From NCBI GenBank assembly GCA_003389385.1, contig QQVM01000022.1:68490-132489 (forward strand): a stretch of 64,000 nt of DNA, given 5' to 3'. This document shows, piece after piece, positions 1 through 64,000 of the stretch. The notes below the pieces were generated by a model. That model was not told the origin of the DNA and searched no databases. It was given only the letters and a program-made list of their open reading frames with translations. The first letter of the stretch is position 1. The number at the start of each line of letters is the position of its first letter. The position numbers were made by a program, and so were the translations under genes. The DNA is from Bacteroidota bacterium. GTDB taxonomy: Bacteria > Bacteroidota > Bacteroidia > AKYH767-A > 2013-40CM-41-45.

Positions 1-126
1 AGTGCAGAAACCGGAAATCAAAACATCATGATAGATCAGTTGGGAGATATTCCTTCCGGAGTCTGCTTTCTTCGAATTATTTCTGACGGGAAAATTCTGA
101 ATACTCAGAAAATTATCAGAAAATAA
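1..126 (+). CDS. 3' end of an unidentified CDS that continues upstream of the window. Frame 1 is open from position 1 to a TAA stop at 124-126.
   Basis: Frame-1 translation ...SAETGNQNIMIDQLGDIPSGVCFLRIISDGKILNTQKIIRK* is read directly from the sequence. A terminator-like hairpin follows. Confidence 0.3.
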   Translation, partial: SAETGNQNIMIDQLGDIPSGVCFLRIISDGKILNTQKIIRK

Positions 127-264
127 ATTCTGTGAATTTATAATCAAGTCTATTTCGCATGTACAAGTTTTAATCGAAATACATTGATGAAAGAATAGTA
201 GATCTGGATATTCTAAAAAAACAATTAAACGCGTTTTGACAATTCTTACATAATTATGACTGGA

Positions 265-293
265 GCCGGGAATTTCCCGGCTTTGTTTTTATT
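265..293 (+). terminator. Rho-independent terminator-like hairpin, GCCGGG-aattt-CCCGGC, followed by TTTGTTTTTATT.
   Basis: A perfect 6-bp inverted repeat followed by a T-rich tract, downstream of the partial CDS that ends at 126. Confidence 0.45.
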
Positions 294-325
294 AATTTGC
301 AGAAACATCTGACAAAATAATCAGG

Positions 326-2167
326 ATGAACTGCAGAATTATATTCGCTGTTGTTTTATTGCAATGGATTTTTGGGCCCGTTCTTCTTGCTCAAGAGACT
401 TTTCTAAAAACATACGGTAGCGCACAAAGCGAATACGGAAATTCTGTTTTTGCGACTCAAGACTCAGGATATATCATTAGCGCAATTCTTCCCTTGGGTG
501 CGAGTGACATACAAAGCATACTTTTAAAAATCAATCGAAAGGGAGAAGAATTATTCGTACACTCATACGATTATAAGACATTCATGACTCCAGTTAGTGC
601 CATCGAATCTGCTACAGGAGAGATTTATCTGCTATGTTCAGCCTGGGATAATTTTAGTCCGGGTGATTTCTCAAGCATTCTGATAAAATGCGATGACGAA
701 GGCAGGATTCAATGGAGTCGTGAAGTTTCTTTTTCAGGAAGTTTGAGATCAGCAGACATACTTGTCCAAAGTAATCAGATTTTTGTTCTGAGTGAATACA
801 ATTATAATAACGGTGCTTATCCCGGAATTCTGCTTAGCACATTTGACACATCTGGAAGTTTTGTACAGTCCTATCGATATTCTTCTTCCAGGGGACTGAA
901 GCCGGTAAAATGTTCAATCGATGAATCAGGACAGACTGGAATACTTGCCCGCAGCAATGAATTCGGATCAGGTGCTCCCTCGTTTGATAACAATGTGTTT
1001 TTATTGCTTGACAGTACAGGATCTATAATTACGTCGAAAGTTTGGGGAACCTTTTATGATGATGAAGCGGAAGCTTTATTTTACAGAAATGGAAAATGGT
1101 TTGTCAGCGGAAGATCTTATTTTATCAATTCATCATATGATATTTTTATAAGCACACTCAACACACAGGGAGAACATCTTCAAACTAATTTTTATAATGG
1201 AGGTACATTTGAAGGTGAAGCATCAAGGGATTTGTTTGTCACTGAAAGTCTTGAAACAGCCATTTGCGGAGATGCGGGAACTTTTGATGAAAGAAATATA
1301 ATTTTCATGCTGGCAGATTCCAGCGGAAACCTTCTCAGCAGTTTGCAATACCCCATCTCTCCTCTTTTTACCAATTATGCCTTTTCCATTTGCCGTTCTG
1401 CCGATAAGGGATATGCTATAACCGGGGATCTTCGTCCACCGGCATATTTTAGGGATGCGTTTATAATGAAAACCGATAGCACGGGAATCATTCCCTGCAG
1501 CACACAGGTTTTTAGTATGCAGAGAAGAACAGAGACAATTGATACACTCACAGTGAACCTGAACTATGATTCGGTTTCTCCAATTATTCAAGCAGCATTG
1601 GTACAAACCGGAGTGGCCCCTTATCCTGAAAAGAACATTTGTTCAAGCATTCCTGCAATCGCTGATTTTATTTTTTCTGCAGATACACTTTGTCCTGATC
1701 CCTGTTACTCATTTTTCAGCACAAGTCTGAATGATCCCCATACCTTAGAATGGAATTTTCCCGGAGGAATACCTACTTTCTTTTCAGGAGAAATTCCTCC
1801 ACTTGTTTGTTATCCTACAGCCGGGAGTTATAATGTGATTTTGAAGGCCATCAATGGCGATGGCTTTAATGAAAAAATAATTTCGCTGACTGTACCTGAT
1901 TTTCCCTGCGATACCATATTTATTCCGAATGTCATCACACCGGATGCAGACGGCAAAAATGATTCATTCAGAATCAGCGGAGCCAATGGTTTGTTTAAGT
2001 TAAAAATCTTCAATCGTTGGGGAAAATTGATTTTCGAAAGCGATAATTCAAAGAACACCTGGGATGCTCAGGATGTAAGTGCAGGAGTTTACTACTATCT
2101 CCTGCAGGCGGAAGTTAACGGTGAATTGCATGACTTCAGAGGAACACTCAGCGTCATCCGGAACTGA
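326..2167 (+). CDS. Secreted protein with an N-terminal signal peptide, beta-propeller/PKD-like repeats and a T9SS type B (gliding-motility-associated CHU_C) C-terminal sorting domain.
   Basis: The C-terminus PNVITPDADGKNDSFRI...IFNRWGKLIF...WDAQDV..GVYYYLLQA matches the type B CTD consensus (FTPNGDGxND...NRWG...WdG). The N-terminus is hydrophobic (MNCRIIFAVVLLQWIFGPVLLAQ). Confidence 0.8.
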   Translation: MNCRIIFAVVLLQWIFGPVLLAQETFLKTYGSAQSEYGNSVFATQDSGYIISAILPLGASDIQSILLKINRKGEELFVHSYDYKTFMTPVSAIESATGEIYLLCSAWDNFSPGDFSSILIKCDDEGRIQWSREVSFSGSLRSADILVQSNQIFVLSEYNYNNGAYPGILLSTFDTSGSFVQSYRYSSSRGLKPVKCSIDESGQTGILARSNEFGSGAPSFDNNVFLLLDSTGSIITSKVWGTFYDDEAEALFYRNGKWFVSGRSYFINSSYDIFISTLNTQGEHLQTNFYNGGTFEGEASRDLFVTESLETAICGDAGTFDERNIIFMLADSSGNLLSSLQYPISPLFTNYAFSICRSADKGYAITGDLRPPAYFRDAFIMKTDSTGIIPCSTQVFSMQRRTETIDTLTVNLNYDSVSPIIQAALVQTGVAPYPEKNICSSIPAIADFIFSADTLCPDPCYSFFSTSLNDPHTLEWNFPGGIPTFFSGEIPPLVCYPTAGSYNVILKAINGDGFNEKIISLTVPDFPCDTIFIPNVITPDADGKNDSFRISGANGLFKLKIFNRWGKLIFESDNSKNTWDAQDVSAGVYYYLLQAEVNGELHDFRGTLSVIRN

Positions 2168-2263
2168 GAATTCACTCATTCGTAAACAAAAAGCTCTCAT
2201 TCATCCAATTATTGACAATTTATCCGTTTTTTGTGCTATTATTCGATAAAATCAGCAGCTCCT

Positions 2264-3928
2264 ATGTGCGGAATCGTAGCAATTTTCGACCTGAAACAAA
2301 GTGCTCAGGAATTGAGGCCAAAAATTCTTGGTATGTCAAAAAAAATCCGGCACCGAGGGCCTGACTGGTCTGGCATGTATTGTGACAATCACGCTATCCT
2401 TGCACATGAGCGACTTGCCATTGTGGATCCCAAGTCAGGCGGACAACCACTTTACAGTGAGGACAAGAGTTTGATTCTTGCGGTGAACGGAGAGATATAT
2501 AATCATCGTGAAATTAGATCGGAAATGACAGACTATCATTACCAGACTGAATCCGATTGCGAAGTTATACTCTCACTATATCAGAAGCACGGGGCAGCAT
2601 TCATCGAACAATTAAACGGAATATTTGCCTTCGCTTTATATGACTCTAAAAATGATTGTTACCTGATTGCGCGTGATCACATGGGCATCATACCGTTATA
2701 TATGGGTTGGGATAAATTCGGACATTTCTATGTTGCATCAGAATTAAAAGCTCTGGAAGGTGTTTGCAATAAAATTGAAGAATTTCTTCCCGGTCATTAT
2801 CTGTTCAGCAAGGAAAGCATGGAGCCGCAAAAATGGTACAAGCGCGACTGGATGAACTATGATGCAGTGAAGGAAAACAAAACTGATATAGGAGAATTGA
2901 GAGTTGCGCTTGAAGCAGCAGTTCACAGGCAATTAATGTCGGACGTTCCTTATGGGGTGCTGCTTTCAGGCGGATTGGATTCATCGCTTATCGCTGCCAT
3001 CACTAAAAAATTTGCTGCGCATCGAATTGAAAGTGATGACAAGCAGGAAGCATGGTATCCACAGTTGCATTCCTTTGCGGTGGGACTGGAAGGCTCTCCT
3101 GACTTGAAGGCTGCCCGAATTGTAGCAGATTATATTAACTCTGTTCATCATGAAATAAACTTCACTGTACAGGAGGGGCTTGATGCAATCAGCGATGTGA
3201 TATATCATCTGGAAACATATGATGTAACAACTGTCCGTGCAAGCACGCCGATGTATTTGCTGGCACGGGTGATTAAATCAATGGGCATTAAAATGGTTTT
3301 ATCAGGTGAAGGTTCTGATGAGATTTTTGGTGGTTATCTTTATTTCCATAAGGCTCCAGACGCAAAATCATTTCATGAAGAGACTGTAAGAAAACTAGGT
3401 AAGCTGCACTTGTATGATTGCCTGCGAGCGAATAAAAGTCTTGCTGCCTGGGGAGTAGAAGGAAGAGTTCCTTTTCTGGATAAAGAATTTATGGATGTGG
3501 CCATGCGGATTAATCCCAAAGATAAAATGGCAAGTGGCGGGAGGATTGAAAAGTGGATATTAAGAAAAGCTTTTGAAGATCTTTTACCTGAAAGCATCTT
3601 GTGGAGGCAGAAGGAGCAATTCAGTGATGGCGTAGGATATTCATGGATCAATTCACTCAAGACACTCACTGCTGAATCCGTGAGCGATGAACAACTTTCT
3701 CAGGCTCGTTTCCGTTTTCCTGTCAATCCTCCAAGATCAAAAGAAGAATATTTTTACAGAAGTATTTTCAGCGAACATTTTCCATCTGAGACAGCAGCTG
3801 CTTGCGTTCCTTCTGTGCCCTCCGTCGCCTGCAGCAGTCCGGAAGCGCTTGCCTGGGATGCATCCTTTCAGAATTTGAATGACCCCAGCGGAAGAGCCGT
3901 GAAGGACATTCACAAGGAGGCGTATTGA
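2264..3928 (+). CDS. asnB: Asparagine synthetase B (glutamine-hydrolysing).
   Basis: MCGIVAIFDL at the N-terminus gives the catalytic Cys2 of a class II amidotransferase. The SGGLDSS PP-loop is present. The ORF starts at 2231, but the likely start is the M of MCGIV at 2264. Confidence 0.9.
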   Translation: MCGIVAIFDLKQSAQELRPKILGMSKKIRHRGPDWSGMYCDNHAILAHERLAIVDPKSGGQPLYSEDKSLILAVNGEIYNHREIRSEMTDYHYQTESDCEVILSLYQKHGAAFIEQLNGIFAFALYDSKNDCYLIARDHMGIIPLYMGWDKFGHFYVASELKALEGVCNKIEEFLPGHYLFSKESMEPQKWYKRDWMNYDAVKENKTDIGELRVALEAAVHRQLMSDVPYGVLLSGGLDSSLIAAITKKFAAHRIESDDKQEAWYPQLHSFAVGLEGSPDLKAARIVADYINSVHHEINFTVQEGLDAISDVIYHLETYDVTTVRASTPMYLLARVIKSMGIKMVLSGEGSDEIFGGYLYFHKAPDAKSFHEETVRKLGKLHLYDCLRANKSLAAWGVEGRVPFLDKEFMDVAMRINPKDKMASGGRIEKWILRKAFEDLLPESILWRQKEQFSDGVGYSWINSLKTLTAESVSDEQLSQARFRFPVNPPRSKEEYFYRSIFSEHFPSETAAACVPSVPSVACSSPEALAWDASFQNLNDPSGRAVKDIHKEAY

Positions 3929-4074
3929 TATTAGCTTGGGGTCTGCAATGAGCCTTGTTAATTAATCAATTTTATTTTACAAGCCTGTTTTTTTACTTTT
4001 TTGCAATCTTTAAAAGTAGATTGCCTTTGATAATTTCCATGGAATTCGTTTAATTTTATATAAAATTTTATACC

Positions 4075-5754
4075 ATGAAAACCTCATTACTTACTCTGAA
4101 ACTGTTTTTTTTATTCTTAATAACACAGGCTCAAAACTCAACACTTATAGATTTCAAGACCATAGGAAATTTAAACCCCAACAGTTTTGATGTCATCCGC
4201 AATGATGCAGGGAGTCTTAGAATAGCCGGAGTAACCTCCGGTAGTACAAATGTTTCTCTCAATTCTGGAGTAAGTACAATACTTTCTGCACACACCAATC
4301 AGGATATGTTTTGGATTGATGCGGATTATTTTCTGCAAAACACGAATAGTGCAAACTTTATAGAAGGTACTAACTATGACTTTGTCAGAGAAGTTGAGAT
4401 ACTCAAATCACCGGCATCTGGTGCTTTGATGGGGATGAATTCAAATGGTGGGGTACTTAACATCAATACAAACACCGTGAATATTCCAACTCCTTTCGGA
4501 ATAATATATGATGTGGATGTAAATTCATTCGTAAGAGCTTGGAAAACATTTTCGGCCAGTGTGAATTTTAGTCTGTCGGATGTAAAAAGTTCAGGTACCG
4601 ACTACTTTATAGGTGCCAGTTGGGGTGGAAGTTTTCAAAATGGAACCTCTAATTTCACTTCTCAGGGGAGCAGCGATGGAATTATTGCAAGAGGAGGATT
4701 CGCCGGCACAAACTTCCAATGGGCAGGTAGAATCTCTGCACCAGGATTTAATTATGTAGATAAAATATGGTATGATGAAGACCACAATGAATTGTACGCC
4801 GTGTGCCAACTTTTTTCCAGCGGAGATTATCATTTAGGAGCAAGCAGCACACCTGTCAGTACAGCAGGTCCGTCAAATAATGTAATGCTGATGAAATTAA
4901 ATGCAAGCAATGGCACTTTGCTCGATCATACGATGTTTTATTCAACAAATCATATTAATGTATCGGGTGTCTTTACCACAGACAACAGCGTTTATGTCGG
5001 TGTAAATATTAATGGAAATGTATTCACACAAAGTCCATCAACAACAATTAACAGGATAGGCTCATCTGATCAGGCAGTATTAAAGTTTAATCGTCAACTT
5101 GATTTTGAAAGTTCTTTTGTCAGTGGGACAAATTCCATTGACGTGGCCAATCGCTTCAGGAAGGCTCGATTTGGAAATTCAGATCGCCTCGTGCTGACAG
5201 GATTCTACTCATTTGATAACACTGGCACTGGCGGTTCATTCAACCAGCAGGCTTCAGTCCTTGTGCTTGATGAAAATCTTAATTTGATTGACTCATTGGT
5301 GTTCGGACATAGTGGATATGAGGCAGCTTATGATGCAGATGTAGATCAAAGCGGATTCCTTTATGTTGTTGGAGGGTTTAATGACACTGCCAGTTTTGAT
5401 CCTTCAGGCAGAGGTATCTATGTAGTCTCACAAGGAGCATTTGATGCCTTTATAGCTAAGTTCAATGCGATGTCTCTCGGCACATTTGATGAATCATCAA
5501 TCGACCGGCTCTTCATGCTTTCACCCAATCCTGCGAAAGAACATTTTACCATGGAAGTTTTTTTACCGGGCTCTCAGATGTTTCGTCTGGAAATATACTC
5601 ACAGCATGGATCATTAGTTCATTCGGAGGAATTGACGGCGACGGACCACCTGAAGAAAAACATCGGAATAAAATCATATTCTCCCGGAATATATATTGTA
5701 CAGGTAAGGACAGAAGATGCACATTATACAAGAAAACTTTTGGTGATGAACTGA
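4075..5754 (+). CDS. Secreted protein with a signal peptide and a T9SS type A C-terminal sorting domain. It is possibly a beta-propeller-like binding protein.
   Basis: The C-terminus LSPNPAKEHFTMEV...LEIYSQHGSLVHSE...GIYIVQVRTEDAHYTRKLLVMN matches the Por_Secre_tail consensus. The N-terminus is MKTSLLTLKLFFLFLITQAQ. Confidence 0.8.
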   Translation: MKTSLLTLKLFFLFLITQAQNSTLIDFKTIGNLNPNSFDVIRNDAGSLRIAGVTSGSTNVSLNSGVSTILSAHTNQDMFWIDADYFLQNTNSANFIEGTNYDFVREVEILKSPASGALMGMNSNGGVLNINTNTVNIPTPFGIIYDVDVNSFVRAWKTFSASVNFSLSDVKSSGTDYFIGASWGGSFQNGTSNFTSQGSSDGIIARGGFAGTNFQWAGRISAPGFNYVDKIWYDEDHNELYAVCQLFSSGDYHLGASSTPVSTAGPSNNVMLMKLNASNGTLLDHTMFYSTNHINVSGVFTTDNSVYVGVNINGNVFTQSPSTTINRIGSSDQAVLKFNRQLDFESSFVSGTNSIDVANRFRKARFGNSDRLVLTGFYSFDNTGTGGSFNQQASVLVLDENLNLIDSLVFGHSGYEAAYDADVDQSGFLYVVGGFNDTASFDPSGRGIYVVSQGAFDAFIAKFNAMSLGTFDESSIDRLFMLSPNPAKEHFTMEVFLPGSQMFRLEIYSQHGSLVHSEELTATDHLKKNIGIKSYSPGIYIVQVRTEDAHYTRKLLVMN

Positions 5755-5821
5755 TTTTATCATAAGAGTGTTCTTTGCCATATCATTCCCTGCAAAGCCA
5801 TATCTTTGGGAAAAAAAGTTC

Positions 5822-7192
5822 ATGAGATACGGTTTATTCATTATTTTCTTTCTCTCTTGCTTCAATGTAAAATCTCAGCATCTAGACAGTCTTGCATTGC
5901 GAAAAATCTATACTGAAATTTTAAAAAATGGTAAAGGCCATGAATGGCTGAGAGAACTGTGTAAAGACATCGGTCCAAGGCTAAGCGGATCCCCGGGAGC
6001 GGAACAAGCCGTTCAATGGGCTTTTCAAAAGTTCAAAGAGGCAGGCGCAGATACGGTATGGTTACAGGAAGTGACTGTACCGCGCTGGGTCAGAGGTAAG
6101 AAAGAAACTGGCCGCATTATAGACGGTAGCAATAAAGTTCAGGAAATACCCACACTGGCACTCGGCAACTCCGTGTCTACACCTGATGGCGGAATTACTG
6201 CACCGCTGATTGAGATTAGGCAAATGGAAGATCTGGCATTGTTGGGCGAAGAAAAAATTAAAGGAAAGATCGTTTTCTTCAACCATCCAATGGATGAAAC
6301 CAGTATTAATACATTCGGATCCTACAGCAGTGCCGGGAAATACCGCTGGTCAGGTCCATCTGAAGCCGCAAGATATGGTGCAGTGGCCAGCATTTGCAGA
6401 TCGGTAAGTCTCAGTGTAAACGATTATCCGCACACGGGGGCTATGCGTTACAATGATTCTCTACCGAAAATTCCATGTGCCACAATCAGCACCGCAGCTG
6501 CAAATCTTCTTGGCAAGATTCTTAAGTCAGACAAAAATGTAAAGTTTCACCTTGAAATGCATTGCCAGATGATGGATAGTGTACTCTCCTATAATGTAAT
6601 TGCTGAAATCCGTGGAACTCTGTTTCCTGATGAAATCATCACAGCAGGGGCTCATCTTGATGCATGGGACAACGGTGAAGGAGCACATGACGACGGAGCA
6701 GGAATAGTACAGTGTATGGAAGTGATCCGCACAATGAAAAATCTTGGAATCAAACCAATCAGGACCATACGGGCTGTTGCTTTTATGAATGAGGAGAATG
6801 GTTTGAGGGGCGGAAATGTATATGCTGAAGAAGCGAAAAGAAAGAATGAAAAACATGTTGCTGCCATTGAAAGTGATGCAGGAGGTTTCACTCCTTATGG
6901 TTTTGGATTGGATATGGATGACCAAAAAAGAAAAAAGATTCAGTCATGGGCTCCATTGTTCCGAAACTATAAAGTCTGGAATTTCGATTATCAATATGGA
7001 GGAGCTGATATCACTCCGCTGAAACGGCTCCTCGGTACACCTGTAATCGGAATGGCTGTGGACAGCCAGCGTTATTTCGATGTGCACCATGCATCAAGCG
7101 ACACATTCGAAAAAGTGAACAAGAGAGAACTTCTGCTTGGCGCGGCAGCTATGACCGCGCTTACTTATTTATTATCTTATCATGGGCTTTAA
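5822..7192 (+). CDS. M28 family zinc aminopeptidase, secreted.
   Basis: HLDAWDNGEGAHDDGAG and NEENG metal-binding motifs typical of M28. The signal peptide is MRYGLFIIFFLSCFNVKSQ. The ORF opens at 5768. Confidence 0.8.
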   Translation: MRYGLFIIFFLSCFNVKSQHLDSLALRKIYTEILKNGKGHEWLRELCKDIGPRLSGSPGAEQAVQWAFQKFKEAGADTVWLQEVTVPRWVRGKKETGRIIDGSNKVQEIPTLALGNSVSTPDGGITAPLIEIRQMEDLALLGEEKIKGKIVFFNHPMDETSINTFGSYSSAGKYRWSGPSEAARYGAVASICRSVSLSVNDYPHTGAMRYNDSLPKIPCATISTAAANLLGKILKSDKNVKFHLEMHCQMMDSVLSYNVIAEIRGTLFPDEIITAGAHLDAWDNGEGAHDDGAGIVQCMEVIRTMKNLGIKPIRTIRAVAFMNEENGLRGGNVYAEEAKRKNEKHVAAIESDAGGFTPYGFGLDMDDQKRKKIQSWAPLFRNYKVWNFDYQYGGADITPLKRLLGTPVIGMAVDSQRYFDVHHASSDTFEKVNKRELLLGAAAMTALTYLLSYHGL

Positions 7193-7233
7193 GCCAATAA
7201 AGGCCAGGCTATTTGAAATTCTCTGTGTTATAA

Positions 7234-9036
7234 ATGAGTGACAAGATTGAAAATATTCTTTCCGGACTGGAAGACAGACCGGGTGTTTACCAGTTTTACG
7301 ACCGTGAGGGAACCCTTTTATACATAGGTAAAGCAAAGTCTCTGCGAAAAAGAGTGAGCTCTTATTTTCAAAAAGAAAAACATGAGAACGGTAAAACTGC
7401 GGTACTCGTTCGCAAAATAGCGGATATAAAAACTTTGGTTGTGGATTCAGAAATGGATGCGCTATTACTGGAGAACAGTTTGATTAAAAAACACCAGCCA
7501 CGTTATAATGTTAATCTGAAAGATGACAAGACTTATCCCTGGATCTGTATAAAGAATGAAAGATTTCCAAGAGTGTTTGTCACACGTAAGCTAATAAAAG
7601 ATGGCAGTGAGTATTTCGGACCATACACTCCGGTGAAGATGATTAACACTCTGTTGGAACTCATAAGCCAACTCCATAAGCTTCGCAATTGTAATTTGAA
7701 TCTTTCAGAGGAAAATATTGAAGCAGGCAAGTTCAAGGTTTGTTTGGAATATCACATAGGAAACTGCAAAGGACCCTGTGAAGGATTGCAATCGCAGGAT
7801 GATTATGACCAAAGTATAAAGGAGATTAGGATGATTTTGAAGGGAAACATTCAAATGCTCATTCAATTATTGAAGGAAAAAATGTCTGATCATGCTGCCG
7901 GTTTTAAGTATGAAGAGGCTCAGTTGATGAAAGAAAAGGTTGAGCTTTTGGAAAGGTTCAAGTCCAAATCAGTGTTAGTGAATCCCTCGATTCATAATAC
8001 TGATGTATTTTCTATAATCACAGAAGATGATTCTGCTTTCGTGAATTTTTTAAGAATCATGAATGGAGCCATCGTACAGGGGCATACGGTGGAGATGAAA
8101 AGGAAGCTCGATGAAACTCCTGAAGAGCTGCTTGAGATCGCTATCGCAGAAATGCGTACAAGATTTCACAGTGATGCTCCTGAAATACTGGTGCCTTTTG
8201 TTCCTGAAACGGAACTGAAAGGGGTTACATTCACGGTTCCGAAAATTGGCGACAAAAAAAAGTTGCTCAGCTTATCTGAAGCCAATGTGAAAAACTACAT
8301 AAGAGAGAAAAACCTACAGCTTGAAAAACAGAATCCGGAAAACCGAACCCTTCGTTTGCTGGAGCAGATGAAGGCTGATCTTCGATTGAAGGATCTGCCG
8401 CGCCGCATCGAATGTTTTGACAATTCAAACATCCAAGGAGCATTTCCTGTGGCAGCGATGAGTGTTTTCATTAATGGAAAGCCTGCAAAAAAGGAATACA
8501 GACACTTCAACATTAAGACTGTGGAAGGTCCGGATGATTTCGCTTCCATGGAGGAAGTGATTTACCGCCGTTACAAAAGAATGCTGGATGAAGCCACAGA
8601 TCTCCCTCAGCTCATTATAATAGACGGAGGAAAAGGACAGTTGAGTGCAGCTATGAACAGCCTCGACAAACTCGGATTAAGAGGAAAGATTGCAGTCATC
8701 GGTATAGCGAAGCGCCTGGAAGAAATATATTACCCGGGTGATTCAGCCCCTTTATATATTGACAAGAAGAGCGAAACTTTAAAAACCATACAGCACCTCC
8801 GTGATGAAGTGCATCGTTTTGGAATTACTCATCACCGTAACAGGAGAAGCAAAGATCTGGTGAAGACGGAGCTTTCTGAGATCCCTGGAATAGGTGATAA
8901 AACAGCTACGCAGTTGCTGAGTCATTTTAAAAGCATCAAGAGTCTGGAAAAAGCAGGAAGGGAGGAAATAGAAGCATTAGTTGGTAAATCGCGTGCGGAA
9001 AAAGTGATAAAATATTTTGAAAGGACTAAAAAGTAA
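7234..9036 (+). CDS. uvrC: Excinuclease ABC subunit C.
   Basis: GIY-YIG N-terminus (GVYQFYDREGTLLYIGKAKSLRKRVSSYF), a UvrBC motif and a C-terminal HhH. Length is 600 aa. Confidence 0.93.
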   Translation: MSDKIENILSGLEDRPGVYQFYDREGTLLYIGKAKSLRKRVSSYFQKEKHENGKTAVLVRKIADIKTLVVDSEMDALLLENSLIKKHQPRYNVNLKDDKTYPWICIKNERFPRVFVTRKLIKDGSEYFGPYTPVKMINTLLELISQLHKLRNCNLNLSEENIEAGKFKVCLEYHIGNCKGPCEGLQSQDDYDQSIKEIRMILKGNIQMLIQLLKEKMSDHAAGFKYEEAQLMKEKVELLERFKSKSVLVNPSIHNTDVFSIITEDDSAFVNFLRIMNGAIVQGHTVEMKRKLDETPEELLEIAIAEMRTRFHSDAPEILVPFVPETELKGVTFTVPKIGDKKKLLSLSEANVKNYIREKNLQLEKQNPENRTLRLLEQMKADLRLKDLPRRIECFDNSNIQGAFPVAAMSVFINGKPAKKEYRHFNIKTVEGPDDFASMEEVIYRRYKRMLDEATDLPQLIIIDGGKGQLSAAMNSLDKLGLRGKIAVIGIAKRLEEIYYPGDSAPLYIDKKSETLKTIQHLRDEVHRFGITHHRNRRSKDLVKTELSEIPGIGDKTATQLLSHFKSIKSLEKAGREEIEALVGKSRAEKVIKYFERTKK

Positions 9037-9045
9037 ACCAGATCA

Positions 9046-10041
9046 TCAGCTAAGTTGATCGCTTAGCAACTTCATTTCGATGCGAGGAGAGATTTTCTCA
9101 TATAATACGTGATAGACAGCATCTGTAATCGGCATCTTCACTTTCAGCTTTCTGTTGATTTCATAAATACACTTTGTGGCATAGTATCCTTCAGCGATCA
9201 TGTTCATTTCAAGCTGTGCAACTTTCACTGAATAGCCTTTACCTATCATGGTTCCGAACATTCGGTTCCGGCTGAAAGATGAATAGGCAGTAACAAGCAG
9301 GTCACCAAGATATGCTGAGTCGTTGATGTCTCGGCTGATGGGATGAACCGCATCCACAAAGCGCTTTATTTCCTGAATGGCATTTGAAATCAACACGGCC
9401 TGGAAGTTATCTCCATAGCCTAAGCCGTGGCAGATTCCGCTGGCAATTGATATTACGTTTTTCAATACTGCAGAATATTCTGTGCCATATATATCATCGC
9501 TTACTGATGTCTTAATGTAACGGCAATTCATAAGTGAAGCCAGTTCTGAAGCATTATCTGTGTTGACAGAAGCAATTGTCAGGTAAGAAAGACGTTCCAT
9601 GGCCACTTCTTCAGCATGGCATGGCCCTGTGATTACCCCAATTTTTTCTACCGGCACTTTGAAACTCTGATTCAGGTAATCGCCAATAATGAGCAGGTCC
9701 TCTGGTACAATTCCTTTGATCGCTGAAAATATCAGTCTGCCTTCAAGATCTTTGGCGCTTATTTCACGGAATGCTCCGCTGAGGAATGCAGAAGGAATCG
9801 CCAGAATAATTATGTCTGCCTGTCGGATGCAGGATTTCAAATCTGAACTTACGGTCACTTTTTCGAGGTTGATCTCGACATCACTCAGGTAATTCGGATT
9901 GTGTTTGTACTTGCGGACAAATACCGCAGTTTCTTCGCTGCGCACCCACCATTGTATATTGTCCACATTATTGGACAAAATTTTTACAATGGCTGTAGCC
10001 CAGCTTCCTCCACCAATTACTGAAAGTTTTTTATTCGCCAT
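9046..10041 (-). CDS. gpsA: NAD(P)H-dependent glycerol-3-phosphate dehydrogenase.
   Basis: MANKKLSVIGGGSWATAIVKIL Rossmann N-terminus. Length is 331 aa, typical of GpsA. The gene converges on uvrC with a 9-bp gap. Confidence 0.9.
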   Translation of the reverse strand: MANKKLSVIGGGSWATAIVKILSNNVDNIQWWVRSEETAVFVRKYKHNPNYLSDVEINLEKVTVSSDLKSCIRQADIIILAIPSAFLSGAFREISAKDLEGRLIFSAIKGIVPEDLLIIGDYLNQSFKVPVEKIGVITGPCHAEEVAMERLSYLTIASVNTDNASELASLMNCRYIKTSVSDDIYGTEYSAVLKNVISIASGICHGLGYGDNFQAVLISNAIQEIKRFVDAVHPISRDINDSAYLGDLLVTAYSSFSRNRMFGTMIGKGYSVKVAQLEMNMIAEGYYATKCIYEINRKLKVKMPITDAVYHVLYEKISPRIEMKLLSDQLS

Positions 10042-10070
10042 GAATGAAAAAAATAATCAGAAAGGAAAGA

Positions 10071-11762
10071 TCAGAATGTCACGTCCTTTTCCATTTCCTT
10101 GTTTCCACGAAGTATTTTAACTTTTACTGTCTGACCTTTTGAAAATTTACTGAGTGCTTTCATATAGCTCATCATGTCATGAACCTTGTGCTCCCCCATC
10201 TGAATCACCACATCTCCTGCTTCCATTCCAGCCTTAGCAGCGGGCTTATCGTCTGACACACCGTCAATGCGCATTCCTTCTCCGTCATATCCGTAATCCG
10301 GAACAACTCCAAGGGTCACTTTGAAGCGAGGCGCATCTTCATTTTTATCTTCCTTTGTTTTTGTGAATGCCAGCTTTCCCGAATTTTCCGTGTGGTGAAG
10401 TACGTTTTTAATGATATTCATGACCGACATTGTACCGTCATAATTGATCTTATCTTCATCATCCGATGGCTTGTGATAATCATTATGTGTTCCAGAGAAG
10501 AAGTGCAGCACAGGAATGTCCTTCAAATAGAAAGAAGTATGGTCGCTCGGCCCGACTCCGGATTCAGTGTCGCGAATTTTAATTCCGTCAACCGAAACGG
10601 AATCCAATAGTGTTTTCCATCTTGGTGAAGTCCCGCTTCCGTTGATGATCAGTGTCTTTTCGTCAGGTTTAATTCTTCCGACCATATCCATATTGATCAT
10701 ATACGAAACATTTCCAAGTTCGACCGTAGGGTTTTTCACAAAATGGCTTGACCCTAAAAGGCCCTTCTCTTCACCTGAAAATGCGGCGAAGAGATAATTA
10801 TTTTTGTTCATCTTTTTCGCTTTCACATAACGTCCCAATTCAATAAGGACCGCTGTACCGCTTGCATTGTCATCGGCACCGTTATGTATTTCAGCTTTTC
10901 CTCTGTACAGTGATCCGTGCTCACCATAACCCAAATGGTCATAGTGCGCGCCGATGACTACAGTATATGGGGCTTTATTGTCGATATACGCCAGCACATT
11001 GTTACCGTTCTTTAAAATCTTTTCATAAGAAACTCCTACTGTACAATTTGTGACAATGCTGTCTTTCAAAATGGATGCTACTTGTCCCTCTGCAAAAATC
11101 ACAGGTACGGAACTTGGCGCTGTACGCATGGACCATCCGCTCTTTGGCTTGTCTTGTGTCGTGTCTGAATTGATGAAGATGACAGCGCTTGCACCCTTGG
11201 ATACAGCCAGATCAATTTTTTTCCGGAGGTCAGCCCATTCACCGTATTTGCCATGCGGACTGTTGCCCTCAGGCGTACCGCTTTCAATCACGAATATTTT
11301 TTTATTCATGTTGGCAATACCGAGGTAGTCATTGTGTTTAAGTGCTGAATCCACAATGCCATGCTTTGCATAAATTACATAACCGGTGACAATTCCATTG
11401 GCGGAATAGGAGAGCGGATAAAAATCCTCGTCAATAGACGCGATGAAATTGTTTACGATTAATTGCGTGCTTTTCTGGTCAATATTTACCCCGTCGCTGA
11501 AAGTGAATTCCTGTAACCAGGATTTGCTTCCCTTAGGTTTTAGTCCGGCTTTTTTAAACTGAGAAGAGATGTATTCGTATGCTTTTTTTTCTCCCGGGGT
11601 GGCTGTTTCTCTTCCTTCGAATTCATCGGATGCAAGTTTCTGGATATGTTTTTTGATTTCTGCCCTTGCTTCCTGATCATTCAGGAGTTTAGCCTGTGGT
11701 GCACATGCCTGAAGAAAGAGGAAAGCCGAGAGTAGAATCAAAATATTAAAGCGGATATTCAT
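10071..11762 (-). CDS. Secreted M28 peptidase with PA and C-terminal PDZ domains.
   Basis: Signal peptide MNIRFNILILLSAFLFLQACA. The M28 core has HYDHLGYG and NGADDNASG motifs. A C-terminal PDZ-like segment is present (GMRIDGVSDDKPAAKAGMEAGDVVIQMGEHKV). Confidence 0.8.
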   Translation of the reverse strand: MNIRFNILILLSAFLFLQACAPQAKLLNDQEARAEIKKHIQKLASDEFEGRETATPGEKKAYEYISSQFKKAGLKPKGSKSWLQEFTFSDGVNIDQKSTQLIVNNFIASIDEDFYPLSYSANGIVTGYVIYAKHGIVDSALKHNDYLGIANMNKKIFVIESGTPEGNSPHGKYGEWADLRKKIDLAVSKGASAVIFINSDTTQDKPKSGWSMRTAPSSVPVIFAEGQVASILKDSIVTNCTVGVSYEKILKNGNNVLAYIDNKAPYTVVIGAHYDHLGYGEHGSLYRGKAEIHNGADDNASGTAVLIELGRYVKAKKMNKNNYLFAAFSGEEKGLLGSSHFVKNPTVELGNVSYMINMDMVGRIKPDEKTLIINGSGTSPRWKTLLDSVSVDGIKIRDTESGVGPSDHTSFYLKDIPVLHFFSGTHNDYHKPSDDEDKINYDGTMSVMNIIKNVLHHTENSGKLAFTKTKEDKNEDAPRFKVTLGVVPDYGYDGEGMRIDGVSDDKPAAKAGMEAGDVVIQMGEHKVHDMMSYMKALSKFSKGQTVKVKILRGNKEMEKDVTF

Positions 11763-11781
11763 TTGAATCTTGATTAGTAAA

Positions 11782-13314
11782 TTATGCAGATTGTTCTGCT
11801 GTTTCTGTTTTATGTTCAGGTCTCATTTGAGGAAAGAATAAAACATCCTGAATGGATGGAGAGTTCGTCATAATCATCGTGAGACGGTCTATTCCTACAC
11901 CAAGGCCGGCGGTTGGCGGCATTCCGTATTCAAGTGCACGGAGGAAGTCTTCGTCAAGCTGCATTGCTTCTTCATCACCGCGAAGCCCAAGTTCAAGCTG
12001 CTCCTCAAATCTTTTCCTCTGGTCGATTGGGTCGTTAAGTTCTGAAAACGCGTTGCAAATTTCTTTCCCGTTGCAAATTGCTTCAAATCTTTCTACCAGT
12101 CCTTCTTGTGTGCGGTGTTTTTTCGCAAGCGGACTCATTTCCACAGGATAATCTGTTATGAAAGTTGGCTGGATAAGCAGGTGCTCCACTTTTGCTCCGA
12201 AAATCTCATCAATGATTTTCCCCCTGCCCATGGTTTTGTCAATGTGTATTCCCATCTTTCTTGCTGCGGCAGCCATCTCTTCTTCATTCATTTTGGATAT
12301 ATCCACACCGGTATGTTGCTCGATTGCTTCATACATAGTGTATCTTTTCCATGGCCTTTTAAAATTTATTTTGTTCTCACCGACTATGACCTCGGTAGTG
12401 CCATGTAAATCAAGCGCGATTTTTTCCACCATCTCCTCGACCAGATTCATCATCCAGATATAATCTTTATAGGCAACGTAAAGTTCGACCTGAGTGAATT
12501 CCGGATTGTGAAAACGTGACATGCCTTCATTGCGAAAATCTTTCGCGAATTCATATACACCGTCAAAACCACCAACAATTAAGCGTTTCAGGTAGAGTTC
12601 GTTCGCAATACGCAGATACAAAGTCATGTCCAGTGTATTGTGATGTGTCTTGAAAGGCCTTGCCGCAGCTCCTCCGTAAAGTGGCTGCAGGATCGGAGTT
12701 TCAACTTCCAGGTAACCACGTCCGTTGAGAAAATTTCGCATTGAATTGGTAAGCTGGGTACGCTTGATGAAAACCTCTTTCACATGCGGATTCACAATGA
12801 GATCCACATAGCGTTGCCTGTATCGCATTTCGGGATCAGTGAATGCATCATGCACCTTCCCATCTGCATCCTGCTTCACAATTGGCAATGGCTTAAGTGC
12901 TTTGCTGAGCAAACGCAAAGAATTCACATGAATGCTTATCTCACCAACTTTTGTTTTGAAAACATATCCCTTCACTCCAATGTAGTCGCCGATGTCCAGC
13001 ATCTTCTTAAACAGGAAATCGTATTCGCTCTTGTCTTCACCCGGACAAAGATCATCGCGTTTCACATAAATCTGAATTCTTCCTTTTGCATCCTGGATTA
13101 CCGCGAAGCAGGCCTTGCCCATATCGCGTATGCTCATGATTCTTCCGGCAATACTCACATCTGTGAATTTTTCAGGCGTCGTATCAAAGCCCTCGAGTAT
13201 TTCTGTAGAGCTGCTGTTCATTTCCCATGTTTCAGCCGGGTAAGGATTGATATTGTGCTGCCTGATCTCATCCAGTTTTTGCCGGCGAATCAGTTCCTGT
13301 TCGTTGAGTTCCAT
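11782..13314 (-). CDS. lysS: Lysine--tRNA ligase (class II).
   Basis: Anticodon-binding OB domain and class II motifs ([20 protein letters not shown]). The ORF extends to 13428, but the likely start is [13 protein letters not shown] at 13314. Confidence 0.9.
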
Positions 13315-13466
13315 ATCTTTTTTACTAGGAGCGCAAAGATAGAAATTTGGAGGTTTTTTCTCAGTTATTGATAATATGGATGATGAAAACATTGATTTTT
13401 CAGTATCTTTCAGATAAGTGTAAAGCATGGCTAAATCTCTTATTTTTGCAGGCCTTATCTGAAAAT

Positions 13467-14450
13467 ATGAAAGAACTTGTTCAAAATTTCCCGGTGCAGC
13501 TTAGACAGGCTCTCGAGATTGGTGAGAATGCGAAGCTCAGGAAGCATTCTGCTCAAATTCAAAATGTGCTCATCACCGGCCTTGGTGGTTCTGGAATCGG
13601 CGGAAGTATTTTGTCGGAAATTGTCTCGTCAGAATGTCCGGTTCCAGTTTGCGTCAACAAAGACTATTTCATGCCTGGTTTCGTTGGCCAGCATACTCTG
13701 GTAATAGTAAGTTCTTACTCAGGAAATACGGAAGAAACTCTTTATGCTCTTGACGAAGCAATCAGGCGAAAAGCGAAAATTGTATGCATCACTTCAGGTG
13801 GAAAAGTGGCGGAACTCGCGGTCAGTCATGATCTTGACATCATTATTATTCCCGGAGGAATGCCCCCAAGATCCTGCCTCGGCTATTCACTCACACAGCT
13901 TTTTTATGTGATGAGCTTCTTTGATTTAACCGGAGATAATTTCAGAACCCAAATTGCTTCTGCAATCAGGTTGTTGGAACAGGAGGGGAATGAAATAAAG
14001 AATGAAGCGAAGCAGATCACAGATTTTCTTAGCGGAAAAATTCCGGTGATCTATTGTGTTGACGGCTTTGGAGGAGTTGCCACTAGGTTTCGCCAGCAGA
14101 TTAATGAGAATTCCAAAATGCTGTGCTGGCATCATGTGCTTCCTGAAATGAATCACAACGAACTTGTAGGCTGGGCTGAAAATCATCCAGACTGTGCGGT
14201 AGTAATTCTTCGCAATGAAACCGATTATTCGCGGACTCAGGCGCGTATCGAAATCAGCAAAGAGGTTTTTAATCGTTACTCTTCGGGAGTAAAAGAAATC
14301 TGGTCAAAGGGGAAAAGTACACTGGAGCGTTCACTGTATCTTATTCACCTTACTGATTGGGTCTCCTGCTACCTGGCGGATAAAAAAAATGTGGATGCCA
14401 ACGAGATCAATATTATCAATCATCTGAAAGGCGAGCTTTCCAAAATATGA
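13467..14450 (+). CDS. SIS-domain sugar isomerase, probably a bifunctional phosphoglucose/phosphomannose isomerase.
   Basis: Tandem SIS-like segments ([15 protein letters not shown]; [12 protein letters not shown]). Length is about 327 aa. The start is chosen at MKELVQNF to avoid overlap with lysS. Confidence 0.6.
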
Positions 14451-15193
14451 AGTCATTGAACGATGCGGCTAGTTTAAATTCTGATTTGCAAAATGTAATT
14501 TTCAGAGACCTTGGACTGATTTCTTATCGCGATGCGTGGGATTATCAGGAGAAAGTTTTTAATGAACTTACAGAGAGAAAACTCGCGAACAGGAGTTTGA
14601 TCCGGTCAGATCAGGATCCTCAGGTTCATTATCTTTTATTTTGCGAGCATCCGCATGTGTTCACTCTAGGAAGAAGCGGTGAGGAGAAAAATCTTCTTGC
14701 AGATTCACTTGAGCTCAACAAGATCGGAGCGGAGTTTGTAAAGAACAACCGCGGAGGTGATATCACTTATCACGGACCCGGCCAGATTGTGGGTTATCCT
14801 ATCCTTGACCTCGACTGCTTCTTCACAGACATACATAAGTACCTCAGATATCTTGAGGAGGCCATCATTCAGGTTCTTGCGGAATATGGCATCATGGCTT
14901 CACGATTTCCTGGATACACAGGTGTATGGATTGAACCGGATAATCCTCAAAGAGCCAGGAAAATCTGCGCTATGGGAGTTCGCTGTTCACGATGGGTTAC
15001 CATGCACGGATTCGCACTGAATGTGAATTCAGATCTCAGCTATTTTGAGAAAATTGTGCCTTGCGGAATCAGCGGCAAAGCAGTTACCAGTATGGAGAAG
15101 GAGTTGGGCGAATCTCCCGATATCAATGAAGTAAAAGCTGCACTTATCAGGCATCTGGCTGCTTTGTTTCAAATGAAAATCATCAAAGAATAA
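14447..15193 (+). CDS. lipB: Lipoyl(octanoyl) transferase.
   Basis: RGGDITYHGPGQIVGYPILDL and the KICAMGV catalytic lysine region. It overlaps the upstream gene by 4 bp (ATGA). Confidence 0.88.
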   Translation: MKSLNDAASLNSDLQNVIFRDLGLISYRDAWDYQEKVFNELTERKLANRSLIRSDQDPQVHYLLFCEHPHVFTLGRSGEEKNLLADSLELNKIGAEFVKNNRGGDITYHGPGQIVGYPILDLDCFFTDIHKYLRYLEEAIIQVLAEYGIMASRFPGYTGVWIEPDNPQRARKICAMGVRCSRWVTMHGFALNVNSDLSYFEKIVPCGISGKAVTSMEKELGESPDINEVKAALIRHLAALFQMKIIKE

Positions 15194-15268
15194 TTTTTCA
15201 TTTTTTCACGTGTCGTTAATAATTAGAAGACTCTCTTTTCCTGAATAAAATATCTTTTATCTTGCACT

Positions 15269-16435
15269 GTGATGGTACAAGACGAAAAGAAGAAAAATGC
15301 CGGAATATGGGCAAAGCTGTTAGGGCTTTTTCTTTTTTTAATTATCAGTTTGAATGCTGCAATATGGATCACCGGATGCACCTATGTTTACAAGGCTCTG
15401 GTTTATACTTATCCTGACACTGATGACATAGATATTTTTGATGTAAGAAGTATCAGCGCCAAGAATCCTCGCCCATGGCCACTTTCCCATAGTTATAATA
15501 AGTATGCATTGCCTGCATCCACCCTTGCTAAACTGGAGGAACTTGACAGTGAGGCTTTCCTTGTGATTCGCGAAGACTCCTTAATCTATGAACAGTATTG
15601 GGATCAGTTAAAAGAAAATACAGTGAGCAACTCATTTTCTGTAGCTAAAAGCATTGTAGGATTGCTGGTCGGAATAGCACAGGAAGAAAAGCTGTTTTCC
15701 ATTGAAGATCCAGTGAGCAGATACCTGCCCTCATTTTCTGAAGGAAGAAATGCCGAACTGAGAATACAAGATCTTCTCACCATGAGTTCCGGACTGAATT
15801 GGGATGAGAGTTACTCTTCACTGTTCTCCAAAACAACAGAAGCATATTACGGTTCTAATCTCAGAAAGCTTGTAAAGGAGTTGAAAGTGATTGAAATTCC
15901 GGGAACACGTTTCAGCTACATGAGCTGCAATACTTTGATCCTTGGAATGATCATAGAAAAAGCAAGCGGACAAAACTTGTCAGCTTACGCTGCAGAGAAA
16001 CTCTGGACACCGCTTGGAGCCGAGTATCCTGCGTTCTGGTCGCTTGATAAAACCGAAGGAGTTGAAAAATCATACTGTTGCTATTACAGCACTGCAAGAG
16101 ATTTCGCAAGAATAGGAAAATTGATTCAGGACAGCGGAGTGTGGTATGGTAAGCGTATTGTTTCCTCTGAGTTCATTAAAGCGTCTCTCAGCCCGCATGG
16201 TATTCCGGATGAAAGCGGGAATAAGACTGACTACTACGGCTATCACTGGTGGATGCTGGATCACAAAGGACATAAGATTGCATATGCAAGAGGGATTTTA
16301 GGACAATACATTGTGGCAGTGCCGGAAAGAAAATTAATTTTTGTCCGGCTTGGAAATAAACGCGGAGAGAAAGTCCTTCCAAATCATTACGACGATATGA
16401 TCAATTATCTCGACGGAGTGCTTGACACTTTTTGA
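15269..16435 (+). CDS. Serine hydrolase of the class C beta-lactamase/PBP-like family, membrane-anchored.
   Basis: S-x-x-K motif FSVAKSIVG, a YxN-like region, and an N-terminal TM segment (LLGLFLFLIISLNAAIWITGC). Confidence 0.7.
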   Translation: MMVQDEKKKNAGIWAKLLGLFLFLIISLNAAIWITGCTYVYKALVYTYPDTDDIDIFDVRSISAKNPRPWPLSHSYNKYALPASTLAKLEELDSEAFLVIREDSLIYEQYWDQLKENTVSNSFSVAKSIVGLLVGIAQEEKLFSIEDPVSRYLPSFSEGRNAELRIQDLLTMSSGLNWDESYSSLFSKTTEAYYGSNLRKLVKELKVIEIPGTRFSYMSCNTLILGMIIEKASGQNLSAYAAEKLWTPLGAEYPAFWSLDKTEGVEKSYCCYYSTARDFARIGKLIQDSGVWYGKRIVSSEFIKASLSPHGIPDESGNKTDYYGYHWWMLDHKGHKIAYARGILGQYIVAVPERKLIFVRLGNKRGEKVLPNHYDDMINYLDGVLDTF

Positions 16436-16462
16436 TTGATTTTCTCTCCGGTTGATTTTTTT

Positions 16463-16470
16463 TATCTTTG
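16463..16470 (+). promoter_or_regulatory. Candidate Bacteroidota -7 promoter element TAtcTTTG (consensus TAnnTTTG), 9 bp upstream of the ATG at 16479.
   Basis: Motif match only. The spacing to the start codon is consistent with the short leaders seen in this phylum. Confidence 0.25.
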
Positions 16471-16478
16471 TAAGCCGC

Positions 16479-16883
16479 ATGCTTAAAGACATTCCTCAGT
16501 TGGTTGTAGAAAAAATTGTCCTTGCAGTTGTTCAGGAACAGGATGACTTAGGTAACAATATTTGGAATGTATATCTTGTAAATCTTTATGATGAAGAAAT
16601 TGACGGGGTGCTTGTAAGTTCAAAAGGTTATGGCCATTACGAAGGCCGTGACGTAAAAACCACGGTACTGAGGCACCTGATTGGAAGGGTTGGCTCCCAT
16701 GATTACGCCAAGATTGAAACTTTGATGGATAATCTGCTCGGGCTAAGCAATGAATACTGGGTGAGCTTTTACAAGGACAAGCATATGTACGACAAAAAAT
16801 ATGTCTTTCTTCCTGAGAGCATTCGCGAGGAAAACCTCACCAAAATTCCTGTGCTGAATAAGCCGGGAGTGATGATAAGGTAG
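16479..16883 (+). CDS. Hypothetical small cytoplasmic protein of about 134 aa.
   Basis: The ORF carries a candidate -7 box upstream and a strong terminator downstream. No family was recognised. Confidence 0.5.
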   Translation: MLKDIPQLVVEKIVLAVVQEQDDLGNNIWNVYLVNLYDEEIDGVLVSSKGYGHYEGRDVKTTVLRHLIGRVGSHDYAKIETLMDNLLGLSNEYWVSFYKDKHMYDKKYVFLPESIREENLTKIPVLNKPGVMIR

Positions 16884-16963
16884 CTGCTTGAGCGAGTGTG
16901 AGTGTGGGTGTATAATCTTCAAGGCAGAGAACATTGCTCTCTATCGCTGTCTATTTGTCAAGA

Positions 16964-16988
16964 AATCCCGCTTGTTTGCGGATTTTTT
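16964..16988 (+). terminator. Rho-independent terminator, AATCCGC-ttgttt-GCGGATT followed by TTTTT.
   Basis: A 7-bp perfect stem followed by a T-run, 80 bp downstream of the stop at 16883. Confidence 0.6.
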
Positions 16989-17046
16989 CATGCATTTTAT
17001 CATGAAAAACCTTGATTTATAGCCTTTCCCGGGCCATTTCACTATC

Positions 17047-17634
17047 TTGCAGTCCAGAATATTTTCAATATCTATGAGATTCCTGAAGTTTATAGTGCTT
17101 CTGCCTGTTATTGTTTTGCTGCATTCCTGTTCAAAGCATTGTTCTAACATGCTTGACGGTCCATTGTCCATGGAAGAAAAAAAATTCATGTTGACCAATT
17201 CACAGAGATTTCTTTTTAAAAGTCAGTTCAATGATTCGGATTATGTGAATGTGGATACTCCTGTCTTTCTGGAAGTTCCCCTACGTGATGAGGAATGCGA
17301 TCATACTGGAAACCAGGCAGTCGAGCAAGTTTGGCGATTCCCGGGCAATGTGAATTTCATTGCTCGTTTTGAGCATTATAATGGAGAGGAATATTCCAAA
17401 TATCTCCTTCTTAAACACGGTGGGCTTGATGTGTTCAGCTACAATATATTTGAACCTAATTTTCACACCATAGAAATAAACACGCAGTTTTTTCATAATA
17501 CCATGATTGACTCCACTACTTCAACAACTCTTTCACCTTCAATTAGGAAAATCTGGTATGGTAAGCACACTGGTATTTTGAAGTATGAAGAGTGGAATGG
17601 CCGCATTTGGGACAGGCAAAAAGCTGTGAACTGA
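17047..17634 (+). CDS. Hypothetical lipoprotein.
   Basis: Signal peptide with lipobox FIVLLPVIVLLHSC. No family was recognised. Confidence 0.5.
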   Translation: MQSRIFSISMRFLKFIVLLPVIVLLHSCSKHCSNMLDGPLSMEEKKFMLTNSQRFLFKSQFNDSDYVNVDTPVFLEVPLRDEECDHTGNQAVEQVWRFPGNVNFIARFEHYNGEEYSKYLLLKHGGLDVFSYNIFEPNFHTIEINTQFFHNTMIDSTTSTTLSPSIRKIWYGKHTGILKYEEWNGRIWDRQKAVN

Positions 17635-17715
17635 TTTTTTACCAGCTTTTATTGTATTTTTTTATATCTCAAGTCTTGTTTACTTTGAAGTGGCTTTTAA
17701 TTCTTCATTAAACTC

Positions 17716-18426
17716 ATGCTTGATAATATAAGTCTGCATAATATTTTTTTTCTGGACATAGAAACTGTTCCTGCATTTCCGGATTTTACTTCTGCACCTG
17801 AGGCAGAACAAAAACTTTGGATGAAAAAAGCCGGCACACTACCTGCAATAAAGGATGAGGAACCTGAGAACAATTACAAGAGAGCCGGAATCTATGCTGA
17901 GTTTGGAAAAATCATTTGCATAAGCGCGGGTTATTTTACGAAAGAGAATACCTTCAGGATTAAATCTTTCTCCGGAGAAAACGAGAAAAAACTACTGCAG
18001 GAATTTGCCCATGCGGTGCAGCAATTTTGCTCCTCACAGGGTAAGTTGCTTTGTGCACATAATGGTAAGGAATTCGATTTCCCTTTTATTGCCAGAAGGT
18101 TGCTGATTAATGGTATTGCATTACCGGATGTTTTGGACATTGCAGGTAAAAAACCATGGGAAGTCCAGCATCTTGATACCATGGAGCTTTGGAAATTCGG
18201 TGATTACAAATCTTACACAACTCTTGCGCTGCTCGCCCATGTATTTGATATTCCTACTCCAAAGGATGATATTGACGGATCTCAGGTTGGTGATGTTTAT
18301 TGGAAAGAAAGAGATCTTCAACGCATAGTAGAATATTGCCAGAAAGATGTCCTCACTATTGCTCAGATCATTTTGAAATTTAAGGGTGAAGAAATCTTTG
18401 GGCCCGGTCAGATTGAGTATGCATAA
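17716..18426 (+). CDS. RNase H-like superfamily protein (predicted 3'-5' exonuclease, PolB-exonuclease-like, COG3298-type).
   Basis: N-terminal FFLDIETVP (DxE exonuclease motif I) and downstream H..N/D-containing motifs. Length is 236 aa. Confidence 0.55.
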   Translation: MLDNISLHNIFFLDIETVPAFPDFTSAPEAEQKLWMKKAGTLPAIKDEEPENNYKRAGIYAEFGKIICISAGYFTKENTFRIKSFSGENEKKLLQEFAHAVQQFCSSQGKLLCAHNGKEFDFPFIARRLLINGIALPDVLDIAGKKPWEVQHLDTMELWKFGDYKSYTTLALLAHVFDIPTPKDDIDGSQVGDVYWKERDLQRIVEYCQKDVLTIAQIILKFKGEEIFGPGQIEYA

Positions 18427-18433
18427 AAAAACA

Positions 18434-18461
18434 GCCACCATCACTGGTGGCCGTTTTTATT
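18434..18461. terminator. Bidirectional Rho-independent terminator, GCCACCA-tcac-TGGTGGC, flanked by A-run and T-run.
   Basis: Lies between the convergent genes ending at 18426 (+) and 18475 (-). T tracts are present on both strands. Confidence 0.6.
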
Positions 18462-18474
18462 AGAATCAATAAAA

Positions 18475-19587
18475 CTATCTTCTCAATCTGGATACTGCAT
18501 TTGTGGACTCCTGAGTTTGTGTTCTTTTGATCTTTTTGTAATCGAAGATCTGACTAACCTGTTTTACCAAATCCTGGCTGTTCCTGATTCTCATAACATC
18601 ACTGCGAACATTGAATATAACCTGCTCACAAGAAACACAACGACGCATTGCTATAGTTACATCTGACATTGTGAAGGAAGAGTTGTTTGGACGGAAATCA
18701 AGTGCACTGTTGTCAGGGTTGATTACGTAGGTATTTCCTGTATTTGGAGAATATTCCTGTTGGCTGGTGTGAGGATTTACTACAGTAGGATCGCTTTGAT
18801 TATTGTAACCTCTGGTGCGACTCTGAATGTTAGTCTGCTGATTCATTGTGTGAGCATTGCTGCTTGGAGTGTACTCCTGCTGGCTGGTGTGCTGATTGAA
18901 TGCGTTTGGGTTTGCGTTTTGATCACTGTAGCCTCTTTGACGTCCCTGAGTGCTGGTGTGCGGATTGATGGTGTTAGGATTGCTGTTCTGATCACCATAG
19001 CCTCTGTTGCGTCCATGAGTACTTGTGTGAGGATTTACTACGTTAGGATTTGTATTCTGATCGCCATTTCCAATGTTACGTCCGTGAGTGCTTGTGTGAG
19101 GATTAACTGTGTTGGGATTGGTATTCAGGTCCCCATTACCTAAGTTACGTCCATGTGTGCTGGCGTGCGGATTGAAAGAAAGTGGTCCTGCGTCAATCAT
19201 GCGATCTGGTACATTATTAGGATCGAATGTAGCAATCAGATCAGAGATTCTGTTGTAGTCTTCAGTAGCGATGCGGAAAGCTTTGCTTTCATTATCAGTG
19301 AAGATGTAGGCCATTTCATTTTGAGTGATTGCGATGCGCATTGCAGGATGAGTTGCTGTTGCGGCTGTCTGGATGATCAGGCGCTCTGCATCTACGTTGT
19401 TTTCAATCATTGTAAGACTGTTGTCATAAGCAGAGATGTTGCCCTGAGAAGAATTTGAACGCTTGCGTGCGTTTTCAAAGACAGATGTGTCATTTGAACT
19501 GATGTTGTTATCCTTGGTGCAGGATGCCGCTGTGGCAAGAATCAATGCTGCAGCAAGGAAAGTGCGGAGTTGATTCAAAGTTTTCAT
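18475..19587 (-). CDS. Lipoprotein with tandem 23-aa His/Asn/Thr/Gly-rich repeats (NPHTSTHGRNxGNGDQNTNPNxV).
   Basis: Lipobox LILATAASC. Four near-identical 23-aa repeats span aa 139-230, followed by two degenerate copies. No family was recognised. Confidence 0.7.
   Translation of the reverse strand: MKTLNQLRTFLAAALILATAASCTKDNNISSNDTSVFENARKRSNSSQGNISAYDNSLTMIENNVDAERLIIQTAATATHPAMRIAITQNEMAYIFTDNESKAFRIATEDYNRISDLIATFDPNNVPDRMIDAGPLSFNPHASTHGRNLGNGDLNTNPNTVNPHTSTHGRNIGNGDQNTNPNVVNPHTSTHGRNRGYGDQNSNPNTINPHTSTQGRQRGYSDQNANPNAFNQHTSQQEYTPSSNAHTMNQQTNIQSRTRGYNNQSDPTVVNPHTSQQEYSPNTGNTYVINPDNSALDFRPNNSSFTMSDVTIAMRRCVSCEQVIFNVRSDVMRIRNSQDLVKQVSQIFDYKKIKRTQTQESTNAVSRLRR
18898..19173 (-). repeat. 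Four tandem 69-bp coding repeats. Degenerate copies extend to about 18733.
   Basis: The periodicity is seen in the translated protein. The antisense ORF 18760..19143 is itself repetitive, as expected for a repeat artefact. Confidence 0.75.
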
Positions 19588-19772
19588 GATATGTATTATT
19601 TAAGGGTTAAAAAATTCTTTCTTTTTAATTCGATAGTAAATAAACGATATCCTGTGTCTCAATAATATCTAAAACTTGCCAGAGGCGGGTATGTAGGATA
19701 AGTGGCTGTTTTTGTGCTCTTTTTGGCAGGAATTCAAACCGTTATGAAAAGATTCTATTTGATACGATACAT

Positions 19773-19803
19773 AAAAAAAGCCGGCATCAGGGTGTATGCC
19801 GGC
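19773..19803 (-). terminator. Terminator-like hairpin oriented for minus-strand transcription: GCCGGCAT-cagggtgt-ATGCCGGC with a T7 run on the minus strand.
   Basis: A perfect 8-bp inverted repeat. The A7 run on the plus strand equals a T7 run after the hairpin on the minus strand. No annotated minus-strand gene lies upstream of it. Confidence 0.4.
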
Positions 19804-19814
19804 TTAATGAGCTA

Positions 19815-19991
19815 ATGAAAAAAGATTTAATTGTTGAACAGGTCCTGTGTTTCATGTATCCGCAGTATGAACAACCTGTTCGGTTCATTCAGCTCGCAAA
19901 TCTCATGAATGGGGGTGAGAATTTTTGTGCTGTGTGTACTTGGAAAGAACGAGAAGAAATTATTAAATCAATTTCTGACATAAAGAAATAA
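19815..19991 (+). CDS. Possible small protein of 58 aa (MKKDLIVEQVLCFMYPQYEQPVRFIQLANLMNGGENFCAVCTWKEREEIIKSISDIKK).
   Basis: The ORF falls just under the 60-aa track threshold in an otherwise empty 590-bp gap. It is uncharacterised. Confidence 0.2.
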   Translation: MKKDLIVEQVLCFMYPQYEQPVRFIQLANLMNGGENFCAVCTWKEREEIIKSISDIKK

Positions 19992-20176
19992 ATTTATACC
20001 TCCATCGAACTACCAAAACTGTATATATGGATGATTTGAGGGATAATTGGCCGGTCCTGACTGTCTTCAGGAAATGTTGATGCTCCTGTTTATATGTTTG
20101 TTCTTCCTGTGTTGTCCTGTCTGACTTGCATGAAAGCATAATGTTATTTTTGTAGTGTACGGATTAAAGCCCTTTC

Positions 20177-21949
20177 ATGAGCAATAAAGAAAAGCTGCTT
20201 AGCGTAAAAAATCTAAGTACTGAATTTTTAAGCGGCGAAGGAATACATAAAGCAGTAAAAGGAATCTCATTCGACCTTCACAAAGGCGAAACTCTAGGTC
20301 TTGTGGGCGAATCAGGATCAGGAAAATCTGTTACATCACTTTCTTTAATGCGACTTATCGGCAATCCCGGTAAAATCAGCGGAGGTTCTGTGATTTATTC
20401 TGAACGTGATGATAAACAGACAGACTTGCTTTCGCTACCTGAAAAAGAAATGAGAAAATATCGGGGGAAAGAGTTAGCGATGATTTTTCAGGAACCCATG
20501 ACCTCACTCAACCCGGTTTTAACTTGCGGATACCAGGTGGCAGAAGCTATCATGATCCATAACAGAGTGAGCAAAACAGAAGCACGAGAAGACGTGCTGA
20601 AGCTGTTCAGAAAAGTCGAACTGCCCAGACCGGAACAAATGTTTGATGCTTATCCGCATCAACTAAGCGGTGGACAGAAGCAGCGTGTGATGATCGCTAT
20701 GGCCATCAGCTGCAAGCCGCAGGTACTGATTGCAGATGAACCCACAACTGCACTGGATGTTACAGTACAGGCCACAATCCTGAAGCTTCTTAAAAATCTT
20801 CAGCAGGAAACCGGAATGAGTCTGATTTTTATCACTCATGACCTGGGCGTGATATCTGAAATAGCAGATCGTGTGCTTGTCATGTATCAGGGAAATATCG
20901 TTGAGCAGGGTGCCATAGGGGATATATTCATGAAACCCGCACATCCTTATACAAGAGGTTTGCTAGCCTGCAGACCCAGGCCTGATAGGAAGCTAAGGGT
21001 GCTTCCTGTCTTATCGGATTTCATGAAGGTTGATGCAGAAGGAAAGTTTTCAGAGAAGATTTTCAATGAAACAGAAGAGCTTAAAAAACTTGAGCTTAGT
21101 CCAGAACAAATAATCCGGGAGCGAAACAAAATATATTCTGGAAGCCCGGTCCTGGAAGTGAAAAACCTGAGCACCTGGTTTCCGGTGCGTAAAGGACTCT
21201 TTGGAAAAACAAAGGATTATGTGAAGGCTGTCGACGATGTCAGTTTCAATGTTTACCCCGGAGAAACCCTTGGTCTTGTAGGTGAGTCAGGTTGCGGCAA
21301 AACCACTCTTGGCCGCTCGATTATCCGACTGGTAGAGCCCAGCTCAGGACAAGTGATTTTTCGCGGATACGATTTCGCCGGACTCAGGGGAAAAGCACTT
21401 CGCCAGACAAGAAAGCACATACAGATTATTTTTCAGGACCCTTACTCATCACTCAATCCGCGAATGACCATAGGCAATGCAATTCTTGAACCAATGGAAG
21501 TGCATCGTATGCATGATAATTATGAGAAGCGAAGGATGAAGGTCTTTGAATTGCTTGAGAAAGTCGGACTTCAGGCAGATCACTTCAACCGTTATCCTCA
21601 TGAGTTCAGCGGAGGTCAAAGACAAAGAATCTGCATTGCACGCGCATTGGCATTGGAACCGCAGTTTATCATCTGCGATGAATCAGTCTCAGCTCTGGAT
21701 GTGTCGGTGCAGGCTCAGGTTCTGAATCTGCTCACGCAGCTTAAAAAAGATTTCGGACTTACCTATATTTTCATCTCTCATGATTTGTCTGTCGTAAAAT
21801 TCATGAGCGACAAGCTTATCGTCATGAATAAAGGTAAAATTGAAGAGGCAGGATATCCTGAAGAAATTTATGCAAATCCCAAGTCGGATTATACTAAAAA
21901 ACTGATCAGCGCAATCCCTGGAATGAAGAAGGATTTTTCCGGAAACTGA
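20177..21949 (+). CDS. ABC transporter ATP-binding protein with two fused NBDs, of the Dpp/Opp (YejF/GsiA-like) type.
   Basis: Two Walker A motifs (GESGSGKS, GESGCGKT), two LSGGQ signatures and two oligopeptide-type C-terminal extensions (AHPYTRGLL; SDYTKKLI). Confidence 0.85.
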   Translation: MSNKEKLLSVKNLSTEFLSGEGIHKAVKGISFDLHKGETLGLVGESGSGKSVTSLSLMRLIGNPGKISGGSVIYSERDDKQTDLLSLPEKEMRKYRGKELAMIFQEPMTSLNPVLTCGYQVAEAIMIHNRVSKTEAREDVLKLFRKVELPRPEQMFDAYPHQLSGGQKQRVMIAMAISCKPQVLIADEPTTALDVTVQATILKLLKNLQQETGMSLIFITHDLGVISEIADRVLVMYQGNIVEQGAIGDIFMKPAHPYTRGLLACRPRPDRKLRVLPVLSDFMKVDAEGKFSEKIFNETEELKKLELSPEQIIRERNKIYSGSPVLEVKNLSTWFPVRKGLFGKTKDYVKAVDDVSFNVYPGETLGLVGESGCGKTTLGRSIIRLVEPSSGQVIFRGYDFAGLRGKALRQTRKHIQIIFQDPYSSLNPRMTIGNAILEPMEVHRMHDNYEKRRMKVFELLEKVGLQADHFNRYPHEFSGGQRQRICIARALALEPQFIICDESVSALDVSVQAQVLNLLTQLKKDFGLTYIFISHDLSVVKFMSDKLIVMNKGKIEEAGYPEEIYANPKSDYTKKLISAIPGMKKDFSGN

Positions 21950-22009
21950 GAGTATATTCCCGGACCATTTCCGTCAAATTCCAGCAAAATCCCCATTCCT
22001 TTTTATACC

Positions 22010-22765
22010 TTGCAGCCCGTATTTATGTTAGGAGCTGAAAAAGAAAAATGGGCTGTAGTGGTCCCGATGGCAAATGAAGAACCGGATTTTTTGCCTTTTA
22101 TTAAGGCCTTGAAAAGCAGCCTTGATGGAATAGGTTCAGGTGTCGTATTTTTCATCGTTGACAATGTGTCAAAAGACCGCACTCTTCAGCTTTGCCAGGA
22201 ACTTTCCGCAACTGATAATAGATTCCAGACTATCTGGGCCCCTGAAAACAGAAATGTAGTGGATGCATATATGCGTGGCTACCAAGAAGCATACGATAAT
22301 GGATTTGATTACATCATTGAAATGGATGCAGGATTATCGCATGAACCGGATACTCTTTCAGAGTTTATAAAATTCCTCAGCCAGGGAGTGGAATGTGTCT
22401 TTGGCAGCCGCTTCATTAAAGGCGGCAGCATGGGCGACTCTCCGTTCAAACGAAGAATGTTGTCTCAAACAGGTACCATGCTTTCTAATTTGTTGCTCGG
22501 CACTCGAATGAAAGACATGACTTCCGGGTTCCAGGGCTTTAGAAATGATATCGTTAAGAAGCTATTGGAATACCAATTAAAATCCAAAGCTCATTTTTAC
22601 CAGACTGAAATCCGTTACCTTTTACGCAAACGTAAATACATAGAAATACCGATTCGTTATAAAGCTCCCTCGCCGAGAGTGTCAGGTAAGGCGATTAGAA
22701 ATTCGATAGAAACTTTGCTCTATTATTTCTGGAGGAGAATTACTTTTCGCTCAATTTCTCTTTAA
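22010..22765 (+). CDS. GT2 polyprenyl-phosphate sugar synthase (DPM1/Ppm1-like).
   Basis: VVPMANEEP...FFIVDNVSKDRT...EMDAGLSHEPD matches the DPM1-like consensus (VPTYNE...DDgS.DgT...DADLsHhP). Length is 251 aa with no TM segment. Confidence 0.7.
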   Translation: MQPVFMLGAEKEKWAVVVPMANEEPDFLPFIKALKSSLDGIGSGVVFFIVDNVSKDRTLQLCQELSATDNRFQTIWAPENRNVVDAYMRGYQEAYDNGFDYIIEMDAGLSHEPDTLSEFIKFLSQGVECVFGSRFIKGGSMGDSPFKRRMLSQTGTMLSNLLLGTRMKDMTSGFQGFRNDIVKKLLEYQLKSKAHFYQTEIRYLLRKRKYIEIPIRYKAPSPRVSGKAIRNSIETLLYYFWRRITFRSISL

Positions 22766-22767
22766 AA

Positions 22768-23781
22768 ATGAAGAAAGCAACTTCACTTATAATTACATCC
22801 ATTGCTTCGCCAAACGAAGTTCTGAAATCCTGTGCTGAAGGTTCACGTGAAAATGGCGTACGCTTCATTGTGATTGGCGATGTGAAATCACCGGCTGATT
22901 TTAAGCTGGATTCATGCGAGTATTATTCGGTGGAGGCTCAGGAGAAGACTGACTTTCGTCTCGCAAAGCTTCTTCCATATAAGCACTATGCACGAAAAAA
23001 CCTCGGTTATCTTCTTGCTAAAGACAGTGAAGTGATCATTGAAACGGATGATGATAATTTTCCACGTCAGGATTTTTGGAGTGAAAGAATTAGAATGACC
23101 GGCGCACTCAAACTTGAAAACCAGGGATGGGTAAATGTATACAGGGCTTTTTCCGATTCATATATCTGGCCCAGGGGATTTCCGATTGAATTCTTGCAGG
23201 ATGATATGAATTCAGGTTCTGATTTGATTATCAAGTTCCGCACTAAAGGTCCTGAACTCATGGACTGTCCGATACAACAAGGGCTTGCTGATGATAATCC
23301 GGATGTTGACGCGATTTACAGAATGACAATGAAATTGCCGGTAGTCTTCGGTAAAGTTGAGCCAATCGCACTTGCTAAAGGTTCATGGTGTCCGTTCAAC
23401 AGTCAGAACACCACATGGTTCAAAGAAGCATTTCCTTTATTGTACCTTCCTTCATATTGCAGCTTTCGCATGACCGATATATGGAGAAGTTTCATCGCAC
23501 AAAGAATAGCATGGACCTGCAATTGGTCTGTGTTGTTTCATTCGTCAACGGTTTGGCAGGAGCGCAATGAGCATAACCTGCTTAAAGATTTTGCAGATGA
23601 GGTCCCGGGATATCTTAACAATGTGAACATTTGCAAAGCTCTTGAGGAGGCTGACTTGAAAAGCGGTGTGCTGCATATCGCTGAGAATTTGATGAGATGC
23701 TACAAAATTATGGTATCAATGAATTTGGTTGATGAGAAAGAACTCAAATTGGTAGATGCATGGCTGCAGGATATATCCTGA
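22768..23781 (+). CDS. Hypothetical protein, possibly a DUF288/STELLO-like glycosyltransferase.
   Basis: N-terminal IITSIASPN...VRFIVIGDVKSP...RKNLGYLLA...ETDDDNFP recalls the DUF288 family. This is my own recollection and is unverified. The gene is coupled 2 bp behind the GT2 gene. Confidence 0.4.
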   Translation: MKKATSLIITSIASPNEVLKSCAEGSRENGVRFIVIGDVKSPADFKLDSCEYYSVEAQEKTDFRLAKLLPYKHYARKNLGYLLAKDSEVIIETDDDNFPRQDFWSERIRMTGALKLENQGWVNVYRAFSDSYIWPRGFPIEFLQDDMNSGSDLIIKFRTKGPELMDCPIQQGLADDNPDVDAIYRMTMKLPVVFGKVEPIALAKGSWCPFNSQNTTWFKEAFPLLYLPSYCSFRMTDIWRSFIAQRIAWTCNWSVLFHSSTVWQERNEHNLLKDFADEVPGYLNNVNICKALEEADLKSGVLHIAENLMRCYKIMVSMNLVDEKELKLVDAWLQDIS

Positions 23782-23832
23782 TTCTTCAAATTTGTAAAAT
23801 AACTTATATATAATTTCGCATCAGGTCTTTTA

Positions 23833-26016
23833 ATGGTTTACAGAAAAGAAATACTAGCCATGTTGACCCTGGCTATGCTCACTTCCATGTATTTTGTTTT
23901 ACACAGGAAGAAAAGGCAGTCCGATGCTGATCAGTCACAGAATTTTACTGTACAGGAAGCAATGACCCTTTCTGAAGAAGTGGTTCTTTATCGGGAAGTA
24001 TTTTCGTTTGAGAATGAAGCCGGAATAGACAATGCTTTTTCTTTGAGTGCGGATAAAGCAAACAGCGGAAGACGAAGTGTCAAACTTGAAAACAATGTCG
24101 AATTCGGCGCAACAGTAAAGAGAAGGCTCGGTTCACTTGCCAAGACCGGCAAAGCAGAAAGAGTAAAGATCAAATGTTTCGCACAGTCCGATGAAAAAAT
24201 AACAGAAGGTAAAATTGTAGTATCGATTGACGATCCTTCCGGCAAAAACCTGTTTTGGCAGGCGCTTAGCGTTCCCGAATCAGTCTTGAACTGGACAGAA
24301 CTTGATGCGGAATTCAATGTAAGCAAGGATGTGAATTCGGATGACAACATCTTGTCGGTCTATCCCTGGAATCCCGGAAAAAAAATATTTTATATAGACG
24401 ATCTTGAAATAAGCCTGATTGGCAAATCAGTGGTCCGGCCTTATGCTCAGGATCCTCTGATACAGACAAACTTTGAATTTACTTTTGAGAATGCATCCAC
24501 GGATGTATTTGGAAAAAATATCAGCGATGATGTGGCAAGAAACGGATCAAACTCACTCTTGCTTCACCCGGGAAACAAAAGTTTTTCAATCATTAAAAAA
24601 ATTGAAGAGGTAGCAAATGCGGATGTCAAAACGGTCTCGATCAGTTTTTGGGTTTATCCTCTGAAAGAAAATTGTGATGTCAATATGGTGTTTTCATTAA
24701 AAGACAGTTACGGAAAACAGAGCATTCAGAATAAAACCACGGGAAAAATGAAACTCCGTCGAAATGCCTGGAACAGAGTAAATGCGCGATGGAAAACAGA
24801 AAATGAGAATGCTGCAGCAGGAAGTGTTTTTGAACTTTATCTGATCAATCAGGGCAGAGGCGATGTGTATATCGATGACATGTTGGCTGTATTCGGAGAT
24901 CCTCCACCGGCACCTGGTGGCAGTCCGGTCATCAGCACTTATAAAGCGGAAAGCACAGTGCTGCCTCCGGTAAATAAACCTCCTTTCAGACCGGCTTACC
25001 TGCAAAAGTTGTCTGCATTGACGATGTTCAGTATGGGCAATGATAAAGCTGATGGAAAAATCGGCATTCAACCCGGCGCACATTTTCATTACGGGAATTT
25101 TACTGGCAGTGCTGAGAACCTCTTGATACTGCAAGGGAATACAGTAATCCTCTGCAATCTGGATGTGACTTCATCTGTTCCAAATAAGATCATTGAATTT
25201 GTGACAAGCCGGAATTATTCTTCTGCCATTCAAGTTGCGGATATAAAATTATATGATGAAAGAAAATGTCTGATCGCATTGCTGGAGGATAGAAAAAGCT
25301 TCAGTATTCTTTGCTTTGATGAAACCGGAGTGAAAGAGAAACCTATAAAACTTCAAGCTGAGTTGCAAGGGTATAATCATATCAGCTCAATCGACATTGA
25401 CGGAAAAAGCTCATTCGAAATAGTTCTGATGAGTGAGTCAGGGAAGTGGATCGTATTGTCCGATGACGGCGCTGAATTGTACAATGGTACTTTGAATGTC
25501 CCGGATCTTCGCATTACTTCCCTCTTGCAAATGAAGCATAATTCTTCAGAAAAAAAGTTGATGACATTTGGAATGAAATCCGGAAAGTCATTTTCAGCAA
25601 TATTGTCCTGGAATAAAGCGGCTCAAAAATTTCAGACAGAGAGAATGCACACATATGAATACCCGCTGTTCAATTCTGGAGATAAAATATTTGAACTTCC
25701 CCAGACTAATTCTTCCGTTTCATATTACCAGATTAATAATTCAGGCCGAAGATTTAGCATGCGTCTGATGAAGTATTCTGATAACAGGATGATTGTTCTG
25801 AATGATCTTGATTTCAAGGGATATCAAGCCGATGCGAACCCTAAATACTATGAAATGATCAGGGTATTGCCATTGTATCCTAACAAGATTTATCCAACAT
25901 CTTTCCTGGTCTTTCATGCGAATTGTTTCGACAAGGACTATTCAGGTAAATCATGCAGCAGGTTCGAAGATATTGACGGATTGCCCAACGGTTTTTCTAT
26001 TTATTCATTTCAATGA
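23833..26016 (+). CDS. Membrane-anchored extracytoplasmic protein with two N-terminal CBM4/9/22-like beta-sandwich domains and a large C-terminal region of unknown function.
   Basis: N-terminal TM anchor (LAMLTLAMLTSMYFVL). Two segments each run FE..G...S..A.SG..SL...FW...Y.W(N)..G...YIDD(L/M). A PPPAPGG linker follows. Confidence 0.6.
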   Translation: MVYRKEILAMLTLAMLTSMYFVLHRKKRQSDADQSQNFTVQEAMTLSEEVVLYREVFSFENEAGIDNAFSLSADKANSGRRSVKLENNVEFGATVKRRLGSLAKTGKAERVKIKCFAQSDEKITEGKIVVSIDDPSGKNLFWQALSVPESVLNWTELDAEFNVSKDVNSDDNILSVYPWNPGKKIFYIDDLEISLIGKSVVRPYAQDPLIQTNFEFTFENASTDVFGKNISDDVARNGSNSLLLHPGNKSFSIIKKIEEVANADVKTVSISFWVYPLKENCDVNMVFSLKDSYGKQSIQNKTTGKMKLRRNAWNRVNARWKTENENAAAGSVFELYLINQGRGDVYIDDMLAVFGDPPPAPGGSPVISTYKAESTVLPPVNKPPFRPAYLQKLSALTMFSMGNDKADGKIGIQPGAHFHYGNFTGSAENLLILQGNTVILCNLDVTSSVPNKIIEFVTSRNYSSAIQVADIKLYDERKCLIALLEDRKSFSILCFDETGVKEKPIKLQAELQGYNHISSIDIDGKSSFEIVLMSESGKWIVLSDDGAELYNGTLNVPDLRITSLLQMKHNSSEKKLMTFGMKSGKSFSAILSWNKAAQKFQTERMHTYEYPLFNSGDKIFELPQTNSSVSYYQINNSGRRFSMRLMKYSDNRMIVLNDLDFKGYQADANPKYYEMIRVLPLYPNKIYPTSFLVFHANCFDKDYSGKSCSRFEDIDGLPNGFSIYSFQ

Positions 26017-27941
26017 CAGAAGGCATGAGATATTCAATTGTCCTGATAGCATCGCTTTTCCTTTTTTCTTGCGGAGGCAAAAAAGAAAGAAAGAGTTTGG
26101 TGCAAAAGAAGAAGTTCGACATCGTTCATTTTAGTGCGCTGACAAACTGGGGGCAACAAAATCAAAAGGATAAAACAATAGAGTTTGACTATACAGATGC
26201 AATTTTGCATGGTTTTGTCATGCCCAGCATCAGGCAGGTTCAGGATGGAAAATTCACATTCGAGTTTTCTGTAAGTAATAAATCCGATTCGGCAGCCAAA
26301 TTCCATTATAAGATTTATTATCAGAATGAGAGTTATAAATTTCATGAGCTTGATTCTATCAGCGGAAGGGAGCATGAATTCGCGAATGAGAATTTTTATG
26401 GAAGCTGGCTCGATACAGGAATTGGTTTCAGAGAAACGGAATTAATTCAACCTGGAAAAAATGTTAACATTACGGATTCCTTTCAGATTGCAGGTAATCC
26501 CCGCAATGAGCAGATTTGTTTCAAGGATGGAGTGAATCAAAGGTGGAAAAGAAACCCAAGAACAGGCGAGTATCGTTTCATGCTCGTTGTAATCAGCGAC
26601 GCGGCATATAAATCAAAATTGATACCGGAATATATATCAAACATATCTCTGACTGTTAATGGAAGATTCCAAAATCCATTTTACTTTTTTAAATACGGTG
26701 CAGGAAGCAAGTCATCCGAAATTGCTGTAGTGCATGCGGAAGAGAGACTCATGGCAAGCGCACGCCCTGACCCGGGTGCGGGAATGTTTTATAATCCTTA
26801 TCATTTTGATTACAGGATGAAGAGAATTAAAACGGAATACCTCTGCGATACAGACAGCCAAGCTTACAAAAATGCTGCCTTTGAACAGTTTGTGCATCAC
26901 ATTGATTATTCAACCAATCTTGAAAACATTCCGGTAATCGCCGATGTCTCAGGAAGCAATTACACGAGGAGAGATTATAACTGGAACCGGAGTTTCTACA
27001 GAAGAGAAGAGCTCATCTCCACTCCCCCGAATGCGCCAATGTACCCTTGTGAAACTGTAGTTTCTGATCCAGTCAGAAAGGTGATTACCATTCGAAACCC
27101 CGGCGTTACATACGGCAACTGGAAGAAGGAAAATGTTGGAATCATCACAAGGCACGGACTGGCATACGGAAAGTATCGCATGAAGTGCAAGCTCACCAGA
27201 CAACTCAACGATCATAATGTCTGGAATGGAATCACCAATGCAATTTGGATGATATACCAAAGCGGTGAAGATTGGAATCTCAGACGGGCCTGCCGCAAGG
27301 AAGGATATATGGAAAATTACTACGGAGGAAGAAATGACAATCGCGTGAGCCGCGTCGGTTATTCAGAAATCGATTTTGAAATTTTAAAAACTCCGGATTA
27401 TTGTCCTGACCAGTACTTTCCACCCGTATATAAGAATCCTGCACCGAACAGATTCAATCAAAGCTCATGGAATGTACCATGGCCTCAGGATATAATGGAC
27501 ACGGATGACAAGCTGAGCGTATCCTGTACAAACTGGGACATGGCCTGCTGGGAGCCATCAAAGTACGGTGTCGGTTGCAATCCCATCTCATATCAGGGAC
27601 AAGTCTTTAATTCGCACAGATGGGACCACTGGTACCGTGCAATCACTCAAAAAAAGCAGGTAAGCGACAAGGAAATGTTTGGCGGACCATACTATTATTT
27701 TGAAATTGACTGGAGGCCGGAAGAGATTATATGGAGAATCGGTCCGGAACCTGATCAGATGTTCATTGTAGGATATATGAATAAGGACATCACTTCCATA
27801 CCGAATAATCAAATGCTGATGATTGTGACTCAGGAATTTCATAACACTCAGTGGTGGCCTGGTTCGCCTTACCATCAGCAATACATTCCTTTCCCTGAAA
27901 AAGATCTCGTGGGCGAGATTTATGAACTGGTGATTGAATAA
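26013..27941 (+). CDS. Lipoprotein with a GH16-like (concanavalin-type glucanase/transglycosylase) domain in its C-terminal half.
   Basis: Lipobox LIASLFLFSC. AYGKYRMKCKL...GITNAIWM...SEIDFEIL matches the GH16 signatures YGriEarIKl...WPAfWM...EIDixE, including the catalytic ExDxE. It overlaps the upstream gene by 4 bp. Confidence 0.55.
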   Translation: MTEGMRYSIVLIASLFLFSCGGKKERKSLVQKKKFDIVHFSALTNWGQQNQKDKTIEFDYTDAILHGFVMPSIRQVQDGKFTFEFSVSNKSDSAAKFHYKIYYQNESYKFHELDSISGREHEFANENFYGSWLDTGIGFRETELIQPGKNVNITDSFQIAGNPRNEQICFKDGVNQRWKRNPRTGEYRFMLVVISDAAYKSKLIPEYISNISLTVNGRFQNPFYFFKYGAGSKSSEIAVVHAEERLMASARPDPGAGMFYNPYHFDYRMKRIKTEYLCDTDSQAYKNAAFEQFVHHIDYSTNLENIPVIADVSGSNYTRRDYNWNRSFYRREELISTPPNAPMYPCETVVSDPVRKVITIRNPGVTYGNWKKENVGIITRHGLAYGKYRMKCKLTRQLNDHNVWNGITNAIWMIYQSGEDWNLRRACRKEGYMENYYGGRNDNRVSRVGYSEIDFEILKTPDYCPDQYFPPVYKNPAPNRFNQSSWNVPWPQDIMDTDDKLSVSCTNWDMACWEPSKYGVGCNPISYQGQVFNSHRWDHWYRAITQKKQVSDKEMFGGPYYYFEIDWRPEEIIWRIGPEPDQMFIVGYMNKDITSIPNNQMLMIVTQEFHNTQWWPGSPYHQQYIPFPEKDLVGEIYELVIE

Positions 27942-27948
27942 TATCTAA

Positions 27949-29907
27949 GTGGCTCAGCGAATGGCCGAAGAAAATGCAAAGCAAAGCGTGGGACTGAAAC
28001 AGAGAGGGGATATGCTCCTCTTTTACATTCTTTGCATTCTTTCAGTATTGCCTCTTTTCACACTGAAAATATTTTATACTCTCGAAGGTCCGCAACAAAG
28101 TTATTTTGCCGGAATACTTGCGAACATTTGGAAAGGCAATGAAATCGCTTCAATGCACTTCACTCAAACAGGGCATTTAAGTCCAGGATCTTCAATTCAG
28201 TATTTGCTTGCGATCTTTCAGCTTGTTTTCAGTGCAATTGTTTCTGAAAAAATATTTCAGTTTTTGTACATCATTTTAGCAGCATTCGCATTTCGATTGT
28301 TTCTTAAGAAACTGTACTTAAATACAAAGCCATATTCTCTGCTCATCTTCCCGCTTTTATTTTCATTTCCTTTTTTTACAGGAGCGTATTCAGTTCTTGC
28401 GGGCTTTGTTATTCTGTTCTTGATACTCGCATATTTTATTTCTTCAAATGTCTTGAGCCTAAAGCGTCTAACGGTCTTGTCTCTTTTGTTATTGGTTGCG
28501 TGTTTTACAGACACCTTGTCATTTGTACTCGCATTTCTGTTCATCACATTGTATCAGCTCACAGCGAATAAAGGAAATGATGTGACGAAAAGAGGCAGTA
28601 TCATTCCCATATTAATTACCTGCTTCCCTTCTTTCCTCTACTTATGGTTTTTTACGGAAGGTCAATCATTGTTTAGCACTTATTCATTTGAGATGTTTCT
28701 GAATCAGGCTAAGGAGCTGGTTCAATTAAGGAGTTTTATAGTTTTCAATCGGGAAAAGGAAATTTTCTACTCTATGGCGCTTGGACTTTTGATTGCGCTT
28801 GCTGCAGTCAGAACGTTTACATCACGAAAGAAACTTCAGGGAAATATTCTCTTTCTTACAGCTTCATTGGTTTTGATAGCTCTTTTATATTTTTTCATTC
28901 CTGCAATACCCTTGTTCTCCGGAAGCTCGGCGCACATGATGCAGGTTTATCTTCTTTCATTTCTTATATGTATTGCTGCAGTAAGCAATATCGACAATGT
29001 CTCCCGCATCCTTATTGGAATTATTCTCATAATTTCTGCAATAAATTATATTCTTAATCTTCATCCTGTACAAAAAATCAACAATCAGGAAGTCATTGAG
29101 CATTTTCACGCATCTTCACAAATGCGTTCAGACGCAACAGTGCTCCACCTTGATTACTCAGGCAATTGGTTTACACGGGAAATGAAGCATATGCTGGATG
29201 ATAATAAATCTCTTATGATCCTCAATGCTTCCTATGGTTTCGGAAATCTGTTTAATGCAAATCAAGCAAGATCCATAGCTCCATTCATCCAATCTGACCT
29301 AAACGCTAAGCCTTGTCCTGATTTGAAGGCATTTCATGATCAATGCAACTGCAGAACAGATTATATCATTCTTTGGAAAAAGCAGAATGTTGATACTGAT
29401 TGCAAATTTGAAAATGAGATCCTTAAAAGTGAGTACGAGCTGCTGCCATTGACTGATGCGCCGCATTTGCAGCTATGGCAAAGGAAACAATTGTCTTTTG
29501 TTTCCGGCAGCCGGAAACAGGATTTCGAAAATTATCAGGGGGATAATCTGCTGAACAGCGTATCAGGAAGTCGTTTCATGATGAAGGAGAATCTTGAATT
29601 CAGTCCGGGTCTTGAAATGAAGTTAATCGAAACGAATCTTGAATCTTCGATCTTCTTCCAGGGAAGTGTTAAGGTATACGGTACAAGCGGCAGTTCGGAA
29701 GCATTTCTGATCTTGAGCAGAGAAAGAGGTGGCGAGATACTGAATTACATTAAATCAGATGTTTTGCAGGTTCATTCAGGTGAAGGAGAATTTTTCATTC
29801 AGATGGAAATTTCAGACCCGCATCCAGATGATCTGCTGAAGTGCTATGTTTGGAAACCAGGAGGAGGGACTATAATTATTGATGATTTAAATGTAAACTG
29901 GCGATGA
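27949..29907 (+). CDS. Polytopic inner-membrane protein (about 10 TM in the first 370 aa) with a C-terminal CBM-like domain. The architecture is GT-C-like (ArnT/YfhO-like) and would be the partner of the GT2 polyprenyl-P-sugar synthase.
   Basis: Hydrophobic helices are read directly from the sequence. The C-terminal 130 aa carry the same ...CYVWKPGGGTIIIDDLNV signature as the neighbouring proteins. Confidence 0.5.
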   Translation: MAQRMAEENAKQSVGLKQRGDMLLFYILCILSVLPLFTLKIFYTLEGPQQSYFAGILANIWKGNEIASMHFTQTGHLSPGSSIQYLLAIFQLVFSAIVSEKIFQFLYIILAAFAFRLFLKKLYLNTKPYSLLIFPLLFSFPFFTGAYSVLAGFVILFLILAYFISSNVLSLKRLTVLSLLLLVACFTDTLSFVLAFLFITLYQLTANKGNDVTKRGSIIPILITCFPSFLYLWFFTEGQSLFSTYSFEMFLNQAKELVQLRSFIVFNREKEIFYSMALGLLIALAAVRTFTSRKKLQGNILFLTASLVLIALLYFFIPAIPLFSGSSAHMMQVYLLSFLICIAAVSNIDNVSRILIGIILIISAINYILNLHPVQKINNQEVIEHFHASSQMRSDATVLHLDYSGNWFTREMKHMLDDNKSLMILNASYGFGNLFNANQARSIAPFIQSDLNAKPCPDLKAFHDQCNCRTDYIILWKKQNVDTDCKFENEILKSEYELLPLTDAPHLQLWQRKQLSFVSGSRKQDFENYQGDNLLNSVSGSRFMMKENLEFSPGLEMKLIETNLESSIFFQGSVKVYGTSGSSEAFLILSRERGGEILNYIKSDVLQVHSGEGEFFIQMEISDPHPDDLLKCYVWKPGGGTIIIDDLNVNWR

Positions 29908-29960
29908 ACAAATTTGTACTCTAACGAGTAAAAACTAATTTTATCCGATTAGAAACTAAA

Positions 29961-30542
29961 TTGAATACTCATATACGATATCTTCAGCTATTCGGACTGC
30001 TGATACTTTCATTGTGCATGTTTTCATGTGTGTATAAAAGTAAGGTCAGCATTTCAAACGACTGCGAAAGCATGGTTGGCTGGACTGATACAGTACCACT
30101 GGTGAAAGGAGATGCGCATTCTGGAGATTATTTTACGCGAACGGATTCCGCTTCGAAGTACAGTCTTACTTTTCGAAGAAAGTTAAAGCACATCACAGAT
30201 TATGAAGTAAGAAGAATCGATTTGGGTGTATGGGTGCGTGCGGAGGAAGGCGCCAATGCCAAGCTGGTTGTTGCACTTGATCACAAAAAGCGTGCAGTGT
30301 TCTGGGCAGGAGTGGAGCTCAGGAAAGAGGACCTGGTGCCAGGCCGCTGGACAAGATTATACTACAGCTACTATCTGCCGGAAAAAATGCATCCTGAAAC
30401 AGAAGTAAAGGTTTACATTTGGAATACTTCAGGAAAGAAAGTGGATGCAGATGATTTCGATATTCACTTTTATTTGGGAGCTGAAAAATGGAAGAATGAC
30501 AGTTTCAGTCTAACTTCATCTCAGGAATTTCGCCATCAATAA
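29961..30542 (+). CDS. Small lipoprotein consisting of a single CBM4/9/22-like domain.
   Basis: Lipobox LLILSLCMFSC, then ...GW...AHSG.Y...WVR...KVYIWNTSGKKVDADDFDI. Confidence 0.55.
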   Translation: MNTHIRYLQLFGLLILSLCMFSCVYKSKVSISNDCESMVGWTDTVPLVKGDAHSGDYFTRTDSASKYSLTFRRKLKHITDYEVRRIDLGVWVRAEEGANAKLVVALDHKKRAVFWAGVELRKEDLVPGRWTRLYYSYYLPEKMHPETEVKVYIWNTSGKKVDADDFDIHFYLGAEKWKNDSFSLTSSQEFRHQ

Positions 30543-31899
30543 TCAGTTTTCCTGCAGTGGCTTTTGAGATTTCATCCACGCTCACTCCGGGTGCTCTTTC
30601 CAGAAGTTTAAATCCACCTTCAGGCAAAACATCCAGCACAGCAAGTTCTGTGACTATCTTTTTCACACATCGAATGCCAGTAAGCGGTAAGGTACATTTA
30701 GGCAACAGCTTGGATTCACCGGCTTTGTTCACATGCTGCATGGCTACGATGATGTTCTTCGCTGATGCGACGAGATCCATCGCCCCTCCCATGCCTTTCA
30801 CCATTTTACCCGGAATTTTCCAGTTGGCGATATCTCCGTTTTCACTCACTTCCATCGCACCGAGAATGGTCAGGTTTACTTTCCCCGAACGAATCATCCC
30901 GAAACTCATCGCAGAATCAAAAAACACTGAGCCTGGAACTGTGGTGATGGTTTGCTTGCCTGCATTGATAAGATCAGGATCTTCCTCTCCTTCATATGGA
31001 AAGGGTCCCATCCCCAACAATCCGTTTTCAGACTGCAGCACTACATTGATTCCTGAAGGTATGTAGTTGGCGACTAGTGTTGGTATGCCGATTCCCAGGT
31101 TGACATAGTATCCGTCTCTCAGTTCTTTCGCGATGCGTTTTGCAATTCCGTTTTTATCAAGCATGGCAATGTTGGAGTAAAATGATTTTATAATGAATGA
31201 TAAGGATTTTTTACGAACGGTTCTTTGTTCTATCCTCTTTTCGTATGAGGTACCCTGAAAAATCCTGTGTACATAAATTCCCGGTGTGTGAATCTGGTCA
31301 GGATCAAGTTCACCTGCAGGCACAAGTTCTTCCACTTCTGCAATGGTGATTTTTCCTGCCATGGCCATCAGAGGATTGAAATTTCTTGAAGTCGCCTTAT
31401 AAATGAGGTTACCGTGTGTATCGCCTTTCCAGGCTTTCACAATGGCGAAGTCGGCTTTGAACGCATATTCCATAAGATAATCCTTCCCGTCAAAGTTTCT
31501 CACTTCCTTGCCTTCGGCAATTTCAGTGCCGACTCCTGCCGGAGTGTAAACGACAGGCATTCCGTAACCTGCGGCAAGGCAGCGTGTGGCGAGTGTTCCC
31601 TGAGGAATCAGATCCACTTCCAGCTCGCCGCTGAGCATTTGCCTTTCGAATTCAGCATTCTCTCCCACATAGGAGGAAATCATTTTTTTAATTTGCTTTT
31701 TCTGAAGGAGCAAGCCTAGCCCGAAATCATCCACGCCCGCATTGTTTGAAATGCAGGTAAGTCCTTTCACGTTTTTCTGCACAAGTGCGCTGATGCAGTT
31801 CTCAGGGATACCGCAAAGTCCGAATCCGCCCAGCATCAGCGTCATTCCGTCCTGCACATCGCGAACTGCTTCTTCTGCATTCTTTACTATTTTGTTCAT
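30505..31899 (-). CDS. 3-oxoacid CoA-transferase with fused A and B subunits.
   Basis: The N-terminal half matches ScoA/AtoD (MNKIVKNAEEAV...GGFGLCGIPE) and the C-terminal half matches ScoB/AtoA (...LGIGIPT...SENG catalytic Glu region). The ORF opens at 31956, but the likely start is MNKIV at 31899. Confidence 0.8.
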   Translation of the reverse strand: MNKIVKNAEEAVRDVQDGMTLMLGGFGLCGIPENCISALVQKNVKGLTCISNNAGVDDFGLGLLLQKKQIKKMISSYVGENAEFERQMLSGELEVDLIPQGTLATRCLAAGYGMPVVYTPAGVGTEIAEGKEVRNFDGKDYLMEYAFKADFAIVKAWKGDTHGNLIYKATSRNFNPLMAMAGKITIAEVEELVPAGELDPDQIHTPGIYVHRIFQGTSYEKRIEQRTVRKKSLSFIIKSFYSNIAMLDKNGIAKRIAKELRDGYYVNLGIGIPTLVANYIPSGINVVLQSENGLLGMGPFPYEGEEDPDLINAGKQTITTVPGSVFFDSAMSFGMIRSGKVNLTILGAMEVSENGDIANWKIPGKMVKGMGGAMDLVASAKNIIVAMQHVNKAGESKLLPKCTLPLTGIRCVKKIVTELAVLDVLPEGGFKLLERAPGVSVDEISKATAGKLIIDGEIPEMKLD

Positions 31900-31909
31900 G
31901 ATATAGAAA

Positions 31910-34126
31910 TTAAAAATCCCGGTCAAAAGAAGTTTTATTGTCACCCGGCTGCACATATTTGCTGCAATCGGTTTCCACTCTCACCGGTTCTGATGGTTTG
32001 GGGAAATCCCCGGTATAGATATTGAGATTTTTATCGGCCAGCACTTTCTGCATGTACAATGCCCAGATAGGCATGGCAGTTCTGGCCCCCTGACCGAGTT
32101 CAAGCGTACGGAAGCGTACAATACGGTCTTCGCACCCAACCCAGCACCCGGAAACAAGCTCCGGTGTCATTCCGAGAAACCAGCCGTCACTTTGATTTTG
32201 TGTAGTGCCGGTCTTGCCTGCTATGGGATTCGTGAACTTGTATTGGCCGCGCAGCCTTGCACCGGTACCGTATTGCACTACACCCTGAAGCAGATTCGTC
32301 ATCAGGTATGCAGTCTCTTCATTGATCGCCTCGACTTTTCGTGGAACAAAATCCTGAAGCACGTTTCCATTCTTGTCTTCAATTCTTGTGATGTACTGCG
32401 GCTGTGTCCATACGCCTTTGTTCGCAAAAGTAGAATACGCTCCGACCATTTCATACACAGATACATCAGGTGTTCCAAGTGCAATGGCAGGAACAGGATC
32501 TATCGGTGCAGTAATGCCCATTTTTCGTGCAATCTCAATCATTGCCTGCGGACCGAATTGCTTCATCAGGAATGCTGATACTGTATTGACCGATTCTGCA
32601 AGACCTTCTTTCAGAGTAAGCATACCTCCGTATTTTGCGTCTGCATTTTCCGGTGACCATGTGTCACCTGTTGGAAGATCAAATGTCACACGAACATTCG
32701 GAACTTTGAAGCAGGGCGAATATCCTTCCTGCATCGCAAGCGTGTAAAGGAATGGTTTGAATGTCGAGCCGACTTGCCTTTTTCCATCTTTCACATGGTC
32801 ATACTGAAAAAAGCGATAGTCATTTCCTCCTACCCAGGCTTTGATTTGTCCTGTATGAGGCTCCATAGACATAAATCCAACCTGAAGAATTTTCTTGAAA
32901 AACTTCACGCTGTCGAGCGGCGACATCACCGTGTCAATGTCCCTATCCCAGCTGAAGAGTTTCATTTTTGTCTTTGCAGCAAAAGCACTGTCGATTTCCT
33001 TCTTGCTCGCGCCTGCTGCTTTCATCGCGATGTACCTGTTGGAACGCCTGATTCCTTCCTGCATCACTTCAGGGTGGTCAGACCATGGCTCTTTTCCTTT
33101 CCAGTGCTCATCGAATTTTTTCTGCAAGACAGTCATGTGCTCACGCATGGCCTCTTCCGCATACTTCTGCATTCTTGAATCTATCGTCGTATAGATTTTT
33201 AATCCGTCTGTATAAAGGTTGTAGGGTTTTCCCGTTGCGTTGTTGATATGCTCCTTGCACCATTTCAGCAAATCCACTCGAAGAACCTCTCTGAAATAGG
33301 TGGCAAGTCCATAGTTGTGATCTTCGTTCTGAAAGTTGAGTTCTATCGGAAGTGCTTTGAGCGAATCAAATTCTGTGCGTGTAAGAAAATCATACTTGCG
33401 CATTTGGTTGAGTACGACATTCCTTCTCTGCAAGGCATTGTTTGGATTTCTGGCCGGATTGAATTTTGTAGGCGCCTGCAGCATACCTACAAGTATCGCG
33501 GATTCCTGAATATTCAGGGAGTCGGGAGTTTTATTGAAGTATGTGCGTGCAGCAGATTTAATACCAAATGCATTGCTGCTGAACTCTACCGTGTTCAGAT
33601 ACATTGCAATGATTTCTTCCTTGGTATAACGTCGTTCAAGTTCCACAGAAATTATCCATTCCTGAATTTTTTGAATCACGCGTTCCAGTTTAGAGTCCGG
33701 CTTTTCGTGAAAGAGATTTTTTGCAAGCTGCTGTGTGATGGTGCTTCCACCACCGGCTTGTCCCGCCCTCAATACGGCTCGCAGCAGTCCTTTGGGATCA
33801 ATGCCGCTGTGATCTTCAAAGCGAATGTCTTCAGTGGCTTTCAACGCATGAACCACATTTTCACTCAGTTCGTAATAATGTATGTTGGTTCTGTTCTCGA
33901 TATAATATTTACCCAACACCGACTGATCACTGGAAATCACTTCTGATGCGAGGAAGCTTTTGGGATTTTCCAATTCTTCAAAGGATGGCAACTGCTGCCC
34001 AATCCAGCCCTTCGAGGCCATGAAAACCACAATGGCCATGATCACAAAGGGCGTGATCACCAGCAGCCAGAAAAATGAAATGTATTTCGCGAAACTTGTC
34101 TTTGATTTTGGCATAAAAAAGCCCAA
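31910..34126 (-). CDS. mrcA: Class A penicillin-binding protein 1A (GT51 transglycosylase plus transpeptidase).
   Basis: GT51 motifs (EDxRFxxHxG-like EDIRFEDHSGID; GGSTITQQLAKN), the transpeptidase SxxK (STFKPF), SxN and KTG (KTGTT) motifs, and an N-terminal TM segment. Confidence 0.9.
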   Translation of the reverse strand: MGFFMPKSKTSFAKYISFFWLLVITPFVIMAIVVFMASKGWIGQQLPSFEELENPKSFLASEVISSDQSVLGKYYIENRTNIHYYELSENVVHALKATEDIRFEDHSGIDPKGLLRAVLRAGQAGGGSTITQQLAKNLFHEKPDSKLERVIQKIQEWIISVELERRYTKEEIIAMYLNTVEFSSNAFGIKSAARTYFNKTPDSLNIQESAILVGMLQAPTKFNPARNPNNALQRRNVVLNQMRKYDFLTRTEFDSLKALPIELNFQNEDHNYGLATYFREVLRVDLLKWCKEHINNATGKPYNLYTDGLKIYTTIDSRMQKYAEEAMREHMTVLQKKFDEHWKGKEPWSDHPEVMQEGIRRSNRYIAMKAAGASKKEIDSAFAAKTKMKLFSWDRDIDTVMSPLDSVKFFKKILQVGFMSMEPHTGQIKAWVGGNDYRFFQYDHVKDGKRQVGSTFKPFLYTLAMQEGYSPCFKVPNVRVTFDLPTGDTWSPENADAKYGGMLTLKEGLAESVNTVSAFLMKQFGPQAMIEIARKMGITAPIDPVPAIALGTPDVSVYEMVGAYSTFANKGVWTQPQYITRIEDKNGNVLQDFVPRKVEAINEETAYLMTNLLQGVVQYGTGARLRGQYKFTNPIAGKTGTTQNQSDGWFLGMTPELVSGCWVGCEDRIVRFRTLELGQGARTAMPIWALYMQKVLADKNLNIYTGDFPKPSEPVRVETDCSKYVQPGDNKTSFDRDF

Positions 34127-34232
34127 AATTGTTTGAATTTTGTAAAAGTACTAATTTTTTAAGGGCACGAAACCTGTGCGTTTTCAAAGTGTTATAACGA
34201 CAGGAATGCCTCAAAATTTTGTAAATTGCAAT

Positions 34233-34832
34233 ATGCGCAGGAGTAAAACCATACTACTTATAATTCTGGTTCTCTTGGGATTCAAAGTCAGCAAAGCCCA
34301 GTACCTGAGCACTTTTACCGCAGTACAGATAGGCGCTGAAGTAGAGTTAAGCATTGTGGTTGCGGCCGGTAATACTTGCAACGGAATGAACATTCTCAGA
34401 TCGCCTGATGGCATTAATTATTCTGAAATCGGAAACATTGCAGGCATTTGTGGTAGCACCAGCGAAGATGTCAAATACAGCTGGACCGACACAGATCCAT
34501 TGCGGAATTCCGTAAACTATTATCGTATCGACCTGATAACACTCGGTTACTCGCTTCCTGTGACTGTATTTTATCTTCACTTCGATAAAAGCCCGGTGCT
34601 GATGTATCCCAATCCTGTAACATCAAATTCGAATGTATACCTCAATATCGGCAGGAATGATGTGTTTGATGTACTTATCTATTCAGTAGAAGGACGGCTT
34701 GTAAAAAGCATATCGGGAGTACGCGGCAATCATTTTATGATCAGCGCGGAAGATTTTATTCCCGGCATGTACAAGTTCAGAGTAATAAGTTCTCGCGGTT
34801 ATTCTGCTGAACACAATTTCATCGTAAATTAG
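34233..34832 (+). CDS. Small secreted protein with a T9SS type A C-terminal sorting domain.
   Basis: Signal peptide MRRSKTILLIILVLLGFKVSKAQ. CTD: LMYPNPVTSNSNVYLN...VLIYSVEGRLV...GMYKFRVISSRG. The ORF opens at 34176. Confidence 0.7.
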   Translation: MRRSKTILLIILVLLGFKVSKAQYLSTFTAVQIGAEVELSIVVAAGNTCNGMNILRSPDGINYSEIGNIAGICGSTSEDVKYSWTDTDPLRNSVNYYRIDLITLGYSLPVTVFYLHFDKSPVLMYPNPVTSNSNVYLNIGRNDVFDVLIYSVEGRLVKSISGVRGNHFMISAEDFIPGMYKFRVISSRGYSAEHNFIVN

Positions 34833-34866
34833 TTGCCTGAATTTTTATACTTAAACACAGAAACAT

Positions 34867-35370
34867 ATGTTATCGAAAAAGATCAACACCCTATTGAACA
34901 AACAAATTGAACTGGAAGCAAAATCCTCCAACGCATATCTGTCTATGGCCTCCTGGGCTGAAGTGCAGGGATGGAACGGAGTGAGTGTATTTCTTTACAA
35001 ACATTCCGATGAAGAAAGAATGCACATGCTGAAGCTTTTTCACTTTGTGAACGAGCGCGGCGGACAGGCAGTTGTTCCGGAAATCAAAGGCTTGAAGTCA
35101 TCCTACAGCTCCATAACGGAACTGTTTGAAGAAGTTCTCGAACATGAAGTGAACGTGACCAATGAAATTAATGCTTTGGTTGACGCTTGTCTTGCTGAAA
35201 AAGATTATACGACACATAACTTTCTTCAGTGGTATGTGGCAGAACAGATTGAAGAGGAGAGACTGATTCGTAATATCCTCGACAAACTAAAACTCATCGG
35301 CGAAGAGAAGAGCGGACTCTACATGTTCGACCGCGACATGTCACAAATGTCTAATCAGGCTCACGGCTGA
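34867..35370 (+). CDS. ftnA: Ferritin (non-haem bacterial ferritin).
   Basis: Ferritin-like diiron ligands (E..E..H pattern in LEAKSSNAYLSMASWAE...EERMHMLKL). Length is 167 aa. Confidence 0.8.
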   Translation: MLSKKINTLLNKQIELEAKSSNAYLSMASWAEVQGWNGVSVFLYKHSDEERMHMLKLFHFVNERGGQAVVPEIKGLKSSYSSITELFEEVLEHEVNVTNEINALVDACLAEKDYTTHNFLQWYVAEQIEEERLIRNILDKLKLIGEEKSGLYMFDRDMSQMSNQAHG

Positions 35371-35395
35371 TAAGCTTAATATTTCATTCAAAAGA

Positions 35396-35432
35396 AAAGG
35401 GGTTACCTGCATTCGCGGATAACCCCTTTTTA
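35396..35432. terminator. Bidirectional terminator hairpin, AAAGGGGTTA-(14 nt)-TAACCCCTTT.
   Basis: A 10-bp perfect inverted repeat between the convergent ferritin (+) and M16 (-) genes. T tracts are present on both sides. Confidence 0.55.
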
Positions 35433-35446
35433 ATGTCAGGAAGATT

Positions 35447-37045
35447 TTATTTCTGAATCTTCAAAACGCCTTTGCTATCGCTCATGCCTGACTTGCGGAA
35501 AGTGCTTTCAGAATCAATGATGTTTACCTGTTTCACAGGCATAGGGTAGGACTCCACGAGTTTATCTTCGTTTAGAATTTCAGCAGGCAATGTAGACTTG
35601 AGGTCATTGCTGTAACTCATCGGCGAAGGAGAATTATTTTTCAGACTTTGTGCGAGAGGCTCCGCCTCTGATTTGTCTGTAATGATCACCACATTCAGAT
35701 TTTTGGTTTGCCAATGTTTGCGAATTGCAGTGTTCACGTCGTTCAGTGTGAGCTTAGCAAGCAAAGCATCCAATTCCTTGATCCAATCTTTTCTGCCGTA
35801 GAACCTTGAGTCCATCAGGAATCCAAGTTGCTTGTCGAGCGACTGTATGTAAAGCTTCGAATAGCTGCGAAGGAATTCCCTTGTTTTTTCAAACTCATCC
35901 TGATTCATTCCGTTTTTAATCAGCTCATCCATTTCCTTCAACGTCATGCGCAGAGCAAAGTGCGCGTGTCCGATGTTGATGTGCTTGAGTTCCTCGTACT
36001 GATCTTTGAGGCCTTTTGCAGTCTGCACCGGCCTGATCCAGATGCTGAAATAGTTTGATGATCGCGGAGTGCCATAGGGAGGCAGCATGTTGGAGCCTCC
36101 ATTGTCGTACCATTCGATATAAGTGTAGTCACCGTAGTTCATGGAACGTGCTTCACGAATTTTCTGGTAGAGGCGGCTGTAAGATTTCCTGTGTTCACCG
36201 AGCCAGGAGTTCGCAACCATCAGCGCTGCGAACTCATCGTTGGAGCGAGTGATGGAAAGAGGAAAACCGGCAGAGATTGCCGAGCCGAGTGCATTCTCTT
36301 TGGCTACGATTTCCACATTAATTCCTTCAGGCATCTTTGCTTTACCGGGTGCAGGAACCGGAGGAGTGCCGGCAGGCAGTTTCTGGAAATCTGCTTTCAT
36401 TTTCTGAGCAAAACCCTCAGGATATTTTCCTGCGATGCCAATGCTCAGGTTGTTGCGTGTGAAGAAGGTGCTGTAATGCTTCTTCACATCTTCAAGCGTG
36501 ATACTTCTGACTCCTTCAGAAGTGCCGGAAACCATGTGCTGGTAATTTGTTCCGCGGAAGAGCATGTCTTCGAGAAACTTTTTTCCGTACTCTTCATCAG
36601 ATGACTGCCTGATCAGCTGATCCACATAGTTCTGATGATTCGATTTCACTCGGCTGAAATCTTCTTCTTTGAAAGAAGGATTCAGTATAAGGCCACTGAC
36701 TATCGGATAAAAATCCTGAAGAAAATCTGCAGGGACTTCGAAAGTGAATATGCTCACTTCTTTATCTGAAGAGCCGTGGTAATCTGCTGCCCATGGATAA
36801 ATCTTATCCTTGATGTCAGATGCACTCATGGTGCCGGTGCCGCCTTGCGCCACTACGCTTGCTGTAAGCGCCGTGAGTCCTTCCTTTCCCTGAGGGTCGC
36901 AGATGCTTCCGTTGCGGAACATCAGCTCGATAACTACCTTGTTCGATTTGGAGAGCGGAAGCTCCACTATTTCCTGCGCCAACGCTTTGTCGCAAAATGC
37001 GACCAGCGCAAGAATCATGATTGATTTTATATAAGATGATTTCAT
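35447..37045 (-). CDS. M16 (pitrilysin) family peptidase lacking the HxxEH motif. It is probably the non-catalytic partner, and is secreted.
   Basis: M16 fold features and a signal peptide (MKSSYIKSIMILALVAFCDKALAQ). No HxxEH zinc motif is present. Confidence 0.7.
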   Translation of the reverse strand: MKSSYIKSIMILALVAFCDKALAQEIVELPLSKSNKVVIELMFRNGSICDPQGKEGLTALTASVVAQGGTGTMSASDIKDKIYPWAADYHGSSDKEVSIFTFEVPADFLQDFYPIVSGLILNPSFKEEDFSRVKSNHQNYVDQLIRQSSDEEYGKKFLEDMLFRGTNYQHMVSGTSEGVRSITLEDVKKHYSTFFTRNNLSIGIAGKYPEGFAQKMKADFQKLPAGTPPVPAPGKAKMPEGINVEIVAKENALGSAISAGFPLSITRSNDEFAALMVANSWLGEHRKSYSRLYQKIREARSMNYGDYTYIEWYDNGGSNMLPPYGTPRSSNYFSIWIRPVQTAKGLKDQYEELKHINIGHAHFALRMTLKEMDELIKNGMNQDEFEKTREFLRSYSKLYIQSLDKQLGFLMDSRFYGRKDWIKELDALLAKLTLNDVNTAIRKHWQTKNLNVVIITDKSEAEPLAQSLKNNSPSPMSYSNDLKSTLPAEILNEDKLVESYPMPVKQVNIIDSESTFRKSGMSDSKGVLKIQK

Positions 37046-37075
37046 ATTCTTCTTTAATTAAAATTGATTTTAGAT

Positions 37076-38452
37076 TTACTTGATGCTTTCGCTGTCGTTA
37101 GGTGAAATGGTTGCGATGGTGAGTTTTTCAGGAACAAAATATTTCTTTGCCACCATCATAAGATCTTCCGCAGTAACCTTGTCGTACATGGCATATAATC
37201 TGTTGAGTGATTCCGGATCACCTGTCAGCCAGGTATAAGCGCTGAGTGATTCGGCAATGGCAGTCGGATTGTCGATGTGCATTGCGAAGCTGTATTTGAG
37301 GTGCATCTTGGTATCCTTCAGCACCTGAGGATCTACCGGAGTTGTTTTTGCTTTTTCAAGCGCTGCAACCATTTCATCTTTTACATACTGCAAGTCATCC
37401 GTTTTTTTAAGAGAACTTCTCAGCATAATCAGGAAAGGATCGCGAGAATCCTGGGCGCCTCCGCCCACAAAGCGGCATTTCTGTTCGTTGAGAACAAGTT
37501 TCTTGTAGAGGTCGGATTTCTCTGAGAACAAAATTGAATTGAGAACGTCCAGCGCAGGCATGTCGATTTCCTTGTCGCTGAACGCAGGTCCTTTGTAATT
37601 GAGCTGCAGGTAAGGAGGAAAGCCCTGTCTCTTCAGGTGTGTGTAGCGTGTGCCTTTCTGTTCCGGTTCCGCTTCCACTACCGTTTTATAAGTGCCCGGC
37701 TCCCACTTTGAGAAATACTTTTCAGAGAGCGCATTCACCTGTTCAGGAGTTACGTCTCCGACAACAATCACGGTAGAATATTCAGGACGATAAAAGCGCT
37801 TGAAGAATTCGATGGAGTAATCATACTGATTCGGCATGTCTACGATGTCTTCGAAGAAGCCCATGGTGGTATGCTTGTAAGTGTGCTTGTCGAAAGCAGT
37901 CTCAAGGACTTTTTCATACAGCACGGTGTATGGATTTGCAGAGTTCTTGGTGTACTCACCTTTTACTGCACCAGCTTCAGTTTTAAAATCCTGCACAGAA
38001 TATTTCAGGTTCATGAAGCGGTCACTTTCCAGGTCGAACATGATCTCCAGCTTGTCGGAGCTTCCCGTCATGTGATAAAGAGTGCGGTCAAGGCTGGTGT
38101 TTGCGTTTGCTGAAGCTCCGGTTGATTTTAAAATCTCGCTGTACTTGTCGTTCGGATATTTTTCCGTGCCTCGGAACATCATGTGTTCGAAGAAGTGCGC
38201 GAAACCCGATTTGCCTGGTTCGATTTCATCGCGAGATCCGGCGCGCACTACGATGTAGAATGCTGCCAGGCCCGGACTGTCAAATGGAACAGTCACTACA
38301 TTGAGGCCATTGGCCATTTTTTTCTGGTGAATGGGATAAGGCAGTATCTTTTCCGCAGATTCTGCATCGCTGTGGCCAAAGCAAATTGCGGAGGAAGCAA
38401 AGATGCAGGCCAGGAGAAACATTAGTTTTTTCATGGTTTTAGAAATATGCAC
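37076..38452 (-). CDS. M16 family zinc peptidase, the catalytic partner, secreted.
   Basis: Inverted zinc-binding motif HFFEHMMFRGT (HxxEH...E). Signal peptide MKKLMFLLACIFASSAICFG. Confidence 0.8.
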   Translation of the reverse strand: MHISKTMKKLMFLLACIFASSAICFGHSDAESAEKILPYPIHQKKMANGLNVVTVPFDSPGLAAFYIVVRAGSRDEIEPGKSGFAHFFEHMMFRGTEKYPNDKYSEILKSTGASANANTSLDRTLYHMTGSSDKLEIMFDLESDRFMNLKYSVQDFKTEAGAVKGEYTKNSANPYTVLYEKVLETAFDKHTYKHTTMGFFEDIVDMPNQYDYSIEFFKRFYRPEYSTVIVVGDVTPEQVNALSEKYFSKWEPGTYKTVVEAEPEQKGTRYTHLKRQGFPPYLQLNYKGPAFSDKEIDMPALDVLNSILFSEKSDLYKKLVLNEQKCRFVGGGAQDSRDPFLIMLRSSLKKTDDLQYVKDEMVAALEKAKTTPVDPQVLKDTKMHLKYSFAMHIDNPTAIAESLSAYTWLTGDPESLNRLYAMYDKVTAEDLMMVAKKYFVPEKLTIATISPNDSESIK

Positions 38453-38611
38453 GAAATTATTCTTTTGCCAGAAAAATCCCCATGAATAGCTTGATTTAAT
38501 TGTCTTATTAACAAACTTTAATAATTAAAAGAGTTAAATCTTCCCTTTAGGCAAGTAAATGATAATATAAAATTCAAAATGATTGAAAATGCTGCTCATG
38601 AATAATACAGT

Positions 38612-39145
38612 ATGCTTTTCGTTTTTTGGACTTCAATATTAATCATGATAAAAAGCGCGCTTTTAAGCATTGTCGTTCTGCTTTTACCTTTCTCCGCTTT
38701 GGCGACCGCAAAAGACTCATTGCGGGAGGAGTTGAAACACCTGCTCAAAGAAAGGCAGGAATTGTTCGATTCATATAGCCGTTCACTTGTCAGGAAGAGC
38801 GGCATCTTCAATCACCGTACAAAAAATGATTTACGCGAAAGCCATGACAGGTTAAAGGAAATCGTGGAAAGCGACAACAGGATCATGTCGAGGCTTAACC
38901 GATTGTTGGAATTCCGCAACCTGGAAAAGCAAACTATGGGCTATGACAAAAGAGACATGGAAGATAGAATTGCAAAGCTGAATTCAGGCATGCAGATTCT
39001 TCTAAATAAAAACAACGCTCTTGAACAAAAGAACAAGGAGCTGCTTTCAAAGCTTAAGAAACAGAAAAGAAATTTTTACATCCTTTTAGGTGTAATGATA
39101 TCTGCAATTATTCTGATGTTTTTCAGATTCAGAAAAAAAACCTAA
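38612..39145 (+). CDS. Hypothetical coiled-coil protein with an N-terminal signal/TM segment and a C-terminal TM anchor.
   Basis: MLFVFWTSILIMIKSALLSIVVLLLPFSALA at the N-terminus, heptad-like charged repeats, and FYILLGVMISAIILMFF at the C-terminus. Confidence 0.5.
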   Translation: MLFVFWTSILIMIKSALLSIVVLLLPFSALATAKDSLREELKHLLKERQELFDSYSRSLVRKSGIFNHRTKNDLRESHDRLKEIVESDNRIMSRLNRLLEFRNLEKQTMGYDKRDMEDRIAKLNSGMQILLNKNNALEQKNKELLSKLKKQKRNFYILLGVMISAIILMFFRFRKKT

Positions 39146-39146
39146 C

Positions 39147-39268
39147 ACTTCGACGGACATCCGTCCCTTGTTTTTGTACCGTGGATTTTCATTCAAAACA
39201 CTTCGTCGGACTTTAGTCTTTTGTTTTACTTATAACGCTTCGACGGACTAAATTCCGTCGAAGTGTAA
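39147..39268. repeat. Array of four copies of a 13-14-nt dyad motif, ACACTTCGACGGA(C). Three are direct and one inverted. The last two form a 10-bp perfect hairpin, CTTCGACGGA-ctaaat-TCCGTCGAAG.
   Basis: Copies at 39147, 39198 and 39236 are direct, and an inverted copy lies at 39254-39268. The first copy also forms a short hairpin followed by a CTTGTTTTTGT tract, which may terminate the gene ending at 39145. Confidence 0.6.
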
Positions 39269-39424
39269 GTTTGCGACGTAGTTCGGCGCAAGAAGCTTTC
39301 TGTTATAATACGAATGCTGTTACTCGCCTTAAACTACGCCGAGCAGAGGAAGAAAGCAGGGATGTAATGGATCCGAAACCGAGAGACTGAGGCCCCCGAA
39401 AGAGATCAACATGCGTTGCTCTGA

Positions 39425-39892
39425 TTACTCTGCCCGTTCAATCCGTATGCCTGCATCCATTATCTGGGGAAGGGGGTTCACGCGCATGGCTTGCTGCAGC
39501 TCGAAGGTGTATGTGCCCGCCACGGGAAAACGAAAATTCTTTTTAAACAGGATGCGGTTGTCCCAGATATCGCCCATGCCGTCGCCCATCCAGCGTCCTG
39601 ACTCGTCGGCGAGCTGTATCTCTACCGTATCCCTGGCGATCATGCTGTCAGGCGTGATGGTGTTCATGAACAGAAAAAGGTTGCTGAACTGATAGCCCGA
39701 AGCATTTCTGACGTTGATGTAAAGATTCAATGGAGTCACTGTATCCGGTATTTCAGCCTGAAGACGGATGATGTTGTCCTGGTACCAGCGATTCTCCGGG
39801 ATTCGGATATTGTCCTCAAAAATCACTCTGCTGTCGCAGGACACCAGAATGAAGGAGGAAAGAAAAAGTATGGCAAGAATCCTGATATTCAT
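39425..39892 (-). CDS. gldH: Putative gliding-motility lipoprotein GldH.
   Basis: A 155-aa lipoprotein (MNIRILAILFLSSFILVSC) lying immediately downstream of the PSP1-domain gene and holB. I recall this synteny as typical for gldH in Bacteroidota. No sequence-level family check was possible. Confidence 0.5.
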   Translation of the reverse strand: MNIRILAILFLSSFILVSCDSRVIFEDNIRIPENRWYQDNIIRLQAEIPDTVTPLNLYINVRNASGYQFSNLFLFMNTITPDSMIARDTVEIQLADESGRWMGDGMGDIWDNRILFKKNFRFPVAGTYTFELQQAMRVNPLPQIMDAGIRIERAE

Positions 39893-39904
39893 ATATATGT
39901 GGTG

Positions 39905-41290
39905 TTACTCAGGTTTTCCAGATTCTCCCTGTCCGCCCTGACCGGTTTTTCTGGCTGGCCTGTTGTCTCTTCTTTCCGGTCTTGGCCGGTTTCCACCTTG
40001 TCCCTGCCTGTCTGGTCTTTGCTGACCCTGCGGACGGTTTTTTTGTACCTGTCCCTGTCTCTCCTGCTGGGCTTTACCTTGTTGACCTGATTCTGCCGGT
40101 GCGGCTGTCTGGGCTTGAGTAGGACCTTTATCTGATTTTTTCTTTTTCTTCTTTTTCTTTTTCTTCTTGTCCATGCGGTCGATGCGGTCTTGTCCGACCA
40201 CATTACCGTAATCAGGCTCGGCAACAAGTTCTTCTTCCATGGATGCATCGCGCAATTCGGCAGGAAGCACTTTCTTTTTATTCAGCGCGATGATTTCGTT
40301 CACGCGGTCTACTGGCAAGGCGACCCAGTTGCCTCCCTCGCCTTCAGAATAATCTTCTTTTTCCTTTTGTCCTGAATCGTGATATGCATACCACATCAAC
40401 CGCTTAAAAATATCTGTCTTTCTGTGGGACGCACGGCCTTTTTCTGTTTCCAGCACAATGTTCGTAGCCGGAAAATCTTTCAGAGCATCCACGTAAGCAT
40501 CGAGTTCATAGTTGAGGCAGCACTTCAGCTTGCCGCATTGCCCGGCAAGTTTCGCCGGATTCAAAGCAAGATTTTGATAACGTGCCGTGCTGGTGGATAC
40601 AGTTTTGAAATCGGTCAGCCAAGTAGAACAACACAACTCTCTTCCGCATACGCCGATTCCGCCAAGGCGGCTTGCTTCCTGGCGCATTCCGATCTGTCGC
40701 ATCTCAACGCGAATACGAAACTCATCCGCCAGCCTTTTAATCAGCTCACGGAAATCCACGCGGTCCTCTGCAGTATAGTAGAAAGTGGCTTTTTTTCCGT
40801 CTCCCTGAAATTCCACATCGCTGAGTTTCATGGAAAGTTTCAGAGACTGAATAATCTCACGAGTTCTGTGGAGCATGGATTGTTCCTTGTCCTTTACTTC
40901 ATACCACTTCTCTATTTCATTTTGTTTAGCTCTGCGGTACAGCGCACGAATGCTGTCTGAATTTTCAGCAACATTTTTTTTCTTCAGCTGGAAGCGCACC
41001 AATTCTCCTACCATGGAAACCACACCTACATCATGACCGGGAGATGATTCCACCGCCACAATGTCCCCGACTTTCAGATCGGCTTCTTCCTTGTTTCTGT
41101 AAAATTCTTTTCTGCTTCCTTTGAAGCGCACTTCCAAAATGTCATATGGCTTCTGACCATGAGGCAGGGTCATATCATTCAGCCAGTTGTACACATTGAG
41201 TTTGTTACAGCCGCCCGTACCGCAAGTGCCATTGTTTCGGCATCCGCCGCTCTTTCCGTCTTTATCTGTCCCGCAGGAATTACAAGCCAT
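39905..41290 (-). CDS. PSP1 C-terminal domain protein (YaaT/RicT-like) with a Cys-rich N-terminus and a long Lys-run plus Q/G/R-rich disordered C-terminal tail.
   Basis: N-terminal MACNSCGTDKDGKSGGCRNNGTCGTGGC. A central conserved PSP1-like region. The tail is KKKKKKKKKKKS...QGQVQKNRPQGQQRPDRQGQGGNRPRPERRDNRP. Confidence 0.7.
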   Translation of the reverse strand: MACNSCGTDKDGKSGGCRNNGTCGTGGCNKLNVYNWLNDMTLPHGQKPYDILEVRFKGSRKEFYRNKEEADLKVGDIVAVESSPGHDVGVVSMVGELVRFQLKKKNVAENSDSIRALYRRAKQNEIEKWYEVKDKEQSMLHRTREIIQSLKLSMKLSDVEFQGDGKKATFYYTAEDRVDFRELIKRLADEFRIRVEMRQIGMRQEASRLGGIGVCGRELCCSTWLTDFKTVSTSTARYQNLALNPAKLAGQCGKLKCCLNYELDAYVDALKDFPATNIVLETEKGRASHRKTDIFKRLMWYAYHDSGQKEKEDYSEGEGGNWVALPVDRVNEIIALNKKKVLPAELRDASMEEELVAEPDYGNVVGQDRIDRMDKKKKKKKKKKKSDKGPTQAQTAAPAESGQQGKAQQERQGQVQKNRPQGQQRPDRQGQGGNRPRPERRDNRPARKTGQGGQGESGKPE

Positions 41291-41395
41291 AAAATATTAA
41301 CCGGATATAAAATTTGCCTGAATGCAAAATTAATGAATTTAAAGGAGATTGTTAATATCTGATAATCAGGCAGCAAGATAAAATCAGCAAAAGCA

Positions 41396-42556
41396 TCAGT
41401 TTGCCCTTAGCAACTTATGGATTTTCAGCGAGAGATCAGTGAAGAGGATTCCCGAATTGGCATTTCTTTCAAGATGATAAATGGCTTCATTCATTTCCTG
41501 ATAGAACGATTCACAGTTATTCATAGTGATGAACTGTGCAAAGCGTGTGAAGTCCTCCAGTTCTTTTCCTTCAATTTTTATCAGCGACTTCGGACCGAAA
41601 TTGATCATCATGCATTCACGGGTGATGTTCAGTGCATGTTGCAATTGTCCTTTTTGAAGTTCGCGTGAGCCAGCTTTGAACTCCTGAGTCAGCCCGCCGA
41701 TTTGAATCATGTTCAGAGTGTAACATGCCCTCATCCAATTCAAATACCACTGGTCGAGGTTTTGTGTTTCTTCTTCATGATTGATCATGCGCAATGCCTC
41801 GCTAAAACTTCCTTCTGCTCTGTGAGCCAGGTGTCTGGCTACAGGAGCTTCTTTTCCGAAATTCTGAACCAGTGCCTCTTCAATTTCTTTTTCACTGAGT
41901 CTTTTCACTTTGATGAGCTGAGTGCGTGATGAAATTGTGGGCATCACCAGGTCATATTGTTGAGACACAAGGAGGAAAACGGTTTTATCCGGCGGCTCTT
42001 CTATGATTTTGAGAAGCTTGTTGGCAGTGGGGGCATTCATTGTTTCAGGCAGCCAGATGATGACAATCTTAAATCCGCCTTCCACGGCTTTCAGGCTAAG
42101 CCTTGCAATGATGTCTTTCGCCTCTTCCACAGCTATGATTCCCTGCTTGTTTTCTATATCAAGCAATTCCACCCAGTCATGGTAGGTGATCCAGGGATTT
42201 TCAAGAACGGCTTCTCTCCATTCAGAAGCGAAATCAGAGCTCTTGGGTTTATCAATTTTTCCTTTGGGTGCAACAGGATAAGTGAAAGTAAGATCCGGGT
42301 GCACAAGCTTTTTCACTTTCACACAGGATGGACAGCTTCCGCAGCTGTCGTCTTCCGATTTGTTTTCGCAGAGCAGATATGAGGCATAGGCAATGGCCAA
42401 GGCAAGATTACCGCAACCCTCCGGTCCGAGAAACTGCTGGGCATGACTGATTCGCCCTTCATTGCAGGCGTGCACAAGCTTTTTCTTGAGCTCCTCATGT
42501 CCGATTACATCCGCGAAACGCATGCGGTAAAGATAAATAATTTTCAAGGCACGCAT
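41396..42556 (-). CDS. holB: DNA polymerase III delta' subunit.
   Basis: AAA+ clamp-loader features: HAQQFLGPEGCGNLALA (Walker A-like), a Cys4 zinc module (CENKSEDDSCGSCPSC) and the SRTQ sensor (ISSRTQLIK). The true start may be MRFADV at 42523. Confidence 0.8.
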   Translation of the reverse strand: MRALKIIYLYRMRFADVIGHEELKKKLVHACNEGRISHAQQFLGPEGCGNLALAIAYASYLLCENKSEDDSCGSCPSCVKVKKLVHPDLTFTYPVAPKGKIDKPKSSDFASEWREAVLENPWITYHDWVELLDIENKQGIIAVEEAKDIIARLSLKAVEGGFKIVIIWLPETMNAPTANKLLKIIEEPPDKTVFLLVSQQYDLVMPTISSRTQLIKVKRLSEKEIEEALVQNFGKEAPVARHLAHRAEGSFSEALRMINHEEETQNLDQWYLNWMRACYTLNMIQIGGLTQEFKAGSRELQKGQLQHALNITRECMMINFGPKSLIKIEGKELEDFTRFAQFITMNNCESFYQEMNEAIYHLERNANSGILFTDLSLKIHKLLRAN

Positions 42557-42649
42557 TTACTTCATCATTCTGTATTCGTGCAGCAGTATGGTAATCAGCG
42601 TATTTGACCTGAATAAAAAAATTGTGGGCGCTTTATATCTTTGCACACC

Positions 42650-43861
42650 ATGAAGACAGTCGCCGATTTCAATTTCACAGGAAAAAAAGTCCTGCTCAGG
42701 GTGGACTTCAATGTTCCGCTCGACAAGCAATACAACATTACCGATGACAGCCGCATTCGCGCGGCGCTTCCCACGATCAACAAGATTCTGAAAGACGGTG
42801 GGAGCGTAGTGCTGATGAGTCATCTTGGAAGACCCTTGAAAAAACTGAAAGAGGACGGCAGTGTAGACAAAGAAAAATTTTCTCTGAATCATACGCTGAG
42901 CAGGATTTCGGAACTACTTGGTCAGAACGTAATGTTCAGCGATGATTGCATCAGTGAGGAAGCATTTCAAAAATCTGCCGGACTTAAGGCCTCTGAAGTA
43001 CTCTTGCTGGAAAACCTTCGTTTCTACAAGGAAGAAGAAAAGGGCAATAAGGAATTTGCTCAAAAGCTTTCAGGACATGGAAACTTTTATGTCAATGACG
43101 CATTTGGAACGGCCCACAGAGCGCACGCTTCTACTGCCCTGATCGCGGAGTTTTTCCCGGGTAATAAATGTTTCGGATACCTGATGGCTGCTGAGATTGA
43201 AAACGCGGAGAAAGTCATGTTCAATGCGCGAAAGCCTTTCACCGCGGTGATGGGAGGCGCAAAAGTGAGCGATAAAATTCTCATCATACAGAATCTGCTC
43301 GACAAGGCCGACAACATCATCATTGGCGGTGGTATGGCATACACTTTTTTCAAAGCCATGAACGGTGCTATCGGCTCGTCGCTGGTGGAGGAAGACCGTC
43401 TTGATCTTGCGCGCGAACTAATGCAGAAAGCGAAAGAAAAAAACTGCAAACTGATTTTGCCAAAAGATTCTGTCATTGCCGATAAGTTTGACAAGGACGC
43501 GAACACAGGCATCAGCGACAACATGAGCATCGCCGATGGCTGGATGGGACTGGACATTGGCCCGCAGGCAATAAAAGAATTCAGCGAGGTGATCAAGTCG
43601 AGCGGTACTGTGTTATGGAACGGACCCATGGGCGTTTTTGAGATGCAAAAGTTTGAGCAGGGAACCAAAGCTGTTGCGGAAGCGATAGCAGAGGCCACAT
43701 CAACGGGAAGCTATTCACTGATTGGTGGAGGTGATTCCGCGGCGGCGGTGAACCAGTTCGGCTACGCGGATAAAGTTTCTTATGTGTCGACCGGCGGAGG
43801 CGCACTCCTGGAATTCTTTGAAGGAAAAATTTTACCCGGAGTGGAAGCGGTGAATAACTAA
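42650..43861 (+). CDS. pgk: Phosphoglycerate kinase.
   Basis: [12 protein letters not shown]-terminus and GGGDS/GGGA hinge motifs. The ORF opens at 42641, but the start is at MKTVADF. Confidence 0.92.
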
Positions 43862-43870
43862 GCCGGATGC

Positions 43871-44386
43871 TTACTTATTAATACTCTTAATCTCCTCCTT
43901 GATCTTACTCTCCGCGCTTTCCATGATTGGAAGCACAAATGGCGCAGCCTTCATCAAGGGGTAATAAAGTTTTGAGTTTGCTTTGGTGTCCGGTTCAAAG
44001 AAGCGGAATTTCGTATCCAGTTTATTGAAGTAAAAAATGCAGATGCTCAGGATGAGAATGTATTTGCATAAACTGAAAAGCGCCCCGGCGATTTTATTGA
44101 ACATGCCCAGCGCGGCGATGTTCACCAGTCCTTCGAAAAGTTTTGCCAGGAAAAAAATTCCGATAGCCACGGCAAGGAACATGACGAAACCGGAGATGTA
44201 ATAAAGTGTTTTCGGATCCGGGCTGATTACTTTCAGTACGTATGGAGTCGCCAGGTCAGCGAATTTGAAGCCGGCCCACAAACCCAGGAACAAAGCGCCC
44301 AGCACCGCAACTTCATAAATAAAACCTTTCATGAAACCCCGAATGATTCCGACCAGCAGAATTAATCCGAGTACAATGTCGAGCAT
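43871..44386 (-). CDS. cvpA: CvpA family membrane protein (colicin V production protein-like).
   Basis: MLDIVLGLILLVGIIRGFMKGFIYEV N-terminus and four TM helices. Length is 171 aa. Confidence 0.75.
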   Translation of the reverse strand: MLDIVLGLILLVGIIRGFMKGFIYEVAVLGALFLGLWAGFKFADLATPYVLKVISPDPKTLYYISGFVMFLAVAIGIFFLAKLFEGLVNIAALGMFNKIAGALFSLCKYILILSICIFYFNKLDTKFRFFEPDTKANSKLYYPLMKAAPFVLPIMESAESKIKEEIKSINK

Positions 44387-44490
44387 GGATGATTGATTTA
44401 CCCGTGCATAAACGAAAAAAAATGATTTAAGTTATATGTGATTCAAACGCCAATGTGTGAATGGTAGTGGTGATCAATCTCCACATTCCT

Positions 44491-45207
44491 TCACACAATC
44501 CCTCTTTCCTTCTTGATCTGCTCGTATGCGTCGTTAATCTTCTTGAATTTTTCCTGCGCGTCCTGCTGGAATTCCGGTCCGAGGTGATGGACTTTATCCG
44601 GATGAAATTTCATGGCCATCTTACGGTAAGCCTTCTTTAACTCATCGTTGCTGGCGGATTTTTCTATCTCAAGGATTTTGTAAGCCGATCCGGTATCCTT
44701 GATGAACATCGCCTTGATGCTCTCAAAGTCGCGGTGATTCACACCAATGAGTGTGGAGATTTGAGAAAGCACATTCAATTCTTGAGGCCCTACTGATCCG
44801 TCGCTTGCGGCTAGTCCAAACAGGAGATGAATAAGTTCCAGGCGCGAAGCAGGGTCCACATTTTGACGCACTTGCTCGCATACCTGTCCTATCGCGATGT
44901 CCTGCTTGAGGATTTCACGGAAGAGAAGCATGCGATGCTGGGTAACCTGTTCTCCGAAGGTGCGGATGAAAAATCTGCGCACAAAGTCCAACTCTGACAC
45001 CAGTACTTTGTTGTCCGCTTTCATCACAGCAGCACAAAGCACAAGTAGGGCAGCGCTGAAATCGTTTGGTAACAATCGTTCACTCTGCTTGTATTCTTTG
45101 AATCCTTCTTCAGTGATGGAGCCAAGCGCAAATCCGATAATCCCTCCAATTGGTCCGCCCAGCGCCCAGCCCAATCCTCCCAGTATCCATTTATTCCAAT
45201 TCTTCAT
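44491..45207 (-). CDS. djlA: DjlA-like co-chaperone: N-terminal TM segment, TerB-like domain and a C-terminal J domain.
   Basis: The J-domain (YKILEIEKSASNDELKKAYRKMAMKFHPDK) sits at the C-terminus. The N-terminus has a Gly-rich TM segment. The ORF opens at 45252, but the start is chosen at MKNWNKW to avoid overlap. Confidence 0.7.
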   Translation of the reverse strand: MKNWNKWILGGLGWALGGPIGGIIGFALGSITEEGFKEYKQSERLLPNDFSAALLVLCAAVMKADNKVLVSELDFVRRFFIRTFGEQVTQHRMLLFREILKQDIAIGQVCEQVRQNVDPASRLELIHLLFGLAASDGSVGPQELNVLSQISTLIGVNHRDFESIKAMFIKDTGSAYKILEIEKSASNDELKKAYRKMAMKFHPDKVHHLGPEFQQDAQEKFKKINDAYEQIKKERGIV

Positions 45208-45208
45208 T

Positions 45209-46357
45209 TCAGATGGCGGGTAAAATGACGTTTTTTGATTTGAGTAATTCACGGAGCATCCTCATGCTGATCACATCCAGAGTGGCCATGGTTTTTTCAG
45301 TCACCAGTCCCTGCGCCCTCTCCTTAAGTTCTTTCTCAGCGATCATATCAGCGATCATCGCACTGAGTTTTTTACGCTCATACTTTTTATAGATGATGTA
45401 ATTCCTGAGTTCTTCGTTATACATTTTTCTGCAGGAATCATTCAGGTATTTTCTTTCCACATCCATGAATGCAACCGGATTCTTATAATACATATCTACC
45501 AGATCCCAGTGATGATTTTTTTTCTGGTAGTCATCAGAAATTTTGTAGAGCGACCTGTAACGGTAACCTTCTGTATTGGTCACAAAAATATGGTTGTCTT
45601 CATTGATAATTGTCTTCCATCTTTTGTAACCACCCAGACCGTAGTGCAAATAGGTATGATTGAATTTTCGGTTGAGTGCTCGGAACAATTGCAAGTCGAA
45701 ACCGGCAAGGCGGTCGAAGTAACGGTTGCGCAGCGACATCACTTCCATTTTACCATTTCCCATTTCCGCCAGTTTTTTCCAGCCGTGTATCGCTTTCCTC
45801 TCGCCGGGAACTGTGCAGTAAATTGTATTCAGGATTATCTTATTTGCCACCAGTCGCTCAGTCACCCTTTCCACGTCATCCGGACCAAGCCGCACGTCGC
45901 CGTTTCCAACTAGGAAGATTACTTTCAATGCATTCGGATCTTTGCTCCAGCTGATTTTTTTCAGACAAGTGAACAAAGCGGAGCCTACAAACTGATCGCC
46001 TTTTTCTATGCGTGAAGGAATCTTGAATAATATTGCACTCATCTCTTCAAAATCTGTTCCTAGATCACTAATCACTTTTACATAGCCGTTTTTTCTGCCA
46101 TAGCTGAAACGAGAATATGCGACAACGCCAATTCTGTAGTTAACCGCCGGCTGGCAACGACTAAGCATGTACCAGTAATCCCAGATATGATTGCGGAAGC
46201 GGTCGATGAGTCCGTTCGCGCTGCTGCTCAGATCCAGACAAAATACGATGTCAACAGCCTGACCGGTTTTCTCCTGCGCCTTGCTTTCATTTGGAAGGAA
46301 GCAGGAGAGTGCCAGGAAAAAGAGGACAATAAATTTTCGTTGGAAGAGCTCTTGCAC
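45209..46357 (-). CDS. Secreted von Willebrand factor A domain protein.
   Basis: Signal peptide followed by the MIDAS motif DIVFCLDLSSSANG. The gene abuts djlA, with stop and start adjacent. Confidence 0.65.
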   Translation of the reverse strand: MQELFQRKFIVLFFLALSCFLPNESKAQEKTGQAVDIVFCLDLSSSANGLIDRFRNHIWDYWYMLSRCQPAVNYRIGVVAYSRFSYGRKNGYVKVISDLGTDFEEMSAILFKIPSRIEKGDQFVGSALFTCLKKISWSKDPNALKVIFLVGNGDVRLGPDDVERVTERLVANKIILNTIYCTVPGERKAIHGWKKLAEMGNGKMEVMSLRNRYFDRLAGFDLQLFRALNRKFNHTYLHYGLGGYKRWKTIINEDNHIFVTNTEGYRYRSLYKISDDYQKKNHHWDLVDMYYKNPVAFMDVERKYLNDSCRKMYNEELRNYIIYKKYERKKLSAMIADMIAEKELKERAQGLVTEKTMATLDVISMRMLRELLKSKNVILPAI

Positions 46358-46411
46358 AATCGTGTTGATGAGGGCTACAAAAATAGCAAAGACTGAAAAT
46401 TACGGGTAACT

Positions 46412-46780
46412 TTGCAGACTATGGATCAGACTGATTTACAAGCGCTCAGGGAAAAGTGGGATAAGTTGCTCAAAGGACTGGAAAGCAAATTCGGAGAAGA
46501 GCCCGATTTACAGGCGTTTATTTTCCTCATCGGGGTTCAGGAACTGGGACAGGGTCCTGTCAAATATTCAAAGGATGAAAAGCAGGACTTGATGCACATT
46601 GCGGTATGCAGGCTTTTAAGCAAATACGGTTACTATGAATTGGAAGGCCAGGATGAAAACGGATGGCCACATTGGAAGCTTGTCAATAAACTTCCTCCGC
46701 TTACACTAAGAGAGCAGGATCTGCTGCTCAAGCAGGCAGTGATAGATTATTTCGAAGAAGAAGGAGGGATGGAAATCTGA
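46412..46780 (+). CDS. Hypothetical protein of 122 aa.
   Basis: ORF only. No family was recognised. Confidence 0.4.
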   Translation: MQTMDQTDLQALREKWDKLLKGLESKFGEEPDLQAFIFLIGVQELGQGPVKYSKDEKQDLMHIAVCRLLSKYGYYELEGQDENGWPHWKLVNKLPPLTLREQDLLLKQAVIDYFEEEGGMEI

Positions 46781-46789
46781 AACTGAAAA

Positions 46790-47152
46790 TTAAAGCGTGA
46801 CAGTTTTGTACACAGTTTCATGCTGCTTCAGGCGAATAAAGCTTTTTCCTGTATCCTGACCTTTGATCACATCAATGTTGAGAAATGCTTCCAGCTGGAA
46901 AGAGAATTCAGCTCTGCCTGCTGCATCACTGATTTGAGTCTCACGCACTGTCGCCTGGACTCCATTGGTGGAATTGACGGCTGTGTCCTGCCAAAGGGTT
47001 ACCGAAGCTCCCTGTACAGATCTTCCTGCAGAATCGACAACCGTAATGATGGCGATTGAAGGACCGTCTTTCTTGCAGGACATGAAGCTAAGCAGGAGGA
47101 AAATTCCAATGATGATGATGGCGGTGATTCTTCCGCTGCGGTCAGTATTCAT
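46790..47152 (-). CDS. Hypothetical small lipoprotein.
   Basis: Lipobox IGIFLLLSFMSC. The rest of the protein looks beta-rich. Confidence 0.45.
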   Translation of the reverse strand: MNTDRSGRITAIIIIGIFLLLSFMSCKKDGPSIAIITVVDSAGRSVQGASVTLWQDTAVNSTNGVQATVRETQISDAAGRAEFSFQLEAFLNIDVIKGQDTGKSFIRLKQHETVYKTVTL

Positions 47153-47208
47153 TACAGGTTTTTTTTAATATTGTATTTTTGCTCTGAAGCACCAAATTAG
47201 CACAAATA

Positions 47209-47925
47209 ATGAAGTGTTTAACCTGCCTTCTTACGCTCTTTTTGATGATTGGTTCTGGCCTTAACGCTCGGAATAAAGAGAAAAAACGACTGACCGTTCC
47301 TCAGGAAGTCAAAGTAGATCCAGCTGCCGATAAAAGCGACACATTGGTGATGATTTCCACGGAATACGGTGATATGATCTTTGAATTGTTCAAACAGACA
47401 CCATTGCACCGAAGCAATTTTATCAAACTTGTTTCAGAAGGATATTACGACAGTCTGCTCTTTCACCGTGTAATCCGCAATTTCATGATACAAGGGGGGG
47501 ATCCCCTTTCGAAACATGCAGGTCCGGATGAGAACCTTGGTATGGGCGATGTGGGATATACTATTCCGGCTGAGTTCAGTGACACTATCTTTCATAGAAA
47601 GGGTGCGCTCTGTGCCGCAAGGACCGATAATCCTGAAAAAGCATCCAGCGGTTGCCAGTTTTACATCGTCCAGGGACAGGTTTTTACTCCGGAGCAAATG
47701 ACCATGCTTGAACTTCAGCGCGGTCTCCGCCTCAATGAGGCCCAGAGAAAGGTGTACGGAAGTGAAGGAGGAACACCCTGGTTGGATAATAACTACACCG
47801 TCTTCGGTCAGTTGACCGAAGGAATGAATGTGATCGACAGCATAGCTGCACTTGAAACCAAACCTGGCGACAGGCCGGTTAGGGACGTCAGAATGAAGAT
47901 CAGTTTGTTGATCAGGGAGGAGTAA
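47209..47925 (+). CDS. Cyclophilin-type peptidyl-prolyl cis-trans isomerase, exported.
   Basis: FHRVIRNFMIQGGDP and the downstream cyclophilin motifs. An N-terminal signal peptide is present. Confidence 0.88.
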   Translation: MKCLTCLLTLFLMIGSGLNARNKEKKRLTVPQEVKVDPAADKSDTLVMISTEYGDMIFELFKQTPLHRSNFIKLVSEGYYDSLLFHRVIRNFMIQGGDPLSKHAGPDENLGMGDVGYTIPAEFSDTIFHRKGALCAARTDNPEKASSGCQFYIVQGQVFTPEQMTMLELQRGLRLNEAQRKVYGSEGGTPWLDNNYTVFGQLTEGMNVIDSIAALETKPGDRPVRDVRMKISLLIREE

Positions 47926-48001
47926 ATTCAATAATCAATTATTTCAAATTGGATGTATTGATTATAAAAACACATATTTATAATATCAATTAAAGATTTA
48001 T

Positions 48002-49030
48002 ATGCAGGAAAAGATCAGGCCCTATATCGAGGAAGTTGAAAAATTCAACGCGGCTACAAGGGAGGAATTGGATGGTTTCAGGATAAAATTTCTTTCTAAG
48101 AAGGGAATACTGGCGGAGCTGTTTTCCGGGATGAAAGATATACAGGCAGATCAGCGCAAGGAATATGGGCAGATGGTAAATGAGCTGAAGAACAAAGCCG
48201 AGGAAAAGCTGAGTCAGCTGCAAACCCAAATTGAAAATGCTCAGGATTCAAGACAGGCTCATGATCTTGACCTGACCCTTCCTGCAGAACCTATCTATCC
48301 AGGATCACGTCACCCCATCAGCATTACAAAGAATAAAATCATAGAAATCTTTTCCCGAATTGGATTCACTGTGGCTGATGGTCCTGAAATCGAAGACGAC
48401 TGGCATAACTTCACGGCCTTGAATTTCCCAGAAAACCACCCGGCGCGGGACATGCAGGATACGTTTTTCATTGAACAAAAAGGTCCGGATTCCATTGCTC
48501 TGAGAACCCATACATCCTCCGTGCAGGTCAGGGTGATGGAAAACAATAAACCACCTATTCGTGTGCTTTCTCCGGGAAGGGTTTACCGCAATGAAGCAAT
48601 ATCTGCACGCGCTCATTGCTTTTTCCACCAAGTGGAAGGACTTTATATTGATGAAGGCGTTTCTTTCGCCGACATGAAACAAACGCTGCTTTATTTCGCG
48701 AGAGAAATGTTTGGTTCGGGCACGCGCATTCGCCTCCGTCCTTCTTACTTTCCTTTCACAGAACCTTCCGCAGAGATGGATGTGACCTGCAGCATTTGCA
48801 AAGGAAAAGGCTGTAATGTCTGCAAGTACAGCGGATGGCTGGAGATCATGGGTTGCGGAATGGTGGATCCCAATGTACTCGAGAACTGCGGCATTGATCC
48901 GGAAAAATACACAGGATATGCCTTTGGTATGGGAATCGAACGCATTGCCATGTTACTGCACAATGTAAAAGACCTGAGATTGTTTTCTGAAAATGATGTT
49001 CGTTTTCTGAAGCAATTCGCAGCGGAGTGA
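48002..49030 (+). CDS. pheS: Phenylalanine--tRNA ligase alpha subunit.
   Basis: Class II motifs (FRNE-like YRNEAISARAH; GMGIERIAML). Length is 342 aa. Confidence 0.92.
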   Translation: MQEKIRPYIEEVEKFNAATREELDGFRIKFLSKKGILAELFSGMKDIQADQRKEYGQMVNELKNKAEEKLSQLQTQIENAQDSRQAHDLDLTLPAEPIYPGSRHPISITKNKIIEIFSRIGFTVADGPEIEDDWHNFTALNFPENHPARDMQDTFFIEQKGPDSIALRTHTSSVQVRVMENNKPPIRVLSPGRVYRNEAISARAHCFFHQVEGLYIDEGVSFADMKQTLLYFAREMFGSGTRIRLRPSYFPFTEPSAEMDVTCSICKGKGCNVCKYSGWLEIMGCGMVDPNVLENCGIDPEKYTGYAFGMGIERIAMLLHNVKDLRLFSENDVRFLKQFAAE

Positions 49031-49043
49031 TTCTTGCACTGTT

Positions 49044-50285
49044 TTACTCATCCGATTTCACATCCCTTAAGCTGATCCTGTCTCCGATGAGCCTCTTTGC
49101 AGGATACCATGCTGCAATCAGTCCGATTAAAAAAACTGTGAGCAATACATAGAAGAAGTCGGGCAATTCCATTTCGACCGGATAAGCGTCAATCACAAAT
49201 GATCCGCTTCCTCCCAAAGTGATAAGTCCGAATTTTTCCTGAGCAAAGCACACGGCAAAACCGATGATCAATCCTATAAAAGCTCCGATCATGGTGATGA
49301 AAAGTCCTTCAATGAGAAATATTCTTCTCAGTAATCCGCTTCCGGCTCCCATGCTGGAAAGTATCGCGATGTCTTTTTTCTTTTCAATGACCAGCATTGT
49401 CAGTGAACTCACCACATTGAATGTCGCAATGATGAGAATAAAAGTCAGTATGAGAAAGACAGCCCATTTCTCAGATTTCATAATCTTGTATATCAACTCA
49501 TGCTGCTCGAAGCGGTCTTTCACTTCAAAGCGATTACCTGCAATGGCTTTCAACTTTTTTTTCAGCTCCTGAATATCAGCTCCGGGAATCACTGAAATCT
49601 CCAACGAGCTTACATTCATGTCTTCTTCCAAAATTTCATAAGTAAAACGAATGGGTACAATGATGTACTTGGTGTCAAATTCCTGCTGAACAGAAAACAC
49701 TCCGGAAGTTGTAATAAAACGACGGTTGAAAGCTTCCTCTGGATTCAATAGCGAAGCGGCCGTCCTTCGTGGTGCATACACTTCCATTTGGTTCAAAAGG
49801 TTGCCGGTGTTAAGTCCCAGGTTATAGGCAATGGCGCCTCCGGGAACTGCAAAATCAAGATCGCCGTGTTTGAGTTGAAAATTTCCTTCGATGAGCATGG
49901 TGTCCACTCCGCTCACTTTTTCATAATCGTCGCCAACACCTTTTAACGTGACTATCGTTTGCCTGTCTTCGTATTTTACCAGTGCGTTCTCTTCGAGGAT
50001 TTCTGCCACCGCTGCCACGCCTTGTGTACTTCTGAGTTTCTCAAGCGAAATTTCATTCAGAGAAAACTTTTTCCCCTCTACAAGACTGATTTTTAAATCC
50101 GGATCGAATGAATTGTAAAGGCGCATCACCAGTCCTTCAAATCCATTGAACACAGACAAAACGACAATCAGGGCAGCAGTGCCGATGGTCACACCGGTTA
50201 CTGAGATCATGCTGATGATGTTGATCGCTTTCTGTGACTTGGGTGAAAGAAAATATCGCTTCGCTATGAAGAAAGGAAGATTCAT
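49044..50285 (-). CDS. ABC transporter permease of the FtsX/LolC/E family.
   Basis: An N-terminal TM segment, a large periplasmic loop, and C-terminal FtsX-type 3-TM bundle. Confidence 0.8.
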   Translation of the reverse strand: MNLPFFIAKRYFLSPKSQKAINIISMISVTGVTIGTAALIVVLSVFNGFEGLVMRLYNSFDPDLKISLVEGKKFSLNEISLEKLRSTQGVAAVAEILEENALVKYEDRQTIVTLKGVGDDYEKVSGVDTMLIEGNFQLKHGDLDFAVPGGAIAYNLGLNTGNLLNQMEVYAPRRTAASLLNPEEAFNRRFITTSGVFSVQQEFDTKYIIVPIRFTYEILEEDMNVSSLEISVIPGADIQELKKKLKAIAGNRFEVKDRFEQHELIYKIMKSEKWAVFLILTFILIIATFNVVSSLTMLVIEKKKDIAILSSMGAGSGLLRRIFLIEGLFITMIGAFIGLIIGFAVCFAQEKFGLITLGGSGSFVIDAYPVEMELPDFFYVLLTVFLIGLIAAWYPAKRLIGDRISLRDVKSDE

Positions 50286-50312
50286 GATGCAGACACGAAA
50301 GTAAGAATTAGA

Positions 50313-51119
50313 TTACTTCCAGGCCTTGACAATCAATCCGGTTCCGGAGCTGTGCTTTCCCCGCACATCAAAATAATTCAGTATGAAAGCGAAAGGATAA
50401 GTAAGAAGATAATAAAAGGGAAGTATGATGAAATACAATTTGCTCTTTCCCAGCATCAGTATCGGATACTTCATGGACAATCTCCAGGCGATTTTTCCAG
50501 GTGATCCGTATTGATAACGTGCTTCAATTTTGCTGAAGCCGGCCGAGCGAAGCTTTTGCTCTATGTCCCCGATGTTGTATCCGTCGCGGACATGCTCTTC
50601 GATGAAGGATGTGTCATCATCCCCGTGTACATCACTACCTCCCTGGTCGGATGGAGTGGATATAAGCACCATGCCTCCCTTTTTCAGCGATGCATGAAAG
50701 TTCCGGAACACCTGCACGTCTTCTTCAATGTGCTCCATCACATCCACACACACCACCAGATCGTAGGAGTTTTCATTGACGAATTTGGTGAGATCTCCGA
50801 CTTCAAAACGTACATTGTCCGAACCGATCTTTTTGAAAAAGTTATTGCAGTCTTCAACCTGCTCTTCTTTTACATCCACTGAAAGAATTTTCCAGTCAGG
50901 ATTTCTTCTGCTCAGCCAATATGTATACTGTCCGAAACCTGCGCCTGCATCCAAAATGCTGGCATCCTTTGAAGCTCTTCTGATCCAGCTTCTCAATTCT
51001 TTGTGCACATGCCATGCACGCAGAAGCAGAAGGTCCAGAAGTCTGTAAAAAAGTTTCCTGAGAAAGGGAGTCTTGTTGAATACATTTCCCAGGGAACGCT
51101 TGATCGGATCGTATTGCAT
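50313..51119 (-). CDS. Class I SAM-dependent methyltransferase.
   Basis: Motif I ILDAGAGFGQYT and an acidic post-I region (DVKEE). Confidence 0.7.
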   Translation of the reverse strand: MQYDPIKRSLGNVFNKTPFLRKLFYRLLDLLLLRAWHVHKELRSWIRRASKDASILDAGAGFGQYTYWLSRRNPDWKILSVDVKEEQVEDCNNFFKKIGSDNVRFEVGDLTKFVNENSYDLVVCVDVMEHIEEDVQVFRNFHASLKKGGMVLISTPSDQGGSDVHGDDDTSFIEEHVRDGYNIGDIEQKLRSAGFSKIEARYQYGSPGKIAWRLSMKYPILMLGKSKLYFIILPFYYLLTYPFAFILNYFDVRGKHSSGTGLIVKAWK

Positions 51120-51126
51120 AAATGGA

Positions 51127-51507
51127 TTATTGAGATTCCTGTGATGGGGAATCCTCGTCGTTCTTGCGTGTGGATTTTAAAAGCTGCTCGATTTTCTCGA
51201 CCTGGTCGAGGGAATCATCCAGGTAAAAGCGCAGCTCAGGAATGATCCTTGCCTGATGCCTGATGCTGCTTCCGAGTTTTTTACGGATTTCTTTATTATG
51301 AGAATCAATCTGGTCAAGCACGGCCTGGCTGTCCTTCGCACCGAAAATGCTGAGATATATTTTTACTATGCCCAGGTCAGGGCTGATTTTCGCGCCCGTG
51401 ACGGTCACAAAGGCTTTTCCATAAAAATTGTATCCTTCCCGCTGGAAAATCTCTCCGATTTCCTTTTGAATTAGCCGTGAAAATTTCTGTTGTCTGGTCG
51501 AATCCAT
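51127..51507 (-). CDS. rbfA: Ribosome-binding factor A.
   Basis: RQQKFSRLIQKEIGEIF KH-like N-terminus. Length is 126 aa. Confidence 0.8.
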   Translation of the reverse strand: MDSTRQQKFSRLIQKEIGEIFQREGYNFYGKAFVTVTGAKISPDLGIVKIYLSIFGAKDSQAVLDQIDSHNKEIRKKLGSSIRHQARIIPELRFYLDDSLDQVEKIEQLLKSTRKNDEDSPSQESQ

Positions 51508-51580
51508 TTGCGGCAAATGTAGGCAATTTGACGGAATGCCTTTAAAAACGCGAAATCATGAAAAAAACTATCTTTAAACC

Positions 51581-53410
51581 GTGAAAAATTACATCAGATT
51601 GCTCCGTTTTGTGGGGGCATATAAAGGTTATGCGGCACTGAACGTGCTCTGTAACTTGTTCTCAGTCATCTTTTCCCTTTTTTCCCTTACCATGGTGGCG
51701 CCTTTTCTGAATGTGCTGTTCAGCCAGACTGATACATTGTATGAAAAAACTCCGCTTACATTTTCAATCAGATCCCTGCTCGACAATTTCAATTATTTTC
51801 TCGGTCAGTACATTGATGAACACGGAAAGCTGCAGGCGCTCATGCTGATTTGCGTTTTGGTGGTATTCATGTTCTTTTTCAAAAATCTGTTCCGTTACCT
51901 CGGTATGTTTTTCATCGCCCCAGTGAGGAACGGTGTAGTAAGAGACCTGAGAAAAAAAATGTACGATAAGATTCTCGTGCTGCCGCTTTCCTATTTTTCC
52001 GATGAGAGGAAGGGCGATATCATTTCAAGAATGACCAACGATGTGCAGGAAATAGAGTGGAGCATCATGCAGTCACTCGAAATTATCTTTCGTGAACCCA
52101 TCACGATCATTCTTTTTCTCACGACCATGATCCTGATGAGTCCGCAGCTCTCATTGTTCGTCTTCGTGCTACTGCCTGTCGCGGGTTTGCTGATCGGCTA
52201 CATCGGTAAAAGTCTGCGCCGGACATCAGCAAAGTCCAAGGAAAAAATGGGCCTGCTCCTGAGCGCCATCGAAGAAACGCTAGGAGGACTTCGCATCATC
52301 AAAGCCTTTACCGCAGAACAATTTTCCGGAGAAAAGTTCAGGAAGATTAACGACGATTACCGCAAGCTGATGGTTCGTCTTTACCGCAAAAGGGATCTCA
52401 GCTCTCCCCTCAGTGAATTTCTCGGAGCTGTGGTGCTGGTGATAGTCATGTACTTTGGCGGCAAACTTGTATTGGGAGAGGTGTCGGAGCTGGAACCATC
52501 TGTTTTCATCGCCTTCATCGCGATCTTTTCACAGATCATTTCTCCTGCCAAGGCATTCACTGATGCATATTCGAATGTGCAGAAAGGACTTGCTTCCGCT
52601 GACAGGATTTACAAGATACTGGACTCTGAGGTGAGTATCAGGGACCGCGAACATCCGCTTAGGATAAGCAATTTCAATCATGCCATTGAGTATCGCAACG
52701 TGTCATTCGCCTATCACAAGGGCGACAAGGGCATGGTACTGAATGACATCAATCTGAAAATAGAAAAAGGAAAAACTATCGCGCTGGTCGGACAAAGTGG
52801 TTCGGGAAAAACCACGCTGGCAGATCTATTGCCGAGATTCTATGATCTGGATCAGGGTGAGATACTCGTTGACGGTGAGAACATCAGGGATTACAAGCTG
52901 CAGGACCTTCGCACACTCATGGGTATTGTGACACAGGAAAGCATTTTATTCAATGACACAGTCTTCAACAATATTTCTTTCGGAGTTGACAACGCGAAGG
53001 AAGAGGAAGTCATAGAAGCCGCGAAAATCGCCAATGCCCACGATTTCATCATGGAGATGAAGGACGGTTACCAGACTAACATCGGTGACCGCGGAGGAAA
53101 GATGAGCGGTGGACAAAGGCAGAGACTGAGCATCGCAAGAGCCATATATAAAAATCCGCCTGTACTGATTCTGGATGAAGCCACTTCAGCTTTGGATACC
53201 GAAAGCGAACGCCTGGTTCAGGAAGCGCTCATCAAGCTGATGAAGAACAGAACTACGCTCGTAATTGCCCACCGTCTTTCCACCATTCAGCATGCAGATG
53301 AGATCATCGTCATGCAAAGAGGAGAAATCATTGAAAGAGGAAAGCACAATGACTTGCTGCAGAGAGGCGGCGTCTATAAGAAACTGTATGACCTTCAGTC
53401 GTTCGCATAA
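51581..53410 (+). CDS. ABC exporter with fused TMD and NBD, MsbA-like.
   Basis: Six TM segments followed by Walker A GQSGSGKTT, LSGGQRQR and Walker B ILDEATSALD. Confidence 0.85.
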   Translation: MKNYIRLLRFVGAYKGYAALNVLCNLFSVIFSLFSLTMVAPFLNVLFSQTDTLYEKTPLTFSIRSLLDNFNYFLGQYIDEHGKLQALMLICVLVVFMFFFKNLFRYLGMFFIAPVRNGVVRDLRKKMYDKILVLPLSYFSDERKGDIISRMTNDVQEIEWSIMQSLEIIFREPITIILFLTTMILMSPQLSLFVFVLLPVAGLLIGYIGKSLRRTSAKSKEKMGLLLSAIEETLGGLRIIKAFTAEQFSGEKFRKINDDYRKLMVRLYRKRDLSSPLSEFLGAVVLVIVMYFGGKLVLGEVSELEPSVFIAFIAIFSQIISPAKAFTDAYSNVQKGLASADRIYKILDSEVSIRDREHPLRISNFNHAIEYRNVSFAYHKGDKGMVLNDINLKIEKGKTIALVGQSGSGKTTLADLLPRFYDLDQGEILVDGENIRDYKLQDLRTLMGIVTQESILFNDTVFNNISFGVDNAKEEEVIEAAKIANAHDFIMEMKDGYQTNIGDRGGKMSGGQRQRLSIARAIYKNPPVLILDEATSALDTESERLVQEALIKLMKNRTTLVIAHRLSTIQHADEIIVMQRGEIIERGKHNDLLQRGGVYKKLYDLQSFA

Positions 53411-53419
53411 AATCAATGT

Positions 53420-53857
53420 ATGAGTGAGGATCTTTTTTTAAAAGCAGCCATCGACGAAGCCCGGAAAGGCCTGTCTGAGGGCGGAATACCGATTGGTTCC
53501 GTGATAGTCAGAGACGGAAAAATTATTGGCCGTGGTCATAACAAGAGAGTGCAGGACGATGATCCCATGACGCATGCGGAGATCGACTGCCTGCGCAATG
53601 CGGGAAGAGTGGGCAATTACATGGACACGGTTCTTTACAGCACACTCATGCCTTGCTACCTCTGCGCCGGAGCAGTGGTGCAGTTCGGAATACCAAAAGT
53701 CATCGTGGGAGAATCAAAAACCTTTTCCGGTGCCCGTAAATTCATGGAAGAACACGGGGTGGAAGTGGTAGATGTTGGCAATACGGAATGTATTCAACTG
53801 ATGGAGCAGTTCATCAGGGACAGACCGGAATTGTGGAATGAGGATATTGGGAAGTGA
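53420..53857 (+). CDS. CMP/dCMP-type zinc deaminase, closest in my memory to yeast cytosine deaminase Fcy1.
   Basis: HAE...PCxxC zinc motifs (HAEIDCLRN; PCYLCAGA). The C-terminal tail ECIQLMEQFIRDRPELWNEDIGK closely parallels the Fcy1 tail ...KQFIDERPQDWFEDIGE. Confidence 0.6.
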   Translation: MSEDLFLKAAIDEARKGLSEGGIPIGSVIVRDGKIIGRGHNKRVQDDDPMTHAEIDCLRNAGRVGNYMDTVLYSTLMPCYLCAGAVVQFGIPKVIVGESKTFSGARKFMEEHGVEVVDVGNTECIQLMEQFIRDRPELWNEDIGK

Positions 53858-53932
53858 TTCCGGCAAGACAAAATCATATGGACACTGAATTCGTCGAGTT
53901 TGACTATCTTTATACATCACTATGCTTAGTTC

Positions 53933-55357
53933 ATGAAAAAATTACTTTTAACACTTTTCTTTTTAAGCATATTTACTGCAGCATATTCACAGCAGAAAAT
54001 TTTTGGAATCAATTATAATGGTTCGGTATTAACCCTGAATCGGCATACTTTTTTTCGAATTTGCGATACTACGCATAGTGGAAATTACTTGTTGGCAGGC
54101 AGTGCATCAGGCCATCTTGGCTCAAGTTATGCCTATGCTGTTGTTGACAAGAATGGTGCTCCCCTGTGGGTGAAAGACAGCGCGATATTTACCAGCATTG
54201 GTAAGCATTGGGCCTCTTTTAGTTATGGCTTAAGAACACATGATCATGGCTTTGTTTTTTGTGGCAGCTTAAGCAATTTCGGTACGGCAAATGAAAGTGC
54301 AATTTTCATTCTTAAGACTGATTCGTCCGGAAATGAATTGTGGAGAAAAAATGTGCAGCAATTTCAGTTGGGAAATGCAGATGTAATTTACCAGTCACCT
54401 GATTCGAGTTTATATTTTACAGGATTTAGACGCGACAGCATTTCAAATATCTTGAATTCATTCCTCTTAAAACTGTCAAATTCTGGTGACGTGCTATTCA
54501 TGAGACAATTTCCATTGATAGGAATAGAAAATTATCTGTTGAGCATTGAAAACAAATTTATTATCGGCGGAGCAACATCATACATTGATTCTGCAACTCA
54601 AAAAATTTATAATAAAATATCATTGATCTCCACCGATACTTCAGGAAACTTCCTTTCATCACATTCATTGATCGACAGCACTTACACAATCTATTTGGGC
54701 AGTATTTCTAAAACAGCAGATAACAATATTTTGATTTCCTGCTCGAAGCAGGATTCAACCCAGCAGGGATTCTTACAGCTAATGAAAGTAGACACTGCTG
54801 CGAATATTATTTGGACAGATACGATCTCTACAAACCAATATTATCCGATAGTTGCAAGAGAACTGCCTAACGGAAATATTCTAATCGCTTATGGAGATTA
54901 CTATGTGGAAGAAAGAAATTCATTAGGTGATACAATCTGGACCTATCATTTTGATGATAATGTTTCGAATTTTGCTTCATCTACAGTGAATTCAATGCTT
55001 GCTCTTGATAATTCTACATTTTTGATTTCAGGAAGGATTGGATATTCATCACCCAGCGGGAGTAGTCCATACTTGATGAAAATTTCTAATTTATTACCTA
55101 GTCCTATTTTCGAACTGGATGCAGAAGATTCATTTATTATTTATCCCAATCCTGCCTCAAATAATTTCAGCATCCGTTTAAAGTCAGAATTAAAAGACGC
55201 CAAACTCGAAATTGTAAATGTAATTGGAGAAAAACTGTATTCCTTTAACTTAAAAAATAAGGAAGAAAGATTTAACGCTAATCTTCAACCAGGTATTTAT
55301 TTTGTAAGGGTTGGCGAAAATGAAGAGTATTTTTACAGAAAGCTGATTATTCAGTAA
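53933..55357 (+). CDS. Secreted protein with a T9SS type A C-terminal sorting domain.
   Basis: Signal peptide MKKLLLTLFFLSIFTAAYSQ. CTD: IIYPNPASNNFSIRL...LEIVNVIGEKLY...GIYFVRVGENEEYFYRKLIIQ. Confidence 0.8.
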   Translation: MKKLLLTLFFLSIFTAAYSQQKIFGINYNGSVLTLNRHTFFRICDTTHSGNYLLAGSASGHLGSSYAYAVVDKNGAPLWVKDSAIFTSIGKHWASFSYGLRTHDHGFVFCGSLSNFGTANESAIFILKTDSSGNELWRKNVQQFQLGNADVIYQSPDSSLYFTGFRRDSISNILNSFLLKLSNSGDVLFMRQFPLIGIENYLLSIENKFIIGGATSYIDSATQKIYNKISLISTDTSGNFLSSHSLIDSTYTIYLGSISKTADNNILISCSKQDSTQQGFLQLMKVDTAANIIWTDTISTNQYYPIVARELPNGNILIAYGDYYVEERNSLGDTIWTYHFDDNVSNFASSTVNSMLALDNSTFLISGRIGYSSPSGSSPYLMKISNLLPSPIFELDAEDSFIIYPNPASNNFSIRLKSELKDAKLEIVNVIGEKLYSFNLKNKEERFNANLQPGIYFVRVGENEEYFYRKLIIQ

Positions 55358-55947
55358 GTATCATCAATCGTTTGTTTATTAATTAATTCAGAAGCGGAGT
55401 TCTTAAATCCAATTCTTTTCCTGTTTTTCTGTTCCTCTGCTTGTTCTTTTTCGATTATCAAGTACTCAAGCGCGTGTTCTAGGTTATTGAATTTGATATT
55501 ACATTGTTTCTCCAGATCCAGAATTTTGGTTTTCAGATCCTGATGTTCTAAAGCCATTTTTCTTAATGCTATAAATGCCCTGACTATCACGATGTTCATC
55601 CGAATCGCGGTATCGCTTCTCAGCACGCCTGAAAGCATTGCCACGCCGTACTCAGTAAAGGCATATGGCAGGTATCGTTTGCCTCCCCAGCTTGAGGTCA
55701 CAATTTGTGACCTCAAGATTTGCCACTCTTCCTCGCTTAGCTGAAACATAAAATCTTCGGGGAAACGCTCCATATTACGGCGAACCGCCTGGTTTAAAAC
55801 TTTGGTTGGAACTTCATAGAGTTCAGCGATGTCAAAATCAAGAATCACTCTGGTATTTCTGAGTTCATGAATCTTATCCTTTATTCTGAATTCTGTCAGA
55901 TTTTTCATTGTACAAATATCCGACATTGCAAATCTCGGGTCATCCAA
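55351..55947 (-). CDS. ORF6N domain-containing protein (KilA-N-related DNA-binding family).
   Basis: VILDFDIAELYEVPTKVLNQAVRRNMERFPEDFMFQLS matches the ORF6N core (VMLDxDLAELYGVETKxLxQAVKRNxxRFPxDFMF). Confidence 0.7.
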   Translation of the reverse strand: MDDPRFAMSDICTMKNLTEFRIKDKIHELRNTRVILDFDIAELYEVPTKVLNQAVRRNMERFPEDFMFQLSEEEWQILRSQIVTSSWGGKRYLPYAFTEYGVAMLSGVLRSDTAIRMNIVIVRAFIALRKMALEHQDLKTKILDLEKQCNIKFNNLEHALEYLIIEKEQAEEQKNRKRIGFKNSASELINKQTIDDTY

Positions 55948-56156
55948 TAAATGCGGAAAAGATGATTGCTTTGTTCGCTTAAGAGATGACCGCAGGATAT
56001 AACTGACCTGATATTCTCATAAAGATTCCATTTGAGGAGTGCAGCTAAGGCAGTACTTCTTCGCTCCAAGCTTTAAATTTCTGCATTTAGCATTCATTTA
56101 TTGTATGAATGCATTTAAAAATCCTTAATTTTACTGGTTCCTGAATTATCTAAAAC

Positions 56157-57626
56157 ATGCAAGAAACTAAGTCGAAGTACCCGGAAGTGAAAAACTACAT
56201 CTCCGGAATTTTTACCCCGAGTGATAATGAAGTGATGGAAGTGATCAATCCCAAGACGGGTGATGTGATTTCTTCTGTTCCACTGTCAACCAATAAAGAA
56301 CTTGACCAGGCCGTGAACGCCGCATGGTCGGCTTTCCCGGGATGGTCTGCCATGCCGATAAAAGAAAGAGTCCAGATTTTCTATCGTTATAAAACGCTGA
56401 TGGAAAAAAATCTTCGAAGCCTTGCCCAACTCGTCAGTGATGAGAACGGCAAGACTATGGATGAAGCCATCGCAGAAGTGGAGAAGAGCATTGAGCTTAC
56501 AGAATTTGCCTGTTCTCTGCCCCAACTCATCAGCGGAGAACTATTGGAGGTGAGCCGCGGAGTGGAATGCAGGGTGGAGCATAAACCACTCGGTGTCGTG
56601 GCGTCCATCGCGCCATTCAACTTCCCGCACATGGTTCCTCACTGGACCATCCCCAATGCATTGGCTCTCGGAAACTGCATGATACTAAAACCATCAGAGC
56701 AGGTGCCGGTGTCTTCCATACGCATCGCAGAAATGTTACGTGAAGCCGGACTTCCTGACGGTGTATTAAACATAGTGAATGGTGATAAGCAAATCGTGGA
56801 AGCGATCTGCGATCATCCTGGAATTGAAGCAGTATCTTTTGTCGGTTCCACCACAGTGGCAAAGATTGTTTACAAAAGATCAACGAGTAACCTCAAGCGC
56901 TGCCTTGCATTGGGCGGAGCAAAGAATCATATCATTGTGTTACCAGACGCGCATCAGGACATGACTGCCAGCAATGTGGCTGCATCCATGTCGGGTTGTG
57001 CCGGACAACGTTGCATGGCCGCATCGGCCATGGTGGCTGTAGGAGGAGTAGACCACATCGTAGCTAAGATCTGCGAGGAATCTAAGAAAATTGTTCCCGG
57101 ACAAAATCTGGGCTCGGTGATTACTAAAGCAGCGAAGGAGCGCATTGAACGCTACATTACAGAAGCGGAAAAAGCCGGAGCGAAAGTACTGGTTGACGGA
57201 AGAAACTGGAAAGTGGAAGGATTCGAAGGCGGATTTTATGTCGGTCCGACTGTGATAGATTATGTGACTCCCGATATGGCTATCGCAAAGGAAGAAGTCT
57301 TCGGACCGGTCTTGGCTATCATCAGGGCAAAAGATCTCGATGAAGCCATCAAAATTGAAAACTCTTCCAATTATGGTAATGCAGCATCAGTCTTTACACA
57401 GAGCGGTGGTCATGCACGCATGGTAATGGAAAAGGCAAGCGCAGGAATGATCGGAGTAAATATCGGAGTGCCTGTGCCCCGTGAACCTTTTTCATTCGGA
57501 GGATGGAATGAAAGCAAGTTCGGAGTGGGCGACATCACCGGAAAAAGCTCTATCGAATTCTGGACAAAGCTCAAGAAGACTTCCGTGAAATGGAATCCGG
57601 AAGCCAGAACAAACTGGATGAGCTGA
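56157..57626 (+). CDS. mmsA: CoA-acylating methylmalonate/malonate-semialdehyde dehydrogenase.
   Basis: ALDH superfamily with the catalytic Cys in CAGQRCMA and an MMSDH-like N-terminus (IAPFNFP). Length is 489 aa. Confidence 0.75.
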   Translation: MQETKSKYPEVKNYISGIFTPSDNEVMEVINPKTGDVISSVPLSTNKELDQAVNAAWSAFPGWSAMPIKERVQIFYRYKTLMEKNLRSLAQLVSDENGKTMDEAIAEVEKSIELTEFACSLPQLISGELLEVSRGVECRVEHKPLGVVASIAPFNFPHMVPHWTIPNALALGNCMILKPSEQVPVSSIRIAEMLREAGLPDGVLNIVNGDKQIVEAICDHPGIEAVSFVGSTTVAKIVYKRSTSNLKRCLALGGAKNHIIVLPDAHQDMTASNVAASMSGCAGQRCMAASAMVAVGGVDHIVAKICEESKKIVPGQNLGSVITKAAKERIERYITEAEKAGAKVLVDGRNWKVEGFEGGFYVGPTVIDYVTPDMAIAKEEVFGPVLAIIRAKDLDEAIKIENSSNYGNAASVFTQSGGHARMVMEKASAGMIGVNIGVPVPREPFSFGGWNESKFGVGDITGKSSIEFWTKLKKTSVKWNPEARTNWMS

Positions 57627-57659
57627 TTCTCTGTTTTTATCAATTAGCATTTCAGAAAC

Positions 57660-59021
57660 ATGTCAACAAGCGCACAGGGAACACTCAGTCTCAAAGACGA
57701 GATCCTTCAAACCAATTTAAAGCACAGTATTTTCTCCTGGACAAAGCAGAGTGGAATCAATCCCCTCAACATTGAAAAGGCCAAAGGAGTTTACTTATAT
57801 GAGAGAAGCGGAAAACGCATTCTCGATTTTTCATCCCAACTGATGAACGTCAACATTGGTCATGGTCATCCGGCCGTCACCGAGGCAGTCATGAAACAGA
57901 TGAACGAAGTAAGTTATGTGCATCCCGGAATGATCACCGAAGCGAGGGGAAAGCTCTCACAAAAGCTTTCTGAAATATCACCTGGAACACTCAACAGGGC
58001 TTTCTACACAAACGGAGGCGCTGATGCGATCGAGAACGCAATCAAACTCGCAAGGCTTTACACCGGGCGACATAAAATCATTTCACTTTACCAGAGCTAT
58101 CACGGAGCCACATACGGTGCGCTCTCCGCAGGCGGTGATCCTCGAGGACTGTCTCACGACAGTCAGGGTGTACCCAATATAATTCATGCAGAAAATCCTT
58201 ATTTCTACCGTTGCCCCTGGAACAGCAGGACTCCGGAAGAGTGCGCGGAGAACGCTGCTGCACACATGGAGCGACTGATCAAATATGAAGGTCCGCAGTA
58301 TGTCGCGGCGATTCTCATGGAAGGAGAAAGCGGTTCTTCAGGCTGTATCAAATATCCTCCGGGATATTGGAAGAAAGTAAGTGACATTGCAGCGAAATAC
58401 GGTATACTCACCATTTGCGATGAAGTCATGAGCGGCTTCTGCCGCACAGGCAAGTGGTTCGGCATTGAACATCACGGTGTGGAACCGGATATCATGTGCA
58501 TGGCAAAAGGAATCACCAGCGGTTATATTCCGCTTGGAGGCATGATGGTGAAAGAAGAAATCATCAAACATTTTGACGACAAACCTCTTCCTCTCGGACT
58601 CACTTATAGCGCACATGCTGTGGCCTGCGCCGCCGCCAATGCTGTCATTGAAGTTTACGAGAAGGAAAATCTCATGGAGAACGCTGCGAAGATGGGAAGA
58701 TACATGGATGAGAGTGCAGCAAGAATGATGGACAAGCATCCATCGATCGGTGATTTCAGGAATACGGGATTGCTCGGCGTGTTTGAACTTGTGAAAAATC
58801 GCAAGACAAAAGAACCCATGGCTCCCTGGAATGCCGGCGCTTCCGAAATGGAAGTTATGAACAAAGTTGCTGCGAAACTCACCGAACTCGGACTCTTCAC
58901 TTTCGTCCGCTGGAACTGGATTTTCACCGCACCGCCACTCTGCATAACAAAAGAGCAGATCGACGAAGGTCTGGATATGATATCGAAAGCGATCAGCATC
59001 GCCGACGAATACTGTAACTGA
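57660..59021 (+). CDS. Class III (omega) aminotransferase, probably a beta-alanine:pyruvate transaminase.
   Basis: PLP-fold class III motifs (LICDEVMSGFCRTGKWF with the catalytic Lys). The beta-alanine assignment comes from genomic context. Confidence 0.7.
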   Translation: MSTSAQGTLSLKDEILQTNLKHSIFSWTKQSGINPLNIEKAKGVYLYERSGKRILDFSSQLMNVNIGHGHPAVTEAVMKQMNEVSYVHPGMITEARGKLSQKLSEISPGTLNRAFYTNGGADAIENAIKLARLYTGRHKIISLYQSYHGATYGALSAGGDPRGLSHDSQGVPNIIHAENPYFYRCPWNSRTPEECAENAAAHMERLIKYEGPQYVAAILMEGESGSSGCIKYPPGYWKKVSDIAAKYGILTICDEVMSGFCRTGKWFGIEHHGVEPDIMCMAKGITSGYIPLGGMMVKEEIIKHFDDKPLPLGLTYSAHAVACAAANAVIEVYEKENLMENAAKMGRYMDESAARMMDKHPSIGDFRNTGLLGVFELVKNRKTKEPMAPWNAGASEMEVMNKVAAKLTELGLFTFVRWNWIFTAPPLCITKEQIDEGLDMISKAISIADEYCN

Positions 59022-59033
59022 TAATCTTTCTTT

Positions 59034-60770
59034 ATGGACCATGAACGCCTGAAAGTTTCGGAGCATCTGAAGTCTTCCTCATTATACAGTGAAGAGCTCG
59101 CTCCCGTTCCTTACGAAAAGCGCACATGGAACATGTGGAGTCTGGCCGCGATATGGGTGGGCATGGCGGTGTGCATCCCAACATACATTCTGGCTTCTTA
59201 CATGATCAAATCAGGATTGAGCTGGCAGGCATCACTTGTCATTATCGGACTTGCCAATCTGGTGATCACAATTCCAATGGTTCTCAACGGTTACGCAGGT
59301 GTGAAATACGGCATGCCCTTTCCTGTACTTGGCCGTGCTAGTTTCGGAACAAGCGGTGTTCACATCGCATCCGTGCTCAGAGCCATTGTCGCCTGTGGAT
59401 GGTTCGGCGTGCAAACATGGATAGGCGGACTTGCCTTTTATTCAATCTGGAATATCATGACAGGACAGGAGGGAAGCTACGGACTGGATGCGGGCAAGTT
59501 CATTTGCTTCGGGTTATTCTGGCTTGTTAACATTTACTTTATCTGGAAAGGAACTGAGAGCATACGCTGGCTGGAGAATTATTCAGCGCCGATACTTATT
59601 ATAATTGGAATCATACTCATTGTTTGGGGAATCAGGAATGCGGGAAGCTTTGATGCGGTGCTCGCACAAGGACACCAGATGCAGCAGAAATCAGCAGAGC
59701 TGTACTATGATCAATCTGCCAATCAATTTGAAGTAAAACTTTTTCCATTAACTAATACTGACGGATCAGCGAAAGTATCAGAGTATTCTGTTCTTGCCCC
59801 AACCACCGATGGTTATTATGATTTTGGATGGAAAGCATGGAATCCGGCAGAGCCGGTTTATAAAATAGAAAATGTTCCCGGCATCGAAACTAAAAACATA
59901 CTCAGCGGCGAGGAAGCCGTAAAGGTTCAGTTCAGAAACAAGGACATGGCGCTTTCCACAATTGTGGATGTGTTTACTCATAAAGAAAAAGATTCGATCG
60001 AATCCTTGTGGGAATACATTCTCTGGTTCACCGCAATGGTTGGATTCTGGGCGACGATGTCTATCAGCATTTCAGACATCACCAGGTATTCGCGGACCCA
60101 GAAAGACCAGGTTCTCGGACAGTTTCTCGGATTGCCAGGTACCATGATGTTTTACTCCTTCGTTGGAATTTTTGTGACACTTTCAGCCATGTTAGTCTTC
60201 AGTGACATTCTCATTTCCGAAGACGCGCCCTGGGATCCTGTTTCTCTAATTGCAAAGTTCAAATCACCCGGCGTGGTGATCTTTGCGCAGATAGCAATGA
60301 TCATCGCCACACTCAGCACCAACATCGCGGCCAATGTCATCGCGCCTGCCAACGCATTCTCAAATCTCTTTCCTAAGAAAATTTCTTTCCGCAAGGGTGG
60401 AGTTATTGCAGGGATCATCGGAATCATCATTTGTCCCTGGTGGCTTCTGGATGAAATCAGCGGAATACTCATATTTGTAAGCGGACTTCTGGGTCCGGTT
60501 CTCGGTATCCTGCTATGCGATTATTATGTGATAAGAAAAAAGAATCTCGTAACCGACGAACTGTTCAGACGCGACGGAATATATTCATACAACGGAAGCG
60601 GAGTAAGCCGTGCTGCACTGCTTGCGCTCATCGCCGGAATACTCACGGCCCTCATCGGCTACTGGATTCCTTCACTTGCATTCCTCTACCATTTGTCATG
60701 GTTCACAGGCTTCGCTGTATCATTTATAGTTTATTATCTTACGGCAAGGAATGTCAGGATCACAGCCTGA
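59034..60770 (+). CDS. NCS1-family nucleobase permease (cytosine/uracil/allantoin transporter family).
   Basis: About 12 TM segments, with an N-terminus typical of NCS1 (WNMWSLAAIWVGMAVCIPTY). Confidence 0.7.
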   Translation: MDHERLKVSEHLKSSSLYSEELAPVPYEKRTWNMWSLAAIWVGMAVCIPTYILASYMIKSGLSWQASLVIIGLANLVITIPMVLNGYAGVKYGMPFPVLGRASFGTSGVHIASVLRAIVACGWFGVQTWIGGLAFYSIWNIMTGQEGSYGLDAGKFICFGLFWLVNIYFIWKGTESIRWLENYSAPILIIIGIILIVWGIRNAGSFDAVLAQGHQMQQKSAELYYDQSANQFEVKLFPLTNTDGSAKVSEYSVLAPTTDGYYDFGWKAWNPAEPVYKIENVPGIETKNILSGEEAVKVQFRNKDMALSTIVDVFTHKEKDSIESLWEYILWFTAMVGFWATMSISISDITRYSRTQKDQVLGQFLGLPGTMMFYSFVGIFVTLSAMLVFSDILISEDAPWDPVSLIAKFKSPGVVIFAQIAMIIATLSTNIAANVIAPANAFSNLFPKKISFRKGGVIAGIIGIIICPWWLLDEISGILIFVSGLLGPVLGILLCDYYVIRKKNLVTDELFRRDGIYSYNGSGVSRAALLALIAGILTALIGYWIPSLAFLYHLSWFTGFAVSFIVYYLTARNVRITA

Positions 60771-60795
60771 TATTTCTGATAAAAAAATATTTACA

Positions 60796-62178
60796 ATGTC
60801 AATACTGATTAAAAACGGAAGAGTTGTCACCGCATCGGAAGATGCCATCGCCGATGTCTACATAGAAGGTGAAAAAATCGCAGCCATCGGAAAAAATCTT
60901 CCGATGAAAGCTGAAAGAGAAATTGATGCAAACGGGAAATTTGTTTTTCCCGGAGGCATTGATCCGCATGTACATCTAGACATGCCGTTCATGGGAACAT
61001 TTTCCAGCGACAGCTATGAAACAGGAACTCTTGCCGCATTGCATGGCGGAACAACCATGGTGATTGATTTTATACTGCAGACTCAGGGTAAACCATTGCG
61101 TCATGCATTGGAGGCATGGCAGGGCAGGTCAAACGGAAACTGCTTTGGGGATTACTCCTTCCACATGGCAGTGACAGACTTTAATGATGATACCAAAAAG
61201 GAAATAGAAGAGATGGTGGAGAAGGAAGGCATAGTATCCTTCAAAACATTCATGGCATATAAAGGTGCGCTCATGATTGATGACAGGCAAATGGTCGGAC
61301 TCATGAACGAAGTGAAACGCTGCGGAGGCATGGTCACGGTTCATGCAACCAATGGTGATCTGATTGATTTTCTCGTTGCGAAGCACAGATCGGAAGGAAA
61401 GCTGTCTCCATTGTATCATTATCTTTCTCAACCAGAGATTACCGAGTCAGAAGCGACAGGCCGCTTCGCTGACCTCGCCTATCAGACCGGAGCCATCGGT
61501 TATGTGGTTCATATGACCTGCGAAGGAGCGCTCAATCACATTCGTGACGCTGCGAAACGTAACCAGAAAGTATATGCGGAAACATGCATTCAGTATCTCT
61601 TGCTCGACGCGAGCTTATATGAAAAAGATTTCGACGGAGCAAAATGGGTAATGAGTCCTCCGCTCAGGCAGAAGAAAGACCAGGAAACATTATGGGCGGG
61701 AATTAACCAGGGTAGTGTACAGGTTGTCGCGACAGACCACTGCCCCTTTAAATGGGAGCAGAAGAAAATGGGAGAGAAAGATTTTTCGAAAATCCCGAAT
61801 GGCCATCCGGCTATCGAGCACAGAGTTGAGCTTTTGTTTTCCGAAGGTGTGGTGAAGAACAGAATATCGCTGAACAAATTTGTGGAAGTCGCTTCGACCA
61901 ATGCTGCGAAAATTTTCGGTATGTTTCCTGCGAAAGGAACCATCGCTGTCGGTTCGGATGCTGACATCATCATTCTGGATCCCGAAGTGAAACACAAGCT
62001 CTCAGCCAAAACACATCACATGAATGTGGACTACAGCTCTTATGAGGGGTGGGAAGTCACAGGTAAAACAAAAATGACAATTCTCCGCGGTAAAGTTGCA
62101 GTCGAGGACGGGAAAGTTCACATTCCAAAAGGATACGGAAAGTTTATCAAAAGAAATAAAGTAAAGCAGCACATCTGA
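60796..62178 (+). CDS. Dihydropyrimidinase/hydantoinase (cyclic amidohydrolase).
   Basis: GGIDPHVHL metal-binding His-x-His and the downstream carbamylated-Lys region. The ORF opens at 60751 and overlaps the permease, so the start is chosen at MSILIKNG. Confidence 0.8.
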   Translation: MSILIKNGRVVTASEDAIADVYIEGEKIAAIGKNLPMKAEREIDANGKFVFPGGIDPHVHLDMPFMGTFSSDSYETGTLAALHGGTTMVIDFILQTQGKPLRHALEAWQGRSNGNCFGDYSFHMAVTDFNDDTKKEIEEMVEKEGIVSFKTFMAYKGALMIDDRQMVGLMNEVKRCGGMVTVHATNGDLIDFLVAKHRSEGKLSPLYHYLSQPEITESEATGRFADLAYQTGAIGYVVHMTCEGALNHIRDAAKRNQKVYAETCIQYLLLDASLYEKDFDGAKWVMSPPLRQKKDQETLWAGINQGSVQVVATDHCPFKWEQKKMGEKDFSKIPNGHPAIEHRVELLFSEGVVKNRISLNKFVEVASTNAAKIFGMFPAKGTIAVGSDADIIILDPEVKHKLSAKTHHMNVDYSSYEGWEVTGKTKMTILRGKVAVEDGKVHIPKGYGKFIKRNKVKQHI

Positions 62179-62209
62179 TGCCGATAAAATCAAATCAATA
62201 AAAATATTT

Positions 62210-63076
62210 ATGCCAAGAAAAATTAAATCAGGACTGATTCAAATGTCTCTCCCTAAGACTGAAGGAGAAGGAAGCATTAAGGAAATCGTGGATGCTATGA
62301 TCCAGAAGCACATTCCTTACATAGAAGAAGCGGGTAAGCAGGGAGTACAGATTCTCTGCCTCCAGGAAATTTTTAATACCCCATACTTCTGTCCAGGGCA
62401 AGATGCCAGATGGTACGCTTCTGCGGAATCCGTGCCCGGACCTACTACTGAGCTCATGCAGAGCTACGCCAAGAAGTACAACATGGTGATCATTGTTCCG
62501 ATTTATGAAAAAGAACAGGAAGGCGTTCTGTACAATACGGCTGCGGTCATCGATGCTGATGGCACTTACCTCGGCAAGTACAGAAAGAATCACATTCCGC
62601 ATACATCCGGTTTTTGGGAAAAGTTTTTCTTCAAGCCTGGGAATCTTGGCTATCCGGTTTTCGAAACACGATACGCGAAAATTGGTGTGTACATTTGCTA
62701 CGACAGGCATTTCCCTGAAGGCGCACGCATCTTCGGCCTTAATGGCGCGGAGATAGTGTATAATCCATCCGCTACTGTTGCCGGACTTTCACAGTATCTC
62801 TGGAAACTGGAACAGCCTGCGCATGCCGCGGCGAATGGATATTTCATGGGATGCATCAACCGTGTCGGACAGGAAAAGCCATGGAACCTGGGTAAGTTTT
62901 ACGGATCTTCCTATTTTGTGGATCCGCGCGGACAAATTTTTTCCATTGCATCGGAAGACAAGGACGAATTGCTTGTAGCAGAGTTTGACCTCGACATGAT
63001 CGCTGAGGTGCGTTCCACCTGGCAGTTCTACCGTGACCGTCGTCCGGAGACATACGGAAAGATGACGGAACTTTAA
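62210..63076 (+). CDS. Nitrilase-superfamily amidohydrolase, probably a beta-ureidopropionase (N-carbamoyl-beta-alanine amidohydrolase).
   Basis: CN-hydrolase catalytic Glu/Lys/Cys (GVYICYD). The function is assigned from context. Confidence 0.65.
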   Translation: MPRKIKSGLIQMSLPKTEGEGSIKEIVDAMIQKHIPYIEEAGKQGVQILCLQEIFNTPYFCPGQDARWYASAESVPGPTTELMQSYAKKYNMVIIVPIYEKEQEGVLYNTAAVIDADGTYLGKYRKNHIPHTSGFWEKFFFKPGNLGYPVFETRYAKIGVYICYDRHFPEGARIFGLNGAEIVYNPSATVAGLSQYLWKLEQPAHAAANGYFMGCINRVGQEKPWNLGKFYGSSYFVDPRGQIFSIASEDKDELLVAEFDLDMIAEVRSTWQFYRDRRPETYGKMTEL

Positions 63077-63145
63077 ATCAGTTGACATGATAAGCATGAT
63101 GATTCATGTGCTGATGATTTCCAAAAATGAAAAAGAAAATCAATA

Positions 63146-64000
63146 ATGTCTGATTATAAAAAACCCTCCAGCGAAAAAGAGTTTGCCGAGAACTTTAAGC
63201 AGATTAAGCCGCTGATGAATGAAACGGAAGCTTACTATGAAAGCTCCCGTTGCCTGTTTTGCTATGACGCTCCCTGTGTGACTGCATGTCCTACGGGGAT
63301 TGACATCCCTTTGTTCATCCGACAGATCAATACGAACAATGCCATCGGAGCCGCCAAAACAATTTACGACAGCAACACTTTCGGTTATGCATGCGGAAAG
63401 GTTTGTCCGACCGAGGTGCTGTGCGAAGGAGCCTGTGTGTACAACCACCAGGATGTAAAGCCAATTGAGATTGGGCGGCTTCAAAGTTTCGCGACAGGTA
63501 AGGCTATTCATTCAGGTAAGAAATTCTACAAGCCCGCAAAGCCGAATGGAAAAAAGGTGGCAGTAATCGGTGCCGGTCCTGCCGGAATTGCCTGCGCGGC
63601 AGATCTGAGAATGTACGGTTGCGAGGTAGATGTATTCGAAGCGAAGGAGAAACCTTCAGGTCTTACAGTATACGGAGTCGCGCCTTACAAGATCACCAAT
63701 GAAGAAGTACTGGACGAAATGAAATATCTTGAAGAACAATTCGGATATAAGGTTCATTACAAACAAGCCATCAGTGATAAATCGCAACTTGATAAACTGG
63801 AGAAAGAGTATGACGCTATTTTTCTGGGCATTGGACTTGGCGCTACCTCCTCTCTGAATATCAAAGGTGAAGAGCTGGAAAACTGTTTTGGCGCAGTGGA
63901 ATTTGTCGCGAAGTTAAGAATGCAGAAGCACGGAGTGAAGGTACCCGCAAAGGTAATTGTACTCGGTGGTGGAAATACCGCGATGGATGCGGCTTCAGAA
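63146..64000 (+). CDS. preT: NAD(P)H-dependent dihydropyrimidine dehydrogenase, PreT-like subunit (GltD-like). It is partial and continues beyond the window.
   Basis: N-terminal 4Fe-4S cysteines (CLFCYDAPCVTACP; CGKVCPTEVLCEGAC) and then the dinucleotide fold KVAVIGAGPAGIACA. Confidence 0.7.
   Translation, partial: MSDYKKPSSEKEFAENFKQIKPLMNETEAYYESSRCLFCYDAPCVTACPTGIDIPLFIRQINTNNAIGAAKTIYDSNTFGYACGKVCPTEVLCEGACVYNHQDVKPIEIGRLQSFATGKAIHSGKKFYKPAKPNGKKVAVIGAGPAGIACAADLRMYGCEVDVFEAKEKPSGLTVYGVAPYKITNEEVLDEMKYLEEQFGYKVHYKQAISDKSQLDKLEKEYDAIFLGIGLGATSSLNIKGEELENCFGAVEFVAKLRMQKHGVKVPAKVIVLGGGNTAMDAASE

Follow-up and report, generated by a model that had tools for sequence, protein, structure and literature searches.

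The described systems closest to the locus analysed here include the two-step periplasmic glycosylation systems (GtrB/GtrV with GtrA, CsbB/YfhO, ArnC/ArnT and Ppm1/Pmt), in which, as in this locus and its relatives, a DPMS/ArnC/GtrB-like GT2 is encoded together with a GT-C-fold protein whose C-terminal domain faces outward. Unlike the GtrA-containing systems, however, the seven-gene cluster (P1–P7) in our window, the whole 64,000-nt stretch of Bacteroidota bacterium DNA that was analysed (GCA_003389385.1 QQVM01000022.1:68490-132489), has no GtrA-type flippase gene. Its GT-C protein (P6), which bears a CBM module, matches no family of Pfam or NCBIfam, and the window's only GT2 (P2) has DxG in place of DxD and is paired with a GT75-like protein (P3), not with a GT-C. 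P3 in turn resembles MtdL and Hyg20, which convert GDP-L-Fuc/L-Gal from the pyranose to the furanose form, and the plant UDP-arabinopyranose mutases (RGP/UAM), sharing full-length homology and most active-site residues with them (PMC9937993); it departs from MtdL in having Gln for His287 and Tyr for Asp87, and in matching Pfam STELLO (DUF288) instead of RGP. MtdL and Hyg20 serve antibiotic pathways, whereas P3 is encoded in an envelope locus, directly after a Pren-P-GT-like GT2.

Mycobacterial arabinan and lipomannan assembly (decaprenyl-P-arabinofuranose and -mannose; Emb, AftA-D, PimE) offers a further parallel, in that a polyprenyl-P-monosaccharide, possibly a furanose, would be used, and several GT-C paralogues lie side by side in relatives of our locus (L053, L055, L070, L090). 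The homology link is nevertheless confined to the GT-C fold, the hosts here are Gram-negative Bacteroidota, and mycobacteria derive their donor from PRPP instead of an NDP-furanose. From the GH16 hydrolases and transglycosylases (lichenases, laminarinases, XTH, fungal Crh, Kre6/Skn1), the lipoprotein P5 is set apart by a divergence too great for PF00722, NCBIfam and PDB sequence searches, by a Cys-containing segment of ~110 residues between the catalytic strand and the next conserved strand, where the spacing in canonical GH16 is much shorter, by an extra N-terminal domain of ~300 aa, and by its invariable pairing with P4. The genes of MBOAT plus AlgX/SGNH O-acetylation systems (alginate AlgI/AlgJ/AlgX, cellulose WssH/WssI, peptidoglycan PatA/PatB) are absent from the window, but relatives hold an MBOAT and an AlgX gene in the slot occupied here by P6 and P7, which indicates that the locus targets an extracytoplasmic polymer. 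A targeted full-text literature search gave no paper describing such a combination of genes, in agreement with an earlier note on this DNA, which had not recognised it as described.

The reading that we prefer, at about even confidence, takes the region for a single allele of a serotype-like, hypervariable envelope-glycan island in an uncultured Bacteroidota lineage, which would decorate and remodel a periplasmic or surface glycan.

Proteins of the seven-gene cluster

The seven co-directional genes (Table 1) are separated by gaps of 60, 2, 51, −4, 7 and 53 bp, which agree exactly with those in the earlier note. The + strand of the cluster shows no convincing intrinsic terminator, but promoter and terminator scans did not exceed shuffle expectation. 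The note's assignments of P2 as a polyprenyl-P-sugar synthase-like GT2, of P6 as GT-C-like and of P5 as a GH16-signature lipoprotein were borne out, a GT-C fold being obtained for P6 and both fold and motif being found in P5; so was its mention of CBM4/9/22-like domains in exported proteins. For P3 it had given the family, DUF288, correctly but had missed the homology to MtdL and GT75, which changes the likely donor chemistry relative to the note's view.

Table 1 Coordinates of the seven genes and of features within them, in positions of the window.
Feature	Position (nt)	Strand	Length (aa)	Description
P1	20177-21949	+	590	Dual-NBD ABC ATPase, Dpp/Opp/GsiA type; Pfam ABC_tran x2 + oligo_HPY
P2 (GT2a)	22010-22765	+	251	Soluble GT2, polyprenyl-phosphate glycosyltransferase type (DPMS/ArnC/GtrB-like); Pfam Glycos_transf_2, 8.4e-19
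P2 motif	22325-22333	+		D106-A-G108
P3	22768-23781	+	337	Cytoplasmic DUF288/STELLO-family GT-A protein; Pfam STELLO, 1.2e-11
P3 DDD	23047-23055	+		Residues 94-96
P3 Arg	23173-23175	+		Arg136
P3 Gln	23557-23559	+		Gln264
P4	23833-26016	+	727	N-terminally anchored exported protein; two CBM4_9/22-type beta-sandwich modules, Pro-rich linker, FG-GAP-like C-terminal region
P4 CBM module 1	23983-24429	+		~aa 51-199
P4 CBM module 2	24475-24897	+		~aa 215-355
P5	26013-27941	+	642	Lipoprotein, lipobox LFSC (Cys20); N-terminal beta domain, divergent GH16-fold C-terminal domain (~aa 345-642)
P5 motif	27366-27380	+		E452-I-D454-F-E456, catalytic type
P6	27949-29907	+	652	GT-C-fold membrane glycosyltransferase, ~11 TM helices
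P6 motif	28084-28107	+		D46-G-P-x-H-x-Y-N
P6 CBM-type jelly roll	29557-29901	+		aa 537-651, C-terminal
P7	29961-30542	+	193	Small lipoprotein, single CBM4_9/CBM22-type module

The best matches of P2 are all polyprenyl-phosphate sugar synthases: P. furiosus DPMS (PfDPMS, 5mlz; 1.6e-20), followed by ArnC and GtrB, in the PDB, and PgfS, ArnC, AglJ and PpgS, all under their cut-offs, in NCBIfam. In a rough hydropathy scan P2 showed no TM segment, and a conserved C-terminal stretch, 'LLYYFWRRITFR', may form an interface helix. Pren-P GTs coordinate the catalytic metal through the second Asp and the Gln of their DADLQx motif, whose first Asp is the proposed catalytic base, the metal-binding second Asp being used by all three structurally characterised enzymes (PMC12690121). 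P2 has instead the atypical motif MDAGLSHEP, kept as D-A-G-L/F-S-H in all 14 GT2a members, so that GT2a retains the first Asp, has Gly for the second and departs from DADLQx, which counts against the preferred reading. The second GT2 of the related loci, GT2b, retains DAD; it is the usual partner of P6 relatives, and its absence from the window likewise counts against that reading.

On sequence grounds, P3 is homologous throughout its catalytic core to the NDP-pyranose/furanose mutase MtdL (GT75), with a phmmer match to MtdL in the PDB (7xpr/7yua) at 2.5e-24 in which residues 5–300 of P3 align with residues 8–323. In Pfam, P3 matches STELLO (PF03385) only and not RGP (PF03214), which MtdL, its sequence rebuilt from the alignment, matches at 9.7e-13. 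Residues D94–D96, R136, D179, S212, Q213, R234, D237, R266 and H269 are invariant in 32 sequences; those from D179 onwards correspond to MtdL D195, S228, Q229, R257, D260, R289 and H292 (mapped against PMC9937993), and R136 is the equivalent of the autoglycosylated Arg of MtdL (PRGFP). Against a mutase reading, the Mn-binding His287 of MtdL is replaced by the invariant Gln264 and its essential catalytic Asp87 by an invariant Tyr74; His287 is lost in the inactive AtRGP5, and active plant RGPs have Ser at position 87 (PMC9937993). The P3 family comprises at least 7955 homologues (clusters), including Acidobacteriota, where the pairing of GT2a with P3 is kept even so.

P4 and P5, whose ORFs overlap by 4 bp, are both predicted to act outside the cytoplasm: P4 has an N-terminal hydrophobic anchor, and the lipoboxes of P5 and P7 also support an extracytoplasmic location. 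The P4 of the window itself has no Pfam match; in its 37-member family alignment (A3), FG-GAP_3 was matched by 23 members, FG-GAP by 10 and CBM_4_9 by 2. The C-terminal domain of P5 has a beta-jelly-roll fold, its E-x-D-x(x)-E motif is invariant in 48 sequences, and the GH16 strand motifs flanking it align in the correct order. Among the best structural matches for the P5 and CBM parts are the MLG-PUL GH16 of Bacteroides ovatus and laminarinases. Neither Pfam PF00722 (at an E-value of 0.01 or better) nor NCBIfam or PDB sequence searches matched P5, a P5 profile reached an E-value of only about 2 against the PDB, and hhalign against canonical GH16 gave a probability of 0.4%. We assign the domain to a divergent GH16 type that is predicted to be catalytically intact. 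The family comprises 1351 clusters, and P5 is single-copy and conserved at 50–60% identity over 388 species.

P6 has no match in Pfam or NCBIfam and falls into no described GT-C sequence family (e.g. PMT_2, YfhO, GT39, GT83); its structural matches include AftD, AftB and AftA, and 3 of 62 homologues gave stray matches to DUF6541, DUF6056 and PTPS_related, which we take to be families of the GT-C clan. Asp46, at least 90% conserved in the first outer loop directly after TM1, is a putative catalytic residue. A periplasmic alpha/beta domain (~aa 390–513) precedes the C-terminal jelly roll, and the odd number of TM helices (~11, from the helix list) places this C-terminal domain outside. Members of the P6 family adjoin DPMS-like GT2 genes, which suggests that the donor would be polyprenyl-phosphate-linked. 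P6-family genes also occur within the same island elsewhere (L004/L005, L025, L042), and in one locus (L001) such a gene follows a canonical GH16 at a distance of 1 bp. A paralogous GT-C in relatives carries a beta-trefoil (fascin/DUF7910) domain and has a weak PMT_2 match.

P7 aligns with the first module of P4 (BLASTP 4e-7), which also aligns with the P7 family. The profile of that family (alignment A6) matches a CBM22 tandem (4xup) at 1.6e-5, and 8 of its 21 members match Pfam CBM_4_9, the best at 5.6e-5. A CBM4_9/CBM22-type module, for which glycan binding is predicted, is common to P4, P6 and P7.

Comparison of related loci

We compared the window with 80 related loci from other species' genomes (±10 kb), 48 of them well-flanked. 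The pair of 727-aa and 642-aa genes, in the order P4–P5, is adjacent in essentially all 80 and is the sole constant element. The earlier note had proposed to check gene-neighbourhood conservation: pairings do recur, GT2a lying immediately 5' of 13 of 17 P3-type genes and, in 29 of 44 cases, GT2b directly adjoining a GT-C-like gene, but the full order P1–P7 is absent from every other locus examined. Its proposal that the seven genes form one system gives way to a hypervariable island made up of three or more separable modules.

Around P4–P5 the modules vary between MBOAT+AlgX, carbamoyltransferase, GT2+GT-C and GT2+GT75-like, with at least one decorating module in 46 of the 48 well-flanked loci; MBOAT+AlgX was found in 23 of these and a GT2 with a GT-C-like gene in 23. 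The same island position is elsewhere filled by MBOAT+AlgX, by carbamoyltransferase+SxtJ+DUF5989, by further GT2/GT-C pairs, or by LtaS-like and Wzy_C-like genes. The P7 family occurs in 19 of the 48, directly upstream of P4 or beside GT2b. The association of P4–P5 with decorating genes persists in a second group of loci, where the housekeeping flanks differ, and since it is kept across two synteny backgrounds, shared ancestry of gene order is not the full explanation; the cluster arrangement exceeds chance.

P1, which lies directly upstream of whichever gene opens the island, is present in 25 of the 48 well-flanked loci, all of one synteny group, and is absent from the second. It matches a GsiA-like NCBIfam model at 2.4e-205, yet under the curated cut-off, and no permease gene adjoins it. 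P1 is a lineage-specific conserved boundary gene of the island, and its membership of the glycan system is not demonstrated; the earlier note had placed it at the head of that system, but nothing ties it to the glycan genes.

Readings of the island

Around the observed folds, motifs, module boundaries and co-occurrence we draw the following inferences on substrates, donor sugar, acceptor glycan and the feeding of P6 by P2. The constant core would be the translationally coupled P4 (membrane-anchored, with CBM and FG-GAP-like parts) and P5 (the GH16-type lipoprotein), which together would bind a beta-linked glycan beyond the cytoplasmic membrane and then cleave or transglycosylate it. Interchangeable decoration modules would be plugged in around this pair, two of them in the window, P2–P3 and P6–P7. 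In the cytoplasm, the MtdL-like P3 would convert an NDP-pyranose to an NDP-furanose and P2 would load the sugar onto undecaprenyl phosphate; the lipid-linked sugar would be turned outward by a flippase, and P6 would transfer it, on the outside, onto a glycan held by its own CBM, P7 being a free copy of the P6-type CBM, also outside. Two further observations count against this preferred reading. A glycan synthase or a flippase was found neither in the window's cluster nor among the gene clusters that recur in the 80 loci (±10 kb), and one locus (L089) has the GT2a–P3 pair with no GT-C or P4/P5 nearby, so that GT2a–P3 may feed something else.

The absence of the exact seven-gene order elsewhere among the loci examined also lends itself to another explanation, unlikely in our judgement but one to be taken seriously, in which functionally unrelated modules share a recombination hot spot and the cluster is an accident of a plastic region: P2–P3 would supply a sugar, cytoplasmic or lipid-linked, to a different pathway, for example that of LPS or capsule, P6 would have another target, and P4–P5–P7 would do something else. 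Such independence is what one sees in L089, which has ABC–GT2a–P3–GT2b only, in L088, where GT2a–P3 stands with carbamoyltransferase, GT87 and PMT_2 genes without P4/P5, in the many loci with P4–P5 plus MBOAT/AlgX only, and in the housekeeping flanks, which keep their order. Yet all variable genes found are of envelope-glycan-modifying types, mostly with extracytoplasmic catalytic or binding domains, the CBM module common to P4, P6 and P7 argues for a common ligand, and P4–P5 retains such partners in both synteny backgrounds.

Rather improbably, the GT2/GT-C modules could act on lipid A/LPS core (ArnC/ArnT-like) or O-glycosylate envelope proteins (Ppm1/Pmt-like) instead of modifying a polysaccharide, with peptidoglycan-associated targets possible given the convergent PBP1a gene that adjoins the island in both synteny groups (in 18 of the 48 well-flanked loci), an adjacency that plain conserved gene order could also explain. 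PMT enzymes bear a beta-trefoil MIR domain, and the beta-trefoil and weak PMT_2 match of the paralogous GT-C speak for this explanation, as does peptidoglycan O-acetylation (PatA/PatB), which also has an MBOAT and AlgX-type SGNH architecture; but the CBM22/CBM4_9-type module of P6 is more in keeping with a glycan acceptor than with lipid A or a peptide, and the constant partner is a GH16-type enzyme. GH16 and CBM4_9/CBM22 are, for their part, classic components of glycan degradation, typical of catabolic enzymes, and this, which counts against the preferred reading too, would together with the structural matches to the B. ovatus MLG-PUL GH16 and laminarinases suit P4, P5 and P7 as a PUL-like apparatus for foraging on external beta-glucan or a related polysaccharide, the adjoining glycosyltransferases being unrelated. 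We consider this very improbable: no SusC/SusD was found in window ORFs of at least 150 aa (326-16435, 17047-19587, 30505-38452) or in the recurrent clusters of the 80 loci, Pfam detected no T9SS C-terminal domain in P5 or P7, P4 is membrane-anchored via its N-terminus, P5 is unusually conserved for such a role, and its constant companions are biosynthetic or decorating (MBOAT/AlgX, GT-C).

A more specific form of the envelope-glycan island reading, which we put forward only tentatively and as somewhat unlikely, takes P4–P5 to be an unrecognised widespread machine (at least 388 species) in which a periplasmic transglycosylase of GH16 type, with its CBM/FG-GAP partner, would build or remodel a structural beta-glycan envelope layer of an uncultured Bacteroidota clade. 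The island would then be a serotype-like decoration kit, including a new route to a polyprenyl-phosphate furanose, which a STELLO/GT75-like mutase and a DxG-type GT2 would jointly make for a CBM-bearing GT-C.

Implications

Should the modules be independent, the finding shrinks to several well-annotated orphan families. If the island reading is true, a large GH16-like family missed by current profiles (1351 clusters, 388 species) would be tied to envelope biology and not to foraging. Bacterial DUF288/STELLO (at least 7955 clusters) would gain its first functional hypothesis, as an NDP-sugar mutase coupled to lipid-carrier loading, and plant STELLO biochemistry could also be informed. Freshwater and soil Bacteroidota would diversify a surface or periplasmic glycan via a plug-in island, which would be relevant to their resistance to phages and grazers.

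Constant P4–P5 pair and variable partners

We sought relatives of the lipoprotein P5, encoded by the fifth of seven clustered plus-strand genes (P1–P7), in one genome per species, and found them in 388 genomes. The best 80 of these, all uncultured Bacteroidota MAGs, were examined as loci, and their genes were labelled through phmmer comparison with the window proteins and with accessory proteins from three pilot loci. The loci combine a constant core with variable partners: the P4>P5 pair is present and adjacent in essentially all 80, at the centre of a variable cell-envelope glycan locus, here called the island. The modules that come and go around it are MBOAT+AlgX, carbamoyltransferase, GT2 with GT-C-like membrane protein, and GT2 with GT75-like protein. 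Of 48 well-flanked loci (6 kb or more to each side), 46 carry one or more decorating modules. MBOAT+AlgX and the GT2/GT-C-like combination each occur in 23/48, the P3 family in 12/48 and a P7-like lipoprotein in 19/48, while an ABC ATPase is found in 25/48 and the penicillin-binding protein PBP1a in 18/48. Occasional island genes encode carbamoyltransferase+DUF5989+SxtJ, GT87, Wzy_C+TPR or an LtaS-like sulfatase-family protein. The names of the carbamoyltransferase/DUF5989/SxtJ genes stem from the saxitoxin cluster; the trio lies inside the island at L004 237-2703 and L088 9108-11556.

The loci fall into two synteny groups. In one, the island is flanked by the ABC ATPase and by CoA-transferase/PBP1a, and the window belongs to this group, its flanks agreeing gene for gene; in the other, the flanks encode saccharopine dehydrogenase, GlnA, PSP1, HolB, GldH and PBP1a. 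Since P4–P5 retains decorating companions in both, the association is more than inherited gene order. The ABC ATPase P1, which the earlier note had placed at the head of the system, is missing in one group and is invariably found at the edge of the island, and was therefore rejected as a component; no permease gene lies beside it.

The two types of GT2 keep different company. The type represented by P2 (GT2a) directly precedes P3 in 13/17 cases, and a second type (GT2b) is directly adjoined by a GT-C-like gene in 29 of 44. Modules are also found independently of one another, as GT2a–P3 shows: one locus consists of ABC-GT2a-P3-GT2b and nothing more (L089), another has the pair with other transferases but without P4/P5 (L088), and in a Pyrinomonadaceae genome (Acidobacteriota; L087 5560-9017) it is adjoined by a Wzy_C/PDZ membrane protein, in the order Wzy_C-GT2a-P3. 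This occurrence in another phylum suggests that GT2a–P3 is a mobile two-gene unit with a function of its own.

Enzyme-like proteins and a shared binding module

Sequence searches of P4, P5, P6 and P7 against Pfam, NCBIfam and PDB returned no matches, so that structure prediction was needed. The fold guesses of the earlier note, drawn from sequence alone, proved essentially right.

Features of the cluster and its surroundings in the window
Feature	Position	Strand	Length	Description
T9SS-domain ORF	326-2167			C-terminal sorting domain (CHU_C or Por_Secre_tail)
T9SS-domain ORF	4075-5754			C-terminal sorting domain (CHU_C or Por_Secre_tail)
Intergenic region	19588-20176		590 bp	5' of ABC gene; without Rfam match
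P1	20177-21949	+	590 aa	Dual-NBD ABC ATPase, oligopeptide/GsiA type
P2	22010-22765	+	251 aa	Soluble GT2
P3	22768-23781	+	337 aa	Pfam STELLO/DUF288
P4	23833-26016	+	727 aa	N-terminal hydrophobic anchor, two beta-sandwich modules
P5	26013-27941	+	642 aa	Lipoprotein; nothing from sequence-level annotation
P6	27949-29907	+	652 aa	GT-C-like membrane protein; good predicted structure, pLDDT 84.6
P7	29961-30542	+	193 aa	Small lipoprotein
CoA-transferase	30505-31956	-	483 aa	Single ORF, two CoA_trans stretches
PBP1a (class A PBP)	31910-34126	-		Transglycosylase + transpeptidase; convergent neighbour of island
T9SS-domain ORF	34176-34832			C-terminal sorting domain (CHU_C or Por_Secre_tail)

P5 belongs to a large and tight family (1351 clusters at 50-60% identity) in which the motif E452-I-D454-F-E456 is invariant; signatures of the adjacent GH16 strands also align, and in the right order. 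An hhalign comparison of the family with canonical GH16 was not significant (probability 0.4%), and the motif it aligned was the correct one. In its partner P4, FG-GAP repeats match the C-terminal region in 23/37 family members. The first module of P4 is homologous to P7 (4e-7), which resembles the C-terminus of P6 more weakly, and a joint alignment of the three revealed a common signature, AHSG ... SID ... W ... LP ... Y-WN ... DD-x-V. The P7 profile matches a CBM22 tandem (1.6e-5) and Pfam CBM_4_9 matches 8/21 family members, identifying the shared module as CBM-like. A Rosetta-stone case, with free P7 wherever P4 is without its first module, was considered and is not clean, long P4 often occurring alongside a P7-like gene.

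The predicted structure of P6 ends in a C-terminal jelly roll of 115 residues, and Asp46, right after TM1, is near-invariant. An exhaustive HMMER search recovered 914 distant homologues, whereas a word-indexed search found only 3; the family profile gave only noise against PDB sequences. On an unrelated contig (L001 8016-10877), just 1 bp separates a canonical, secreted GH16 bearing a T9SS tail from the P6-family gene (534 aa) that comes next, a second, independent adjacency of GH16 and GT-C-like genes. GT-C-like genes are also multiplied in places: one locus has several together with two copies of P4–P5 (L070), and another has three paralogues in tandem (L090 658-6595), where a fascin/DUF7910 beta-trefoil domain is found in one paralogue and in a small upstream ORF.

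Each of the solved structures nearest to P2 is a polyprenyl-phosphate glycosyltransferase (P. furiosus DPMS at 1.6e-20, then ArnC and GtrB), and its NCBIfam matches, PgfS, ArnC, AglJ and PpgS, each score under the curated cut-off. Characterised enzymes of this kind carry DADLQx, with metal bound by the second Asp and the Gln (PMC12690121); P2 and all 14 orthologues have D-A-G-L-S-H in its place, whereas GT2b retains D-A-D. P3 is homologous over its full length to the structurally solved GT75 NDP-pyranose/furanose mutase MtdL (2.5e-24). Equivalents of MtdL D109-D111, R159, D195, S228, Q229, R257, D260, R289 and H292, which are among the residues needed for metal, nucleotide or sugar binding (PMC9937993), are invariant in the P3 family, which differs in an invariant Gln at the Mn-binding His287 and an invariant Tyr at Asp87. 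Since Pfam RGP scores MtdL itself but not P3, the profile evidence places P3 in a sister family of GT75 rather than in GT75 in the strict sense.

Cluster layout and flanking sequence

The ORF list reproduced the seven plus-strand genes and the gaps of 60, 2, 51, -4, 7 and 53 bp reported earlier; exact-sequence matches, from a metagenome-assembled 'Bacteroidetes bacterium', carry the locus tags DWQ44_1326x-1327x, and the GC content of the region (38-44%) is similar to that of the remaining window. A terminator scan found no plus-strand terminator of any strength within the cluster. Promoter and terminator consensus scans did not exceed shuffle expectation and give no verdict on operon structure; the Bacteroidota -33/-7 pattern, at or below that expectation, was likewise uninformative. 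No Rfam families were found within the window. Upstream of the ABC gene, a GC-rich hairpin with a 10-bp stem is followed by a T-run on the minus strand (19805-19778).

Downstream, the 3' ends of the convergent P7 and CoA-transferase genes overlap by 38 bp, and the latter is a single ORF in the window, whereas related genomes have two genes (219 + 232 aa). PBP1a neighbours the island convergently in both synteny groups and directly follows P5 in ~12 loci, which could be coincidence or a peptidoglycan link. Three window ORFs bear T9SS sorting domains, and the organism therefore has a T9SS; such domains are absent from every exported protein of the cluster.

A possible glycan-decoration pathway

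The analysis establishes the folds, motifs, predicted locations and common CBM module, and an unchanging core whose partners differ from locus to locus. Beyond this, we propose that P4–P5 would bind a beta-linked envelope glycan and then cleave or transglycosylate it. P3 would supply an NDP-furanose, P2 may place the P3-derived sugar onto undecaprenyl phosphate, and P6 could move a lipid-linked sugar to the glycan held by its own CBM, with P7 as a putative auxiliary binder. For this integrated decoration island, we judge the chances to be about even. Its weakest links are the DxG of P2 and the His-to-Gln change in P3, the absent flippase and polymer synthase, and the supply of P6 by P2: island relatives of P6 (L004/L005, L025, L042) adjoin GT2b, and the window is without GT2b.

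The same genes might instead be independent modules gathered in a hot spot, an unlikely reading. Modification of LPS, protein or peptidoglycan seems rather improbable, and catabolic use is the most doubtful of the three.

The GT2/GT-C logic is the known paradigm of GtrB/Gtr, CsbB/YfhO, ArnC/ArnT and Ppm1/Pmt. We found no prior description in the literature on bacterial GT75, Bacteroidetes GT-C with GH16, or bacterial STELLO. Seemingly new are the cryptic GH16-like family with its obligatory CBM/FG-GAP partner, the DxG GT2 paired with a STELLO/GT75-like protein across phyla, the CBM- or beta-trefoil-bearing GT-C enzymes, and the plug-in organisation of the island, for each of which we found no published description. 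The island yields several testable hypotheses on large orphan families.

Follow-up and report, generated by a model that had tools for sequence, protein, structure and literature searches.

The window analysed here is a 64,000-nt stretch of contig QQVM01000022.1 (68,490-132,489, forward strand) from an uncultured Bacteroidota bacterium, and all coordinates below are window positions. It contains a tight cluster of genes on one strand, encoding a GT2 glycosyltransferase, a STELLO-like protein, and proteins designated p727, p642, p652 and p193, with a class A penicillin-binding protein (PBP) gene further along:

22010..22765, + strand: GT2 glycosyltransferase (PF00535, E 8.4e-19)
22768..23781, + strand: STELLO-like glycosyltransferase-family protein (PF03385, E 1.2e-11, 44.5 bits against a cutoff of 27.8, partial coverage)
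23833..26016, + strand: p727, with an N-terminal transmembrane (TM) anchor, domain copies A and B, an NKPPF linker, a weakly FG-GAP-like middle and a Cys-rich C-terminus
23995..24420, + strand: copy A (p727 residues ~55-196), ending in SVYPWNPGKKIFYIDDLEISL; i-E 4.2e-38; best class model p727_A, 131.8 bits
24463..24900, + strand: copy B (p727 residues ~211-356), ending in ELYLINQGRGDVYIDDMLAVF; i-E 1.7e-29; best class model p727_B, 118.3 bits
26013..27941, + strand: p642, a lipoprotein with GH16-like motifs and no domain copy; core partner of p727
27949..29907, + strand: p652, a polytopic membrane protein with ~11 TM helices, a ~150-aa soluble region, then copy C
29521..29901, + strand: copy C (p652 residues ~525-651, C-terminal), ending in KCYVWKPGGGTIIIDDLNVNW; i-E 6.7e-8 and 1.8e-12
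29961..30542, + strand: p193, a lipoprotein comprising copy D, signal peptide ...LSLCMFS-C
30042..30473, + strand: copy D (p193 residues ~28-171, stand-alone lipoprotein), ending in KVYIWNTSGKKVDADDFDIHF; i-E 2.4e-20 and 5.5e-40
31910-34126: class A PBP gene

The best NCBIfam matches of the GT2 protein are PgfS, ArnC (undecaprenyl-phosphate Ara4FN transferase), dolichyl-phosphate hexose transferase, AglJ and PpgS, with scores all far under the equivalog cutoffs; as these best matches are polyprenyl-phosphate sugar synthases, it is likely the maker of a lipid-linked donor. The STELLO-like gene also lies upstream of p727 homologs in loci L003, L006-L010 and others; a literature search on STELLO in Bacteroidetes found nothing. 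In p727, the Cys-rich C-terminus (NPKYYE...C.D.DF.G..C) is conserved in the family alignment, FG-GAP_3 matches among homologs fall below threshold, and the charges flanking the TM helix are ambiguous as to orientation. The GH16-like motifs of p642 are in the usual order (NAIWM at ~410, EIDFE at 452-456, YYFEIDWRPEEIIW at ~560-574) and invariant in four orthologs, one of which, in L001, has a weak PF00722 match (E 0.029); p642 itself has no PDB match, as a single sequence or as a profile. A 44%-identical ortholog of p193 (P0008) carries the lipobox VTAC. Direct Pfam and NCBIfam scans with p727, p642, p652 and p193 returned nothing, nor did single-sequence PDB searches with the window proteins.

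No flippase of the GtrA, MATE or SMR type was found among the cluster ORFs or the flanking genes scanned, and no polymer synthase in the cluster or the scanned flanks; within the window, no O-antigen locus adjoins the cluster. An ABC ATPase without a permease is listed upstream of the cluster in the L002 gene table.

Four copies of one domain

The sequence-only reading of this stretch had described a motif series common to four segments in three proteins, and all four of the instances it quoted are found where it placed them. The terminal motif is YIDDL at p727 residue 187, YIDDM at p727 residue 346, IIDDL at p652 residue 643, and DADDF at p193 residue 162. Two HMMs extend this likeness well past the terminal motif. 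The first was built solely from the A and B copies of homologs from outside the window (P0002-P0006) and run on the 475 window ORFs; it matched p193 at i-E 2.4e-20 (HMM positions 3-148) and p652 residues 525-651 at i-E 6.7e-8 (HMM 15-148), with the next best ORF at E 4.3. The second and broader one, from 410 instances, none from the window, recovered all four copies at near full domain length: D at 5.5e-40, A at 4.2e-38, B at 1.7e-29 and C at 1.8e-12. Since the next window ORF reaches only E 2.1 with this window-free HMM, the window contains exactly four copies, of ~140-150 aa each. The idea of a further, hidden copy, for instance within p642 or the soluble linker of p652, was considered and rejected, nothing there scoring better than E 2.1.

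Copy C is the most degenerate of the four, with three near-universal residues changed (W92 to Y, W107 to F, N133 to K) and with its N-terminal third shortened; copy B has Ile at the near-universal Trp of the Y-x-W-N motif. Pairwise BLAST aligns C with A and D over just the last 27-50 residues, as might be expected if the Y-I-D-D likeness were a chance recurrence of a short end motif in unrelated beta-rich segments, but that explanation is refuted by both HMM searches and has next to no probability left, given independent profiles that find every copy nearly full-length (E 1.8e-12 to 5.5e-40) and the 12 orders of magnitude between the weakest copy and the next ORF. Nor is C a recent duplicate of the adjacent p727 or p193 copies: among the class models it scores highest with "other" (54 bits) and the GT-C-fused classes (40-47), and at only ~21 bits with p727 A/B, so that this origin was rejected as well.

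Relation to CBM22 and CBM_4_9

The proposed resemblance to carbohydrate-binding modules (CBMs) of the CBM4/9/22 type is borne out by structural matches, by profile matches to CBM22, and by family members that bridge to Pfam PF02018. An AF2 model of copy D (pLDDT 89.1, pTM 0.83) is all-beta, with 10 strands and no helices, as anticipated for a CBM-like jelly roll; its top Foldseek matches in the PDB are CBM22 (4XUP/4XUO/4XUN, 1H6X), CBM16, a porphyran-binding CBM, CBM61 and CBM4. The best of these have E-values of 1.6e-6 to 1e-4 at TM scores of just 0.5-0.6, and the same fold type also appears among the Foldseek matches in non-CBM settings, such as binary-toxin receptor-binding domains.

A 14-sequence family profile searched against PDB sequences found the CBM22-1/CBM22-2 tandem 4XUP at E 2.1e-6, and a 40-sequence profile found it at 3.1e-11, aligning full-length onto CBM22-2; 4XUN (1.1e-5) and 4XUO (9.8e-4) were also matched by the family profiles. 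In the 4XUP alignment, three elements of the family fall on their CBM22 counterparts: DFE at the N-terminus, G-x-W-x-x-I in the centre and, at the end, the Y-[IV]-D-D strand. One distant relative, P0108, passes PF02018 (38 bits against a cutoff of 25.9), and P0016 falls just under it (25.6 bits); among sampled members, PF02018 was matched by 1 of 14 (E 0.013) and by 4 of 40 at E<=0.1 (best E 3.5e-5). In the window, all four copies fall short of every Pfam model, and p727, p652 and p193 do not match PF02018 at E<=1, the threshold of that model being exceeded only by distant relatives such as P0108.

The four segments are thus homologous copies of a domain with a CBM-type fold and sequence homology to CBM22. 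Judging by these profiles and the copy D model, it is probably a ~145-residue beta-jelly-roll domain belonging, as a distant relative, to a divergent and unannotated branch of the CBM_4_9 (PF02018)/CBM22 superfamily. With the CBM22 modules of Paenibacillus barcinonensis Xyn10C (4XUP/4XUO/4XUN) and C. thermocellum Xyn10B (1H6X/2W5F) it shares the beta-jelly-roll fold (TM ~0.6) and a tandem duplication, seen in CBM22-1/CBM22-2 and in p727. It differs in having conserved F-W-x-G and Y-x-W-N motifs of its own, and in its hosts. Rather than secreted glycoside hydrolases, these are members of a biosynthetic or modification cluster: membrane (GT-C-like) proteins, lipoproteins and a TM-anchored protein that is FG-GAP-like.

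Trp107, Trp132, Asn133 and Asp142-Asp143 are among the residues conserved at more than 90% over all domain classes, which would fit a ligand, or else a core, that all classes have in common. Some of the best-conserved residues (the FE start, G-x-W-x-x-I, Y-I-D-D) also occur in CBM22-2 and may be scaffold, so conservation is in itself no proof of a shared ligand. In CtCBM22-2, the ligand cleft is reportedly formed by conserved aromatic and acidic residues, Trp53/Tyr103/Glu138.

Distribution, gene order and fusion partners

Word-indexed homolog searches gave 6, 2 and 3 matches, a strong under-count of the domain family, and an exhaustive profile search was therefore needed. With the cutoff at E<=1e-3 this gave 3,856 representative clusters, and at E<=1e-10 it gave 1,639 (clustered at 50% identity); the three architectures of the window recur among them, together with multi-copy forms, and stand-alone forms of ~170-180 aa are common among the matches. 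All the public records checked for family proteins are labelled "hypothetical." The domain alignment has no conserved stretch of 7-10 columns, so related loci were gathered with the p642 family as anchor, a relative of p642 being encoded in at least 503 species genomes.

Comparison of 82 such loci showed a conserved gene order: GT2, STELLO-like glycosyltransferase, p727, GH16-like p642, with or without MBOAT/AlgX, then a membrane protein with the domain and a lipoprotein form of it. A p727-type gene adjoins p642 in 78 of the 82. The domain is present in 75, as a membrane-plus-domain fusion in 32 and as a small stand-alone domain in 25; AlgX genes are found in 52 and MBOAT genes in 38. In many loci, a GT2 gene and the membrane-plus-domain gene adjoin each other. 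Class A PBP genes are neighbours in 22 of the 82, and in several Bacteroidales-type loci the PBP gene directly follows p642, although what separates the two varies in other loci.

Proteins of at least four families occupy the cluster's membrane-protein slot; three of the families are GT-C-like (PMT_2, GT87-like). P0150 (35.7 bits) and P0159 (45.7 bits) pass the PMT_2 cutoff of 26.1, and these two, like the GT87-/PMT_2-like proteins in the same slot, carry the domain at the C-terminus. The L040 protein scored 27.2 bits in the GT-C Pfam family test; a memP105 member is just under the PMT_2 cutoff (E 1.3e-5, 25.9 bits) and a memL001 member just under that for GT87 (E 7.9e-5, 22.9 bits). Compared with PMT_2 by hhalign, memP105 gives probabilities of 80-94% and memL001 of 71-83%, against at most 4% for an MBOAT control. 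The domain has been repeatedly fused to GT-C-type proteins inside a conserved cluster.

The suggestion that the domain is fused to a GT-C-like protein holds for such relatives; p652 itself could not be recognised as GT-C. Neither p652 nor four relatives match Pfam or NCBIfam, and a p652-family profile has no PDB match at E<=10; hhalign puts the probability of a match to PMT_2-type proteins at 19% in local and 41% in global mode, vs. 4% for the MBOAT control. The full-length AF2 model, from a three-sequence alignment, has a pLDDT of just 38.3, too low for its fold to be used. Hydropathy and the AF2 helices indicate ~11 hydrophobic helices, and the Lys/Arg-rich N-terminus and loops 207-217 and 291-299 fit an N-in/C-out topology, which p652 probably has; this is consistent with GT-C without being specific to it, as is a T-[LVM]-[DE]-G-[PAG]-x-H motif conserved in the family directly after TM1. 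Some relatives of p652 (P0010, P0011 and those in L024, L028 and L041) lack the domain. p652 may be a glycosyltransferase.

Possible functions

CBMs are mostly known from secreted polysaccharide-degrading enzymes; in a few GT-C enzymes (EmbC, AftD, GT136) they serve to hold the acceptor. For ORF12/GT136 of Citrobacter youngae O1, the ligand of the CBM is the acceptor polymer in its unmodified state (PMC11127046). Mycobacterial AftD is another CBM-bearing GT-C (bioRxiv 10.1101/2019.12.22.885152), and mycobacterial EmbA/B/C are cited as further precedents in PMC11127046. By analogy, the most likely role for the present domain would be that of the CBMs in EmbC, AftD and ORF12. The likeness is in domain layout, a polytopic membrane protein with an extracytoplasmic CBM after its last TM helices, and in a GT2-type synthase encoded nearby for a lipid-phosphate sugar donor. 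In contrast to those systems, a single CBM family here occurs on at least four membrane-protein families and on non-enzyme partners, the cluster has no flippase gene, and p652 has no detectable likeness to any GT-C family. Gtr systems (GtrA flippase, GtrB undecaprenyl-phosphate glucose synthase, GtrC-type GT-C) likewise have a counterpart here in the GtrB/ArnC/DPM1-like GT2, whose polytopic membrane neighbours are of GT-C-like type in many orthologous loci, but no candidate for a GtrA, MATE or SMR flippase accompanies it, and the STELLO-like glycosyltransferase, p727 and GH16-like p642, with MBOAT/AlgX in other genomes, are additional conserved parts.

We consider it rather probable that the domain is a shared, extracytoplasmic recognition module of the CBM_4_9/CBM22 branch for one envelope glycan. 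It is predicted to be periplasmic and to bind carbohydrate. All four copies would lie outside the cytoplasm, on the N-terminally anchored p727, at the C-terminal, periplasmic end of p652, and in the lipoprotein p193. The domain might hold a polymer or recruit proteins to it, and the extracytoplasmic enzymes of the cluster would thereby act on one common substrate: membrane glycosyltransferases supplied with lipid-linked sugar by the GT2 protein, the GH16-like protein, and an O-acetylation pair (MBOAT/AlgX) where other genomes encode one. MBOAT genes (38 of the 82 loci) and AlgX-family genes (52) accompany the p727/p642 pair in a way that recalls AlgX/AlgJ-AlgI O-acetylation, although the window cluster has neither. 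AlgX carries a CBM-like domain.

At the protein-protein level, a CBM-type fold could instead serve as a scaffold joining p727, the membrane enzyme and the lipoprotein in one complex, with no sugar binding. This would explain why all non-enzymatic and all membrane components of the cluster carry it, why many of the best-conserved positions are CBM22 scaffold positions, and why copy C is retained despite loss of several conserved aromatic and polar residues; jelly rolls do have non-glycan roles, as in certain toxin receptor-binding domains that Foldseek matched. We nevertheless regard it as unlikely: the sequence homology is specifically to the glycan-binding CBM22 and CBM16; the gene context is wholly carbohydrate-active (GT2, STELLO-like, GH16-like, PMT_2/GT87-like, MBOAT/AlgX); the family-specific Trp, Tyr and Asn of FW-G and Y-x-W-N are kept at 79-93%, typical for sugar-binding platforms; and acceptor-binding CBMs on GT-C enzymes have precedent (PMC11127046).

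At the level of the ligand, the domain might bind peptidoglycan or a linked polymer to localise its proteins to the sacculus, rather than to present an acceptor to a glycosyltransferase, with MBOAT/AlgX acting like the O-acetylation system PatA/PatB. The persistent class A PBP neighbour points this way, and so does the lack of a dedicated polymer synthase or exporter in the cluster, which suggests a housekeeping polymer made elsewhere. The PBP adjacency may, however, be inherited synteny, in a stretch that also has an unrelated CoA-transferase, and the closest solved relatives bind xylan, beta-glucan or mannan-type chains rather than peptidoglycan; we think this version quite improbable.

A broader form of the recognition-module reading, for which we would claim only a small probability, is that the cluster represents a previously unrecognised envelope-glycan pathway widespread in Bacteroidota, in which one dedicated CBM family targets every extracytoplasmic component to the same polymer. 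The components in this reading are interchangeable GT-C enzymes of at least four families, the TM-anchored FG-GAP-like protein, its GH16-like partner, the O-acetylation pair and the free lipoprotein. In view of the persistent PBP1a neighbour, peptidoglycan, or a glycan attached to it, might be the polymer. If this reading is true, the domain would found a new CAZy CBM family with an endogenous, non-plant ligand.

The analysis describes an unannotated CBM22-like family, grafted repeatedly onto various families of membrane glycosyltransferases and onto the accessory proteins of one cluster. It would merit a new Pfam/CAZy entry, and the domain is a practical marker for spotting the cluster. The ~170-aa lipoprotein form offers a tractable soluble handle on the glycan built or modified by this cluster in environmental Bacteroidota.

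Four copies of one domain in a compact gene cluster

A tight run of same-strand genes, with intergenic gaps of -4 to 61 bases, spans 20.2 to 30.5 kb of the window and is flanked by housekeeping genes and T9SS cargo proteins.

Genes of the cluster (coordinates, strand, product; p-numbers give length in aa)
20177-21949, +, fused double ABC ATPase (two ABC_tran domains plus oligo_HPY in homologs)
22010-22765, +, GT2 (PF00535, E 8e-19)
22768-23781, +, STELLO-like protein (PF03385, E 1e-11)
23833-26016, +, p727, with domain copies A and B
26013-27941, +, p642, GH16-like lipoprotein (lipobox LFSC)
27949-29907, +, p652, membrane protein with copy C
29961-30542, +, p193, lipoprotein, copy D

Direct scans gave no Pfam, NCBIfam or PDB-sequence match for p727, p642, p652, or p193, and in public records they are hypothetical proteins of Bacteroidetes MAGs. 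The sequence-only reading had described four segments with a shared motif series in p727, p652, and p193, and all four quoted instances are present. By pairwise BLAST, A–D and A–B align over ~137 residues at 21% identity, and C over its last 27–50 residues only; a profile was therefore built without any window sequence, on copies A and B from five distant homologs of p727. Among 475 window ORFs it recovered p193 over the full domain (i-E 2.4e-20) and the p652 C-terminus (i-E 6.7e-8, HMM positions 15–148), with the next-best ORF at E 4.3. A profile enlarged to 410 instances, none from the window, matched A at 4e-38, B at 2e-29, D at 6e-40, and C at 2e-12, so that the likeness extends past the terminal motif in every copy, C being the shortest and most degenerate. 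These four strong matches, with the next ORF at E 2.1, mean that the window has exactly four copies; a hidden fifth, in p642 or elsewhere, is ruled out on the same figures, and the profile matches exclude chance similarity.

In copy C, two Trp that are nearly universal in the family are replaced by Tyr and Phe, and a near-universal Asn by Lys. Class-specific models from GT-C-fused, “other,” and “small” domain proteins score it at 40–54 bits, vs. ~21 bits with the models of p727 copies; it is therefore not a recent local duplicate of the neighboring p727 copies.

Beyond its domain copies, p727 (residues ~360–727, window ~24910–26016) continues with a conserved NKPPF linker, then a variable stretch whose FG-GAP-like repeats stay below threshold (homologs such as P0002 and P0006 show them more clearly than the window protein), and finally a conserved Cys-rich C-terminus, NPKYYE...N-C-x-D-x-D-[FY]-x-G-x-x-C. 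Its N-terminal TM helix has similar flanking charges on both sides, so orientation is not obvious from sequence. The p642 protein, product of the best-conserved gene in the cluster, has three GH16/concanavalin-like glucanase-type motifs in the usual order, unchanged in four orthologs: TNAIWMI (~410), YSEIDFEILK (450–459, an E-x-D-x-E pattern), and YYYFEIDWRPEEIIWRIG (~560–577). Pfam and PDB sequence searches did not recognize it, save for one ortholog at PF00722 (E 0.029). The NCBI p193 record (P0007, 174 aa) begins at an internal Met (“MFSC...”), which leaves it without a signal peptide; translation from a TTG at 29961 yields the 193-aa product, present in the databases as P0161, whose lipoprotein signal is normal. 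In the ortholog P0008 the lipobox (VTAC) is clear. The start given in the NCBI record is probably incorrect.

Relationship to CBM22 and spread of the domain

An AlphaFold2 model of the p193 copy, from a 14-sequence alignment of paralogous copies, is confident and all-beta with ten strands (pLDDT 89.1, pTM 0.83). The best Foldseek match in the PDB is the CBM22-1/CBM22-2 tandem of Paenibacillus barcinonensis Xyn10C (E 1.6e-6, TM ~0.6), followed by a porphyran-binding CBM, CBM16, C. thermocellum CBM22, CBM61, and CBM4; CBM-like receptor-binding domains of binary toxins are also listed. Independently of structure, sequence profiles searched against 177,635 PDB sequences found the same Xyn10C entry (E 2.1e-6 with 14 sequences, 3.1e-11 with 40 diverse ones), the latter aligning the whole domain to CBM22-2. 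The two coincide in an N-terminal D-F-E, a central G-x-W-x-x-I, and the final Y-[IV]-D-D-[LV]-x-I strand, the element from which a CBM4/9/22 resemblance had originally been proposed; fold and homology both bear this out. Pfam CBM_4_9 matches none of the window copies, and among sampled family members gives weak matches in 1 of 14 and 4 of 40. One p727 homolog reaches 25.6 bits (cutoff 25.9), and the relative P0108 passes at 38. Taken together, the modeled fold and profile matches, with Pfam barely detecting the family, show the domain to be a divergent branch of the CBM_4_9/CBM22 superfamily overlooked by current models. In 414 non-redundant instances, conservation falls on E11, S29-G30, W92 (F-W-x-G), W107, Y130-x-W132-N133, and D142-D143, with F-W-x-G and Y-x-W-N particular to this family.

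A word-indexed search brought up few relatives. When 1.84 billion representatives were searched exhaustively by profile, 3,856 clusters matched at E<=1e-3; at the stricter cutoffs of E<=1e-10 and E<=1e-30, 1,639 and 80 remained. The weakest matches may grade into ordinary CBM_4_9 proteins. The family has three recurrent architectures: a pair of copies close to the N-terminus of 650–770-aa proteins, stand-alone proteins of ~170–180 aa, and a C-terminal copy on 610–650-aa proteins. A further form, of 780–975 aa, has two or three C-terminal copies, as do some membrane proteins. P0108 (1,316 aa) has three N-terminal copies, then a CotH-like region and a right-handed beta-helix; P0074 has an uncharacterized N-terminal region and then two copies; P0104, P0114, and P0056 are listed as other architectures.

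Conserved neighborhood and membrane partners

The neighborhood survey was anchored on the well-conserved p642 family, encoded in 503 species-representative genomes. The 80 loci listed are all from uncultured MAGs, nearly all Bacteroidota or its orders (labels include Flavobacteriales, Chitinophaga, Bacteroidales, Prolixibacteraceae, and Arcticibacter). These and loci fetched before, 82 p642-containing loci in all, were scored with seed HMMs.

Cluster components among 82 p642-containing loci
p727-type gene adjacent to p642: 78
domain present: 75
AlgX-family genes: 52
MBOAT: 38
GT2 genes: 30-35
membrane-protein-plus-domain fusion: 32
small stand-alone domain protein: 25
class A PBP: 22

The usual order is ABC – GT2 – STELLO – p727 – p642 – (MBOAT – AlgX) – [membrane protein + domain] – GT2 – [small domain protein] – CoA-transferase – PBP1a, of which the window has a compact version. 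MBOAT and AlgX-family genes, which typify extracytoplasmic polysaccharide O-acetylation, do not occur in the window's cluster; MBOAT with one to three AlgX-family genes accompanies the p727/p642 pair in about half of loci (L002, L003/L004, L007, L010, and many others). The CoA-transferase and class A PBP lie downstream in the window (30505-34126, minus strand) and persist there in several Bacteroidota orders (loci L001, L006-L010, L053-L085); in some Bacteroidales-type loci the PBP gene comes immediately after p642. The CoA-transferase is a single 483-aa ORF in the window vs. two genes of ~225–245 aa (A and B subunits) elsewhere. C-terminal sorting domains of type IX secretion (CHU_C, Por_Secre_tail) on three window proteins (326-2167, 4075-5754, and 34176-34832, plus strand) are consistent with its Bacteroidota origin.

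Which family fills the membrane-plus-domain slot varies from genome to genome: memL001 (19 fusion proteins), memP105 (16), PMT_2 (5), and the p652 type. P0150 and P0159 exceed the Pfam threshold for PMT_2, a GT-C family; one memP105 member scores 25.9 bits on PMT_2, and one memL001 member 22.9 bits on GT87. In profile–profile comparison, memP105 and memL001 match the PMT_2-type group at 70–94% probability (MBOAT control <=4%), so fusion of the domain to GT-C-type enzymes is recurrent. To this extent the idea of a GT-C with a built-in acceptor-recognition module holds among relatives. For p652 itself, for which it was proposed, the case is weaker: the hhalign probability against PMT_2 is 19% (local) to 41% (global), neither p652 nor four relatives match Pfam, the family profile has no PDB match, and the full-length AF2 model, at pLDDT 38, is unusable. 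It has ~11 TM helices, a charge distribution suggesting N-in/C-out, and, directly after TM1, a T-[LVM]-[DE]-G-[PAG]-x-H motif conserved in its family; a post-TM1 acidic motif is also present in memL001, memP105, and PMT_2 proteins, whose cluster slot p652 shares. Relatives of p652 elsewhere lack the domain (P0010, P0011, and those in L024, L028, and L041), so the window's fusion is unusual. Locus L041 has three such matches (2901-4547, 7651-8781, and a third; minus strand), none with the domain, adjoining a GT2 and a small domain protein.

Possible roles in envelope glycan assembly

The GT2 best matches polyprenyl-phosphate sugar transferases (ArnC, dolichyl-phosphate hexose transferase, AglJ, PpgS), and its pairing with GT-C-type membrane proteins would fit a scheme in which a lipid-linked donor supplies sugar for glycosylation outside the cytoplasm. 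Neither a flippase nor a polymer synthase turned up in the cluster or flanking genes; for want of a flippase gene, the ABC ATPase, which has no adjoining permease and directly precedes the cluster both in the window and in 33 of the 82 loci, is suggested as a possible source of power for export or flipping.

Acceptor recognition by such a domain on a GT-C is plausible and has precedent. In three-component systems the CBM of the GT-C ORF12 (GT136) binds the unmodified O-polysaccharide backbone, and the CBMs of EmbA/B/C and AftD are thought to hold the acceptor glycan (PMC11127046; bioRxiv 10.1101/2019.12.22.885152). By analogy, the domain may be the cluster's common glycan-recognition module, its putative binding tethering membrane enzyme, p727, and free lipoprotein to one polymer. 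This would fit its presence on every extracytoplasmic non-catalytic position, in carbohydrate-active company. That the CBM fold serves as a protein–protein scaffold seems unlikely, and binding to peptidoglycan or a peptidoglycan-linked polymer, for which the persistent PBP1a neighbor speaks, is more doubtful still.

With glycan recognition as the favored role, the domain is a new and unannotated form of a known type of module, and the Bacteroidota cluster that carries it is conserved yet uncharacterized. Its main value is as a handle on an envelope glycan pathway of Bacteroidota.
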